A stretch of DNA of 63,993 bases, the filler included. It is 4 parts of 4 records of this genome, joined end to end, with 100 filler letters (N's around TTAATTAATTAA, not from the genome) between each part and the next. Parts side by side here need not be neighbours in the genome. Positions count along the whole stretch, not along the records: positions 20,298 to 43,010 come from DRR378314_277; 3 more parts are not named here. One strand, 5' to 3'. The notes below the pieces were generated by a model. It saw nothing but the letters and a program-made list of their open reading frames with translations. It was not told the origin of the DNA and did not search any database. Position 1 is the stretch's first letter; every line of letters begins with the position of its first letter. Both the position numbers and the translations under genes were made by a program. Positions 1 through 63,993 of the stretch are shown here, piece by piece.

Positions 1-31
1 TCGCGGGCTGGGCCCGCTCGCACAAGGTGGG

Positions 32-934
32 TTAGTGGGAGGAGCGTTCGCGGCGGTAGTGGCGCGGGGCCACGCCCATTACTTTTTTGAACAGGCGCGA
101 GAAATAGTAGGGGTCGTCGTGGCCCAGGTGGCGGGCGATGTCGCTGACGCCCAGGTCGCTGACGTCCAGCAGGTAGCAGGCACGGCTGATCTTGAGGTGC
201 TGAAACGCCTGCATCGGCGTCTGCCCGGTGAGGCGTTTGTACTCGCGAATAAAGTGATAGCGCGACAGGGTGCTGGTGGCGGCGACCAGGTCGTCCAGGG
301 CCAGCCGTTCGTGCAGGCGGCTTTGCAGGTAGCTCTGCACCCGGTCCACGTCCAGCGCCGCCTGCCGCGCCTGCTGGCGGCGGCGTACCAGCGCCAGGAA
401 GGTGAGCAGGCCGCGCAGCACATTGGCGGCGTGCACCTGATGGTGAATCTGGAAGCTCTCCGCGGTGGCCAGCAGCACTTCGAACTCTTCGCTGAGCCGC
501 GAGTGCAGACCCACCGGCACCAGCCCGACGCGCGGATCCGGCTCGATGGCGTCGAAAAACGCATCCACGGCGGCGCCGCCCAGGTGCACCCAGTAGATGG
601 TCCAGGGGTCGTCCGGGCGGGCCCGGTAGCGGTGCGGCTGCCCTTCCCGGAACAGCAGCACGTCGCCGGGCCCCACCGGGTGGGCGTCGCCGTCCAGATC
701 CACTTCACCGCGTCCGGCCACGCAATAGATCAGCAGATGATCGCGGGGCGAGGCGCGCCCCATCTGATGGCCGGCGGCGCGCGGGTAGTAGCCCACGCCG
801 TGGGGCAGGCAGTCGCCGCACAGCGGGTGCGCGCCCAGCGTCTGGATCAGCGCCTGGGGCACCACAATGCGGCGGCCGTCCCGGGGCAGTGGCCACTGGG
901 AGGTCTCGATAACCGGGACGTCACTGGAATCCAT
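32..934 (-). CDS. mmsR: AraC-family transcriptional regulator (MmsR-like)
   Basis: N-terminal cupin-like ligand domain (HRYRA..DDPWTIYWVH) and C-terminal double HTH (LGHDDPYYFSRLFKKVMG); divergent from mmsA; ATG at 934 preferred to the ORF-track start at 961. Confidence 0.88.
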   Translation of the reverse strand: MDSSDVPVIETSQWPLPRDGRRIVVPQALIQTLGAHPLCGDCLPHGVGYYPRAAGHQMGRASPRDHLLIYCVAGRGEVDLDGDAHPVGPGDVLLFREGQPHRYRARPDDPWTIYWVHLGGAAVDAFFDAIEPDPRVGLVPVGLHSRLSEEFEVLLATAESFQIHHQVHAANVLRGLLTFLALVRRRQQARQAALDVDRVQSYLQSRLHERLALDDLVAATSTLSRYHFIREYKRLTGQTPMQAFQHLKISRACYLLDVSDLGVSDIARHLGHDDPYYFSRLFKKVMGVAPRHYRRERSSH

Positions 935-1039
935 ACCGCAATATAGTCCATTACTGGTCAATAGAAACCATCCGCATGGGGACGATACTGTGGTAAATCA
1001 TAGCAATAATAGAACAACACCCCCACTTTCGGAGGCTCC
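935..1039. promoter_or_regulatory. Divergent mmsR/mmsA promoter region
   Basis: AT-rich intergenic tract between divergent genes in otherwise high-GC DNA; GGAGG RBS just before the mmsA ATG. Confidence 0.6.
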
Positions 1040-2545
1040 ATGAGCACGCGACTGCCGCAACTGATCAACGGCGAATTCCAGCAAAGCCGGACCGACACCT
1101 GGATTCCAGTCACCAACCCGGCCACCCAGGAGGTGCTCTGCGAAGTGCCGGCGGCCACCGCCGAGGAAATGGAGAGCGCCATCCAGTCCGCCCGCGAGGC
1201 GTTCCTGGAATGGCGGGAAACCCCGGTGTCCGAGCGCGCCCGGGTGATGCTGCGCTACCAGCACCTGCTCAAGGAGCACCACGATGAAATCGCCGAGGTG
1301 CTGGCCAAGGAAACCGGCAAGGTGTTCGCGGACGCCAAGGGCGATGTGTGGCGCGGCATCGAGGTGGTGGAGCACGCCGCCAACATCGGCTCGCTGATGA
1401 TGGGCGAGACGGTGGAAAACGTGGCGCGCGGTATCGACGGCCACGCCTGGACCCAGCCGCTGGGCGTGTGCGCGGGCATCACCCCGTTCAACTTCCCGGC
1501 GATGATTCCGCTGTGGATGTTCCCGATGGCCATCGCCTGCGGCAACAGCTTCGTGCTCAAGCCCTCCGAGCAGGACCCGATGACCCCCAATATTCTCGCC
1601 GAGCTGTTCCTGCGCGCCGGCGCGCCCAAGAACCTGCTGCAGGTGGTCCACGGCGGCAAGGAACAGGTGGACACCCTGCTCACCCACCCGGAGATCAAGG
1701 CGGTGTCCTTCGTCGGCTCGGTGCCGGTGGGCCAGCACGTCTACCGCACCGCCACCGACCACCTCAAACGCGCCCAGTGTTTCGCCGGCGCCAAGAACCA
1801 CATGGTGGTGATGCCGGACGCGCGCAAGGATCAGGTGATCAGCAACCTGGTGGGCGCTTCCTGCGGCGCCGCCGGCCAGCGCTGCATGGCGATCAGCGTG
1901 GCGGTGTTCGTGGGCGAGTCCAAACAGTGGATCGACGAACTCAAGGACGAGCTGGCGAAAATCCGCCCCGGCGCCTGGGACGACGAGAACGCCGCCTATG
2001 GCCCGCAGATCAGCCCCAAGGCCCGCGACCGGGTGCTGACGCTGATCAAGCAGGGCAAGGAGGAAGGCGCCAGCTGTTTGCTGGACGGTTCCGATTGCAC
2101 CGTGGACGGGCTGCCGGACGGCAACTGGGTGGGCCCCACCCTGTTCAGCGACGTGACCCCGGACATGGCGCTCTACAAAGAAGAGATCTTCGGCCCGGTG
2201 CTGTGCTGCATGACCGTGGATACCCTGGAAGAGGCCCTGGAGCTGGTGAACAACAGCCCCTACGGCAACGGCACCTCGATCTTCACAGCCAGTGGCGCCG
2301 CCGCGCGCAAGTATCAGCACGAGGTGGAAGTGGGCCAGGTGGGCATCAATGTGCCGATCCCGGTGCCGCTGCCGTTCTTCAGCTTCACCGGTTGGAAGGG
2401 ATCCTTCTACGGGGACCAGCACGCCTACGGCAAACAGGCGGTGCGCTTCTACACCGAGACCAAGACCGTCACCAGCCGCTGGTTCGACGACGACATCCCG
2501 GACGGCGCCCACGGCGGCCCCAACATGACCATCAACCTGAAATAG
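1040..2545 (+). CDS. mmsA: CoA-acylating methylmalonate-semialdehyde dehydrogenase
   Basis: [30 protein letters not shown] (catalytic Cys), [19 protein letters not shown]. Confidence 0.95.
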
Positions 2546-2547
2546 CC

Positions 2548-3699
2548 ATGGACTTCAACTTCACCGACGAGCAGCTGGCGTTCCGCGACACCGCGCGCCA
2601 GTTCGCCGATAAGGAGCTGGCGCCGTTCGCCGCCGAGTGGGACCAGCACGGCACCTTCCCCAAGGACACCATCCGCCGCGCCGGCGAGCTGGGCTTCTGC
2701 GCGCTGTACTGCGACGAGGACCAGGGCGGCATGGGCCTGAGCCGGCTCGACGCGGCGCTGATCTTCGAGCAGATGGCGGCGGGCTGCACCTCCACCACCG
2801 CCTTCATCACCATCCACAACATGGCCACCTGGATGCTGTCCCGGTTCGGCTCCGAGGCGGTGCGCCAGCGCTGGAACGGGCCGCTGATGAGCGGCGAGGC
2901 GCTGGCCTCCTATTGCCTCACCGAACCCGGCGCCGGCTCCGACGCGGCGTCGCTGAAGACCAGCGCCCGCCGCGACGGCGACGAGTATGTGCTGAACGGC
3001 GCCAAGGCGTTCATCTCCGGCGCCGGCGACACCGACCTGCTGGTGCTGATGGCGCGCACCGGCGGGCCCGGCGCCGGCGGCATTTCCTGCTTCGCGATCC
3101 CGTCGGACACGCCCGGCGTCAGCTACGGCCGCAACGAGGACAAGATGGGCTGGAAAAGCCAGCCCACCCGGGCGGTGATTCTCGAGGACGCGCGCGTCCC
3201 GGTGGAAAACCGCATCGGCGACGAGGGCCAGGGCTTCAAGATCGCCATGGCGGGCCTGGACGGCGGCCGTATCAATATCGCCAGCTGCTCGCTGGGCGCG
3301 GCCTCGGCGGCGCTGGCCCAGGCGCAGAGCTACGTGCAGGAGCGCCGCCAGTTCGATCAGCCGGTGAGCGAGTTCCAGAGCGTGCAGTTCACCCTGGCGG
3401 ACATGGCCACCCACCTGGTGGCGGCCCAGCAGATGGTGCGGCTGGCGGCCTGGAAGCTGGATAACGGCGACGCCGACAAAGGCACCTTCTGCGCCATGGC
3501 CAAGCGGCTCGCCACCGACCTGTGCTTCGACGTCTGCAACCAGGCCCTGCAGCTGCACGGCGGCTACGGCTACATCAAGGAGTACCCGCTGGAGCGCTAT
3601 GTGCGCGACAGCCGGGTGCATCAGATTCTGGAAGGCACCAACGAAATCATGCGGGTGATCATCGCCCGCCGGGTACTGAAAGACCTGAGCTTTTTATAA
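2548..3699 (+). CDS. Acyl-CoA dehydrogenase (isobutyryl-CoA dehydrogenase-like)
   Basis: Starts MDFNFTDEQ two nt after the mmsA stop; YCLTEPGAGSDAASL, ALQLHGGYGY, ILEGTNEIMR. Confidence 0.92.
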   Translation: MDFNFTDEQLAFRDTARQFADKELAPFAAEWDQHGTFPKDTIRRAGELGFCALYCDEDQGGMGLSRLDAALIFEQMAAGCTSTTAFITIHNMATWMLSRFGSEAVRQRWNGPLMSGEALASYCLTEPGAGSDAASLKTSARRDGDEYVLNGAKAFISGAGDTDLLVLMARTGGPGAGGISCFAIPSDTPGVSYGRNEDKMGWKSQPTRAVILEDARVPVENRIGDEGQGFKIAMAGLDGGRINIASCSLGAASAALAQAQSYVQERRQFDQPVSEFQSVQFTLADMATHLVAAQQMVRLAAWKLDNGDADKGTFCAMAKRLATDLCFDVCNQALQLHGGYGYIKEYPLERYVRDSRVHQILEGTNEIMRVIIARRVLKDLSFL

Positions 3700-3724
3700 G
3701 GCCCGATTCAAAAAGGAGAACAAT

Positions 3725-4615
3725 ATGAACATCGGATTCTTCGGCGTCGGCAACATGGGCGGGCCGATGGCCGCCAATCTGGTCAAGGCCGGCCATACGG
3801 TGACCGCCTTCGACCTGGTGCCCGAGCTGCTCAAGACCGTGGAAGCGGACGGCGTCGCCGTGGCCGCCGACCCGGCGGCGGCGGTGGCCGGCGCCGAGGT
3901 GGTGATCAGCATGCTGCCCTCCGCCGGCGCGGTCACCGGCCTGTATCTGGGTGACGACGGCGTGCTGGACGCCATCCACCCGGACACCCTGATCATCGAC
4001 TGCTCCACCATCGACGCCGACACCGCCCGCCGGGTGGCCAGCGCCGCCGCCGACAGCGGCCGCACCATGATCGACGCGCCGGTGTCCGGCGGTGTCGGCG
4101 GCGCCAAAGCGGGCACGCTGACGTTTATCTGCGGCGGCCCGGAAGCGGCGGTGGAACGCGCCCGCCCGGTGCTCGACTGCATGGGCAAGAACGTGTTCCG
4201 CGCCGGCGACAACGGCGCCGGCCAGGTGGCGAAAATCTGCAACAACATGCTGCTGGCCGTGCACATGATCGGCACCGCCGAAGCGCTGCAACTGGGCGCC
4301 GACCACGGCCTGGACCCGGCGGTGCTCTCCGACATCATGAAAGCCAGCTCCGGACGCAACTGGTCCCTGGAGGTGTACAACCCCTGGCCCGGCGTGATGG
4401 AGGGCGTGCCGTCCAGCAACGACTACAACGGCGGTTTCGCGGTGAAACTGATGAACAAGGATCTGGGCCTGGCGCTGGAAGCGGCGCTGGCCAGCCAGTC
4501 CAGCACGCCCATGGGCTCACTGGCGAAAAGCCTGTACGCCGCCCTCGGCAACCAGGGCCTGGGCGGCAAGGACTTTTCCAGCATCCAGACGTTCTTCAAA
4601 CACCGCGAACTCTGA
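3725..4615 (+). CDS. mmsB: 3-hydroxyisobutyrate dehydrogenase
   Basis: GVGNMGGPMA Rossmann motif, DAPVSGG, KICNNMLL, YNPWPGV; AGGAG RBS. Confidence 0.93.
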   Translation: MNIGFFGVGNMGGPMAANLVKAGHTVTAFDLVPELLKTVEADGVAVAADPAAAVAGAEVVISMLPSAGAVTGLYLGDDGVLDAIHPDTLIIDCSTIDADTARRVASAAADSGRTMIDAPVSGGVGGAKAGTLTFICGGPEAAVERARPVLDCMGKNVFRAGDNGAGQVAKICNNMLLAVHMIGTAEALQLGADHGLDPAVLSDIMKASSGRNWSLEVYNPWPGVMEGVPSSNDYNGGFAVKLMNKDLGLALEAALASQSSTPMGSLAKSLYAALGNQGLGGKDFSSIQTFFKHREL

Positions 4616-4627
4616 CACCGGACCGGG

Positions 4628-5563
4628 TTACGGCGTCCACGTCTCCCCGGGCCCGTGGGCCAGGAACGAGGGACGGCGCCGCCGGGCCGCGTAGGGCCGG
4701 TCGCAAACGTTGTCGCGGCGGTTGTAGACGAAGAACACATTGCTGCGCGGGTCCGGCGACATATTGGCGTTGGAGCCGTGCAGGGTGTTGCAGTCGAACA
4801 GAATCAGGCCGCCGGCCTTGCCGGTGGGCGCCTCGATACCGCCCCGCTCGATCAGCGCCTGCAGCACGTCGTTGCCGGGCACGCCGAATTCCTGGGTCTT
4901 CAGGGACTGCTTGTGGTGGTCGTCCGGGGTGGCGCCCAGGCACGGCACGAACACCTTGTGCGAGCCGGGAATCAGCATCAGGGGCCCGTTGAAGTGGTGG
5001 TTGTCGGTCAGCACGATGGAGGCGCTCACCGCGTGCATGGACGGCATGCCGTCCTCGGCGTGCCAGGTCTCGAAGTCCGAATGCCAGTTGAATCCCTTGC
5101 CGTGGAAGCCCGGCTTGTAGTTGATCCGTGACTGGTGCACATAGACATCGCCGCCCAGTATCTGCCGGGCGCGGCCGGTCAGGCGCGGGTCACGGGCCAG
5201 TTGGCGGAAACGTTCGGACAGAAAGTGCACCGCGAACAGGGAGCGGATTTCCTCACTGCCGGGCTCGGTGACACTGAAATCCCGGCCCCGGAATTCATCC
5301 CGGGCGAGCAGTTCGTGCAAATGGCCGGTGAGCTCCTGCACTTCCCGCTGATCCAGGAAGTCCGGCTCGAACAGAAAGCCGCGCTGCTCGAACTCGTCCA
5401 GTTGTTGCTGGGAAAGGGGGCCGTCGGCGGCCTGGCCCTTAACCACTTTTTCGCGGCGGTTCAGCCAGGGCATGTCCGGCTTTTTCGCCAGACGGGTGGG
5501 GTAAGGGTCCTGAATCGCCGGAGCCGGTCCGGTAATGGGTCGGGTGGGCGTCTGCACTGACAT
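4628..5563 (-). CDS. ectD: Ectoine hydroxylase
   Basis: EctD signature FNWHSDFETWHAEDGMP, FDCNTLHGS and PRSNVFFVYN; AGGAGG RBS upstream of the ATG at 5563. Confidence 0.93.
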   Translation of the reverse strand: MSVQTPTRPITGPAPAIQDPYPTRLAKKPDMPWLNRREKVVKGQAADGPLSQQQLDEFEQRGFLFEPDFLDQREVQELTGHLHELLARDEFRGRDFSVTEPGSEEIRSLFAVHFLSERFRQLARDPRLTGRARQILGGDVYVHQSRINYKPGFHGKGFNWHSDFETWHAEDGMPSMHAVSASIVLTDNHHFNGPLMLIPGSHKVFVPCLGATPDDHHKQSLKTQEFGVPGNDVLQALIERGGIEAPTGKAGGLILFDCNTLHGSNANMSPDPRSNVFFVYNRRDNVCDRPYAARRRRPSFLAHGPGETWTP

Positions 5564-5687
5564 CAAATCACCTCCTGAGATTTGGGATCAGGTCCAGATT
5601 GGCGTTATCAGGCCGGGCCGCCGCCAGGAGGGAGCCCGGCAGCGTGACTATAAGGTCTATAAATCCGGTTTCAAGGTGGCCGTCCCG

Positions 5688-7124
5688 TCAGTTCTGAATA
5701 CGTCGCCAGGGGCGCGCCTGCTCCAGCTCGAAGGCCAGCTCCAGCAGCGTTTTTTCGTCGCCCTGCAGCGCCGAGAACTGCACGCCGATGGGCAGGCCCT
5801 CGCGGCTTTCGCCCAGCGGCAACGACAGGGCCGGGCTGCCGGAAGCATTGTTGGCGGGGGTGAAGCTGACGTACTTGATCAGCCGGTCGATCAGCACCTC
5901 GAAGTCCACATTGGGGCTCAGGTAGCCGAGCGGCGGCGTGGTGTGGGCGAGCACCGGCGACAGCACCACGTCGTAATGCTGGAACGAGCGGGCGTAGGCC
6001 TGCCAGGTGCGCTTGAGCTGGTAGAGCACCGCCGGTGTCTTCCACAGCTTGCGCCGGTAATAGCGGCTCAGGCCCCGGGTCAGGCCGTCCAGCTGCCGGG
6101 GGTCGAAGCCGGGCCCGAACAGGGCGCGGCCGAAGGTGCTCACCATGAACGCCATAAAGCCGTAGTAGAGCACGAAGTCGTCGATAAAGCGGCGCTCCAG
6201 CGGCACCGGCGCCTCTTCCACCCGGTGGCCGAGCCCGGCCAGCAAATGGCCGGCGTCCTCCACCACGGCCCGGGTCTGCGGACAGGTGGGGCTGCCGGTG
6301 ATCGAGTCCACCACCAGGCCCACGCGCAGGCGCCGCCGGCCCGGCCCTTCCACCCGGCCGATCGGCGGCAGCTTGGGGTTGCGGTAATACTGCTCGGCGG
6401 CGGCGAAGAAATTGGCGGTGTCGCGCACGCTGCGGGTGAGCACGCCCTCGGCGATGATGTCGATCGGCAACGACCGGGACGCTTCCGATTTCACCAGCCG
6501 GCCGCGGGTGGGTTTAAGGCCCACCAGGCCGCAGCAGGCGGCGGGAATGCGGATCGAGCCGCCGCCGTCGTTGCCGTGGGCGATGGGCACCGCGCCGGCC
6601 GCCACCAGGGCGGCACTGCCGCCGGAGGAGGCGCCGCTGGAATAGCCCGGCGCCCAGGGGTTGCGGGTGGCCGGCGCGCCGGCGTACTCGGTGGTGGCGC
6701 TGAAGCCGAAATCCGGCAGCCGGGTTTTGCCCAGCAGCACGAAGCCCTGGTCCAGATACTGACGGGCGAAATGGCTGTCCTTGGCGGCGTTGCGCGGTCG
6801 CACGGCTCGGGCACCGTGGCCGGTGGGCAGGCCCGCCACGTCGATGTTGTCCTTGATCAGGCTGGGCACGCCGGCGAATTCCCCGCCGTCCCGCAGGCGC
6901 TGGTCCGCGCTTCGGCGGGCCGTTTCAAAGGTGTCCAGCGCCAGACCGTTGAGCGCCGGGTTCACCGCCTGGATGCGCTCGATGGCGGCGTCGGTGAGCT
7001 GCGCCGCACTGCGCTCGCCACGGCGCAACAGGTCGGCCAGGGCGGTGGCGTCGTGGTCACCGAGGGCGTCATCACGGAAGGCATGAAGGCGCGCTTCGGG
7101 GGCGGGTCCGGCGTATTGATTCAT
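5688..7124 (-). CDS. Amidase signature family protein
   Basis: IKDN (Lys), GASSGGSAALVAAG, NDGGGSIRIPAACCGLVGLKP (Ser-cisSer-Lys triad); start MNQYAG inferred. Confidence 0.9.
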   Translation of the reverse strand: MNQYAGPAPEARLHAFRDDALGDHDATALADLLRRGERSAAQLTDAAIERIQAVNPALNGLALDTFETARRSADQRLRDGGEFAGVPSLIKDNIDVAGLPTGHGARAVRPRNAAKDSHFARQYLDQGFVLLGKTRLPDFGFSATTEYAGAPATRNPWAPGYSSGASSGGSAALVAAGAVPIAHGNDGGGSIRIPAACCGLVGLKPTRGRLVKSEASRSLPIDIIAEGVLTRSVRDTANFFAAAEQYYRNPKLPPIGRVEGPGRRRLRVGLVVDSITGSPTCPQTRAVVEDAGHLLAGLGHRVEEAPVPLERRFIDDFVLYYGFMAFMVSTFGRALFGPGFDPRQLDGLTRGLSRYYRRKLWKTPAVLYQLKRTWQAYARSFQHYDVVLSPVLAHTTPPLGYLSPNVDFEVLIDRLIKYVSFTPANNASGSPALSLPLGESREGLPIGVQFSALQGDEKTLLELAFELEQARPWRRIQN

Positions 7125-7213
7125 CGGTGTGTCCTGCTGTGAAGGCGGTCGATGGCGAAAGATCGTACCATGGTGCCACATTCACAGCGGGCCAATCGCA
7201 AGACGATGAGAGC

Positions 7214-8044
7214 CTAGCCCCTGGCCCGGTCCACCCGCTTGCCCTGGGCGAGCATCACCCGCGCCAGGTGCACCAGGTCGGCGATGCTGGTGACCACCGC
7301 GTCCGGGCGGTGCGGGTGGCTGACGGTGTTGGGGAAAATCTTGTCCAGCCAGGAGTCCGGCCAGCCGGCGCCGTTATAGAAGATCGCGGTGATGCCGGCT
7401 TCCTTGGCGGCGATCACGTCGGTGGTGCTGTCGCCCACGTACCAGCAGTTCTCCGCCGGCGTCAGGCCGAGGTTGTCCAGCGCCTTGAGCAGCATGTCCG
7501 GCGCCGGTTTGCGGTGTTCCACGTCGTCGCCGCAGACAATGGTGTCGAACAGATCCTCCCAGCCGGTGCCGTCGACGATGCGCAGCTCGTGCTCGAGGAA
7601 CTCCCGCTTGCGGTTGGAGATCAACGCCACCGGCACTCCGGACTGGCGCAACCGCTCCAGTTGAACGCGGATGTCACTCTCCAGCGGGTGAACTTCGTCC
7701 ACGTATTTTTTATAGCAATCGTCGAAGGCCTGATGGATGCGGCGCTTGGCGTCGCCGTCGGCGCCGAACAGCACTTCGAAGATATCGGTGCGCGAGATTT
7801 TCCGCTGGGCGGTGATCTTGGGGTGCAGCTTGTTGTTCTCGCGCACGTACTTGACCAGCTTGGCGTCCTCGATGGTCTTCGATTCTTCCGGTTTGAGCAG
7901 CCGGTCCCAAAGACCCAGCTCCTTAAGCCTGGGCAAAACATCGTCGACCGCGTGGTACATGGCGTCGTGGGTGTCCACCAGGGTCGCGTGCCAGTCGATC
8001 AACACGGCCGCCGGCTTATCGTGGGGCAGCTGCAGAATACTCAT
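7214..8044 (-). CDS. HAD-superfamily hydrolase (phosphoglycolate phosphatase-like)
   Basis: Motif I LIDWHATLVDT, motif II ISN, KPAP, motif IV YVGDSTTD. Confidence 0.85.
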   Translation of the reverse strand: MSILQLPHDKPAAVLIDWHATLVDTHDAMYHAVDDVLPRLKELGLWDRLLKPEESKTIEDAKLVKYVRENNKLHPKITAQRKISRTDIFEVLFGADGDAKRRIHQAFDDCYKKYVDEVHPLESDIRVQLERLRQSGVPVALISNRKREFLEHELRIVDGTGWEDLFDTIVCGDDVEHRKPAPDMLLKALDNLGLTPAENCWYVGDSTTDVIAAKEAGITAIFYNGAGWPDSWLDKIFPNTVSHPHRPDAVVTSIADLVHLARVMLAQGKRVDRARG

Positions 8045-8171
8045 GCGGCAACTTTATCACAGCGCCTGTTACAGGCCGGGGACTTGAAGATTTTTTACGC
8101 TTGGCCGCTGATTTCGTCCGCGCCGGGGGGCTATGCTGGCGGACAGGCGAGCAACCAGCACGGAGACCGCC

Positions 8172-8771
8172 ATGAGCAAGGACCCGCTCAATGAGTACCG
8201 CCGCAAGCGCAACCTGGGCGCCAGCCGCGAGCCCGCCGGCGGCAACGGCGACGCGCCCCGGTTCGTGATCCAGAAGCACGACGCCAGCCGGCTGCATTAT
8301 GACTTCCGGCTGGCGTTCGACGGCGCTTTGAAGTCCTGGGCGGTGCCCAAGGGCCCGTCCACCGACCCGCGCGAAAAGCGGCTGGCGGTGCAGGTGGAAG
8401 ACCATCCGCTGGACTACGCCGATTTCGAAGGCGTGATTCCCGAAGGCCACTACGGCGCCGGCACCGTGATGGTCTGGGACCGGGGCGGCTACCGCAATCT
8501 GCTCGCCGACAAGGACCCGCCCAAGGACATGGCCAGCGCCTACCGCGACGGCCTGCTGGAAGTGTGGCTGGACGGCGACAAACTGAAAGGCGGCTACGCG
8601 CTGAAGCGTTTCCGCGACGGCGACAAACCCCAGTGGCTGCTGATCAAGATGGACGATGAGCACGCCGACGCGCGCCGCAACCCCACCTCCACGCAGAACC
8701 GTTCGGTGAAAAGCGGCCGCACCCTGGCGCGCATCGCCCGCGACGGCAAGGCGGAGCACGACCATGAGTGA
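8172..8771 (+). CDS. LigD 3'-phosphoesterase domain protein (stand-alone)
   Basis: EYRRKR, FVIQKHDASRLHYDFRL, SWAVPKGPS, EDHPLDYADFEGVIPEGHYGAGTVMVWDRG. Confidence 0.92.
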   Translation: MSKDPLNEYRRKRNLGASREPAGGNGDAPRFVIQKHDASRLHYDFRLAFDGALKSWAVPKGPSTDPREKRLAVQVEDHPLDYADFEGVIPEGHYGAGTVMVWDRGGYRNLLADKDPPKDMASAYRDGLLEVWLDGDKLKGGYALKRFRDGDKPQWLLIKMDDEHADARRNPTSTQNRSVKSGRTLARIARDGKAEHDHE

Positions 8772-9684
8772 CCGCACCCTGACCGTGGACGGCGAGACCA
8801 TCACCCTGTCCCATCCGGACAAGGTGCTGTTCCCGGAACACGGCCTGAGCAAATCGGATCTGGCGGACTACTACCAGCGGGTGGCGCCGATGATGCTGCC
8901 GCACCTGCGCGGCCGCCCGCTGACGCTGCACCGCTTTCCGGACGGCATCGGCGCGCACGGCTTCTATCAGCAGAACCGCAGCGATCATTTCCCGGACTGG
9001 CTGCCCGCCGCGTCCATCGATCACCCCGGCGGCACCGGCGCGGTGACGCATATTCTCTGCGAGCGCGCCGCCGATCTGGTCTATCTGGCCAGCCAGGCGA
9101 CGCTGACACTGCACGCCTGGCTCAGCCGGGTGGACCGGCCGCACCGGCCCGACCAACTGGTGTTCGACCTGGATCCGCCCGGCGATGATTTCGAGCCGGT
9201 GCGCCGGGCCGCCTGGCAGGTGGGCGACGCACTGCGCGACGCCGGCCTGACGCCGTTCGTGAAAACCACCGGCTCGCGCGGGCTGCACGTGGTGGCGCCG
9301 TTGAAACCGGGCGCCGACTTCGACCGGGTGCGGCGCGCCTGCCGGCGCCTGGCGGATCACCTGGTGGCCCGCCACCCGGACGCGCTCACCGCTGAGCAGC
9401 GCAAGAACAAACGCCACGGCCGGCTCTACCTGGACATCATGCGCAACGCCTTCGGCCAGACCGCGGTGGCGCCCTACGCGGTGCGCGCCAAACCGGGCGC
9501 GCCGGTGGCCACGCCGCTGGACTGGAACGAGGTGAACGACGCGGATATCGGGCCGCGCCGCTACCGCGTCGACAACCTGTTCCGGCGCCTCGGCCAGAAA
9601 GACGACCCCTGGGCGGACATGGCGCACCATGCGGCGGACATCGGCACGCTGGAAACGGCGCTGCGGGCCTGGGAGCGGGACTGA
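8764..9684 (+). CDS. LigD polymerase (AEP/primase-like) domain protein (stand-alone)
   Basis: LSHPDKVLFP, RFPDG, VFDLDP, KTTGSRGLHV, NAFGQTAVAPYAVRA, VATPLDW; start overlaps the upstream stop. Confidence 0.92.
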   Translation: MSDRTLTVDGETITLSHPDKVLFPEHGLSKSDLADYYQRVAPMMLPHLRGRPLTLHRFPDGIGAHGFYQQNRSDHFPDWLPAASIDHPGGTGAVTHILCERAADLVYLASQATLTLHAWLSRVDRPHRPDQLVFDLDPPGDDFEPVRRAAWQVGDALRDAGLTPFVKTTGSRGLHVVAPLKPGADFDRVRRACRRLADHLVARHPDALTAEQRKNKRHGRLYLDIMRNAFGQTAVAPYAVRAKPGAPVATPLDWNEVNDADIGPRRYRVDNLFRRLGQKDDPWADMAHHAADIGTLETALRAWERD

Positions 9685-9696
9685 GGCCCGGCCGGT

Positions 9697-10131
9697 TTAT
9701 TGAGCGGCGGCCATTTCGTCCCGGTAGGTGTCCGCCAGACGCGCCTTGGCGTCGTCGCTCAGGGCACGCCCGGCGAGCTGGAACACCTCCTGTTCTTCTT
9801 CGTCCAGGTGGTGGGTGACCAGATCGTGCAGCTTCCTGGCGGCGGCCAGCCAGCCCGGCGAACTGAAATCCGTATCTTCCAGTTCTTCCACCAGTTCATC
9901 GATCTCGTGATGCTCGGCGACACTGTGGCGGGCTTTTTCCTGGGTCATGTCCAATTCCATCATCGGAATGTAGAGCGCCCGTTCCTCGGCGGCGGCGTGG
10001 CTGGTCAGCGCCTTCTTCACTTTTTCGAACAATTCCTCGCGGCCGTCACTGTCGCCGTGGGTTTTGATCAAAAGGCCCAGCAGGGTCCGCTGGGTGTCAT
10101 GGTCTTCTCTGAGTGCTTCGAACAACGTCAT
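9697..10131 (-). CDS. Hemerythrin (HHE) domain protein
   Basis: DH, HAAAEE, EHHEID, HHLDEEE metal-ligand pattern. Confidence 0.85.
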   Translation of the reverse strand: MTLFEALREDHDTQRTLLGLLIKTHGDSDGREELFEKVKKALTSHAAAEERALYIPMMELDMTQEKARHSVAEHHEIDELVEELEDTDFSSPGWLAAARKLHDLVTHHLDEEEQEVFQLAGRALSDDAKARLADTYRDEMAAAQ

Positions 10132-10251
10132 GGCTGGCCCTCCCCTGGGCGCTGGCTGTGAGGTTTGAATCCTGGGTCGTGAGTGACGTCCAAGATACCC
10201 GAAGCCGCCGCCAACGGCGTTTTTGTTTACCGGAATTTACAGCCGGTGGAA

Positions 10252-10713
10252 TCAGTCGGGCTTAAGCAGACGCGGGCCGGGGCCGTCCTCGGACAACTCA
10301 TCCAGCGGGTTGCGAAGCCGGCAAGCGTTGATCGACAAACACCCGCAGCCGATGCAGCCGTCGAGCTGGTCACGGAGCTGCGTCAGGCTTTGAATGCGCT
10401 CGTTCAGATCATGGCGCCAATGCGCCGACAGCCGCTTCCAGTCGTGGGCGTTGGGGGTGCGGCCGTCCGGCAGCTCCGCCAGCGCCCGGCCGATCTCCGC
10501 CAGTGGAATACCGATCCGCTGCGCCACCTTGATCACCGCCACGCGGCGCAGCACGTCACGGCTGTAGCGGCGCTGGTTGCCGCTGCTCCGATGACTGTGG
10601 ATCAGCCCCTTTTTCTCGTAGAAGTGTAATGCCGACACCGCCACGCCACTGCGCCGGGCCACTTCCCCCGGCGTCAGCGCCTTGCCGATATCGGCGGCCG
10701 CTATCTTGCTCAT
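10252..10713 (-). CDS. soxR: Redox-sensitive transcriptional activator SoxR
   Basis: MerR HTH ([17 protein letters not shown]), GNQRRY, [2Fe-2S] motif [12 protein letters not shown]. Confidence 0.95.
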
Positions 10714-10737
10714 CGTGACAACCTTTCCCAATGGCTA

Positions 10738-10768
10738 TTGATCTCAACCTTACTTCAGGTCTCAAAGT
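10738..10768 (+). promoter_or_regulatory. SoxR-dependent promoter with sox box
   Basis: TTGATC (-35, 10738-10743), 19-nt spacer, CAAAGT (-10-like); TCTCAACCTTACTTCAGG at 10742-10759 matches the canonical CCTCAAGTTAACTTGAGG at 13/18 positions. Confidence 0.75.
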
Positions 10769-10806
10769 GCCGTCCAACGATCAGCACACAAGTGAGGAGA
10801 CCAACC

Positions 10807-11379
10807 ATGTCAAAACCCATCAAGGTCGCGGTGATCTACGGCAGTGTCCGCAACGGAAGACTCTGTGACGCGGTTGCCGGCTGGGTGGCCGACCGGGTCG
10901 AGGCGCGCGCCGACTATACGCTGGATATCATCGACCCTCTTGCCGAGGGTCTCACCGATTTACGCGGTACCGACGGCGCGACGGAGAAGGCCATCGCCGC
11001 CCGCCTCAGCCGGGCCGACGCCTTCATCGTGGTGACGCCCGAGTACAATCACAGCTTCCCGGCGGCGCTGAAGCACTTCATCGACGGCTTCAATGAACCC
11101 TGGCACGCCAAACCGGTGGCGTTCGTCTCCTACGGCGGTCTTTCCGGGGGCAGCCGCGCCGTGGAACAACTGCGCCAGATATTCGCCGAACTGCACGCCA
11201 CCACCATCCGTCAGGTGGTCAGCTTCCCCAACGTGTGGGCGCACTTCGACCCGCAGCACCGCTGGCGGGATATGGAACGGGAGGACCGCAACCTGAACGT
11301 ATTGCTGACGCAATTGCGCTGGTGGGCGTCCGCGCTGCGCGACGCCCGGGCGGGCGCCGACTACCGGACGGTGTCATGA
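10807..11379 (+). CDS. NADPH-dependent FMN reductase
   Basis: [46 protein letters not shown]. Confidence 0.9.
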
Positions 11380-11485
11380 ACCCGTGCACGACCGGGGCCT
11401 GTCGTCTCAGGCATACTACGGTGTCGTTTTTCGCGGCGCCCGAACGACACACCGGGAGCGCAACAAAAACATTCAAGGAGTGGTC

Positions 11486-12457
11486 GTGAGTCCTATCATT
11501 TCCGTGCAACAACTCAACAAGACCTATGACTCCGGCTTCCAGGCTCTCAAGGACGTGAATCTGGAAATACGCCGGGGCGAGATTTTTGCCTTGCTGGGCC
11601 CCAACGGCGCCGGCAAGACGACCCTGATCAGCGTCATCTGCGGCATCGTCAATCCCACCGCCGGCACCGTGCTGGCCGACGGCCATGACATCGTGCGGGA
11701 TTTCCGCGCCGCCCGGTCCACCATCGGCCTGGTGCCCCAGGAGCTGTCCACCGACGCCTTCGAGACGGTCTGGGCCACGGTCACGTTCAGCCGCGGGCTG
11801 TTCGGCAAGCCCAAGAACCCGGCCTATGTGGAGAAAGTGCTGCGTGACCTGTCCCTGTGGGACAAGCGCAAGGAAAAGATCATCGCCCTGTCCGGCGGCA
11901 TGAAACGGCGCGTGATGATCGCCAAGGCCCTCGCCCATGAACCGCGCATTCTGTTTCTCGACGAGCCCACCGCCGGTGTCGACGTGGAGCTGCGCCGGGA
12001 TATGTGGGAAATGGTGCGCGGCCTGCGCGAAAACGGTGTCACCATTATTCTCACCACCCACTACATCGAGGAAGCGGAGGAGATGGCCGACCGGGTCGGC
12101 GTGATCAACCGGGGTGAGATTGTGCTGGTGGAAAACAAGCACACCCTGATGGAGAAGCTGGGCCGCAAGGAACTGCGCCTGCAGCTTTCCGAGCCGCTGT
12201 CGGCGGTGCCGGAAAGCCTGGCGCCGATGTCCTTGACGTTGTCCGCCGACGGCCACGAGCTGGTGTACAGCTTCGACGCCCGCCACGAGCACGGCGACAT
12301 CGCCGGCCTGCTGCGCCGCCTGGGCGAGCTGGGCATTGAGTTCCGCGATCTGCGCACGCGGGAAAGCTCGCTGGAAGAAATCTTCGTCGACCTGGTCCAC
12401 AACGGCACACCGGGCGGCACGGACACCCCGCAACCCGCGGCCGGAGACAGCCAATGA
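11486..12457 (+). CDS. ABC transporter ATP-binding protein (YadG-like)
   Basis: Walker [35 protein letters not shown] start after AAGGAG. Confidence 0.92.
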
Positions 12458-13215
12458 ACCTGCATGCGATTCGCGCGATCTATCTTTTCGAAATGGCCCG
12501 CACCTGGCGCACCCTGATGCAGAGCATCGCTTCGCCGGTGATTTCCACCTCGCTGTATTTCGTGGTGTTCGGTTCGGCGATCGGGTCACGCATGGTGGAG
12601 ATCGACGGCATCAGCTACGGCGCCTTCATCATCCCCGGGCTGATCATGCTGATGCTGCTCAACGAGAGCATCTCCAACGCCTCGTTCGGTATTTACATGC
12701 CCAAGTTCAGCGGCACCATTTACGAGGTGCTGTCGGCGCCGGTGTCCTATGTGGAGGTGGTGCTCGGCTATGTGGGCGCCGCCGCCAGCAAGTCGATCAT
12801 TCTCGGCCTGCTGATTCTCGCCACCTCACGGTTGTTCGTGGATTTCGGCATCGAGCATCCGTTCGCCATGTTGTTCTTCCTGGTGCTCACGGCGGTGACG
12901 TTCAGCCTGTTCGGCTTCATCATCGGCATCTGGGCGGACGGTTTCGAGAAGCTGCAGATCATCCCGATGATGATCGTCACGCCGCTGACGTTCCTGGGCG
13001 GCACCTTCTACTCGGTGAACATGCTGCCGCCGTTCTGGCAAACGGTGACGCTGTTCAACCCGGTGGTGTACCTGATCAGCGGCTTCCGCTGGAGCTTCTA
13101 CGGCGTGGCCGATGTGAACGTGGCGGTGAGCCTGGGCATGACGGTGATGTTCATGCTGCTGTGCCTGGCCACCATCTGGTGGATTTTCAAAACCGGATAC
13201 CGGCTGAAAAGTTAA
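12454..13215 (+). CDS. ABC-2 type transporter permease (YadH-like)
   Basis: Multiple TM segments, [23 protein letters not shown] overlap with the ATPase gene. Confidence 0.9.
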
Positions 13216-13499
13216 TCCCGGTGTTCTTTATCCCGGGCCTGACGGCTGGCTTCGGCAAGCTTCTCCATCTCCTCGCGGGACATGTAGTCCAGGTCCCAGT
13301 GGCTGGTGTGGCTTTCCTTCAGCCGGCGGCGGCCGCGGTGCAGATCCTCCGGGTCGTCGTCCGGGTGGGCGGCGCCGTGCTCGCCCATATGGGTGTGGGG
13401 GCCCGGTTCCGGATAGTGCATGCGCACCTCGGCGTCTTCCCGGGCGGGTTCAGGCGCCCCGCCGAACAACCGGCGAAGCTTTTCAAACAATGCGTTCAT
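13212..13499 (-). CDS. Small hypothetical His/acid-rich protein (95 aa)
   Basis: ATG at 13499 preceded by AGGAG RBS; fills an otherwise empty gap; stop overlaps the permease stop. Confidence 0.6.
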
Positions 13500-13579
13500 G
13501 GTATCTCCTGGCCGGCGTTTTAACGTCCACGTCCGACGCTTATCATGGTGCACCTTACTACCGGGAAACGGAAACCGTT

Positions 13580-13897
13580 GTGAACCTGAATCTCACCGAT
13601 CTTCTTCTGCTCGCGGCGCTGGCCATCGGCGCGGCGCTGTTCTGGCGCTCCCAGCGCATTCGCGAAACGGCGCTGCGCGCCACCCGGCGGCATTGCGAGC
13701 GCGAAGAGGTTCTGCTGCTCGACCAGACCGTGGGCCTCAAGCGCTTCCGCCTGGCCCGTGACGAGCGCGGCCGCTGGGGCCTGTGGCGCATCTACGCCTT
13801 TGAGTTCACGGTCACCGGCGGCGAACGCTACCAAGGCGAAACCCGGCTGCGCGGGGAGCGCGTCCACAGCGTGGTGCTGCCGCCGCACCGTTTCTAG
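13580..13897 (+). CDS. DUF3301-like membrane-anchored protein
   Basis: N-terminal TM helix, then C...LLDQTV, YAFEFT..G..RYQG pattern; GTG start inferred. Confidence 0.75.
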   Translation: MNLNLTDLLLLAALAIGAALFWRSQRIRETALRATRRHCEREEVLLLDQTVGLKRFRLARDERGRWGLWRIYAFEFTVTGGERYQGETRLRGERVHSVVLPPHRF

Positions 13898-13998
13898 TTC
13901 CCAGCCTCGGGGCCTTTTACACCTTTTTCCCTTCCCTCCCTTTTCACGCTTCCTTGATCGGCGTACCCCTTGAAGGGCATTTCCGTCAGGAGGCAAGG

Positions 13999-15186
13999 AT
14001 GTCCTACGCTGACCGAGTCGAACGCATACAGCCGTCGCTGACGCTGAAGATCAACGCCGAAGCGGCGGCCATCCAGGCCGATCACCGCGGCGGCGACGCG
14101 GTGGCCCGCCTGGGCGCCGGCGAACCGGATTTCGCGACCCCGGACGGCGTCAAACGCGCCGCCCACCAGGCCATCGACCAGGGGTTCACCCACTACACCG
14201 CGGTGGACGGCTACGATGGCCTCAAGCACGCGGTGCGCGAAAAATTCCGCCGTGATAACGACCTGCATTTTCAAGACGATCAGATCCTGGTGACCTGCGG
14301 CGCCAAGCAGGCGCTTTACGATCTCTGCCAGACGCTGCTGCGCCCCGGCGACGAGGCGGTGGTGCCGCGCCCCTACTGGGTCACCTACCCCGCCCAGGTG
14401 ACGCTGGCCGAGGCGCAGACCGTCTATCTGGATCTCGACGCCGAGGACGGTTACCGGCCGCGCGCCGAGCGCCTGGACGCGGCGCTCACCGACGCCACCC
14501 GGCTGGTGTTCCTGAACAGCCCCAACAACCCCACCGGGCGCCTCTACGACCGCGACACCCTGAACGCCCTGGCCGCGGTGCTGCGCCGCTACCCGCGGGT
14601 GTTCGTGGTCAGCGACGACATCTACGAGCACCTGAACTGGACCGGCCAACCGTTTCGCAACCTGCTCAACGTGGCGCCGGATCTGGCGGACCGCTGCTTC
14701 ATCGTCAACGGCGTGTCCAAGGCCTACGCCATGACCGGCTGGCGGGTGGGCTTCGTGGCCGGCCCCGCCGAGGCCATCGCGGCGATGAAAAAGGTGCAGG
14801 GTCAGAGCACCGCCGGCGCCGCCAGCATCAGCCAGTACGCCGCCACGGAAGCGCTGCTCGGCGACCAGACGCCGGTGCGGCGCATGGTGGAGGCCTACCG
14901 GCGCCGCCACGACCACATCGTGCCGGCGCTGAACGAGATACCCGGCGTGCAGTGCCCGCGCTCGGACGGCACCTTCTACGCCTTCCCGGATGTGCGCGAG
15001 GCGATCGCGCGCCTGGACGGCATCGACAACGACCGCCAGCTGGCCGAGGCGCTGCTGCACAGGGCCGGCGTGGCGGTGGTGCCGGGCAGCGGCTTCGGCG
15101 CCCCCGGACGGCTGCGGGTGTCGTTCGCCGCCGACATGCACACCATCGAAACCGGCTTGCGCAGGCTGCGTGAGTTTTTGCGATAG
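13999..15186 (+). CDS. Class I PLP-dependent (aspartate-type) aminotransferase
   Basis: GEPDF, NSPNNPTG, SDDIYE, NGVSKAYAMTGWRVG (PLP lysine); AGGAGG RBS. Confidence 0.92.
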   Translation: MSYADRVERIQPSLTLKINAEAAAIQADHRGGDAVARLGAGEPDFATPDGVKRAAHQAIDQGFTHYTAVDGYDGLKHAVREKFRRDNDLHFQDDQILVTCGAKQALYDLCQTLLRPGDEAVVPRPYWVTYPAQVTLAEAQTVYLDLDAEDGYRPRAERLDAALTDATRLVFLNSPNNPTGRLYDRDTLNALAAVLRRYPRVFVVSDDIYEHLNWTGQPFRNLLNVAPDLADRCFIVNGVSKAYAMTGWRVGFVAGPAEAIAAMKKVQGQSTAGAASISQYAATEALLGDQTPVRRMVEAYRRRHDHIVPALNEIPGVQCPRSDGTFYAFPDVREAIARLDGIDNDRQLAEALLHRAGVAVVPGSGFGAPGRLRVSFAADMHTIETGLRRLREFLR

Positions 15187-15199
15187 CCAAGGAGGCAGT

Positions 15200-16978
15200 A
15201 TGAGCAAGGCAACGGTAGGCGACTTCATTGTCGATCGCTTGCAGCAATGGGGCATCGACCGCGTGTTCGGTTATTCCGGTGACGGCATCAACGGCGTGAT
15301 GAGCGCGCTGCGCCGCAACGACGGCGTGACCCTGGTGCAACCCCGCCACGAGGAACTGGCTGCGTTCATGGCCTGCGGGCACGCCAAATACTCCGGCCGC
15401 CCGGGCGCCGTGGTGACCACCTCCGGCCCGGGGGCGATTCACGCCCTCAACGGCCTTTACGACGCCGCCAAGGACCATATGCCGGTGGTCGCGGTGGTCG
15501 GCCAGCAGGCGCGCATCAGCCTGGGTTCGGACTTCCAGCAGGAGGTGGACCTGGGCAGTCTGTTCAAGGACGCCGCCGGCTACGTGCAGACGCTGATGGC
15601 ACCGGCCCAGGCGCGCCACGTGATCGACCGGGCGGTGCGCATCGCCGAGGCGGAGCGCACCGTCAGCGTGGTGGTGGTGCCCAATGATCTGCAGGACGAG
15701 CCCATGGCGGAGCCACCCGGCGGCCACGGCGCCACCTGGTCCGGGGTCGGCTACCGGCCGTCGGTGCGGCACGCCGCCGCCACCGACCTGGACGCCGCCG
15801 CCGAGGTGCTCAACGCCGGCGAAAAAGTGGCGATCCTGGCCGGCGCCGGGGTCAAGGACGCCGTCGAGCCGCTGCTGAAGCTGTCCGACGCGCTGGGCGC
15901 CGGCATCGCCAAGGCGGTGCTCGCCAAGACCATGATTTCCGATTACCAGCCGGGCGTCACCGGCACCCTGGGGTTGCTGGGCACCGAACCCAGTGACCGC
16001 ATGATGCGCCATTGCGACACCCTGCTGCTGGTGGGCACCAGCTTCCCCTACGCGGAGTTTCTGCCCGAGGAGGATCAGGCGCGCGCGGTGCAGATCGACA
16101 TCGACGCGGCCAACCTGGGGCTGCGCTACCCCACCGAGGTGAACCTGCACGGCGACGCCGCCGCCACCCTGCAAGCGCTGCTGGAGCGGGTCACGCCGAA
16201 ACAGGACACAAGCTGGCGCGCGGATCTGGAAGAACGGATCGCCGACTGGTGGGACACCGTCGAAGCGCGCGCCTACACCAGCGCCGAGCCGCTTAATCCG
16301 CAGCGCATTTTCTGGGAGCTGTCGTCACGGCTGCCGGACGACACCCGGCTGGCCGCCGACGTGGGCACCGCCACCGACTGGTACGCGCGCTTTCTGAAGG
16401 TCAACGGCAAGGTGCAAGGCACCACCTCCGGCGGGCTCGCCTCCATGGGCAACGGCGTGCCCTACGCCCTGGCGGCGAAGTTCGCCGAGCCGGACAAACC
16501 GGTGGTGGCCATGGTCGGCGACGGCGCCATGCAGATGATCGGCAATAACGGGCTGATCACCGCCGCCCACTATTGGCGGGAATGGCCGGACCCGAGACTG
16601 GTGATTCTGGTGCTGAACAACCGCGACCTGAACCAGGTGACCTGGGAGCAGCGGGTGATGGAAGGCGATCCCAAGTACGAATCGTCCCAGGCGCTGCCGG
16701 ATTTCGACTACGACCGCTACGCGGAGATGCTGGGGTTGCGCGGCCTGCGGCTGGACGACCCGGACCAGGTGGTGGCGGTGCTGGAGGACGCCCTCAACGC
16801 GGACCGTCCGGTGGTGATCAACGCGGTGGTGGATCCCAACGTGCCACCGCTGCCCACCCATCTGGAGATGGATCAGGTAAAGGGCTACCTGAGCTCGATC
16901 CTGAAAGGCGACCCGGAGGCCGGCCCGCAGATCCGCCAGTCGGTCAAGGCGATGGCGGCCAAATATCTGAAACGCTGA
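15200..16978 (+). CDS. Thiamine diphosphate-dependent enzyme (pyruvate oxidase-like)
   Basis: FGYSGDGING, RHEELAAFMA, TSGPGAIHALNGLYDA, ThDP motif GDGAMQM...NN; AAGGAGG RBS. Confidence 0.9.
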   Translation: MSKATVGDFIVDRLQQWGIDRVFGYSGDGINGVMSALRRNDGVTLVQPRHEELAAFMACGHAKYSGRPGAVVTTSGPGAIHALNGLYDAAKDHMPVVAVVGQQARISLGSDFQQEVDLGSLFKDAAGYVQTLMAPAQARHVIDRAVRIAEAERTVSVVVVPNDLQDEPMAEPPGGHGATWSGVGYRPSVRHAAATDLDAAAEVLNAGEKVAILAGAGVKDAVEPLLKLSDALGAGIAKAVLAKTMISDYQPGVTGTLGLLGTEPSDRMMRHCDTLLLVGTSFPYAEFLPEEDQARAVQIDIDAANLGLRYPTEVNLHGDAAATLQALLERVTPKQDTSWRADLEERIADWWDTVEARAYTSAEPLNPQRIFWELSSRLPDDTRLAADVGTATDWYARFLKVNGKVQGTTSGGLASMGNGVPYALAAKFAEPDKPVVAMVGDGAMQMIGNNGLITAAHYWREWPDPRLVILVLNNRDLNQVTWEQRVMEGDPKYESSQALPDFDYDRYAEMLGLRGLRLDDPDQVVAVLEDALNADRPVVINAVVDPNVPPLPTHLEMDQVKGYLSSILKGDPEAGPQIRQSVKAMAAKYLKR

Positions 16979-16983
16979 ATCAC

Positions 16984-17006
16984 GGCCGGGGCGCTCGGCC
17001 CCGGCC
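16984..17006. terminator. GC-rich hairpin between convergent genes
   Basis: GGCCGGGGC-GCTCG-GCCCCGGCC perfect 9-bp stem; no U-tract. Confidence 0.5.
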
Positions 17007-17015
17007 ACGGCGCGT

Positions 17016-17489
17016 TCAGATGTGCTTGAGCACGGTCTGGGCGCTGCTGTCTTCCACGCCCTTTTCATCCACGCCCAGGTATTCCACCACGCCGTCATTG
17101 GCGACCAGCGCGAAGCGTTTGCTGCGGATGCCCATGCCGCCGCCGGTGGCGTCCAGTTCCAACCCCAGGGCTTTGACGAATTCCGCGTTGCCGTCCGCCA
17201 GCATGGTGATGCGCTCGGCGTTCTGATCCTTCTGCCAGGCGTCCATCACGAAGGCGTCGTTGGTGGCCAGGCAGGCGATCACGTCCACCTTGGAGAGCAG
17301 CTCGTCCGCTTCCACCACGAAGCCGGGCATGTGGGTGTTGGAACACCCCGGAGTGAACGCACCGGGCACCGCGAACAACACCACTTTACGGCCTTTGAAA
17401 AACTCGCCGGTGGAGAGGTCCTCGGGGCCCTTGGCGCCGTTGGTCTTGATGGTGACGTCGGGAATCTTATCGCCTACGGAAATAGTCAT
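17016..17489 (-). CDS. Peroxiredoxin, Prx5/type II family
   Basis: FAVPGAFTPGCSNTHMPGF (peroxidatic Cys), NDAFVM, RSKRFA. Confidence 0.92.
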   Translation of the reverse strand: MTISVGDKIPDVTIKTNGAKGPEDLSTGEFFKGRKVVLFAVPGAFTPGCSNTHMPGFVVEADELLSKVDVIACLATNDAFVMDAWQKDQNAERITMLADGNAEFVKALGLELDATGGGMGIRSKRFALVANDGVVEYLGVDEKGVEDSSAQTVLKHI

Positions 17490-17673
17490 GGGTCGATCCT
17501 TTTAACCTGGAAATTGTGAAGGACTTGGAATGTAACAGGTTCCCGCGCCCGGCGCCGAATACTGCCACGCAGTGAACGTAAAAGTCTGTTTTGGACACCG
17601 CCCCCGGGTTGCCCCGCGCGCCGGCAGGCCCCAGGTTGTGGGGCATCGCTATGCAACCGCAAGGACGGAACCA

Positions 17674-18354
17674 ATGAGCCAGACCATCGTAATCACCGGT
17701 GCCAACCGTGGCATCGGCTATGACATGGCGCGCCTGTGGAAAGCGCGCGGCAATCACGTTATCGCGGTGTGCCGCTCGTCCGCCGTGAAGAAGGGCGGCG
17801 AAGACCTGCACGATCTGGGCGTGCGCGTTATCGAGGGCATCGACGTGAGCCGCGCCGAGGACGTGCAAACGCTCAAACAGGAACTGGGCGACACCCCCGT
17901 GGACGTGCTCTACAACAACGCCGGCATGATGGAGAGCGAAACCCTGGAGGACATGAACTTCGAGCAGATCCAGAAGCAGTTCGAAGTGAACACCCTGGGC
18001 CCGTTGCGCGTCACCCATGCCCTGCTGGACAACCTCGGTGACGGCGCCAAGGTGGGCCTAATGACCTCGCGCATGGGCTCCATCGCCGATAACGATTCCG
18101 GCAAGAAGTACGGCTACCGCATCAGCAAGGCCGGGCTCAACGCCGCCGGCAAATCCCTCGCCGTGGACCTGAAGGACAAGGGCATCGCCGTGGCCATTCT
18201 GCACCCGGGCTATGTGCAGACCGACATGACCGGCCACACCGGGCACATCACCGCCGAGAAGGCCGCCCACCGCCTGGTGCAGCGCATGGACGAGCTCAAC
18301 CTGGACAACACCGGCACCTTCTGGCACTCCGACGGCAGCGAGCTGCCCTGGTAA
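17674..18354 (+). CDS. Short-chain dehydrogenase/reductase (CsgA-like)
   Basis: ITGANRGIG, NNAG, YRISK (YxxxK), HPGYVQTDM, C-terminal LPW. Confidence 0.9.
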   Translation: MSQTIVITGANRGIGYDMARLWKARGNHVIAVCRSSAVKKGGEDLHDLGVRVIEGIDVSRAEDVQTLKQELGDTPVDVLYNNAGMMESETLEDMNFEQIQKQFEVNTLGPLRVTHALLDNLGDGAKVGLMTSRMGSIADNDSGKKYGYRISKAGLNAAGKSLAVDLKDKGIAVAILHPGYVQTDMTGHTGHITAEKAAHRLVQRMDELNLDNTGTFWHSDGSELPW

Positions 18355-18363
18355 GCCGCTCCG

Positions 18364-18387
18364 GGCCGGTGCCCGAAAACACCGGCC
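18364..18387 (+). terminator. Hairpin downstream of the SDR gene
   Basis: GGCCGGTG-N8-CACCGGCC inverted repeat 10 nt after the stop; no clear U-tract. Confidence 0.4.
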
Positions 18388-18487
18388 GCGCTGATCATTC
18401 CGGTCATGTCATCGGCACGGCGGCTTGATATGCTGCATAGAACTCACCGGTTCTACATTGCCAGCCGCACGCTGCAAGGAGCGCCCC

Positions 18488-19738
18488 ATGACCGCCATGA
18501 TCCGCGAGCCCCTCACCGATCCGGCCCGCCTTAACCGGGTCGGCGACCCGGACCGCCCCGGCATGCGGCGCGGTCGGCGCCTGTTCAAATGGCTGCTCGG
18601 CTCCGACCCGCACCCGACGCCGGGGCAGATGGCGTCGATCCGCCAGGCGATGCTGGCCGGGGACCCGCTCGCCGACGCGGTGGTCGCCATGTACCACCGC
18701 CTGCCCGCGGGCCAGGGCCGCAAACTGCTGGACCAGGCCCTGGAACAGGGCCTGCACACCCTCGACGATCCGCCGGAAGAACTGACCGCCCTGTTTCACC
18801 AGGTCGACCACGAACCCATCTGGCTGGACCGGGCGCAGCTGCGGCTGGCCTGCGAGGTCTCCCACCGGGTGGGCCTGGCCGGCGAGCTGGTGCTGCGCAA
18901 TCTGTCCCTGATGGGCGGCTATCTGGCGGCGGCGGCGGCCAAGCCGCTGGCGTTCACCGGCGAGCTGGACCGCATGGCCAACCGGCGGCTGGTGGAGACC
19001 GGCAAATTCTGGATCGACGTGACCACCCCCGGCGGCCTGGAGCGGGACCGGGACGGCTTCAAAAGCGCCGTGCGCGTGCGCCTGATGCACGCCCAGGTGC
19101 GCGCCATGCTGCTCAAGTCGGACAAGTGGGACCCGGCCTGGGGGCACCCGCTGAACCAGTGGGATTCCATGGCCACGATCCTGGAATTTTCGGTGATCTT
19201 TCTCTCCGGCCTGCGCTCGCTGGGCTTTCTGTTCAGCAAGCGCGAACGGGAAGCGGTGGTGCACCTGTGGCGCTACGTGGGCTACCTGATGGGCGTGGAC
19301 GAACGCCTGCTGCCGGCCTGCGAGGCGGATGCCATGCGCGCGCTCTACCAGGTGATCGCCACCATCGGCGAGAGCGACGAGGACAGCCGCCGCCTGGGCG
19401 AGGCGCTGGCCCGGGCCTCGCTGCAAGACAGCGGCGACGGCTGGCTGGCGAAGCGTCTCGGCAAGCTGGAATACACCCTGCGCGCCGGCTATACCCGCTA
19501 CGTCCTGGGCGACGACGCCGGCGACAAGCTGGGGCTGCCGCGCACCGCCACCAAGTACGTGTGGCCGGCGCAGATACCGTTACGTTTGGGCGCGGAGCTG
19601 GTGCGCAAGAGCGTGCCGTCGGTGAACCGGAGCCTGATACGGCTGGGCGAACGGGCGCGCCGGGAGCAGTTCCCGAAACGGGTCCAGCGGCTGAAAGCGG
19701 ACACCAGCTTTACGCCGGTGAAGAAACTGGCCCGCTAG
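18488..19738 (+). CDS. MpaB/DUF2236 (latex clearing protein-like) oxygenase family protein
   Basis: GDPLADAVV, RLVETGKF, VRVRLMHAQVR, WGHPLNQWD, HLWRYVGYLMGV. Confidence 0.85.
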   Translation: MTAMIREPLTDPARLNRVGDPDRPGMRRGRRLFKWLLGSDPHPTPGQMASIRQAMLAGDPLADAVVAMYHRLPAGQGRKLLDQALEQGLHTLDDPPEELTALFHQVDHEPIWLDRAQLRLACEVSHRVGLAGELVLRNLSLMGGYLAAAAAKPLAFTGELDRMANRRLVETGKFWIDVTTPGGLERDRDGFKSAVRVRLMHAQVRAMLLKSDKWDPAWGHPLNQWDSMATILEFSVIFLSGLRSLGFLFSKREREAVVHLWRYVGYLMGVDERLLPACEADAMRALYQVIATIGESDEDSRRLGEALARASLQDSGDGWLAKRLGKLEYTLRAGYTRYVLGDDAGDKLGLPRTATKYVWPAQIPLRLGAELVRKSVPSVNRSLIRLGERARREQFPKRVQRLKADTSFTPVKKLAR

Positions 19739-19741
19739 CGC

Positions 19742-19772
19742 AAAAAAAAAGCGGCGACAGGGTGTCGCCGCT
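19742..19772 (-). terminator. Rho-independent terminator of the katG transcript
   Basis: AGCGGCGACA-GGG-TGTCGCCGCT stem with an A9 run on its left (U-tract on the minus strand). Confidence 0.85.
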
Positions 19773-19839
19773 AGGGGAAGTCCGCCGGCCTTGCACGGGC
19801 CGGCGGGAGGGTTGCCTGAAAAAGTTCTGAAGCAGGGTG

Positions 19840-20197
<358 letters not shown>

Positions 20198-20297
20198 NNN
20201 NNNNNNNNNNNNNNNNNNNNNNNNNNNNNNNNNNNNNNNNNTTAATTAATTAANNNNNNNNNNNNNNNNNNNNNNNNNNNNNNNNNNNNNNNNNNNN
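20198..20297. other. Artificial contig linker
   Basis: 44 N + TTAATTAATTAA (stops in all six frames) + 44 N. Confidence 0.99.
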
Positions 20298-20747
20298 TAA
20301 TCCTACGTTCAAAGGGTGAAGAGTCCGCATAACGTCTGTTGGGCAAACAGAGATGATCTAACGAAAAGTAAACTCATATCATAAATACCCGTCCACCAGG
20401 TAGAAACGAGTGGTCTAAGTATAGCCGTTCCCCAAGCGGGCAAACGTCTTCCAAGGATACACGTCATGTACAGTGCATGAGTCGCCCAAGCATTTTCTCA
20501 ATTTTATTTATTACAAGTAGTCACAACTTTCGTGTGCATGACTTGATTCCGAGTCTCCAATCCAGCATATCGGCAGAGCGCCGGCGAATGCTCAAAAGCA
20601 AACGAGCCCTCTGCTTACAAACGAGTCACTTAGCCACAAAAAGGTCGGAATATATCTCTCCGAATGGTGCGCTTGCCTTAAACCTACGTTCATTGGATCA
20701 AGAGTCTAAATTTTTAATTACGAAGGGAACTTTCCCCGACAAGTATC

Positions 20748-23700
20748 TCATCCGTGGCTCCTCCCTCTCAATCGGTACTCGCCAACCTTGTGCATCACCT
20801 CTTTCAGAGATTGGACTTTTTGAATTTGAATCCACTGACGAACCATGTGCCGTGGAAAGCATGACTTGTCAGTAGCGTCTTCGAATGGGTTTCGTGCATG
20901 TGCAATCAGATTATTGTTCAAGAAAATCATGTCTCCCGACTGGAGATTTTCTTCGAATACTTTAGCTCGGTCTAGTTCCCTATCCAAGCAGTCGAGAGCG
21001 ACTTTTAGCAGTGGTGATATCGGCACGCCCGTCTTCCTATGGCCAGTCTCTATCCAAAAGCGCATGTACCGGAAGCGCATGGTACTGCCGTCTTCGGTGA
21101 AAATTGGGTACGCGTTGCATCGAATGCGCCTCTTCAACACCTCGGCCGAGCGAGATACACGAGAGACAATGTCACTACCAGCTCCCATGCCGTCTCCGTT
21201 TTCCATGATGTCACGAGGTAGGTTGCGCTGGAGTTCGTAGAGGAGCCAGGCTGGGAGCTGCATCTTAAGGTTTTCGAAAGCATTTGCGGCATTTGTTGCC
21301 TTGAGCTCTCCACCCTTGTATGACGGCTGGATGCACAACAGTGATATGACATCGTACACGCGATCACGAGAGGCACCATCTGTATGCCAGCCAGCTTCAC
21401 TTGATGACACTGAGAAGAGCACATTGTCAGAGTTTGTGTCCACGTTTTTGTTCTGTACGTCAAATAGCCGACCTCTCGCGCCTTGGTCGACGACGCCGAC
21501 GAAGCTGCCGATAATGTAATACATGAGTTTAGCACGAATTACTTTTTCTTCTTGCTGCTGCTCAACAGAACCGCTTCCCAGATTGAATCGATCGAGATTC
21601 ATTCCTCGCAGAAGTACCATTCCGTTATCCTTCAGGAGGCGATCACGCATACGCGCGCACAGCGCATTCGTGCAAGGAAGGGTAGTTGGATCCAACTGAT
21701 CGCCAAAGCAAAGTGTTTCGCCCGTGATGCCACGCGAGGCTAGCTCGTTGCACGTGCGCAATATTTCTTCTTGCACAAGTTCTGGAAAGTTGATTGCAAA
21801 TGCACTTTCGAAACAGCTATAGTCCTCGGGAGTCCAGTAGAGCTTAGGACTCAAGAGCCCCAGCGCACCATCTTGATCAAGTCGGTCGAGGCTTCTAGCC
21901 TCTGGCTTGCGCACTTTGAAAACCAAGTGCAATGGAAGGTCCTCTACGGACTGGAAGAACTCGGCGTCCAGCTTCATATGCTCTGGCCGAACTCCAGCTT
22001 CGCGGACATCTTCAATTTCGAAACCAATTTTGTTAATCGCAACAATGTAGTCATCTAACGTCTTGAACAACATGCGCACATTGAGTGATCGGCCGTCGCG
22101 TGTTTTGATCGTGCCTGGTAGCAGCATGTCACGAGCACTGAAGTACTGCGTCTTGTCACCGGTAGCGAAGCCGCTGTCGAATGCAAACGCACTGTTGCTG
22201 CTGTGCATGAATGCCATGAGTGGATGCGGCACGCTGAACACAAACGAACCCTCTGGTTTTAGCAACGCAAACACATCGGCGAAGATCTTATTCATGCTGA
22301 AAAGTGTGGTGTAGTTGAAGAGAAAAATTGCAACTGCAAGGTCAAAGCACCCTTCCTCCATATCAGCATCTGGTAGTACTCGCTTGATGATGCTTCCACT
22401 GGAGGCAAGGACTTTCTTGAGATTCGTTGCATCTCCTGCAATGAACACCTGGCGGTCTTTGAGATGCTCCGAGCGCGCAGCGATTTCCTTTGCTCGCTGA
22501 ACCATTTCGGGACTCGTGTCCACTCCAATCACAAAGTCCGCGCCGCATTTCTCCGTCAGAATCCGAGCTGGATAACCTTCTCCGCAGCCTACGTCAAGGA
22601 CAAGGCCGTCTCGCGCAGCGTCGTTGCACATCTCAAAGACCACAGGACGACCAGTGTAATCGCTAAGACAGTTTGGTCCGTCTCGGACCCAATTCTGCGA
22701 TTGTTTATCGTACAGCTTTGCGGCAGATTCTTGCTTTGGTACGGAGCTGGGGGTTGCATAAGTCGCAATTACACTGCTGCAGAAATCCCAGCGTGCTTGT
22801 AACATCTTGTTTGCGCCAGCCAGAAGCTCTTCGCGCCCCTGCTGCGTCGCTGCTATTTTCAAAACCTCTGTCCTTAGAGCAGCAGCGTGCGTTGTGTCCA
22901 CATCGATGTGCAAGGGCACAAAGGCGTAGTCAGTGACCTCCATATCAGTCCTCTCGAACGCGGAGAGAAGATTCGCGTACATGCCTGGCACCACAAGCTC
23001 GCATGCGAAATACAAGAGCCCAAGTGCTGTGCCAGCAGAACTGTCAGAGTCACAACAAGCCCATTCCATTGCACTCGCCAATATTTGCCCGTGCTACCGC
23101 TTCCGTTCTGTAGAAAAATCCATAGTTTCCCAATCGACAGCATCAAGGAGGGCTTTGCCGCAGTAAACGCGCTCGAGTTTTTCCGAAATGGTGTGCCGCG
23201 TCAAGTTACGGAGCATGCGCTGGAAAAGCGCTGGATGGGGAACACCGTCGACTTCTTCGACCCGAATACCCAACGCAGCGATTTCCTCTTTGGTCTCTTC
23301 ATCGTAGTGACCCATCTCTTCCTCCAGATTTTCGTCTAATGCTTCAGTAGCTGTCCCAAGTTTATCCCGAGCTTCGCGTACGCACTTTCCGAAGACCATA
23401 CTGAGAGCTGAATACTCGTGCAGGAATGCCAGCAGCATACCGGTATTGTCCTCGTATTTTCCGTCACGAAGGTTATGCAAAACGTGATGTTTCACACCAG
23501 GGTGTTCTTGAGCAAGCTTCTCTACAGCAGTTACAAAGTCCTCGGCGTCAAAGTGAGCTGGATTCAGCAGAATTCGCGGAAAGCCCGGTGGTAGCTCGTT
23601 CAAGACAGCAGGGCTCGTGCCTGTCTGTGCCACAACAGAATCGTACCGCTGCACCACGTGAACAAAGTTCTTCAGGATCACAGAGCCACGTTTATCGAGC

Positions 23701-24092
23701 CTAGTCAACCTGGACTTGAGGTGGTCCTTCAATTGGTGGACTTCTTGCTTCGCATCATCCTGGTTGGAACTCTGCAAGCCTTCCAGGTAGGCACTCAAGT
23801 TCTTGACAGCTTCCCGGTGACTTGCACATGCCTCGTACGTTTCTGTTTTGTAGAGTTTTCTCAGCGTAGTGTGGTTGAGCGTAAACTCTTCTCCGTCACC
23901 ACACTGCAGCGCTAAACTTTGCCACAGCTCCTCACCATCGCCACCTGGGTATCCGATGTCGCGAAGCAGGCCCAACCACTTTTCCTTATCAATGGGGCCG
24001 CCCCGCTTCCGACATGAACGTTCCAAGGCATCCAGAGCTTCCTGCTGCAGGGACCTGCCATGCTCTCTCCCTCCGGGCAGTCCTTGAGGAGC
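20748..24092 (-). CDS. Tri-domain fusion: heme-oxygenase-like diiron oxidase + class I SAM methyltransferase + TauD/TfdA Fe(II)/2OG dioxygenase; one internal in-frame TAG (possible pseudogene)
   Basis: ORFs 23094-24026 and 20748-23081 share a frame and are separated only by TAG at 23096-23094. HDO ligands NLEEE, PH, ACE, H-x3-D-x2-H; MT motif LDVGCGEG and GVDTS; TauD WHTD, IAHAR, RHMVRQW. Frame opens at a splice acceptor (ctctacag) before 24092. Confidence 0.8.
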
Positions 24093-24366
24093 CTGTAGAG
24101 TGAGATAGGCGCATCATGAATGTTTACAAAGGAAGAGTGTAGAAAAAAGGCAGGGTTAGAAAACTTGGTTGACGGCGGTTGAGACTAACTATTGCTGCTT
24201 GATGTGAGAGCAGTGTTACCGCCTCCCGTATTCTAAGATTGTAGAGGCGAGAGGAAATGTCCCATTTCCACAGCGTATGAAGCAAATGATTCTTAATTCT
24301 ACTATATTAGACACAGCGCGGCAGAGCCAATCAAAGGTTCGACGGGCGCTCGGTTTGTACTGTTTT

Positions 24367-24850
24367 ACGCAAGACCGCCATTGGGCCGTAGCCCGACGCG
24401 TCGGCCGAACAGAGTCGTAGACGGTTCCCGCCGCTGCCTACCCGGCCCCAAGATTGTTCTTGGCGCGCGAACTATCATGGCATCTATTCTCGTCTGATAC
24501 CTGGCAGCCGCAACAAGTTGCTCCCCTGTGGTCACTGCAAACGTGGGTTGTAACTAGGGGGGCGCATGAGAAAACGCTCTAGCAGCAAGATGCAGCTCGT
24601 GACGCACAGAAGCACCCGCCCTTTGGCCGGAAGCGAGCGGCGTCGGCCGAACAAAGCTGCCTAGGCTTTCCGCTGCTTCGCACCCGCACGCCCAGTTTGT
24701 TCTTGGTGCGTAAACAATCAGTGCGACTTGCATTGTCTCATACATGACAGCAGTATAAGAGGTACTCATTTGCAGCTGCTAGGTACCCGCTTCAACGGCA
24801 GTTTTATCAGCTAGAAACCCTACATACATGAGAAAAGCTCTACCAGCGGC
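24367..24850. repeat. Diverged tandem duplication, two copies of about 240-260 bp
   Basis: Collinear shared words: GCGTCGGCCGAACA (24398 and 24640), TTGTTCTTGG, GTCT.ATAC.TG.CAGC, CATGAGAAAA(C)GCTCTA (24565 and 24827). Confidence 0.7.
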
Positions 24851-27800
24851 AAGCGGTAAGCGACAAAGTGGGCAGCCAGAGCGGGTTCTCGTAGCCCCTT
24901 GGGTCCCAGCCTCTGCCATGCGCACTATTTCTCAGCACATACGCAGCAAGTGCGTCTTATTACCCCCTAAAGTGCTTAGCCAATGAACTCAATATTTTTG
25001 AAAGCGACCCCAAACCAATAACAAGCATATGGCTACCTCACAACGAGGAGAGAAGCGGCGTGCAGGAGAGCGGAGAAATACTGCCCCCCTGTTTCCTTGG
25101 CATAGTACCCATACGCAATCTCATACACCTGGTGAAACTCGGGAAAAAAACTAATGAGAGTCAGTCGCAAAATGGAACTGATTTTGCAGCTACTTCAATT
25201 ATGAGCTCCTCGTGGTTTCTTCATCAACGGAACATGGCGCAGCGCAGGGCGTGCCGCCTACGCGCACCTCTCGTTCTCCGAGAGCGCTATGCACGCAGCC
25301 GCAGCGACTTCATAGGACGTATCCCCTGCCAGCTCGCTCAATAGCATTCCCAGCGATGTATGGGCACGCGGACACGCACGTACGAAACAAGCCACAAATG
25401 TGCATGGAATAACTGGATCTCAAAAGCAGGGGCTGCTGATATTGGAAAGGAGAGCCACTGAAAGTATACGCGTGCACTTCTCCCATGGCTGGAAACCAAG
25501 AGCACAGAAGCACGTGACGCGCACGAGCCCTTGTCGCCTTTGCACAAGTGATGGAAAAAGGCCATCATGTGATTAGAACTGAGCAATTTTGCAGAAGGTA
25601 AAACGATAAAACTTCAATACATTCAATATATCTACAACCGAAAGAAAACGGCAGTCGCAAACTACCCTCACTTGGAAGAAGAATGCGCCGAGATGCCGCG
25701 AGCCGTCACCACATAGAACACTTAACAAATGATGGGCAAAGAGAGCAGCGTCCGAAAATACCACGCGCGGGGGAGCCCGCACCCTCCTGTAATATTCCAC
25801 AGTACAAAGCTGCCTCCTTGCTTCCAAGTCTTTGATTTGGTAAATATAAACCAATAATGCACTTACGTTGCATACCCACACAAACAAAAACGTGCTCTTA
25901 AAAAACCATGAGCAAAATGTCCAATACGTTGATCATTTTTGTGCTCTCAATCTGCCCCTGAACTATTAGCATGAAACTTTTTCAGCTTCCTGGATAGCTC
26001 AAGGAAACCCCAAGCACTAGGATGCACCGCGTACGCGCTGCAGTCATCTCGCTTGCGAAAGCTACACAGTTTATGCGCAGCAGAATGAATTGCACACCCA
26101 GCAGATAAAACTTGCCAATATCTCGTCCTCGGCTTTCTTTTCGGCTTGCATTGGCACTTCGGCGACATGAACCGCAACGGGGGGCGCTTTTGGCATCATT
26201 GTGCTGCTGGCAAGCTTGCAAGGTGGGAGGAGAAACGGAGATAGCTTCTCGCGTACTGAACAGAGGAAAACAAATTCCCAGTGGACTCCGATGCCCCGCA
26301 CTTGCGATGATACCTGGAAACTGGCGATACGCACATGCTACAAGGGCTAGGGGAAACGTGACCCTGGCGAAAAGCCTCGCCAGGGGTCAAGTGCCTATCT
26401 CTATTCCTGCTGAGTATGCGGTTTACTTCGCTAGGTCGTAGCTGCTTATTCGGAATCGTTCAGGCACTTTTGTGCAAAGCGTCGTACCGCACTGCATAAG
26501 AATACGTGCTTCCGCTGCTTCCGAGAAAGAATCTCGATAGCCAAATCATTCAGCCAGTAAGGAGGGGTGTGCAAAGGCTCCAAGGTTGCCCGGCGCTACG
26601 TTGCACAAGCTTGGCCTTGTTCACAGCGAGCCCAAAGGAATCCCGCACTCTTGGAGAACACTCTGCTTGGTTGAGGCTGGGCTTGACAAACTTGGGATAG
26701 TCTCTGCACAACGCTTATCATTCCACAGTGCTACCCTTTCCATAATCAGAGATATCGCATCGTATTACATTGTCGAGAAGTTGCACGGTATGCAACCGCT
26801 GATACCCCAATTCGTGGCACGGCAGCCGGAGAGCTATCACAAAGTGCATCACATTAGTGCGTGACCATTTGTTGCTTCGCTGCTGTTGTATCCAGCAAGA
26901 GCACCGCACTTCATTTCCAAAAGTACAGCACACAAGATATAGGCATGGATGAGAAACAAGCAAAAATAAAAGCTGGCACCGACTTGCAAATATTCTCAGC
27001 CCGGTATTGCCACGCGAGAGGTGAATGCATGCATTCTGGACACGCTGCGAAGCTGCTTTCCATGGGTTACGCACAGGTACTAGAGATGTTGAAAGGGTCA
27101 ACACGACGCAGAAATTGTGGAACTTGTCGCCGTTTGCCAGCTCGACAAGCAAGACCATCGCTCGACTGGGCGCCTTTCACAGAATTAGACTTGGGGGGGC
27201 GTCAGAGTATCCATACTTGTTTCAGATTCAAAGGAGCATGCGCACAGGTGACCCGATTTGAAGAACAAGCCAGGCGCTCCACTCTAGTGAACGGCCAACG
27301 CGGCATGTTACGTCGCAGCGTTGTTGACCCCAGGCGAGGCTCGGATCAATCCCTACGCGGCACTGCGGCGCTTTTGCAACGCACAAAAATCGCCTGAGCA
27401 AACGGAAGCTTGCGCAAAAATGAAATTTCGCAGCATGAAACTTTCTCGTATATCACTGTATTGCAGGTGTCTTTCACAGCTATCGCTTATACGCTTGTTA
27501 TAACCGCAAGACTAAAACGAGCATTTATATCCAACCACAAACGCACTGTAGTCTAGGTGCGCGCACACGAAGGCAGCACACAAATACGGCCCATATCGCC
27601 ACGGATAGGCAGGCCGGCCTGCAAAGAATGGCCAGGGAGGCTGACCCGCGAGCTTTTCACAATAAAAGGGTACAGAGATCACACATCACATCGAATTCGC
27701 GAAAATTCCGGATGAACATTTTTTTCTTCCCGCGCACAAGAAGCGTTCCTTTGCGCAGCCGGGGCTCAGGGATTCGAATTCAAACGCCAGCGAGCCAAGG

Positions 27801-28187
27801 TGCCTGGGAGATCCGTGTGCGCGCAGACACCTACAAAGGTGGTTCTGGACCGCGCAAAATATCCAGCACCGAAAGTCGCGACTACACCGGCGCGCGTTGC
27901 AATATATATTGCAAAATGTATTCATGGTTAGCTTCATCAAAAACGGATTTGGTTTAGACGCGCGAAGGAAGCAGTGTGCGCAGAGGGCGCGGCGAGCTGC
28001 GCGCGGCAGAGTCGAGAGCACTGCCGCGCGCCGAACCCCGGCGCGCTCCATATGCGAGGCGCCCGCAAGCTACTGACTTGTGCTAAAAATACGTCCTTCC
28101 GACACACTGCAACTTGCTCGCAGATGCACCTATGAACACGATTGAAATCAGCAGCAAAAAGACCAACCATACCGACCGACCGATACA

Positions 28188-31100
28188 TCAAGCGCCCCGT
28201 ACCTGCTTCTGCCTCGTCTCCCACCTTTCATACGCGCGCGCGCTATCCTTGTCGGCTCCCTCCGCGCCAGCACCCTGGCGCTCAAGACCACGAACTCTGC
28301 TGCGTTGGACATCGAAAACTCGCGGAGAACTGGCCCGTTCCGCAGTGGGAGACGCGCGGTTGGATGAAAATGGAACGGAATCTGTGTCCACCTGTTCGGG
28401 CTCGCAGCCACTATCACCACTGGAGTCCAGACTTTCGACAGAATTACCGTTCTCGGCGTCCGCGCCGCGCATGCAGGCGCTTCGTCGCAAGCGGGCCCTT
28501 CTCGAGGTATTTTCTGCACTCGATGATACTGTTGGTACGGGATTTTCATCGCTAAGATATTCCTTACTATCACGACATGGTCGATTTCCAGTGTGTTCCA
28601 CGTCCGAAAGAGATGCACCGCTCTCTGCGTTCCGATCTAGATTGTCAGCAGAGCCGACTCGTGCATCACCGGAATCGGTAGACGGCGCTGCCCGCGGACC
28701 GCTCGCTGCCTTGTGCTCACTAGATGCGACTCCAGGCGTGATCATGGGCTGCTGCTCGCCCAAAGCAGTCGCGTGATTCAACTCTTGATCGGCATGTGAT
28801 AACGGGACGCTTACGGCGCCTCGAACACTTGTGTGCACCGACACTGCAGCCCCTGCCGCGCTCTCCGCCGATCCACGCGCGTCATCCTGATACAGATTGC
28901 CAGACGGAGCCGTTATCGTGCTTCCCACAGTCGGCTCCGATACTGCAGCCATGTCCTCGCCATCCCCGCGCTGCTCTCCAGCAACGCCCGTTGACTCCGA
29001 CCAGCACTCGGTTTTACTCGATATATCGGTGCGCTGCGACACAACGCCCGCCTGTTCGCCGTCTACATCATCTGGAGCCCTGCGACCAATGGCATGATCG
29101 CCACTGATCGCATGTACCTCTAGCTCGCGCCTCGTTTCGCTCGCCGTTACCTCACATTGCGACCCAACGCCTGCCTGCTCGTTCTCCGCAGCACATGGAG
29201 CGCCGCTGGTGCCGCCACGCCCCCCGCTCGCCGCTTGTCCTTCAAGCCCGCGCTCGCTGAAACCACTACAACGGCCATCCTCCGCTCCTCGCGCCGCTGT
29301 GCCTCCATTCCCGGGCCCGATCCCATTCGGGTTGGGCTCGTCACCACACACGCCATCATCGCGCTTAGGGTTATCTTCGATCTTTGCATCATTGTCACAA
29401 TCTGCTGCGCACTTCTCCTCTTCTTCCCGGAAAGCGAGTCCTTGCAATCTCGTGGCGCCTCTTCCAGGGACTTCGTCCTCGACCCCTTTAGCGCTACCTG
29501 ACTGGCTTGCATTCGGCAACTTCGCCGATGCATTCTCAGAAGCACGCAGCGGGGAAGGACTTACCACCGTCAGCGCCTCGCCAAATTTGCCCGAGGGCGA
29601 CGAAGGCGCAAAGGGTATACCGTCTCCACCACGCCGAGGCTGATCCGTGCGCGAGCTGCGCGTCTGCACAGATGGTGGCACGGCCGCAAAGAGCGCCAGC
29701 GCCTGCGCCCCCGCGCCCGACCATTCCCCGAGAACATCGCTATCCCACGAACGATTCCGACGATGCACAGGCGTGCGCCGGACAAATGGGCGAGGCGGAC
29801 CGGAGAGCTCGTCATGCTCTTCTGCAATGCCTGCTTCGTGCCCAGACAACTCCGCTGACGAATCGGCCGGCCCTTCCACGAGAGTCGCACGGACCGGCAC
29901 AGGAGGTCCATCGTCCAGCCCCGTGCTCTGCTCGTCAGTGCTGCTCGTCGCACGCGCGAGCTCGTATGACGCGCGCCTCGAACGCAACGGGCTAGATACA
30001 GAGAGGTGCGTCGAGTTTGCAGACCCGGAAACACTCGCACGTCGCGGCGGCGTCGCAGACCCGGAAACACTCGCCCGTCGCGGCGGCGTCGCAGACCCGG
30101 AAACGCTCGCGCGACGCGGCGACGACGATACTGATCCAGCGCCCGAGGAGATACCGCGCGCTGCGAGGGCTTGCTGGCTCTCCGCGTGTGACACGTTCTG
30201 CACAAGTGCCTGAATCTGTTGCATGAATGCGGTCATATCCGCCGCTGGGCCGCCAAGTGTCTCGTAGGCTCCAGCAGCAGAACGCGCGTTGCTTGCATCC
30301 GTACTTGTGCTAGTGAGCGATCCAGCCCGCGCGTCGCGCCGCTTGGAAGTGTTTGCGGCTTTGTCGGCCAGCACCTCGGCAAGCTCGACGTCGATTGAAA
30401 TCTCGCGCAGCCCGCCTTCATCATCGAGCGCATCTTCCATATCGAACAAGTTCCCCAAAATCGGCTGCAGGTCCAAGATCCATTCCACATAGCATGTGTC
30501 GGCACGCTGCACCGCCGAGCCAAAGGAAAATGCGGCGAGATGCTCGTCCACCGACGAGCTTACATAGTCGACAACCTCTGAATCGGGATCGACCGGCGCA
30601 GCAAACTCGGTTGCGAAAATCGTGTTCTCCAGCCATTGGCGCAGCTCGCATACACGGAGCGCGAGGCGGCGCCGCACAACATCGGCACACCGCCGCTGCG
30701 CGCGCTCCAGGTGCTCGCGCGCGGCGGCGCGGAGCGATGCGTCGCCGCGTACTCGAACAACCACTTTAACGCGAAAGTCCTCGTCGTCAAACTGCGGAGC
30801 AGTTACAACCAAGGGCGATGGAGGCGTCAGCACAGCAGCGCTTGGCAAATTGGGGGCTTGGAGATTGCCGACGGCGGGGCGCACTGTCGATGTTGTGGAA
30901 GCCTCGTCGGATGAATACGCCTCGTCGAGCCGCAGCGGCGTCACACCTGCGCGGAAGCTTGTCCCCGAGCGAGGCGACTGCCCCATATCCGACGACGACG
31001 TGCGCGCAAACGAACCCCGTCCCGCAGGCGGTGTGATCCACGGTGACGCTCCCAGTGGCACACTTCGCCGGACTGGGCCAGCCGGCGACTGAAGCTCGCG

Positions 31101-33728
31101 CTGTAGGTGTGCTACGAGACGCTCCAGCTCGCCGACGCGCCGACGCTGCACTCGAAGCTCGCGCACAAGCTCCGCCCGCTCGGCGGTGGCAGCGTCGCCG
31201 CCGAGTGCGACGTCATCGCCACGAATCGCTTGCTCGGCAGACGGAGCGGAAGTGCCCGTTTGGGCCGTCTCACTGCTTGTGCTCTGCGGCCCGAGCGTGC
31301 TCGCGCTCGAATCGCGGAAGCCGCGCTTCAGCTGCCCAACACGCACTGGCGCTTCCTCGCCCGTCGCGCCGCCTTCCGGTCGATCGGTCGCCTCGCCTCC
31401 GTTCGAGTCAGGCGCGCTGCTTCCTGTGCACTCCCTCTGTGTTGAAAGTAACTCCATAGCAACCGCAGGCGTTCTACGTGCTCGCCGCGAACGGCGCCGA
31501 GACCTGTCCGCTCGCGCGTGGCGCGACGCGTGTGCGGCGTCCGCGTCCGAGCTGCTCGATCCGACGCGCTCTGCGTCCACGGCAGAAAGCGACAGCTCTT
31601 CCAACTCGCGGATGCGTTCTTGGAGCGCACTCTGCTCTGTGCGCAGCGGCTCTACGAGCAATGCCGACGCGCGCGCGTTCGCAAGCTCCCGCTCTCGCTC
31701 GTGTAGCATCGACTGCATCAGGTGAAACACACTCTCGCCGCCCTTGAGCTTGGTTTTCGTTCGCGCTAGCTCATCCTGCAGCTTCATCGCCTCCTCCTTC
31801 GATCGCTCGAGCTGCGTCTGCTGAGCAGCTCGCCGCGGCTTCTGCAAAGAGACGCGCCCAATGCGCGTCGCAAACTGCAGCGCGGCCACAGTGTCCGCGT
31901 ACCGACCGGGCGAAGAACACGCGTGCGTGACAACCAGCACCTTGGAGAGCCCGCCTAGGCAGTCGCGCAGCAGCTGGGTGAGTTTTGTGTTGCGGTACGA
32001 TACATGCTTTTCTTGCCGATGCACAGCGTACAGCACGTCGCCGAGACCGAGAAGCGTGCGGTTGGCGGCCGCCTCCGCAGAGGACACACTGCCTCCCGCC
32101 CCGCCAACCCCTTCGCGTCGCGGCGGGCTCGCAACAAGCACGCAGGCGGCCTTTCCCAAAAGCTTCAAGCCAGACAGGCGATGCGTGGTCGACACGTGAA
32201 ACGTCACAACTACATGGCACAGAGACACGCGCTCAGCGGGCAGGGCGGCGACGCGCTCGCGCACATCGGCAACAAACTCCTCCGCGTCGCAAGCGGTGCG
32301 CAGCTTACGATACGCAGCCCCTTCCACCTCAGTCTGGCCCCGGGGCCGCTGCTTAATCTGCAGGGGGCGCTTTGGCGTTGGCCCGCTAGCCTGCAATCCG
32401 CCCGCCGGCGTACCGGTGCGGCTCGCACTGGTCGACGCGCGCGAAGACGGCCGCCGCGCGGGTGTTTGGGACGACGGCGCGCTGCCAAGCGAGGAGCTGC
32501 GGCTGCGGCCGCGACCCCGCGCTCCGCCGCGCTTTGAAGCCGAGCCGGCATCTCCGCGTCCACGCGCGCCAACGCGTACCAGGGCACTCCGGCGCGCAGC
32601 CTTCTTAGATGAGCCAGAGCTCGCGTCTTTACTTGAGCTATCACCGCCGCCGCCGCCGCGCCGGCCGAGGCGCGCGCCCGCAGGGCCACTGCCACCGCTC
32701 TCGCCGTCGCTCCGCGCGTGCAGCCCGCTCCCACTGCGCTCTAGCGCCGGGGTGTTGCGCTTTGCGCGCGCATCCGCATCCGTGCCCGCGCCCACGTGAC
32801 GATATGGCTCTTCCGATTCCGATCCAGTGGATATTTCGATGCTCGTCTCGCCGCGCCGCCGCGCGGGAGCTGCGCCCGTTTCGTCCCCGGAGCCCGACGC
32901 TGCGGCACGCTCGCCCTCGCACGCCCCCGCGCCGACGCCGTCGAGCAGGTCGTGCAGCTCCCCATCCCCAAGAAGCACCGCAGAACCCCACATTTCGCAC
33001 TCAATTTCACTGCTACGCTCAGCGGCAGCATGGAAAAGCAGCTTCCCCAGCGCTACTGCCGCACCGTCGTCCCACAGTGCAGCAGCATCGTCGGCTGACG
33101 ACGCAGGGGCAATATACCCACTGACGCCCGAGCTTGCCGGCCGAACCCCGCCCAGGACGCATGCACGCGACGCCATGTGCGGATGGCCGAGACTCAGAAC
33201 ACAGCCACTAAATCCCTGAAGACATGCATCCACAACTGGTGAAAGCTCGTCGCGCAGCGCGTCCAACGGCTCCGTCTCGCCGAGCACGTGGTCGAAGCGG
33301 TATGCATAAATGCGGTTCCCGTGACGCTGACGCAGTCGGTCAGCAGACGAGTCGGCGCCGCCTTCATGCGCAGTCGGCAGCCGCGTCCGCAGTCGCACGG
33401 TCGTTCCATCGTGGCTTACAATACCATCGGTAGCGGTCACATCAAGCATACCAAGTGCAAACGAGGGACGACGCAGCACAGCGCGCCCGCCATTTGGGCC
33501 TGCACGCGCTGCGCTGCCGTCGCCCCAACCTTCCTCCGTTGTAATCCGGCAGCACGTCCGCACGTTGCTGCCGCGCTGCAAGCGGTCCGTCTCTGAGCGC
33601 AGCGCATAGTTCTCGACCACAATTTTCCGCAGTCCCACAATAAGAGCATCGTGAGACCCACCATGCGGTCCTATGCTCTGTATATGCTCTTCTCCGGTAC
33701 TGCTACCGCGGCGAGGCTGGCTGCGCAT
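28188..33728 (-). CDS. Kinesin-like protein with degenerate motor domain, coiled coil and long disordered tail
   Basis: YRFDHV, VDACLQGFSGCV, ANRTLLGLGDV, HVSYRNTKLTQLLRDCLGG, TVAALQFATR; uninterrupted 1846-codon ORF. Confidence 0.85.
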   Translation of the reverse strand: MRSQPRRGSSTGEEHIQSIGPHGGSHDALIVGLRKIVVENYALRSETDRLQRGSNVRTCCRITTEEGWGDGSAARAGPNGGRAVLRRPSFALGMLDVTATDGIVSHDGTTVRLRTRLPTAHEGGADSSADRLRQRHGNRIYAYRFDHVLGETEPLDALRDELSPVVDACLQGFSGCVLSLGHPHMASRACVLGGVRPASSGVSGYIAPASSADDAAALWDDGAAVALGKLLFHAAAERSSEIECEMWGSAVLLGDGELHDLLDGVGAGACEGERAAASGSGDETGAAPARRRGETSIEISTGSESEEPYRHVGAGTDADARAKRNTPALERSGSGLHARSDGESGGSGPAGARLGRRGGGGGDSSSKDASSGSSKKAARRSALVRVGARGRGDAGSASKRGGARGRGRSRSSSLGSAPSSQTPARRPSSRASTSASRTGTPAGGLQASGPTPKRPLQIKQRPRGQTEVEGAAYRKLRTACDAEEFVADVRERVAALPAERVSLCHVVVTFHVSTTHRLSGLKLLGKAACVLVASPPRREGVGGAGGSVSSAEAAANRTLLGLGDVLYAVHRQEKHVSYRNTKLTQLLRDCLGGLSKVLVVTHACSSPGRYADTVAALQFATRIGRVSLQKPRRAAQQTQLERSKEEAMKLQDELARTKTKLKGGESVFHLMQSMLHERERELANARASALLVEPLRTEQSALQERIRELEELSLSAVDAERVGSSSSDADAAHASRHARADRSRRRSRRARRTPAVAMELLSTQRECTGSSAPDSNGGEATDRPEGGATGEEAPVRVGQLKRGFRDSSASTLGPQSTSSETAQTGTSAPSAEQAIRGDDVALGGDAATAERAELVRELRVQRRRVGELERLVAHLQRELQSPAGPVRRSVPLGASPWITPPAGRGSFARTSSSDMGQSPRSGTSFRAGVTPLRLDEAYSSDEASTTSTVRPAVGNLQAPNLPSAAVLTPPSPLVVTAPQFDDEDFRVKVVVRVRGDASLRAAAREHLERAQRRCADVVRRRLALRVCELRQWLENTIFATEFAAPVDPDSEVVDYVSSSVDEHLAAFSFGSAVQRADTCYVEWILDLQPILGNLFDMEDALDDEGGLREISIDVELAEVLADKAANTSKRRDARAGSLTSTSTDASNARSAAGAYETLGGPAADMTAFMQQIQALVQNVSHAESQQALAARGISSGAGSVSSSPRRASVSGSATPPRRASVSGSATPPRRASVSGSANSTHLSVSSPLRSRRASYELARATSSTDEQSTGLDDGPPVPVRATLVEGPADSSAELSGHEAGIAEEHDELSGPPRPFVRRTPVHRRNRSWDSDVLGEWSGAGAQALALFAAVPPSVQTRSSRTDQPRRGGDGIPFAPSSPSGKFGEALTVVSPSPLRASENASAKLPNASQSGSAKGVEDEVPGRGATRLQGLAFREEEEKCAADCDNDAKIEDNPKRDDGVCGDEPNPNGIGPGNGGTAARGAEDGRCSGFSERGLEGQAASGGRGGTSGAPCAAENEQAGVGSQCEVTASETRRELEVHAISGDHAIGRRAPDDVDGEQAGVVSQRTDISSKTECWSESTGVAGEQRGDGEDMAAVSEPTVGSTITAPSGNLYQDDARGSAESAAGAAVSVHTSVRGAVSVPLSHADQELNHATALGEQQPMITPGVASSEHKAASGPRAAPSTDSGDARVGSADNLDRNAESGASLSDVEHTGNRPCRDSKEYLSDENPVPTVSSSAENTSRRARLRRSACMRGADAENGNSVESLDSSGDSGCEPEQVDTDSVPFSSNRASPTAERASSPRVFDVQRSRVRGLERQGAGAEGADKDSARAYERWETRQKQVRGA
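30019..30126. repeat. 36-bp tandem repeat x3 inside the kinesin-like CDS (RRASVSGSATPP)
   Basis: Unit GCAGACCCGGAAACACTCGCNCGTCGCGGCGGCGTC starting at 30019, 30055 and 30091. Confidence 0.95.
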
Positions 33729-34633
33729 GGCACCGTCGCACCAGCGCGCACGCTCTCCGCCCGCGCAACCAGGTCACAGGAAAAGCAGCAGCGCGCGCGT
33801 TGCCGCGAGCAAGAGCCGAGCACGATAAAACACCGCGCGAGCCGAAAATATGCCAACCCCGTCCTCCGTACACACACAACCCGGCCAGGCCAAACGCCGT
33901 TTCAAAAATATAGGATTTCGTGAAGCGCACTGTTTACTGTGCAACGCAAAGCTTCGGTCGGATACTTGGCGTAGAGCACCCAAGATTGCAATACACTGAC
34001 CGAAATGCACCGTGCACGACAGCGATCCGCACAGGTCTCAAGCCGGGCGGACGGCTCCAGAACCGGACGGCAGGGCAAAACGGCTCGTGACTAGGGTTAC
34101 TTATGGCAACCACCCTTTTGTGCATCACCGCAGTCTTCCGCCTGGCGTGCTTGCCGCTCCCGAACTTTAGGTGCTGTGATGGTCATTGTGAAGCAAGATA
34201 GTACAATGTATTCTTCTCCACCGGCGCGGGCGCAGCGCTGCATTAGCAGAGGCGAGCCCGCCCACCCTCGCATGCCCTCGCGCCTCCGCCAAAAGCACTT
34301 CCCCTCCACCAAGCGACTCGGAATCGCCCCGCACGGCGAAGCACCACGAACGACAATCATCCGGAAAAGGGACGAAGCTCCCAGAGGTTTCCGTTGTACA
34401 TGAGCTACGAGCTGCGCATCGACAGGCTGCGCGCTTCCGCGCAGGAAGCTGCACCCGCAGAGCTGCGCAACGTACGGGGCCAACGCCAGCGGCCACGTCG
34501 GCCCTCGCATCGCTCTGGGCCCCAGCGGCCGACTTGCGCAATCCCCTGATTCGACGCTCCACGTCCGTCTACATTCCTCGCCATGCGCGTCGCAAGAGCG
34601 CGCAGAAGCAAAATCTCTTCACCAAAAAAAAAA

Positions 34634-37600
34634 TTACGTCTGTACACCACGCGCAAGCTGCGCAAAGTTGTCGCTCTGCGCCAGCGAGGCAAAGGACGAT
34701 GCGACAAGGAGCTCTCGCGTTTCCTCGAGATTCGACAACTCCTCTAGCTCGCTCAGATCAACAATCGCGGCGTCGATGTCGCTCTCGCCTTTGATCTCTT
34801 GCACATCGCCCGATACCCCGCGATGAATCGCATTGACGGTAGAAAACTACACCACCACGAGAAAAGATAGCAACACACGTAACAAGAACAATCAATGAGC
34901 GCGTATGCACCAATACCTGTACGCTGTCGACCGCGCGGCAGGGATCGTCCCGGTACAGGCGCCGCAACCCCTCACCCCGCACCACCAACTCGCTCAACGC
35001 GCGATCGCATTCCCAGACTCGACTCGATCAGTTGCGGCACAGCACTCAAGGCCGCAACCTCTCCTCTTATCCGACCCAGCTGCTCACAAGAGCTGTGGTC
35101 GAAAACAAAGCGTCAACGCCCTACTTTCCAGTGTACAATAAGCAGTGCCGCTCTCTAGGCGTTGCCGAAACAAAGACTCCACCCTGGACCTGAACACGCC
35201 GACCAGCAGTTGCTCCACAATGGCACGAGGCTGGAGGACTACCCGCAAAAAGAAACGCAATGCCCCGCACCTGCAGCGTGTGAAACGTTTTCTCGATATT
35301 CGGACTCCGACCCATGGTCTTCTCGATGAAGCGATCGCGGATCCAGCCGGTGAGCTCTTCGAGATCTGTCATCTGCTGCCGCATCTTGCGCACGACATTC
35401 TCGTTTCCTTTGCCCTTTTGCTTGATTTTCTGGCTCAGCGCCTTTTTCGTGTCGTGGATCAGCGTATGCGTCTCCGTAAGCATACCCGAAAGACGCTCCA
35501 TATCTTGCTCTGCCGCTTCAATGAAACGCTCGAGCCGATCGGATTTCGACGACTTCGCCGCCTGCTCCTCTTCATCGTCAGCCATCGACAAGTCGCCTGA
35601 GCAAGCCACGCGCAGCGCCACGAGAGCACAGGCGAAAGGAATCAGCACGAGCGACGAGCACCGGCTGAGGCCACCCGCGAGCGCAAAACCAAGGAGCAAA
35701 CGTGCCTGGCTCGCCATACAGTTTACGCGAGAGCTTCTCAAACACGCAACGCTCACCGCCCGAATGCACGGCGCAATGCGCTGCGAACGAGATTCTGCGC
35801 ACAAGGCTATTCGAGATGGCGATGCATCACCGCCGTGCGCACGGCAGAAGCTCAGCGCTCTGCGAAGCAAACAGCCGCACACAGTCGGAAATCTTCCCAT
35901 GTCTGCAACAAGCGCTACCCCGCATACAATCGCGGTGTGCACGCGCGCGTGCACGCACCTTTGAGGAACTCGATCCGGTCTTCCAGCTCCTGCTGCTGCG
36001 CTACTTTACTGCGCAGCGTTTTCTTCGTTGCCTGCGCACGCTGTCGAATCTCTGTCATGACATCTGTAATTTCGTTCTCAATCTTTTCCAGACGGGCCTC
36101 AAGCTCCGAAGCCTCGCGAAGCACTTTGTTTGTCTCCGGTGACTCCCGCCCCTTGCGGGCATTCTCCAGCTGCTTCTCCGCGCGCTTCTTGCGATCGTCC
36201 AGTTCCTTGAGCTCACGCCGCCGCTCCGTCAAGCTCTTTTCCGCGGAGTCGATGCGACGCCGAAGCTCCGCGAGAGACTTTTTCCGCTCTGTCGCCTCGC
36301 GCTCCAGCTCCTGCAGCTGCGACTTGCCGACAAATACCTCGTGCTCGAGCGCGGCGTTGCGCCGCCGTGATTCCTTCAGCTTGGCATCTAAATCCTGCAA
36401 TTTCCCGTTCAGGTCGTGTAAACGGGCCTGCGAGTTTTCGACATCGCGCAGCAGCTTCTCCCGCTTATCGTCGCGCGCATTCCGCTCTTCAGACGCGACG
36501 TCGACGAACTGAGCACCAATCGCGATATCGAGCGCCATGCGCTCTTCCGTGTCAAAAGAAACGCTTCTGCCAAACGAGGACGTCGAGCTGTCGTAGGATT
36601 TGATGCTTTCCATGGACTCGGCACGAGAAGCTTCATTGAGTGTCTTTGCACGTTGGGCGCTACGAATTCGCACGTCGATGTACAGAGGACCAAGAACACG
36701 CCAAAGCACCGCACGCGTAAGACGCAACGCGGAGAACTCCCGACAGATATGCAATCACGTAAAAGGGGCGCAAATGTTCGCGTAAACCGCGCCAGCCACA
36801 GGGCGCGACTTGCACGCACAGCACAGAGTGCAGCAACGACGAAACCCCAGACGCTCCGTCGCCGCGCAGCCACACGGACAGATTCGGCAGCGTGCCACGC
36901 AAAGGGGAAGGGGAAACAAAGCAGGATCAGTAGTGGTTCATAGAATAGCCCATGCGCATCACAAAGCGCTCTGCGATGCGATCTCGTGAGAATAGGGGGA
37001 GGGCAACAGACTTGTTGGGCAGCGGCAGCTGCGCCAGCAGTGCCGAGCAATGATCGGGCGCCAACTTCCTCGCGACGGTGCGAAAGGGCACCGCCCTGCT
37101 CGCAACACTGCTCATTCAAAAAAGAGAAATACAATCCTCTCTGTTGTCGCTAAACGCGTACAGGCGCTGTCTAAATTACATGCCTCAAAATGTACGCTTA
37201 CGCCAACACGAGTACCACAAGAGAGAATGCGAATAGGAGCACTGCCCGCGCCGGGTGGATGGCGCGGCTCCGCAGCCCACGCAAGTTGACGTTTCCTCCG
37301 CTACGCCGCAGGCAACGGTCTCAGCGTACATGGTAGGAGACTCATCCGGAACCTTGGGCGGTCTCTTCAGCTTTATCGACCCACCGCGGATAACTCGAGG
37401 CGTTGAGGCCTCTGCCGGAGCATCATTTACTGTTGGTGAAAATAGAAAGCAAGAGCAAAGCGCCCATCGCCCAACAAAGGCATCGACACGTAGCGGAAAC
37501 AGGATCAACGGGATGAGCGGTGAACAGCAAAGCCGCAGACGCGTACAGCACGTGCACACGCACCATCTCGCATACACAAAGTATTGCATGGCAAAACCAT

Positions 37601-39523
37601 CATCTATGTCCATAGAAAACACAAGACGCGGGAGTTGCTGAATTGATAGCCGCAACTGTTGAACGACGTTGCGTTAGGCAATGCCCGCTCCAGGCCACGC
37701 ATCCTCGCGCGTTCAACGACGTGCATTTCCCAGGGTTAGGAGTATCGCCAACGCTGCCAGCCCGTTACGACAAGCGCAGTTGCCACTGCAAATCTGGAGC
37801 GAAAAAGAAGCGCACAGTGCCGCACTGAAACAACGCTAGTGCTCGCTACAGGTGGGGCAGAGTACGGACAGTGCGCGCAAGCCACGCATTCCCTCGCCCA
37901 CATACAACAATGCAAATCCCCCCAGCACAAGCGCCAGATTCCCTCAGTGCGCTGCCAAGTGCGCCGTAGCGCACCACGGTGCTCGAGCTGCGACCACCGC
38001 AGCACCGCCATCGACACGAAACAGGCGCATTATGCTTGGGTAGGGTACGACCCCAACGTACAGGCTTCGGGACTCTCCGTGCTTGCGTTGGACGACGACG
38101 AGGCTTTGCGGGACAACTTTTTTCCCTTCTTCGCCCCGGACGGCGTCCCAGTGACCGAGCGTCGTCGCGTTACCTTTGGCGGCGTCGGGTCAGCAGAAGT
38201 CCTATAAAACCACAGAGCCGCCCGAGTAAGGAACACGCACACGTTTCCTTAGAAACCAGAACAAAGGTGAGAGTACACCACATCCCTCGCACCCGCAAAA
38301 ATAAAGGGAGAGGCTCAACGCAGCGCGCCCACGCGCCCTACCGCTATAGCATAGTACCCGAAACCGCGCGACGAGGCTCCATCCTCGCACGCTGCCCCGC
38401 CCCAAGGCACAGCGCGCGCTCCGCACAAACTCGCGCGATAATCATCCCTTCGATCACTGATTATATCTATACGACACCTCCGTTGAGATGCAAGAGGAGA
38501 AGAATATGAAGGTAGCCCTATCCTAGGATCAACAGCAACGTCATCCACAGACGCCGCGCACGCTTTGGGCGCCCTCCGCATCAGCACGAAACGCTGCCGC
38601 CCGCAGGACCGGACCTGCGCGCGAGGGGCGCGAACCTCTGAGCGCCCTCGCCGCGCAGAACGACACGCCGTCGCCGGCGGCAAGCCGAACTGCGCGCCGC
38701 CCCTATCTCTCTCGAACCAAAGAGTATGCGGCCACCCGCTCCTCGTCGCACATGGTGCCTAGATCTAGTCTATTCCCAAAGACTTGAACCACTTGTGGCC
38801 AGATGCATACACGGAAGAAAAGACCAACGAAAGTACACAGCGTCGTACTACGTTTAAACGCGCGCACAACCGGCAAGGTGCATGGACGACAGCGGCACGT
38901 TGCCTGACGGAATTCCAGAACACGCCCACAACACTGCATCCCTCGGTACCTCCTCCTCCTCGCACGCCGTGAATACCAGACAAACTTATCACTCCATGCC
39001 ATAAACCATGATCCCTATCGATATAAAGATAAGTATCCTTTGCGACAGTCAATATTCTCTCCATTTACGGGTGCTACGCCGCAGCGAACGCACGAGCTGG
39101 CCCACCCGCTCGGCCCGGCAAGAAACTGCAAAGCAGCAATCGGCAGCGCGCCTATATCGATATCGATACGATCCCCTACTCTTACAATGTTTAAACTCGG
39201 TTGCTTTGAGTGGTCCTTAGTCTGCGCCACCGCCCTAGATTGCCAGCCACATTCGCACCGGTGGCGCCACGCAACAGGTGTCTCGCGCCGTGCTGCCTAT
39301 GCAAAGCACCGTTATTCAAGGCAAGACATCAATTCACGCCTCCGCAAAACTATCTGCTCAAAAGTAAAGTATAAGCAATACTTTTGCGTTGCTGTATGGG
39401 ACGCGAACAGGCACTGTTGCGCTCTACAAGCGCGCAAACGCACTTGGACTTCTTCGCGGACTTCTTAGCTTTATCTTTCGAGCTGAGCGCCTGCGCCAGC
39501 GGAACACGCTTCTTCCGAAACAT
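34634..39523 (-). CDS. Multi-exon coiled-coil protein of unknown function (5' exons uncertain; may be more than one gene)
   Basis: E/K/R-rich exon ending at donor 35959, phase-compatible exon 35596-35271, terminal exon 34846-34634 (FSTVNAIH...RGVQT*); candidate first exon MFRKKRVPLA at 39523. Confidence 0.55.
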
Positions 39524-40590
39524 GGCTGCGTACGAAGCCGCTCACAGCCGCCGCAGCCTGGGCAGAAACCAATGCTTCTCTGCTGTATATGTCTTCCACG
39601 CTCTCGCTACAGTAAAAAAAATACGCGCGGGCGCGCGCAATATGGGGATTCCGCAACAGCAAAAAGAGCGCCGCACAATGAGCGTCGGTTCCCACGAAGC
39701 GCTGCCGTTATCACAGCGCGAGCGAGCTGCGATAGAAATCCCCCGCGCGGCGCGCCGCGCTGCAGCCGTGGCTAGCTATTCGCGGATCCTGCAAGACCGC
39801 CCCACCTTTGTCCTCTCACAGGGCGCAGCGCCCGCTCGATACTTAGACCCCTATGCCTAACCGCGACACACCGCACGACTCGCTACCAGCCGAAGAGCGA
39901 GAACAGTCAAAAGACTTGCGCTTTGGATACCGCTCCATGGGGCTACCGTGAACTGTCCTTCCCCTACGCAAGTCGCAAGTACAGATCGTATTCTCCACGT
40001 CACCTGCGCACCAATGCTCACTGTGGCTTCCTTCGCCCTCCAACGGCAACTGCCGTGCGTTGCACTCGCATCAACCTTGATCGATGTTCGCTTGGGCGAG
40101 TGAAGCGCTCCTTGCGCGCATGCACCATTCCATAGTATGGCACAAGAGCAAAGCAAGCCACCCGGCACCTGGTGCAGCTCTTCATACCAAACCCTTGGAC
40201 TTCGACTGTGTATCAATTTGACCCGGCTGTCGCCCTTGCATAGTGGGTTTTGTATTGATGTATCCTGTAGCCCTAGCTTGTCTACTTACGCGGGCGGCGC
40301 GCGGCCACGACAGCGGCCACGCCAGCCTGCCTGGCACCAGACGCGCCTGTCGCGCAGGGCTCCGGTGGCGTGCCGAATCTTCTGCCCGCAGCGGAATCCC
40401 TTTTTCCGCTCCCAAGTGATCGGGCACCCCCTGTACAAGCCGCCATCGTCTCGTGTATACGTTGGATCATTCGTAACGGCTGCATCTTGATCAATCAGCA
40501 CCTGGTCGCGCGGTGTCGTCGTCTGCGCAAAGCAGCGGTTTCCCCCCTTTGCGTTCCCGCGCCTGACAGCGACGGAGCGGACGCACGACA

Positions 40591-43010
40591 ATGCTGCGCG
40601 CTGGCCAGCGCGTTTGGCGCGCGCTGCTCACAGCACGCCCATTCCTCGCTGCCCCGCATGGTCGAGCATGGACACCCGCTTTTCGCGTATGCAGCAGCTC
40701 TCCCTCGTCAAACGCGTCGAAGCCGTCAACGGGTGCGTATTATTTTGTTCAAGTTGTGCCCAGACGCTGACGCACACGAAATCGAGGTTAGCGCGCGCTT
40801 TGCCGCGTGTGAAACCTCGCCAGCTGAAGAACTCACGCCCCGCTAACGCGGCTCGCCCTCATGTCCTCTCTCGAACCCCGCAATGCTGCAGCGAATGCGC
40901 CTACCGATGCATCAACAGATCAGTTTCACTCGTGCTTTGGAGTGGTGGACTTTTTGATCAATAAAATCGGCTTGAACACGGCCGCCGCGCAGCGCATGGT
41001 GACTCGCTTCCCACCGCTACTCTCCGTCGACCCGAAGTCGCTCGACCACACGGTGCGCGCTCGTGCGCGCTAACCCTGCTGGCTTGCCAGCAGGAGGTCC
41101 GCCTTAGTTGCATCACCCATGACTCCAAAGTGCTGTCCTCTGACTCCTTGTTTCTAACGACTGTGCGTCTTGTAATATATTATTGCCAATTCAGGTCAAC
41201 TTTCTAAAGTCTCTGGGATGCTCCGCAGAAGACATGCGCAAGGTGCGACTGCCAGATTTGCCGCGTGCCTCGGTAACGCAGTCGCCGCAGAACAATCGTG
41301 CCTCGGAAACCGCCCCGCGCATGCCTGTAGCGAGCTTGTTGACTCTGCCAGCGACGAAACGGTATGTCTTTGCCCATTGAATGTACAGGTGCTGGCGAGA
41401 TGCCCATCGCTGGCCGGGCAGCATCCGCGGAAGTACGACGAGCAGGTACGGCGAGAGAGGGCACGCGCGTGTTGCGGCGTTCCGCGAGCCTGGTCCTTCT
41501 ACGCCAACACGAGCGAATCTCCCCGCGTTTTCCCTGATTTCTTGCTTGGAGAGACATGCGTGCGCGCCTCATATTCACTTGGGCATCTGCTCCATCTGAC
41601 TTTCTTTTTGCTGATCTTCGTGGTTGTGGGGCCCGATGGAATGATGTTGCAGATCGCGTTTTTGCGCTCGTTCGGGCTCACGCGCGAGAATATTCGCAAA
41701 GTGGTTGTGCAGGTCCGTTCCGCGTGCGACTCGGCGACGTCCCGTCTCCCTTTCGCTGCGCAGCGCGATGCTGACTCTCTGGCGCGATGGCTGATTTTTT
41801 GAATAAATCCGCAGATGCCACAGGTGCTGCAACTGCGACAGGACACGCTGCGGAGTCGGCTGCGATACCTGAACCAAACACTCGGGCTTCCCCGCGAAAA
41901 GGTGTCGTTCTGCCCGCGTGCTTGTCGCGCGCGACGCAGTCGCTCTGCGTCTGTGTGTGTGCGCGCTTTGTTATACCAGCCTCCCTCTGGCGCCCCTCCC
42001 TCTCCCTAACGTCCGTATTCTCCCTTGCGATGGGACTCTGTGTACACATATGTCACGTAGATTTGCCGCGTGATAACGAAGCATCCGCAGGTCATGCAGC
42101 TCAGTGTCGCGGAATCCCTGGATTCGCGCGCGCAGAGTCTCGCCGAGGTACGCAGCGTACATAGCCAGCAGTGCCGATGAATAGCATGGCGCCACTTGCA
42201 GCTCCCCCTGTAGCGCGGTACGCGTGCTTCGCACGTCGTAACTCTTTGGAAAGAATTGGTATCTCTTGCTAGCGTGGTTGAACTGCATCTGCATGCGTTT
42301 CGGCTGGCAGTGTGCTGATAGAAAAGCAAACACTTGCGATCCTGTCCTGCCGTCGTCCGCAGTGCGTTCTTCTGATGTTGCCCTCCTAGCGGGGTATTCC
42401 ATTCGATTCTCCATTGGCTCCGCTCCGTCTTATCGTTACATGGCTAAATGAAATCATCGTCGTACTCCTTGTTTATCTTCTCGTGTAGCTGCTCGATATG
42501 GATGTGCTCGATGTGGGCCGGCTGGTGTATCGGCACCCGCAGGTTCTGTCCTCGAATCTCGAAGTGTTGGCGCAGCGAGTAGACTTTTACAGGGACCTCG
42601 GCATCGATGTCCGGCGGCTCTTTTCGCGCTGTCCGCAGGTAAGGAATGGCTTACAGGTTTTTTTATGAGCATGGTCTTGTCGTGCGGAGACAGAAGAGCA
42701 AGTTTCCTTAGCATTGGCGTTGTGCGCCTTCCCGGCTGCACCGGGTGTATACAAAGGCTGGACGAGCATCGCATTGTAGAACAACCTGTTCGATACGGCG
42801 CTGAGTTGCTCCACCGCTCCACCTCGTGCAGTATGTCTTCTGCACGCCCACATGGTAGCCTGCGCCAATGTGCCTGTGCTGAGCTTCTGAAGAGACCACG
42901 TGAAAACCAGTGTTGTGCATACCGGCAACCTGTCCGTCGCGGACATCTGATTAGGTATCGTAGTCCAGCTCTGTTCTGTCCTGTGCTGTGCTGTGCTGTG
43001 CTGTGCTGTG
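40591..43010 (+). CDS. mTERF-family protein with N-terminal mitochondrial-type targeting peptide (3' truncated)
   Basis: Phase-consistent GT-AG exons 40591-40732, 40919-41052, 41195-41242, 41389-41445, 41653-41712, 41815-41901, 42061-42147, 42489-42638; repeats of type FLKSLG...VLARCPSL, HPQVL; Arg-rich, acid-free N-terminus. Confidence 0.85.
42981..43010. repeat. (CTGTG)6 microsatellite at contig end
   Basis: Directly visible. Confidence 0.95.
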
Positions 43011-43110
43011 NNNNNNNNNNNNNNNNNNNNNNNNNNNNNNNNNNNNNNNNNNNNTTAATTAATTAANNNNNNNNNNNNNNNNNNNNNNNNNNNNNNNNNN
43101 NNNNNNNNNN
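43011..43110. other. Artificial contig linker
   Basis: 44 N + TTAATTAATTAA + 44 N. Confidence 0.99.
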
Positions 43111-43536
43111 CGCTCGTGCGTTCCAGCGAAGCTTCGCGCCACAGCATCCACATAGCTGAACGGTGAATTGAACGAAAGATCCCATATCTTGGTCCACCTG
43201 CACCGCACCGAATCAGGTTAACAACACAACGTAGCATTCGCGTCCATGTGGCACAAAATTTAGCATACTACAGTACGCAAAATTGCATAGTCTAACACAG
43301 TAGCCGTCTTACGAGGAAAGAAATACATATGCACAACGCTCTGTGAACACGTCGGTAAAGGGTGAGTGCCCGACGTATCAACAGATACCGCAGAGGACTT
43401 CCCACACTGCACGTAGGTAACACTGTTTCCGCTCTCGTCACTGCTGCACAGAAAAGCCAGTTCTGTCGAATCAATAACTACATGTAAACTTTCGGTTGCA
43501 TCATTTTGTTTGGACAAGGCGAAAATACTCATGCGC

Positions 43537-46500
43537 TCACCTTGATGGCACCTTCCCGCTTCCAATTGCCTCAGCACACTGAAGCAGCGTTGGGTCCAGC
43601 GCGCGCGCCTCGCGCAACGCGCCGAGAATCCCGTCTACATCAGCTTCGATTCTAGCTACAATACGCTGTCCGAGCTCAAAGTCATCGCGAGCGAAAGAAA
43701 CTAATGGCTGTTCTGCTCCATGTTCACCGCTAACACGGTTTGCTTGTAAGGTCTGCGATCCAGTTGGGACTCGTTGGTTCGCTTTCCACGACGATCGGAG
43801 CTTTGTGCGACAGCGAACAGGAAGCGAAAATGCAGTAGAGCAGCGGAGAAATGCAGCGCAGACGCACATGAGCACGCAGACACGTTAACAGGCCGAGGCA
43901 GCACGCTGAGGAGATCCACGTTCTTACTGACATATGCCATAGCAAAGTTTGATCGATCTGAAGTTGGAAGGATCGCTCTTTCTCCGTATTTAGTTGTGCC
44001 AAGCACTTCGCGCGTATTCGCTGCGCCGTCGCCGACGCGAAGCCGTGGGTACTAACTCTTGGGCTGGGCGGGACATTGCGCACAAATCTCCAACTCGGTT
44101 GATTTCTCGCGTAGACCAAAGAAAGGAAATCAAAATGCACTTGAAAAGCTAAGATGAGTGGTATCTTACTGCTGATCCGCAAGTACAACGGTTCGCTACG
44201 AGCGAAATGTTTCAAGAGGGAAAAGCCACGGCGTGCGAGCTTGCATTACGGCTTCCGCGGGAGGAATCTTGTCAGAGGAATGGCGCATGCCGATCCAACC
44301 ACGCTTGGCGCACGAAACAGTGCATTTCCTTTGCGTGGAAAAGCGCGCTGACCGGATGTTTCGGGTATTGTGTATGCTTTTGTGCAGCAGGCGATTATCT
44401 GCAAGTATCCGTACCTCATTCCATCGTTTCGCAAGTTCCTCGATCACTGGCAGCCAAATCAGGCGAGCTTGCGCAGCTTGCGCCGTAGGGGCAGCCGAGA
44501 GAGACTTGAGCGTCTGGCGCAGCGCGCGCACTTCTCTTTCCTGGCGCACAGCATGAGAATTGCGAGGAAGAGAGAGCATCTCCGTCGTTTCTTCCGAAGA
44601 GATATTGGTTTCGACATGGTGTTGAATGTCCGCCAGCGACGCCTGCTGCGGTGGAGCGGGAAGCGCCCGTGCGGAGCCTACTCGCTCGCCGCGCACAAAC
44701 GACGGCGATATCACCGACTCCATGAGCGCGCGCAGCAGCCGTGCGTCAAACGTGCTGTCCACGCGACCGCCGTACACCGCATTATCGAAGAGACCGTAGA
44801 GAGTCTGCCAGTCCGAAAAGGAGTCCGACGTAACACGTGACTGCATGATCATCAGCGCCGCCCGCAAGTCCGCCACATTGAACTCGTAGGCCTTTGACCA
44901 TCCTTGCGGCACGTAGCTTCGGCGTTCTTGCGCGACCGCGTGGAGTAATGCAGCGCTGTACATCAGTTTCCGCTGTAGCGCACACGCGCTATCAATTGCT
45001 TCGTTGCTCCAGCTCGATATCGAGCGTAAAAGATTTTCCCGTATTCCTGGTGGTGCTTCGAATGAAACCTAAAGAATACGGGCGCAGCAAACAGCTGGTT
45101 AGCAGCTTAAGTGACACAACTAGGAACAGCAACAAACGCATCCCCCGTTAAGGGTGAAATCAACGACGCAGACGCACGCACGAGAGCTGGGCGACCTGCC
45201 ACAATTGGTGCGCTTCATGATCAACTCATGTACCCCCCAGCAATATCAAAAAACTGATCGTACGCATTATATGTATTCGCCGAGGTACACATGCATCGAA
45301 TCGGATTGAGTACGGCTCGTGCGCCCCGGTTGCGTGCCGTGTCGGCTTCGGGGCATGTAAGCGTCAGAGCACGGCAGACGTTCCCAACAGCTTCGATTTG
45401 CACGCCCTATCGCACTGTCGCTCTACACGCCCGTGCACGACCTCTTCGCTTCCTATGCAACGTTTTGCACCGGGATCGAGACGTGCTTTTGTACCAAGGC
45501 ATGTGACTCTACGGTGCTCGGAATTTGGTCTGTCAATCAAGAAGTGCTTACGGAGCGTACCTTGCAGGCGTCCTCGATCAGGGACTCTGGAAGCGCGTCA
45601 TTCGGCTCTGTGGTAAGCCACAGCCGGAAGTCGGTGTGCGGAGAAAGGGTGCGGAGGGTCTGAACGATGCGCGGCAGTGCAGCGAGGGCCAAATGGAGAT
45701 TTTGTAGACACAACCAGTAGCCTTGTTTGCTCGCGTCGAGCAAGAGACGCAGCGCCGCCTCTTCCTGTCCCTGTCCCATCGCGAGTTGGCGATAGCGCGA
45801 CGGTCCTACGGTGCGCGCGCCGATCTCCTCCAACTCTATTGACGGATCTGCCCCAGGACCTACAAAGAGCAGAGCAGGCGTTTTTCCGCCGGCCATTTCC
45901 TCGCGTGCTAAAACCCCAAAATCCACTTTAGGTGATGTTTGTACGCATGGAGGAAGCCCTTCAACAATAAATCTGGTGAGGGCAGCGTGAGACCGATCCG
46001 GGCGAAGCGTCAGCACAAGGAGAAGCTTCTGGAACGCCGAAAGCTCCTCGATCGGCAGCGCCCGCTCGGCCATCGGACTGGACATCCATGAACCCCACGT
46101 TGCTGCGTCGTCCAGTCGGGCACGAGAGTGAATAACAGGGACTTGCGCAAGTAGATTTTTCAGTGCACCTCTTCGTTCTTCGGGGATCCAGCTCGGTATG
46201 GATGCGGTTTGTGCCCCAGAGGACGTAGTGGGCAGTGTGGCACCTGCACTGCGAGAGAGGAGCTCGTAGGGGCTCGCGTTTTCCGCTGCACTCGCCCCCT
46301 GTACCGCTCGAACGGAACCATCGGCAAAGTGCTTCCACTCATGAGGTTCGATTGGGCACAGCTGCATTTCGTACATAAGAAGTAGTAAAAATGCGCGCCG
46401 ATCACTTTTCGAGAGACAGAGGAGGGCCGCTCGCACGACGCGGGACAAAACGTTCCCCTGTATCGCATTTGGCTCGCCACGCGCGTCTGGGTCTCGCACG

Positions 46501-49500
46501 CTGCGCTCGAAAAGCGATACAAACGACGCAAGGCCAAACCGATAGCTCTGTCGCAGATAAACCAGACGCTGTAGTAAGAAATAGAGGTGAGATCCTTGCT
46601 CCGCGAGAGGGCGGTAAGCCGCTGTTTCCTGCGCAAGCGACCGCTCCACCTCGTGAGCGTCTGCGAGCGCCTTCTCAATCGAAGCCGTTTGCGACTTTGC
46701 GCTGTTCAGCGACTCGATCAGAGCGTCGTTGTCAAGAAGGGAGACCTGCGATTCGGTTAGCTCCTCCAGAATGCGATCTTCCAGCTGCAGCAGCTGCATT
46801 CGCATATCTTCTTCTCTTCGCAAAAGCTCGCTCTTCTGCTGCCCCAGTTCTGGCCGCAGCACGTCCAGCACCAAACCCAGCAGCTGGCTCTCGAGTCCCG
46901 ATTGAGTCACGGAGAAGTTCACCTCGGACAAAAATGGCGCGACGTCTGCCGGCATCGCGACGGAAGAAGACTTTGCAAACAGGACAATACGTAGTCCGTC
47001 CGCAACATCGACTTCCTTATCCGCAATTCGCACTACAGTGCGTGCGCCGCTGCGCCGAAACTCGCGGCGAAGAAGCGGAACGAGTAGAGGAGGGACGTCG
47101 TGCTCAGCTACGTCTCGGACTAGCAGCGCGCGACCAAAGCGCGCGGCGCGTTCGGCAGCGGTGCCAAGGCGCGGATCAAGAGCAGACACAACCTCGGCGC
47201 CAGAGCTGTGTCCAGCCATTAGGCTCTCAAACCAATGCGACGCCGCACCCGATGGGTCGACTACAAGCGGGACTGCTTGGACGCCCAGAGGCGAAAGCGT
47301 CTTCACCAGGACTGCCGCATTTTCGAGCGACAGCTGGTCAGCTGGCAAGCCACCCGCACGCCAAGCAAGGCGCTCACGCTCCGTTGCCACGGTCTGCGCG
47401 TATTCAAACGCTTCGGGGGTACCCTCATATACTTGCTCTGTCCACCGCTGTAGCTTCTTCCGACGGTGTTCCTCTGGTGCTCGTGCGAGGTACGTGGAGA
47501 ATGCTGCGGCCAACACAGCTGAGCGCGGTGCCGCTGCGAATGCAGCGTCCAGCTCCGCAACGCGACGTTCCCAGCGTGCCCGCTCGGCGCCCAGGGCCTC
47601 AAGAAGGCTGGATGCCTTGCAAACAGTTTCCTCTGTGCGCTCGACATCGGCGCGCAGCGTCTCGGCGCGCGCAGTCTTGAGACGAAACTCCTCCCGGAGA
47701 GAGGCCACCTTGCCGTCAAGCTCCGCTAGGACGCGCTCGTTTTCTTCCACAGCCGCACGAGCAATGTCGAGCTCTTCCTGGAGCTTGTGCAGCTCGTTCT
47801 CGAGCGGTGAAAGGCGCTCGAGAACGGTCGCGTACCGGAGTGTGGCTTTCACCCATGCGGCGAGCGGCGCTGCCGCAACGGACGCACGCGTAATTACACT
47901 TGGCTCAAACGAGCGCCCAGCGGCAGCCAGGAGGCGCTCCACCGCCTCACGATGGTCGGGGCGGATTCTGCGCGGATCGAAGCGAATGATCATATCCTTC
48001 ACGCCGCGTTGACCCAAAAATCGCTTCATCGACATCCACGACGTATCGTCGTTGCCCAGCAGTTTCAGCACACCCTCCAGTACGTCCCGGATTGGCTCCG
48101 GTGGCATTTTGAGAGATCGGATCTCTGTGAGATTCTCGTTTCGGATCTGTCCAACTTCGCGTTTGGCCTGCTCCATGGCAGGTCGAATGTCTTCGAGCTC
48201 CATCTCGATACGGTCCTTGCGCGAGCTGAGCTCGGTCTCCTGCTGTTGCATTTGGTGCCGCAGGCCTTCAGCGCGCCGCTTGCTTTCACTCGCCTCTTCC
48301 ATAGAGCGCTGTATCTGCAGGAGTGCTTCGTCGGCCTCGTGCTGCTGAACGGCAAGCTCTTCGCGCTTCAGCGCGGCAGACTGCGACATCTCATCCACTG
48401 TCTGCGCAGCTTCAGCTAACCGGGCGAGACCGCCGTGCAGTCGCCGGCGGTCTTTCTCGATGCTCGCCTGTCGGGATGAGACGATCGTCTGATACGTCGT
48501 CAGTAGCTGCATGAACGAGAGCGAAGACCATGCACAGGGATCATCTGCACAGCAATCCATATGAATATCAACGAGTGCTTTGACTGAGCTGCGATGCTCT
48601 TCGTGCGAATCGCTGGATTCGCGATGTGGCTGAGCGCGCGAATCACTATCGCTAAGGCCGTCCGTCTTCGCCGCCGCAAGCTCCCGCTCTTGCGCGGTCG
48701 CGTTTGCACCAGAAAGAGGTTTGTGGGCAACAAGGGCAGTCAGAGCGGACATTTCTAGGTCCGAGCTGCTCCACGGCTGCCACCATGTTAGGGTTGCTCG
48801 GGACACAATAGCGGGATGACTCTGACATAGTTTGTCCAGCGATCGGGTCTGCGTGTCCAACGCAAGAGCTACGTGGAAATTACGAACAACTCGGTACGTG
48901 AACGCGCGGCGCAGTTCGCTCGAGGACGACGCGCTCGCAGTGCTTTCTAGCTTTGCTGCAATAATGTGTGACAACCGACGCGCTTCTCTCCCAACGCTTG
49001 ACATCGTTTCGCGACCACTGTCGACGCCCGATTCGTCTTGCATGTCTCGGTACTGTTGCTTCCACGAGTGGAAGTCTGCGAGCATGGCCTCTCGGTGCGG
49101 CGCTGCAGCGCCCTCCAGTTCGTCTTCCGTGACGATGTCCGTGGACGCGGCATTCGAGACCGCGGTCGCAAGCGCGTCTAAGACGAGCAGTCCTCCAGCG
49201 CGCATATGATGCTCCTCGATCATAAATACTACCCGCGAGCCCTCACAGCCCGCAGCCAGGACAGATGCACGAAGGTCGGCCAGAACTTGTCGAGTGCAGG
49301 CGCTCGATCCGGCTCCCCGTGCGTCGGTTGGACCACCTGCACCAGCGCGCCTGCCGTCTCCACCAGGTCCGCGCTCGTGGCCTGCAGCTCCTCCTGTGAC
49401 GGTACCAATTGTGGCAGTGCGAATCTCAGTCCCGTGTGCGGCAGCAAACAGTTCGAGCACTTCGTGGCGTCCATCTCCCGGGCGTCCGCACAAGATCACG

Positions 49501-52500
49501 TGCCCGCACGGCCGCAGTAGCACACGCTCGACCGCAGCGAACCCGTCCAGCGCCGCAGGAGGGAGAAGCACAGGCGTTGTAAGCACATCTCGCTCCACGC
49601 GCACGCGCGCACGATCAATCGTACGGGAATGCAAGTCCGATGCGGAGCATAGCGAAAGATTTCCGTACTCTGAAATGGCCGCAAACATGCTCTTATCAGA
49701 GAAATGCGGACTGGCGGGATTCCACGAGTCGTCGCGATTCGCCGGAACCAGCTCGGGGTTTTCTTCGAGCACGAGCCCGGCGTCGTCGAGCGCCGCTCTG
49801 AGCATTCCTGCAAACTGCCGTCGATGCTCCACAGACACGAGACGGTCGCGCAACGCCCGGTTCATTTCGTTGAGGAGACACAGTGCGATGTGAGATTCGT
49901 CAGTATCGCTGTAGTAGGACAGTCCCTGCACGCAGTCGGTCAGCTGGCGTAATGAAAGTCTGTAATGTGGCTCTATCGAAGGGGAGAAGAGGTTGCGCGC
50001 CCGGGAAAGCAACGCCACCGCACAGTGTGCTACACGCGCAGCATTATCAGATGGACTGTCCAGCACCCGTGAAGCGACAGATTTGTAAATGCGAACCAGT
50101 TCACTCTGTTCTGGATGGTCCAAGTACACAACGCGCATGGAAGCGAAGAAGCGGGCGCGCAGCGACACGCGCTCGTCCCCTGTTGCTGGCGTCAGCGAGC
50201 ATACAAGTTGGATGCGGTCAAGCCCTGTCCAGAGCATGTCATCGTCGTAGAATCCACCATGCTGCACCATCTGTGAAACAAGAGCTGCACATTCCACGGT
50301 TCCGTAGCGGTCTGTACGTGGAATATGGATATTTCGGACGTAAAGAACGACAGCGTCTGCGTTCTGCGGGCGAAGCATACGTCCTTGCGACGTCGCGACC
50401 ACAGCTGTCGCTGCCTGCAGGCGGGAAAGAATGTCGCTCGCTCGCGTTTCTGCATTACACTCCACTTCCACCAAGGTCACCCGACGATGTTGCTTGAATA
50501 GATGCCGAACAAGCAGACTCTTCCCACTTCCTCGGTCTCCAACAATCGCTATGGGATTGCGCGCCTGTATCCAAGGCTTTGCGATCGCCAAGATGCGCAT
50601 GATACCTGCGGTAAGGACAAGAGAGTCACCGGTGCTGTCGCTCCCATTCGGCGGCGCTGCATCCTCAGCAACGCTCGTTGAAGGAAAGCTATGCACGTCA
50701 TCGAGATCGCTCGGATGAAAAGGCTCAAAAGCATCATTGACAGTGCTCCAAGTGTACATGTGTGCGCGCATGGGGTCCACGCCACTCTCGGCGCCCAGGA
50801 TTCCATAGGCAATAGCAGCTGCGTCCGCGGAATCGAAGACGGCGGACAAGGAAAGTGCCACTGCACTGCGAATTTCTTCACGCGATTCGCATCCGGCGAG
50901 GTGTGGCAAAACATTGCGCACTAACCCCAGCGTAGTAGTAGGAACAACAGACCGCCGGGTGCCGGCGTGCCGGAGTGCCTCGCGCAAGATTTCTACGACA
51001 TCCGAGTCGGACCACGCTCGCGGCACGGCTCCAGCAGCACGAGATTCACCCAGTGCGCCCTTGACAGCACTCTGTCCCTCGTCGTATTCTGTGCCTTTCT
51101 CGTCCGCACCGAGGAGCGCGTCGCTCGCTGCGGTCGTCACTTGCTGGCGCGCGGGACGTTTGGTCGCGTCGCTTGTAGCATGTTGCGTCGAGGAAAGCCA
51201 CGAGCGGACTGGGCCCTCCACGACACTCGTGGCGTCCCGCGTCCCTTCGGTGAGATAAAGTACTCCCATGCGCGACACTGTCGCTGGAGAAGCAAATGAG
51301 AGGTCGTCGGTTTCAAAAACAAAGTTCACATTGCTGCTAAACTGAATGCGCTCGCCATTGGGAAGCGTAAGAAGGCGATTGTCGTCCAGCACGCTGTTGA
51401 GCGACTCGATCCACTCGGGGTCGATGTCTCCGTCGCAGACAATCCACAGAAGCTCGTTGCGAGCGATTCGCGTGACCTGGCGCGCAGCCTTTGTCAGAAT
51501 GCCGTCGTACCAGATACGGGTATCGATGTCAAGGTGGCCGAGCAACTTCGTGCGGGCGCACGCTTTGGGGTTCATGCGCACGACGTGAACCTGCGTCCCT
51601 CGCTGCACCAGCGCGTGCTCGAGGACGCGGAGCGCAGTCGACTTCCCGGTGCCCGGCGCGCCGACGAGGACTACCCCAATGCGCTGCTGCATGAGCTCCC
51701 ACAGCTGCAGTGCGCGCTCAACATGCACGGGCGAAGCGTGCAAACCAAGTGTTCCGAAAGCGGTAGCAACGGCATCTCCAATCGATCCATAATCTACTGG
51801 CGGTAGGCGTTTGATCTGGAACACGTCTTCCACGAGCCGCTCAAAGCGCCGAGCGTCCTCGACGGTGAGCTTCGACAGCGTGTTGGCGCGCGCGGCCTGA
51901 ACGACCAGCTCCTGCTCAACTTCCTCTCGCCGCACATCGTCGGCGCCGTCAGCCGCCACCTTATTCTCTTTAGATATTCCTTCGCTGCGGCGCTGCAACA
52001 GCTCGCCGCTAAATCGGACCACAGATTTCATGGCACGCAATCCCCAATCGTAGTGCTGCTGGGCGGAAAGGAGACGCGGCGCGCAGCGAAACAGGAACGC
52101 TAGGCGCCTGCCCAGCGCGCTTGCATGCTGGAATCCCTCGGAGAGTAGGACCACCTCCGCGATGAGATCCATATCTGGCTGCGACATGGCAACGGGGCGG
52201 AAAAGTTGCTTCAGATTATCAGGCAGCTTTGAACGACCTCCGTACCCTTTGCCAGCAGGATTCATGGTGACAAATACTCCGGCGCTGGCGCTGAGCGTCG
52301 TTGCGCGTCCCAGAAGCTCGATGGCCGGCGCCCCGGCACTGAGACCTGCCTGGAGTACCTGAATCTGCTGACTAACGGCGGATAGAACCTGCGGCTCTAG
52401 TCGATTGAACTCGTCAAAGCATCCCCATGCTCCAACACGGGCCAAGCCGGCAAAAATGCGTCCCATAGCACGATAGTCGAGCCCTTCGTCACAGTTGAAG

Positions 52501-55500
52501 ACAAGCACCTGTCGGCCAAGCGCACGACCGAGAGCTTTGACGCTCTCGGTCTTTCCTGTGCCTGCTGGGCCGTACGGGTTTCCTCCAAAACCAAAGTGCA
52601 GGCCCTGTGTCAACGCGAGGAAGCACTTGTCAGTCAAAGGAGTATGTACAAGCTTGCTTGGTGTTCCTTGGTACTCAAAGCCGTACGGCAGCGAGGCGTC
52701 GCACATCGCGACCCGAATGCCTCCGCCCTCTTCTTCCGGCTGGTAGTACCGCAGCTGTCGCTGCCACTCCCACGCAGCCTCTGTGAGTGCCTCGCCGGCC
52801 CCTTGAAGGACACTGGCAACATCGCGCCCGTGAATGACGTCAAGAACCAGATTCTTTACACGCAATCTTACGACGGGGTCCTCGGGTCGCAGCGTAGTGA
52901 GTGCGTGCAGCTCGCTGCGGATGTGCGCTGCAGCGTTCTCCATCGTCCGCCCTTGCACTGCGCTGCCCCGACCGCGTATGGCGCGCTCAAACATCGTGGT
53001 CCAGCGAAGGGCCAGAGTAACCTCGCCAACTTGTCCCGGGTAGTCGTATGCCAGGCGCTCAAGCTCGCCGTGCGTATCAGATGCCTCAGACGACGCCAAA
53101 TCGGCTACAGCCCGTCGGATGGCACTTTTCAGCGTGTGCGCCGCTTCCTTGTCAAGCACGCCCAGCCAGCTGTCCACGTCGCCGTCCGGAGCAACTGCGC
53201 GCACTAGTGCCACCGTTTCGCCTTCTGCACTACGTATTCCAACTATAGTCCCAGCAGAGTCATTCCCCGAAATACTCTGCGCGTCTTCGGTTTCTACAGA
53301 TTCCTTTGTATTGATGCGAACATCTGATATCTCGATTTGTGAAATTCCCTGAAAGAGCTTGCCCAAATGCGGTTGAACAACGGCAAGCTCGCGTGAACGA
53401 CCGAGAATCTCCAGCATGTCTTCATCGCCAAGGAAATAGAAGCGAGGAAACGAGTTCCGCTTTTCTTCCAAGAATACTGCAAGTGCCCTCTGACATATAT
53501 CGAGAAGATTTGCCATCTCTTCGACTGGCCCCAGGGAAGCGCCAATGTTCGCCAAGCGCGAAGCGCGTGGATCACGCCGAAGGTTTTCCACCAGATCAGC
53601 GAACCCGGTGTCTGCGCGGTCGAATCGTGCTTGCTGTGCAGGGAGCGCCCCACGTGAAAGAATCGGCTCCAAGTATATCCACTTGCGTTGTATCGCTGCA
53701 ATAGCAGAGTGAGCAGCAGACAAATTCTGGAGCTTCGCCTCCCAGAGCGCCGCATCGTCTGCGTAGAGCTCAAAGTACCTGGAATCGTGAACAGAGGCGA
53801 GCAGTCCCATGTGGTCCCCAATTTCCGCGGCCAGGTCGTCCCAGTCGTTGACAAGCGGAGTTCTGCGACGGACCCCGGCGTGCTCGACAAAGCTCAGTTC
53901 CCGCTGCGCGGCCCACGCGGCCACTTCTTCAATCGCTTCGCGCACAACAAGCTCCCCACGTGCGCGTGCGTGTAGCGCCGCGATCTCGGCTGCCGCGTTT
54001 TGAATATCCTGTGCGTGTTCGAGGAACTCCCCCAGCGTCACATCACTCGGTGTGCGGCTACGAGGCAGGTGCAGGAGTCCGAACAGCGCCGCCCAGTGCT
54101 CCGCGGTGAAGGCGCTGCCGTCACAAAGACGGAGGGTCGGGATAACTGACGAGATGCGCTCTAACGTCCGTTCCAATGCCGCAACAACTGTGCGAGAGGC
54201 CACGTCTTTTCCTCGACCTCGCCATCCGCGTATGAAATCGTCGAGTTCGTGCAGCTTTGCCCGCGCACGAGCCCACGGTTGCTCGCGCCATTCTGCAAGC
54301 TCGCCTTCAAAGTCTGCCAGCACTTGCCACGACGCCTGTGTCGCGTGCACGCTTTCTTGCAGCTCCGCAACATCCGGAGAAGCAGAAAAGGAAACGCCAA
54401 ATGCTTCGCACTCGTCAGCCAGAGCCTTTGACTCCTTTACCAATAACTCCGCTTCGTCTGCCCACTCGCGCAGCTCTGTGAGGACACCCACGGCACCCTC
54501 TTTGTCTCGAGATCCTGCAGAATGCGCAGCAGAGGACATCGACCAGCGCTCGCGCACTTCGCGCACGCGTTCTTCGTGTGTTCTGGCGCGGCGTGCAGTG
54601 TCTTCGCGCAGCGTTTCCCGTTGATCCGCAATGAGCTCCGAGTATGCGCTGAGGCGCAGGCCAAGCTCGTCCAGTAGTGCAGCTGCATCCTCTGTCAAGC
54701 GGTCGAGCTGATCAACGTCGAGCTGATCCCCGAGCGACAGACCGGAGCTCGCAGCTCGCAGCACTCGAATTTCGTCGCTATGGGAGCGCAACTCGCGCAA
54801 TTTTGCCTTCTGGTCTCGCGTCAGAGAGCGACATTCTGCCTCTCGCGCTGCCATTTCGGATGCAGAGGCTGGCTGCGACGCGAGTCTTGCGAGCGCTTCC
54901 GCAGCAAAGGACCGCACGCCCTCCGTACCAGTGGAAACTTTTTGCGCCAGAATCACAGCAACCCGGCCTCGCAAACGCCGAATTCCATCGATGACAGCCT
55001 GACGAACATGTGTTGTATCGATAATGATAAGCCCTGATCGCACCTGCTCTGGTAAGCGCTCAGCGTCGCGCTGGCGCCCACGAAGTAAGCGCAGCGCACG
55101 CTCCCACTGCAACACAGAAGCAATGGAAGTCTTCACGTACTCCTCGGGATCGAAATCGCATCCCTGAAGCCAGTCGCCAAAGACAGACATCCCATCTCGT
55201 GCTCCGTGTACCATTTCACCCAGCAGGCGAGAGCATGAACCAAGCGCCTCGCTGTGAGCTTGCAACGCCTTGACAAAGAACTGCTCTCCGCTCTCGCCCA
55301 CGCCGCGGAGACGCGCGAGCGCGCCGACAACGTTGCGGACTTCTTGGTGCATGCCCGAACGGATCTCCTCCAAGGGAGGATCAAAGAGAATAATTCCATT
55401 TGCTGCTTTTGTTTTGGTACGTTTCGTCGATAATCGAGTGTGCAGAGAAGGAAGGAGGCAATCAAGCTGTGTGTGCACGACTTTGGCCACCTGCGCGTCG

Positions 55501-57677
55501 ACGTGTGCTCGCCACGCGCTCGTCTCGGAGTACCCTTCAGCCTCAAGTTGCAGGACTGCCATTCGGATTTTCTTCATGGTATCTCGCCACACGCCCACCT
55601 CACCAAGGATATCTCGATTAGCAGCGCTCAGAATTTCCGACATGGCGGTCTCGTGAACGCGGCGGAGCTTTTTGGTCTCCGCCAGAAGCGTTGCCGCCGC
55701 TTTCTGCAGTGCAGCGACGTATGTAGCGGCATCCGTGTGCGGCCCCGCTGCCGGAGCTTTCGCCTGCCGGTGCACTGCACGCTCAAAGTCCAGCGCTGGC
55801 ACAAGTAGCATTGCACGTTGTGCCGGGACTATTTTTTCATCAATCGTATTGTATAGCGCCGCGACCTGGCGGAGCGCCAGCTCTTGGTGATGCAGCTGCC
55901 GGGCTTGCGCTGCTGCGCGGAGGATCGCAGGCGGGAAGCGCATGCCGAGCGACGAGAGGTGTCGCACCTCGCTCAAAAGCCGCTCTCGTCGAGTGTCCAT
56001 TCCGACAAGCAAACGCCCATCATCGGGATCGATACGAAGGAGCGATTCTTGGGCTCTGCTCTCGCCTGTTGAGCTTGGCTTGCCGTTCGCACTGGAAACC
56101 GGTGTGGGAAATGTCTGTATAGCTGTCTCTGCTGCGCGGCACCACGCCTGGAACAGTGCCTCTAGCGAATCGTTTGCCTCGGCCTCGACGTCGGTTGCAG
56201 CAGCAACGATAGACGCAGCGCTTTCGTTTGGAAGAATTGCACGTGCGAGCAAACGTACTGAGCCAGCTAGCTCGCGGCCATGCACAAGGCCGCGCGCGTC
56301 GTCGTGGATGATGGGAAGCTCCGTTGGAGAGACGCGACGCGAAATGGCAGCAGGAGATGGAGCGGAATGAACGTCTGCGCGCGCCAGCTCCAGGCATTCG
56401 TTCAGAAGTGATACAGCCCTTTGAACCACAGTATGTGCTCGTTTCGCAATATGCGGATGTTTGAGGAGCGCACTATGTTTGCGAAACGGCTCCAGTTGAC
56501 GTAGAAGTGGAACGTGAGATGGCGTGCCATTTAGTGGCCCGGGAGAGTCGCTTGCATCTGCAGTGAGCTCTGCGGAGAGCCGGTCCGCAATAATATCGTA
56601 TGTTCTGCTGACGCGTTCCTCAAATACCTGATCTGCAGATGCCCAAGCGTGCTGCCCTAGTTTTCCTACCGCACCAACATCCAACGAACGAAAGATGTCG
56701 AATAAATTGCAGACACCATATGTTTCTTGCTCGGCGGGAGAAAGCAAGTTCTCCATCCCGTGGATGAAGCGCCGAATCTCCCGCACATGCGCGAATCGCT
56801 GGCTGAGAGCTTTCGCAGTTTCTAATGTGGCTCCAAGGTGCTCGGTATCACAGCTATCTTTGGAGTCTTTTTGCCCGTGCTCAGCTGTTGATGTGTTCCA
56901 TTCGCCGGCCCAATAGCGCTGCGTGAGATCCTCAGCGCTGCGGCACCACTCATCCAGCACGGTCTCGACCCCACGTAAGTTCTCACCGGCTGTCGAAACA
57001 TCTGCTTCCCAGCTTGCTACGGCCTCCGCCCGTACACGCGCCCAGCGAATCCACTGTATCGTCAGCACGCAGAGGAGTCGTTCCATGCGATTTTGTGGAA
57101 AGCGATGCAGATTGCGGTCAGGACCGTCAGGGAACTCTTCTTGGCGCCACAGATAGTCGAGCGAGTCCTGTGTCACTTCGATCTGCTCGAGCGCGCCCTC
57201 TGCATCCAGCTCGTCTACTTCCGCATACTTGCGACTGAGGGGCTCCAGAACACTGCAAACCCAGCGAGCTACAGTCACTGTATCTCGATCTGAGTGTCGA
57301 TCACTTGCACGATCGGCCCAGAATTCGTACTCATCAGTGACAGTGAACACGCCAACCTGCGCGCTCCTTCCTTCGCGCTCAGCAGCACCAAACCGCCGCA
57401 GGTTCGCGCGCAATCCGCGCTCAAGGTCCGCGAGAAGGCTGTGGATACTGGCATCGATGATATCATCTCCCGTTGCGAAATTAGTGAGCAGCGGCTTGTA
57501 CATCGTGTGAATCGCTGTATAGAGGTCATGACCTACACTTTGCAGTAATCTTCGGCACACAATCCCGTTTGTAATACCATCCGAGTCATCTGGCGCCATA
57601 GTATCGTAAAACACGACAACCACGTCTCGCCACTTGGCGATGTCATCGGTGCTCGCCAAGAATGAAATCCGACAGCC
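43537..57677 (-). CDS. DYNC2H1: Cytoplasmic dynein-2 (retrograde IFT) heavy chain, incomplete at both ends
   Basis: AAA1 GGNPYGPAGTGKTESVK, NPAGKGYGGRSKLPDNLKQLFRPVAM; AAA2 GAPGTGKS, WIESLNSVLDDNRLLTLPNGERI; AAA3 GDRGSGKS; stalk SWMSMKRFLGQRGVK. Exons 57677-45561, 45068-44415 (VSFEAPPG, QERRSYVPQGWSKAYEF) and one near 43790-43540. Confidence 0.92.
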
Positions 57678-57799
57678 CTGTACCAGCACCATTTCCACGA
57701 AAAGATATACGTACACCGAAAGACGAATATTTTTTGCATAAAATCGTTTCTATAGACAGGGGGGAAGAGAAGCAACCACAACGCTCTGGCCAAAAAAAA

Positions 57800-57899
57800 N
57801 NNNNNNNNNNNNNNNNNNNNNNNNNNNNNNNNNNNNNNNNNNNTTAATTAATTAANNNNNNNNNNNNNNNNNNNNNNNNNNNNNNNNNNNNNNNNNNNN
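57800..57899. other. Artificial contig linker
   Basis: 44 N + TTAATTAATTAA + 44 N. Confidence 0.99.
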
Positions 57900-57925
57900 T
57901 CTCTCTCTCTCTCTCTCTCTCTCTC
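57900..57925. repeat. (TC)n microsatellite at contig start
   Basis: Directly visible. Confidence 0.95.
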
Positions 57926-58267
57926 CCGATGTGAAATTGACCGCTTTGTCCTGTAGGGGCTTACGATGACAGTATACAAGATTTTGGTTACGGACACGTG
58001 GGGGCGCCTACTTCTGCCGCGTATTTTCCACCGGGTGTAGGTGCGTTGGCCACCCAGCGCGGTATCGCTGCGGCGAATACGGCGCCACGCGTCGCCGTGT
58101 GCACTTCGCGGTTCTGCCAGTTGAGCGCGCTTCTGACGGGCGTGCTCGTCACTCGAGTACTAATCACTGCACCTGATATACAGTGTACTTCAGGAAGACT
58201 TCCATTAAGTGATTTCAGGTGTGATTGCCTCTGACGAGCCTCGTAGACTGTTTTGCATTCGGAGCAG

Positions 58268-60832
58268 GAGTCAGTGGCGACGGGCTTGCGGGAGCGTGGG
58301 AGGACTCCGCAGCCTTCCGGTCAGGTGCGCCGCCGCGACTTTCGCGGAGAGCAACCATTGTCACGCGTCACCGCGTCCATTGCATGAACGGTGGCCAAGC
58401 GATGAGCACCGCAGTACATGCATGGGAGAACATCCAAAGTGGTGTAGATAATTTTCTTCTGCGTCATTCTTTGATGGAGGGCACCGAATTCGAATCCTTC
58501 TGCTGACGCGTGCAGACTCGCCGGCCGATGCGTGGAGAGAGGAGTACGCCGCGGAAGCGCAGCAGCGCGCGCTCTGGGAGCAAGGTACGGCGCTTTCCCG
58601 CGATGGGCAACGCGCACGGGCCCCTATCGTACATGATGATCTATTGTGTGTCACTCCGCTCATGCTATGCTCTCACCATGTACGTGTACGTCTCTATTAT
58701 ACAGCCGCTGCGGAGCACGAAGCGCAGCACCATGCATTGCACGCGGCGTTTGCCGAGGTATGCTGCCTGGCAACAAGGCTCTCCGCTCTCGTGCGCAGAG
58801 TGCGCTGCCGTTCTCCACTGCGCTCTTGACACTGGTATTCTCACGCCCAAAATCTCAAATCTTCTACAATGTCACCCATACGGCCGCCTACAGGCAACTT
58901 TAGGCGGGTCAACAGAAGAAGACGAGCTTGAGGCATGGGTTGGCGAAATGGCACTCGGCACAGACCCGATGCACAGCGCGCGAGGTGGTGCGGACGCTTT
59001 CGACAGCGCGTGGCTCGCAGCAAGTCTTCCAGGTGCGTCCACGCAGGCTTACTGCGTAAGAATTTGACGCAGCAGAAAGAATCATCGATTCATTGCATCT
59101 CATCGCTTACCGGCAATTCCTTTTCTCTTTGTGTAACGAGTGTCACTTTGTCGTACTACCGGCAATTGGGCTATGAGCGCTTCCCAGCGTTTCTTGCACC
59201 TCCCACACGCTGTGGGCCGCTCACTGTTGGCCCCGCGCGTTTCCACATTTTCGTTTGCGACGCCCGCAGACGAATCGGCGTCGACCTCAGGATACGGAGG
59301 CGAGCGCGAGAAGACAGATACTGAATCGTGGTTAGAAGAGGTATGCGGGGTAGCGGCAATTTTATTCTGTTGTTCATTCTTTTTTGGCACATGGCTCTTC
59401 GCGCGCAGCTGCTGGATTTCCTCTGTTGCGCTTCGAGACAGCGAGACACGGGCTCCTTGAGCCCTTGCCGACAACGCGCCAGCCTCTCACGCATGCGCAT
59501 ATGGCAGCATCGATGCGCTGGCTCCCTGCAGTATGCAAATCATCTCTCCCTCCAAGATCAGCGGGTTTTTGCTCCACATATAAGCGAATACGATCCGGCG
59601 ACAGGGCCATCAGGGTACGTAGTGTGGGTGACGCTCTTCCATGTCCTCCTCCGAGCATACGTCTTCGAACTCCGTAGCACCTGCTGCGCTTGCCGCCGTG
59701 GGTGGCTGGCGCGGCGTCGCGTCGCAGTACATCATATCCCGATGCACATCTTCAACTTTCATATGTTTACTACATGTATATTGCATAGGATGTGCGTGTG
59801 TTCGTTTGAGCAACGTGCTGGTTGCGGGGAATTCGTGGCGGCGTGGTGTGCTTCTTCACCGCCCCAGTGCGTGAGCCCCTTTGGGAAGCTTACGATCGAC
59901 GATTCCTTCAGATTCTCGTGCCGCCAGGTTCTCCGGCGCACCGCGACTCGAATTGATCGAGACTTTTGGGCCGTGTGATACAATGCATTCCTTCTACCTT
60001 TAGCGGCGAATGGCTGAGTCCGACGATGCCTTCGGATGGCGTGCGTCAGCGGATCGAGGAGCTCGAGCGCGCAGCGACTGATGCCTCTCGCACCGATCGT
60101 CCTGCACCGGACGCGTGGCGCGCGCTAGCTGGCGTGTGGCGCCAGCTGGGCGATCGGAAACGCGCTTGTACTGCGCTGCAGTACTTGGCGCGCGACGAAG
60201 GCGATCCACTATGTCTCGTGGATGCTGCACTATGCGCTGCTGAAGCTGCAGACAAGCCATTGGTGGAGAGACTGGGGCGCGAGTTTGCCGCATGTTTTGG
60301 CACACCGGATGCCGCTGCCGAGCAGGATGCGCGGGAAGCGCTCCGCAGAGCGATGCCGTCTGCCGATGGAACGCCGGCGAGCGCTGTGCTGCAACGCGCC
60401 ATTCTTGCCCTCTTGGGCGCCCTTTCGCTCTGTTCTTCACAGCCCGAGGATGCAGCTGCTTGCTTTGCACGAGCACAACGAAGCGCGGCGCAGCAGCAGG
60501 GCGACGATAGGGCGCGCGCGCTGCAGCGGCTGGAAGGGCGCGCTCTCTCGCGTGCCGGGCACCGCTCGCGTGCCGCCGCGATCCTGCAGTCGTCGGCGGA
60601 GGATTCTCCGAGCGATCCGCAGGCGTGGGAGGCCCTGATGCAGCACCTTGCGGATGCTGGAGCACCCTTGCAGGCGGCGCGCTGTGCTGTGCGTGCAATA
60701 ACGCTGCGTCCGCATCGACAGCTGTGGGATGAGCTGGGAATCCTTTGTCTGGCTGCGGGGCGTCCTGATGCCGCTGATGCAGCCGCTGCATACGACTTGG
60801 AAAGTGTCGCCAAAGCTCTCCGCCCCGGGTAG
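58268..60832 (+). CDS. Divergent PEX5-like protein (WxxxY motifs plus C-terminal TPR domain), 5' end not resolved
   Basis: Phase-consistent exons 58268-58324, 58516-58584, 58705-58757, 58894-59032, 59270-59340, 59532-59614, 60004-60832; acidic N-half with WREEY and WLEE|Y; TPR helices; C-terminus LWDELGILCLAAGRPDAADAAAAYDL resembles the PEX5 tail. Confidence 0.7.
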
Positions 60833-61131
60833 CAGCGAGCTCGTCGATTTGCGCGGCGCCGCAGCGAACAACGGGAAATACAAACGTCTGTACATTAATA
60901 TTCTTCACCTGTAACACACTGGAATGCAAAATGAAGAGTCCGTCGCAGATCGAGCTGCGCTGCAATTCCCTTTCTGCTAATCGATTCGTGGCATTGTACT
61001 TTCGCGCACACCATCCGTGCGCGCTTCTTGTCCACACAGCGGTGAGGCAGCACCGCATCCTGTGCATGCTACTTGGTTCTTCTTTTTTGTAAAAAAAAAA
61101 AGGAAACGAACCAAAGCCGCGCTGACATTGC

Positions 61132-62280
61132 CTACTTTAGCGCATCTAATGCACCAGATTGCACTTCGCGTAGAAACCAAGGGGTAAACTTTTCTGGCTC
61201 TGCCGAAGCCTGCGCAATGATGTCGGAAGCAGGTACCCAGAACGCTTCCGAGACTTCCTCTTCGTCAATTCGAATCTATACGCAGAGAAAATACGAACAA
61301 CGGGAGGATTGTATTTTTTCAGTACAGCCAGTCAGCGCAATGGTACGCATCTCGCGCCGTACTAGGCTGTCTGTACATCGCCCGAAGATCTCCGTCCCTA
61401 CACTTCCCGCGGAGCAATTCGGCAGTTTTTTACACGGGAGTGCGCAATCCTGTCGTGACGCTCTCTTCCGCTGCTCGCTACCAAGCCTTGCCGCAGTGAA
61501 TACCGTACCTCTGACGAAACAACAATGGCAAACGTTTGCACAAATTCGCGATCCCGGACATCCTTGTCCTCGTAAATTGTTTCCGAGAGCCACGTGTCTC
61601 GCAGGCGCACCAGCTGAGAGGGTACGAGCGTTAAGCCGAGCTCTTCAGCAGCACCTGCACGCACGGAAGTCGCCGCGACGCGCAGCAGCAGCAAACGCAA
61701 GGTGCACGTGCTCATCGCGTTGGGGTGCTGCACTGTGCCAGCCAAGAACCGTTTTCGTTACCTTCTCGAGACAATATTATATCATCTCACTTCCACAGAA
61801 TGTGATGTTGGTACAATTAGGATATAGGAGCCTGAAACAGTGTGCTGCAGCGCCATACCTCGAACGGCGGCGTCGCTGTGCGACTCGCCAACTTTCAAGT
61901 GCTCACCAACGGAGAGATCCAGCAGTCCTGGGCAGACATCCTTCGCCTGCAAGAAAGCAGCGTGCGACAATGGGGACGTACAGCGCAACACGAATTTAAT
62001 ACACTTTTATGGAAATGCACAGTTCGGGAGAGATCGTCGACAAGAGGCACTGAGAAGTGCCGCACAATCGCTTCCTCGTCGGCACCAGCGTGCGCGCCCA
62101 AAGCGCTCAGCGACGTACAGCAGACCTGCGCTGAACGAGCATGCGCAGTTGCCGGTCGAACACGAGCAGGTTTGCGCTTCTATGATACAGGCCTTCGCGA
62201 TGAACATCGCGGCGGAACGCTTGGCCGCAAGGCGTGTTCTCAGCCGTGTAAATTTCGAATACTTCGCTTCCGTCCGCCAT
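61132..62280 (-). CDS. Nudix hydrolase of the IPP-isomerase-like fold (4 exons)
   Basis: Exons 62280-62119, 61946-61859, 61654-61509, 61275-61132; VHREGLYHRS, LVQRRSAAKDVCPG, AAVRGAAEELG, DREF, EEEVSE, KFTPWF. Confidence 0.85.
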
Positions 62281-62672
62281 ACTGCGCAAGGGACAGAAAA
62301 GCGGCCGCGCTCCGCCGGCTGGCAGCGCGTCGCTACGCGCCTGCCGCTAGGGCTAGGGCAAGCGGCGGCGGGAAGAGACCCGCGCGCGCACGCGTGCTAG
62401 AATTGGCTCGTTCGCCGCTCCGCGCCGGCAGCGGGTCCGCGCAGCGCACTCGCGAGCGCTGCAGAGCGCAGCGAGCCTTCTCCCCATTAGCGTGCGACAA
62501 GCATTTTCTCCTATGTGGGGGGGGGTCTCCTGCGGCCAGGAAATATTCGCCCGTAGAAATGGTAACGGTGGCGCAACAACATTCATTTCGTGTCTACAAA
62601 TACGAGTAAAACACCGATACCCCAGATAAAGCATGAAGCCTCCTGTCGCCAGACCACTGCAGAAAGTGCGCA

Positions 62673-63876
62673 CTACGTCGACAGCGTGCTCCCCTGGACG
62701 TTTATCGATAGCGACACGCTCCCTGTCATATCGTCAACATCTAAGATGACAGAAGGGACTTCATGGGGATCATCATTGTCGCTGTTGCGATGCTCTATGC
62801 GCACAATTCCCTCCTCCAAGGCAGGCGCGCTGCCATCTTCCTCGCGCCGCTGCGTGCACGATTTTGACGACTCCGGCAATGCGTTGTCATCAGAAACCTG
62901 CCACGTTGATGGCCCTTTCCTCGTTGGAGTAGACTCTTCGTCCATGTCCATATCTGCACATGCGCATTTCACATTTCCAATCACAGTAAATGTACATAAA
63001 GGGACAGCAATCAGCGCAAATTGCGAGCACAAAACTGCAGGAGAGGCGGACGCGGGGAACACTTTGCTTACATCTGTGATACGTTCCCCGGAAGCAGTCT
63101 CGCGCGTCCATCTCTCGCCTCGACACAAGGACCTACCAACCTTTTCAAATCGAATAGCAAGATCTACTATGAATTGCTTTCATGGCATGTAAAGCGAGGC
63201 TCATGGAGGAGCAAGTCCTTGGTGACGTTTGCATCGTACCAGCGGCACAGTCCAAGTCGAGCTTGCGCTTTCGGAGTTTAGCCATCGCGACCGCTGAATC
63301 ACACAAACACAGAACGATAATAATTGTTATTATCAGATGAAATAGAGGCGCGCGTGCTCTCGCTGCATCTTAGCCGTCCTTGCGGCCTCCCAGCCAGAGA
63401 GGGAGATCGTATTGCATTTCGCGAGGCTCGTCAGCAGAGCGGTCACAAACACTGGCGCGCTGCCAAGCCGTAACCCACGCGTTTCCGCCGAAACCCGTAG
63501 GATATAACATATTTCGACGCAACGGACACATCATACACACACCGTAGTATAAGAGTCTACGCTAGCGCGTTTTGCACTCTTTGGACGAGACTCCGCTTCC
63601 GAGTGCAGACGCGCAACACGTACCACTGAGTGCATCGGCAGCTTCGAGAGGAATTCGCACGTCGTTAGCAATGACCATACAATCACCCGCGTCAATTCCG
63701 TTGGCGCTATCGAACTCCAGTACAGTGCCGACAGTATTGTCTTTTATATTATCGTGTGAGCTTGTATGCCAGGGAACCGTCATGTCGGGAAGACACAGCA
63801 GATTAAAAATCAAAAGGACGCGCCCGACTCGTATCAAAGACCCATCGAACAGCGGCGCTGGTGACTCCACATACAG
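62673..63876 (-). CDS. 3' exons of a probable FHA-domain protein with acidic disordered tail (5' part outside the window)
   Basis: After acceptor ctgcag at 63877: PAPLFDGSLIRVGRVLLIFNL resembles the last strands of an FHA domain; acidic terminal exon ending at 62673. Confidence 0.45.
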
Positions 63877-63962
63877 CTGCAGGGTAGTGAGAGTAGCGCA
63901 CATCATACGCGTTCGCAAACATTCTGAGACACGAAACTACAGCTGCTTTCTTGCAATCTTTT

Positions 63963-63993
<31 letters not shown>

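What the first reader, a model, noticed from the sequence alone, without database searches (positions are those of the whole stretch)
20748..24092. Eukaryotic three-enzyme fusion: HO-like diiron oxidase + SAM methyltransferase + TauD dioxygenase, a candidate one-gene biosynthetic pathway
Seen: one reading frame of about 1,115 codons with three enzyme domains in series. (i) About 23560-22780 is a helical domain with NLEEE...PH...ACE...H-x3-D-x2-H. (ii) About 22730-21905 is a class I methyltransferase (LDVGCGEG, GVDTS). (iii) About 21850-20830 is a clavaminate synthase/TauD-like domain with an intact H-x-D...H triad and a terminal Arg motif. Known: E-H-E-H-D-H is the ligand set of heme-oxygenase-like diiron oxidases such as CADD; this superfamily (also UndA, SznF, BesC) does N-oxygenation, desaturation and C-C cleavage of amino or fatty acids and sits in bacterial clusters with methyltransferases and 2OG dioxygenases (streptozotocin, guanitoxin). 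Inference: a bacterial three-gene cassette was transferred to a flagellated protist and fused, and makes a small methylated, oxidised metabolite (osmolyte, signal or toxin). I know of no characterised enzyme with this architecture.
Basis: partly seen in the sequence, partly recalled or inferred. Interest (0 to 1): 0.88.

Follow-up and report, generated by a model that had tools for sequence, protein, structure and literature searches.

The report
Fused three-enzyme gene in a protist
A flagellated protist carries one gene that joins a two-metal oxidase, a methyltransferase and an iron/2-oxoglutarate oxygenase, which are three separate neighbouring genes in bacteria and there often sit beside a nitric-oxide sensor, and nobody appears to have described what this widespread enzyme set makes.

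Summary
The three domains are real. With the one in-frame stop read as X, Pfam finds Haem_oxygenas_2 (residues 224-435), a class I methyltransferase (498-615) and TauD (811-1087). The frame is not clean. It holds a TAG at 23096-23094 and has no in-frame ATG. The TAG lies in a 20-25 residue insert that 24 aligned homologues lack. A 75-nt GT..AG intron (23168-23094) would remove it.

The architecture is not unique. Diatoms, chrysophytes, dinoflagellates, a diplonemid and a few filamentous cyanobacteria have the same fusion, usually with N-terminal EF-hands. In 77 of 80 prokaryote loci the parts lie in separate reading frames of one cassette. All three domain trees separate the fused from the unfused forms. 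So a fused bacterial cassette is supported.

An H-NOX nitric-oxide sensor gene lies within 1 kb of the cassette in 11 of 80 loci. My best reading is a one-protein pathway that methylates and twice oxidises an amino-acid-like molecule, probably tied to NO signalling. The chemistry is inferred. Ten literature searches found no description.

The parts
20748..24092 (-). Whole frame of the fused gene as seen: 1,114 sense or X codons plus the TGA stop at 20750-20748. The 5' end is unresolved.
   Evidence: Homologues of 31-46% identity cover 41-98% of it.
23538..24092 (-). N-terminal region (residues 1-185) that aligns with the EF-hand module of the homologues. It is degenerate here.
   Evidence: Alignment A1. 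No EF-hand family found in P0001, whereas P0030 and P0006 score EF-hand families.
24093..24094 (-). AG of a possible 3' splice site (pyrimidine-rich ...ctcactctacag|G) directly in front of the open frame. The upstream in-frame stop TGA is at 24116-24114 and an out-of-frame ATG is at 24061-24059.
   Evidence: Read from the sequence. No RNA evidence.
22758..23537 (-). Heme-oxygenase-like dimetal oxidase (HDO) domain, residues 186-445. Ligand candidates are E258/E259, H286, E365, H395, D399 and H402.
   Evidence: Pfam PF14518 at residues 224-435. Profile match to CADD at E 3.5e-21, BesC at 3.5e-14 and HrmI at 6e-10. AlphaFold model with pLDDT 88.4. Foldseek TM 0.69/0.83 to CADD. Ligand columns E259, H286, E365, H395 and H402 are invariant and D399 is >= 90% conserved in 14 sequences.
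23094..23096 (-). In-frame TAG (codon 333) inside the HDO domain.
23094..23168 (-). Candidate 75-nt in-frame GT..AG intron that holds the TAG. Alternatives are 23138-23094 (45 nt) and 23097-23041 (57 nt).
   Evidence: The window has 80 residues between H286 and E365 against 53-62 in 11 homologues; removing 25 codons gives 55. The insert is absent from 13 bacterial oxidases. It is the only low-pLDDT stretch of the model. Inferred, not shown.
21858..22757 (-). Class I SAM-dependent methyltransferase domain, residues 446-745. Motif I is LDVGCGEG, followed by GVDTS.
   Evidence: Pfam Methyltransf_25/31/11/23/12. 50 invariant columns in 12 sequences. Profile match to ToxA at 2.7e-28 and plant phosphoethanolamine N-methyltransferase at 1e-19.
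20793..21857 (-). TauD/TfdA-family Fe(II)/2-oxoglutarate oxygenase domain, residues 746-1100. It has H903-T-D905, H1065 and R1081, plus the family motif RYMRxWIE.
   Evidence: Pfam PF02668 at residues 811-1087. Invariant columns. Profile match to FrbJ at 6.8e-39, 7n7v at 1e-29, gamma-butyrobetaine dioxygenase at 6e-16 and TmpA at 5e-11.

Best explanation
This is a real gene of a cilium-building eukaryote. It belongs to a conserved, uncharacterised family in which an EF-hand module (degenerate here), a CADD-like heme-oxygenase-like dimetal oxidase, a class I SAM methyltransferase and a FrbJ/GBBH-like Fe(II)/2-oxoglutarate oxygenase form one polypeptide.

The three enzymes come from a bacterial cassette of adjacent genes, ordered oxidase, methyltransferase, oxygenase. 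The genes often overlap by a few bases, so losing the stops between them would give exactly this domain order.

The window's copy is most likely intact. The single TAG would be removed with a short in-frame intron (best candidate 23168-23094), and the start codon would be supplied by a short 5' exon.

Proposed mechanism (inferred): the protein works as a one-chain pathway on an amino-acid-like small molecule. The methyltransferase adds a methyl group. The Fe/2OG domain hydroxylates a C-H bond. The dimetal oxidase then does an N-oxygenation or an oxidative fragmentation, as its nearest solved relatives HrmI and BesC do.

In bacteria the cassette lies next to, and in Planctomycetota directly upstream on the same strand of, an sGC-type H-NOX nitric-oxide sensor and its histidine kinase. 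I therefore think the product is NO, an NO donor or an N-oxygenated signal that this sensor reads. In algae the EF-hands would place its production under calcium control.

Shown: the domains, catalytic residues, fold, cassette, fusion pattern and H-NOX linkage. Inferred: splicing, substrate, order of reactions and the NO link.
For: Domains and residues:
- The HDO domain model has pLDDT 88.4. Its best structural matches are CADD, HrmI and BesC.

Eukaryotic host:
- Kinesin and a dynein heavy chain whose best matches are named cytoplasmic dynein 2 heavy chain, 41-43% identity over 99% of a 1001-aa region.
- A 492-nt GT..AG intron.
- Third-codon-position G+C content (GC3) of the gene is 0.55, against 0.60 and 0.645 for the dynein and kinesin genes.

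Family:
- 48 proteins match at E <= 0.001 in the word-index search.
- 96 cluster representatives match at E <= 1e-30 among 1.84 billion.
- Named members come from Skeletonema, Thalassiosira, Chromulina, Dinobryon, Lacrimia, Prorocentrum/Polarella, Microseira and Brasilonema.

Cassette:
- 151 of 172 candidate stretches in 185,579 species genomes encode relatives.
- In the 80 kept loci the domains are in different frames in 77. The HDO is upstream on the same strand in 45 and on the opposite strand in 11. tblastn sees no HDO in 21, but Pfam finds a divergent HDO gene next door in the 3 of those that I checked (L016, L018, L026).

Trees: a 38-row eukaryote-like clade that includes the window is starred in the MT, TauD and HDO trees. 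The fused/unfused label needs 2, 1 and 2 changes.

Intactness:
- The window keeps 96 of the 97 columns that are invariant in the 11 other sequences, as good as any other member.
- There are no internal stops in 1,861 + 4,059 codons of the neighbouring ORFs.

H-NOX:
- An H-NOX gene lies within about 1 kb of the cassette in 11 of 80 loci, from Acaryochloris, Planctomycetota including Saltatorellus ferox, and Pseudomonadota (proteobacterial) loci including an alphaproteobacterial MAG and a Paracoccaceae MAG. Both divergent and same-strand arrangements occur.
- HNOB is the commonest Pfam family among 119 nearest-neighbour ORFs (7 of 119).
- Five of five such genomes hold only 1-2 H-NOX genes each.
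- 22 of 50 further cassette genomes hold an H-NOX, against 1 of 14 control genomes.
- The linked H-NOX is closest to Nostoc Alr2278 and to soluble guanylate cyclase beta-1.
Against: - No RNA data: no sequencing run could be listed, so neither the intron nor the 5' exon is shown.
- The 75-nt candidate intron has a weak 3' end (ggtag, with no pyrimidine tract). It is unlike the one sure intron of this organism (492 nt, GTACGC...TTCTTTAG).
- Two defects in 3.3 kb (a stop and a missing start) also fit a recent pseudogene.
- The H-NOX link holds for 11 of 80 loci only. The three EF-hand cyanobacterial genomes and Microcystis have no H-NOX at all. The genome comparison is not matched for phylogeny or completeness.
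- Adjacency cannot tell making the signal from removing it or responding to it.
- By sequence the oxygenase is nearest to phosphonate and betaine hydroxylases (FrbJ, GBBH, TmpA), and the methyltransferase is near phosphoethanolamine N-methyltransferase. That points to quaternary-amine or phosphonate chemistry rather than NO chemistry.
- SznF gives no match.
- The EF-hands of the window's own protein are degenerate.
Confidence: 0.5

Rival explanations
1. The family is as described, but its product has nothing to do with NO. The methyltransferase makes a methylated or quaternary amine, or a phosphonate derivative. The FrbJ/GBBH/TmpA-like oxygenase hydroxylates next to it. The dimetal oxidase then cleaves or desaturates it, giving a betaine-, carnitine- or hydroxamate-like osmolyte or metabolite. 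The H-NOX neighbours would only regulate expression.
For: The TauD profile's best solved relatives are FrbJ (6.8e-39), 7n7v, gamma-butyrobetaine dioxygenase (6e-16) and TmpA (5e-11). The methyltransferase profile matches plant phosphoethanolamine N-methyltransferases at 1e-19. A GNAT acetyltransferase gene is in the cassette in 10 of 80 loci. 69 of 80 loci have no H-NOX gene nearby.
Against: This reading does not explain why the rare H-NOX gene (1-2 per genome) sits at the cassette in several phyla and lies directly downstream on the same strand in Planctomycetota. The matches to betaine and phosphonate enzymes are distant and do not define a substrate.
Confidence: 0.25
2. The window's copy is a recently inactivated pseudogene. 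The TAG is a true nonsense mutation inside a lineage-specific insertion, and the start has been lost by a one-base frame change near 24061.
For: In-frame TAG at 23096-23094. There is no in-frame ATG, while an ATG one base out of frame sits where homologues start. The neighbouring 17.8 kb of coding sequence has no such defects, so these are unlikely to be assembly errors.
Against: 96 of 97 columns invariant in the other 11 sequences are kept. Terminal branch lengths are ordinary for the clade. The TAG lies exactly in the only stretch that no homologue has, and GT and AG bound that stretch in frame.
Confidence: 0.2
3. The cassette responds to NO or removes it, or removes a nitrogen-oxide adduct, rather than making it. 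H-NOX and its kinase would switch it on under NO stress.
For: The same adjacency data. Nitroreductase-family genes are among the nearest neighbours in 3 of 119 ORFs.
Against: A SAM methyltransferase and a 2OG oxygenase are not parts of any known NO detoxification system (from my own knowledge). In eukaryotes the fusion carries EF-hands and no sensor, which fits a regulated producer better.
Confidence: 0.1
4. TAG is read as an amino acid, or read through, in this organism, so the frame really is uninterrupted.
For: The frame is the same on both sides of the TAG, and both sides are homologous to the family.
Against: There is no TAG among 1,861 + 4,059 codons of the kinesin-like and dynein ORFs, nor in the other 1,113 codons of this gene. 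The residues around the TAG are an insert absent from every homologue.
Confidence: 0.04
5. The gene is bacterial contamination or an assembly chimera, not a eukaryotic gene.
For: The window mixes a bacterial contig (1-20197, 67% G+C) with the others. G+C content is 48-54% at 20298-28000 and 58-69% further along the same contig.
Against: The gene is on one N-free contig with a kinesin gene. In all three domain trees it sits inside the clade of diatom, chrysophyte and dinoflagellate proteins, away from 45-77 bacterial rows. Its GC3 is close to that of the dynein gene.
Confidence: 0.03

Closest known systems
CADD / CT610 of Chlamydia trachomatis (dimetal 4-aminobenzoate synthase), the type of the Haem_oxygenas_2 family
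   Same: Best solved relative of the oxidase domain by profile (E 3.5e-21) and by fold (TM 0.69/0.83). The HMM alignment puts the family's conserved E, H, E, H, D and H columns on the corresponding CADD residues.
   Different: CADD is a stand-alone 231-aa protein that consumes one of its own residues (recalled). Here the domain carries a roughly 20-residue loop between the first Glu and His ligands (in most family members; two bacterial subgroups in alignment A2 lack it), and it is tied to a methyltransferase and a 2OG oxygenase. Identity is about 15%.
HrmI/HrmJ (BelK/BelL) and BesC/BesD: pairs of an HDO and an Fe/2OG enzyme acting in turn on lysine
   Same: HrmI (an N-oxygenase) and BesC (oxidative fragmentation) are the next best solved relatives of the oxidase domain. 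Both work in pathways with an Fe/2OG partner on a free amino acid (recalled), which is the logic proposed here.
   Different: Their partners are not TauD/FrbJ-like, there is no methyltransferase, nothing is fused, and there are no EF-hand or H-NOX links. Sequence similarity is distant (E 6e-10 and 3.5e-14 to the profile).
SznE/SznF of streptozotocin biosynthesis (arginine N-methyltransferase, then HDO plus cupin giving an N-nitrosourea that can release NO)
   Same: The same kinds of parts: a methyltransferase, an HDO and a mononuclear-iron beta-barrel domain. Microcystis relatives even have an HDO-cupin fusion next to the methyltransferase and TauD genes, and Bacteroidota have a separate cupin gene. 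It is a precedent for an NO-related product (recalled).
   Different: No detectable sequence relation. SznF is absent from PDB matches at E <= 1 for the HDO profile and for the Microcystis HDO-cupin protein. The third domain here is a 2OG-dependent TauD fold, not a cupin.
FrbJ (FR-900098 pathway hydroxylase), gamma-butyrobetaine dioxygenase and TmpA
   Same: Closest solved relatives of the C-terminal oxygenase (E 6.8e-39, 6e-16 and 5e-11). Same HxD...H triad and distal Arg.
   Different: Those are stand-alone enzymes of phosphonate, carnitine or betaine metabolism. NCBIfam scores here are far below their cut-offs (TmpA 26.7 against 400, carnitine_bodg 25.2 against 414.75), so this is not one of those enzymes.
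Nitric oxide synthase paired with an H-NOX sensor (animal NOS with soluble guanylate cyclase; bacterial NOS with H-NOX in Silicibacter, recalled)
   Same: Only the proposed logic. A producer sits beside or upstream of an sGC-type H-NOX, and calcium control is suggested by the EF-hands of the algal and cyanobacterial forms.
   Different: No NOS domain was found in P0001 (11 Pfam families listed, none NOS). There is no haem or flavin domain. NO production is a hypothesis.

Membership tests
Heme-oxygenase-like dimetal oxidases (HDO; Pfam PF14518 Haem_oxygenas_2) | Score above the family's gathering cut-off | tested here: met
   49.4 bits against 28.9 over profile positions 4-177 of 177, but only when the TAG is read as X. 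The part after the TAG alone scores 35.4 bits.
Heme-oxygenase-like dimetal oxidases (HDO; Pfam PF14518 Haem_oxygenas_2) | All-helical heme-oxygenase-like fold | tested here: met
   AlphaFold model with pLDDT 88.4 and pTM 0.85. Foldseek probability is 1.00 to CADD, HrmI, BesC, FlcD, UndA and PolF, with TM 0.6-0.83.
Heme-oxygenase-like dimetal oxidases (HDO; Pfam PF14518 Haem_oxygenas_2) | Six-residue dimetal ligand set Glu, His, Glu, His, Asp, His | tested here: met
   E258/E259, H286, E365, H395, D399 and H402 are invariant in 12 sequences. In 14 sequences including 13 bacterial ones they are invariant or >= 90% conserved. They align to the CADD columns.
Heme-oxygenase-like dimetal oxidases (HDO; Pfam PF14518 Haem_oxygenas_2) | Binds two metal ions and activates O2 | not testable with these tools
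   Needs purified protein.
Class I SAM-dependent methyltransferases | Rossmann-type motif I (GxGxG) with a following acidic residue, and family HMM scores above cut-off | tested here: met
   VLDVGCGEG and GVDTS lie in invariant columns. Methyltransf_25 scores 55.8 against 27 and Methyltransf_11 scores 46 against 21.2.
TauD/TfdA Fe(II)/2-oxoglutarate oxygenases (PF02668) | HxD...H facial triad, a distal Arg for 2-oxoglutarate, and an HMM score above cut-off | tested here: met
   H903, D905, H1065 and R1081 are invariant. The score is 58.3 bits against 27. The role of R1081 is inferred from its position.
EF-hand calcium-binding module | Match to EF-hand HMMs and canonical 12-residue loops | tested here: not met
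   No EF-hand family in P0001 at E <= 0.01, while P0030 scores 113 bits and P0006 scores 41.8 bits. In alignment A1 one hand is deleted and the other reads DKRGSVILKN.
SznF-type N-nitrosating enzymes | Sequence relation to the SznF HDO and cupin domains | tested here: not met
   No SznF chain among PDB matches at E <= 1, for the HDO profile or for the Microcystis HDO-cupin protein.
Nitric oxide synthase | NOS oxygenase (haem) domain | tested here: not met
   The Pfam scan of P0001 lists 11 families, none of them NOS.
Named equivalogs GntD, TmpA, gamma-butyrobetaine dioxygenase, VioC | NCBIfam score above the curated cut-off | tested here: not met
   31 against 345, 26.7 against 400, 25.2 against 414.75 and 24.4 against 418.6.

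The most novel reading that the evidence does not exclude
The EF-hand/HDO/methyltransferase/2OG-oxygenase protein is a calcium-gated, haem-free synthase of nitric oxide or of a small NO-donor signal. It would be used by diatoms, dinoflagellates, chrysophytes and this protist. Its unfused bacterial form would be the cell's own source of the ligand sensed by the adjacent H-NOX/histidine-kinase system. This would be a second, evolutionarily unrelated way of making NO for signalling, and a candidate for the calcium-dependent NOS-like activity long reported in algae that lack a NOS gene.
Probability: 0.2. Interest if true: 0.95.

Novelty: new variant of a known kind. Interest (0 to 1): 0.72.

Why it matters
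The three enzyme superfamilies are well known. This fixed trio is not described in any paper I could find.

It is spread over at least ten bacterial phyla. As a single protein it also occurs in some of the most abundant phytoplankton groups, which means an unknown small-molecule pathway of wide ecological reach.

The recurrent pairing with an sGC-type H-NOX sensor in bacteria, and with EF-hands in algae, gives a concrete and cheaply testable idea about where signalling NO (or a related N-oxygenated signal) comes from in organisms without a nitric oxide synthase.

Even if the NO idea fails, the family is a clean case of an operon-to-fusion transition across domains of life. It also offers a new reaction set for the fast-growing HDO enzyme field.

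Tried and rejected
- RNA evidence: the look-up of sequencing runs listed no run for 20298-25300 (none was listed, which is not the same as none exists).
- Own genome: the window's own assembly is not held, so no genome-wide codon or intron statistics were possible.
- Other exons: I tried to read more introns from the SPT6-like region 33700-43010. The stop-to-stop ORF list was too fragmented to give exon models, and I dropped it.
- Upstream exon: reading 24093-25300 by eye gave several possible short ATG exons, none testable.
- Codon reassignment: rejected. There are no in-frame stops in 5,920 neighbouring codons.
- Recent foreign origin or chimera: not supported by GC3.
- SznF homology: looked for twice and not found.
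- Conserved neighbours other than H-NOX are lineage-limited: GNAT in 10 of 80 loci; alpha/beta hydrolase in 6 of 80; cupin and ferredoxin-reductase genes seen in the Bacteroidota and Microcystis loci I scanned. No transporter or core-metabolism gene recurs.
- Literature: ten searches gave no paper on this trio, on the fusion, or on an H-NOX/HDO link. I saw only listings and abstracts, plus passages of PMC11177257 and PMC12267927, neither of which mentions the cassette. Subscription journals and supplementary files were not searchable, so an existing description cannot be excluded.
- Notes of this scan: no notes for this genome or this sequence. Two notes on other genomes describe the same cassette beside H-NOX.


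Full report
**What the window is.** The 63,993 bases are four contigs joined by N44-TTAATTAATTAA-N44 spacers, with N runs at 20198-20297, 43011-43110 and 57800-57899.
- Contig 1 (1-20197) has 63-70% G+C. It carries a peroxidase-family C-terminal fragment and a rubber-oxygenase-like gene, so it is bacterial. The nearest held genome shares 33% of the window's words, about the share of contig 1.
- The other three contigs are eukaryotic. They hold a 1,846-aa protein with a kinesin motor and a 4,059-aa dynein heavy chain. A further dynein exon follows a 492-nt GT..AG intron at 45560-45069.
- The best-named matches of the dynein are cytoplasmic dynein 2 heavy chain, the motor of intraflagellar transport. 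No match is closer than about 43% identity over the whole 1001-aa region, or 55-58% over half of it.
- So the host builds cilia or flagella, and its lineage is not close to anything named in that collection.

**The observation.**
- On the minus strand, 24092-20748 is a single frame. With its one internal stop read as X (P0001), Pfam finds Haem_oxygenas_2 at residues 224-435 (49.4 bits, cut-off 28.9). It finds five methyltransferase families centred on 498-615, and TauD at 811-1087 (58.3 bits, cut-off 27).
- The frame is nevertheless broken. There is a TAG at 23096-23094 (codon 333), in the middle of the oxidase domain. There is also no in-frame ATG between the upstream TGA (24116-24114) and residue 222. 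The only nearby ATG (24061-24059) is one base out of frame.
- Residues 1-185 align with the EF-hand module that most homologues carry, but they give no EF-hand match here. One hand is deleted and the other is degenerate.

**Is the copy alive?**
- Between the ligands H286 and E365 the window has 80 residues, where 11 eukaryotic and cyanobacterial homologues have 53-62. Thirteen bacterial oxidases also lack the extra 20 columns.
- The TAG ends this insert. A GT at 23168 and the AG of the TAG itself bound a 75-nt, in-frame stretch, and removing it leaves 55 residues. In-frame alternatives of 45 and 57 nt exist. The 57-nt one would delete a helix that aligns with the bacterial proteins.
- In an AlphaFold model of the domain (pLDDT 88.4), the only poorly predicted stretch is this insert.
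- The window's protein keeps 96 of the 97 columns that are invariant in the other 11 sequences. Other members lose 0-20 columns in the same test.
- The neighbouring kinesin-like and dynein ORFs have no internal stop in 1,861 and 4,059 codons. That argues against both a sloppy assembly and a reassigned TAG.
- The open frame starts right after a pyrimidine-rich ...ctacag (24094-24093), which looks like a splice acceptor.
- I therefore favour a short in-frame intron and a small 5' exon. A recent pseudogene cannot be excluded, because no RNA run could be listed.

**The family.**
- A search of 5.8 billion clustered proteins gave 48 matches of 612-1950 aa with the same domain set, at 31-46% identity.
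- Named members are from Skeletonema and Thalassiosira (diatoms), Chromulina and Dinobryon (chrysophytes), Lacrimia (a diplonemid), Prorocentrum/Polarella (dinoflagellates), and the cyanobacteria Microseira and Brasilonema.
- Four are transcriptome ORFs (P0017, P0025, P0038, P0047), and two of these are marked complete in the text shown (P0025, P0038). So the fusion is transcribed as one message elsewhere.
- An exhaustive HMMER search with the 781 residues after the TAG found 96 cluster representatives at E <= 1e-30, and none above 46% identity among full-length hits.
- The architecture is therefore present in databases but unnamed beyond 'methyltransferase' or 'EF-hand protein'.

**The bacterial cassette.**
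- A scan of one genome for each of 185,579 prokaryote species found 151 relatives among 172 candidates. The best 80 loci were kept. They come from Planctomycetota (26), Bacteroidota (22), Cyanobacteriota (11), Pseudomonadota (8), Myxococcota, Verrucomicrobiota and others.
- In 77 of the 80 loci the domains lie in different stop-bounded frames, meaning separate and often overlapping genes.
  - In 45 the oxidase gene is upstream on the same strand.
  - In 11 it is on the opposite strand.
  - In 21 tblastn saw none. In the three of these that I checked (L016, L018, L026), Pfam finds a divergent Haem_oxygenas_2 gene next door.
- Acaryochloris has the order methyltransferase, oxidase, oxygenase as three genes.
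- In the Bacteroidota loci examined (L009, L077) the cassette adds GNAT, cupin and ferredoxin-reductase-type genes. Microcystis has an oxidase-cupin fusion.
- Only Brasilonema and Microseira sp. have everything, EF-hands included, in one ORF. Microseira wollei has it in two.

**Trees.**
- Domain-by-domain trees were built with FastTree and IQ-TREE quick. They had 128, 93 and 102 rows, and rows covering less than 70% of a domain were left out.
- Each gives a starred 38-row clade of eukaryote-like fused proteins that contains the window (support 95-100). Each gives a starred clade of the nine EF-hand cyanobacterial rows.
- The fused/unfused label needs only 2, 1 and 2 changes.
- The trees are unrooted and of the quick kind, so one fusion is compatible with the data rather than proven. 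The direction between eukaryotes and the EF-hand cyanobacteria is open.
Its uniqueness is not.

**What the parts resemble.**
- The oxidase profile matches CADD (E 3.5e-21), BesC (3.5e-14) and HrmI (6e-10), and not SznF. The model's fold neighbours are the same, followed by HamA, FlcD, UndA and PolF.
- The oxygenase profile matches FrbJ (6.8e-39) and 7n7v (1e-29). Next come gamma-butyrobetaine dioxygenase and TmpA, and only weakly the arginine hydroxylases.
- The methyltransferase profile matches ToxA, two uncharacterised enzymes and phosphoethanolamine N-methyltransferases.
- All NCBIfam equivalog scores are far below their cut-offs. The protein is a member of the three superfamilies and of none of the named enzymes.

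**The H-NOX link.**
- In an all-against-all comparison of crude ORF calls from the 80 loci, the only widely shared neighbours were histidine kinases and a 180-aa protein. Pfam identifies the 180-aa protein as H-NOX (187 bits), and it is followed by an HNOBA histidine kinase.
- tblastn finds an H-NOX gene within about 1 kb of the cassette in 11 of 80 loci: three Acaryochloris, five Planctomycetota including Saltatorellus ferox, and three Pseudomonadota (proteobacterial) loci: an alphaproteobacterial MAG, a Paracoccaceae MAG and one labelled only as an uncultured proteobacterium. It is divergent in some and directly downstream on the same strand in others. Many loci are short contigs, so 11 is a lower bound.
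- HNOB is the commonest Pfam family among the 119 nearest-neighbour ORFs (7 of 119).
- The five genomes I checked hold only one or two H-NOX genes each, so adjacency by chance is very unlikely.
- Among 50 further cassette-bearing genomes, 22 have an H-NOX somewhere, against 1 of 14 control genomes. That comparison is not matched for phylogeny or completeness.
- The linked H-NOX is most like Nostoc Alr2278 and the haem domain of soluble guanylate cyclase. That is the NO-binding class (recalled).
- Two earlier notes of this scan on other genomes reported the same pairing. I reached it independently and re-tested it here. They are not independent evidence.

**How it most likely works.**
- The firm parts are a four-module protein with intact catalytic residues, and descent from an operon whose three enzymes stay together through fusion, fission and inversion. 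That is strong evidence that they act in one pathway.
- The rest is inference. HDO/2OG-oxygenase pairs are known to act in turn on free amino acids (BesC/BesD and HrmI/HrmJ, recalled). A methyltransferase-plus-HDO route to an NO-releasing N-nitrosourea is also known (SznE/SznF, recalled).
- With the H-NOX pairing and the EF-hands, the reading I rank first is a regulated producer of NO or of an N-oxygenated signal.
- The sequence affinities of the oxygenase and methyltransferase to betaine and phosphonate enzymes keep a non-NO metabolite as a serious rival.

**Novelty.** Ten full-text searches found no paper on the trio, the fusion or an H-NOX/HDO link. I saw listings and abstracts, plus passages of two papers. 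Subscription journals and supplements were out of reach.

**Verdict.** The gene is a new member of an unstudied but widespread family. That family is a new variant among HDO-based small-molecule pathways, and it carries a testable link to NO signalling.

Noticed in passing
window 20198-20297, 43011-43110, 57800-57899: The window is four contigs joined by N44-TTAATTAATTAA-N44 spacers. Contig 1 (1-20197, about 67% G+C) is bacterial, with a peroxidase-family C-terminal fragment at 19843-20193 and an MpaB/rubber-oxygenase-like gene at 18425-19735. The rest is eukaryotic, so the assembly mixes organisms.
   Followed up: partly
window 45537-57716 and 44196-44963, minus strand: A nearly intron-free gene for cytoplasmic dynein 2 (intraflagellar transport) heavy chain, with one 492-nt GT..AG intron at 45560-45069. 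The best matches in any named eukaryote are only about 43% identical over the motor region, so the host lineage looks poorly sampled.
   Followed up: partly
window 28188-33728, minus strand: A 1,846-aa ORF with only a partial kinesin motor match (residues 452-625, profile positions 147-326). The rest is long Ala/Gly/Ser/Arg-rich low-complexity sequence at 64% G+C.
   Followed up: no
window 24448-24508 and 24691-24751: Two copies of a 61-nt direct repeat (70% identical, 243 nt apart) lie in the 4-kb ORF-poor stretch upstream of the gene. Possibly a promoter or UTR element.
   Followed up: no
L071:9986-11497 (Microcystis aeruginosa NIES-4325); also L066, L078, L079: In Microcystis the cassette's oxidase is fused to a C-terminal cupin (503 aa). 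This is the domain pair of SznF, but with no detectable sequence relation to it.
   Followed up: partly
L009:9261-14289 and L077:2143-7293 (Bacteroidota): An extended operon: GNAT acetyltransferase, oxidase, cupin, FAD/NAD/2Fe-2S reductase, methyltransferase and oxygenase. The position of the reductase gene differs between L009 and L077. The reductase could be the electron donor for the dimetal site.
   Followed up: partly
L040:9986-12676 (Acaryochloris marina MBIC11017); also L039, L042: Three separate genes in the permuted order methyltransferase, oxidase, oxygenase, divergent from an operon of H-NOX, HNOBA histidine kinase, a 131-132-aa ORF that I did not scan, and a roughly 890-aa ORF that clusters with the histidine kinases.
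   Followed up: partly
nearest-neighbour ORFs of loci L001-L080 (alignment A5): Nitroreductase-family genes are the nearest neighbour of the cassette in 3 of 119 ORFs scanned, and DndE in 4. I did not look up which loci.
   Followed up: no
L022 (Paracoccaceae MAG) and L027 (Saltatorellus ferox): The methyltransferase rows of an alphaproteobacterial MAG and a planctomycete are sisters (support 100), and their adjacent H-NOX proteins are 68% identical. This suggests the cassette and its sensor move together between phyla.
   Followed up: no
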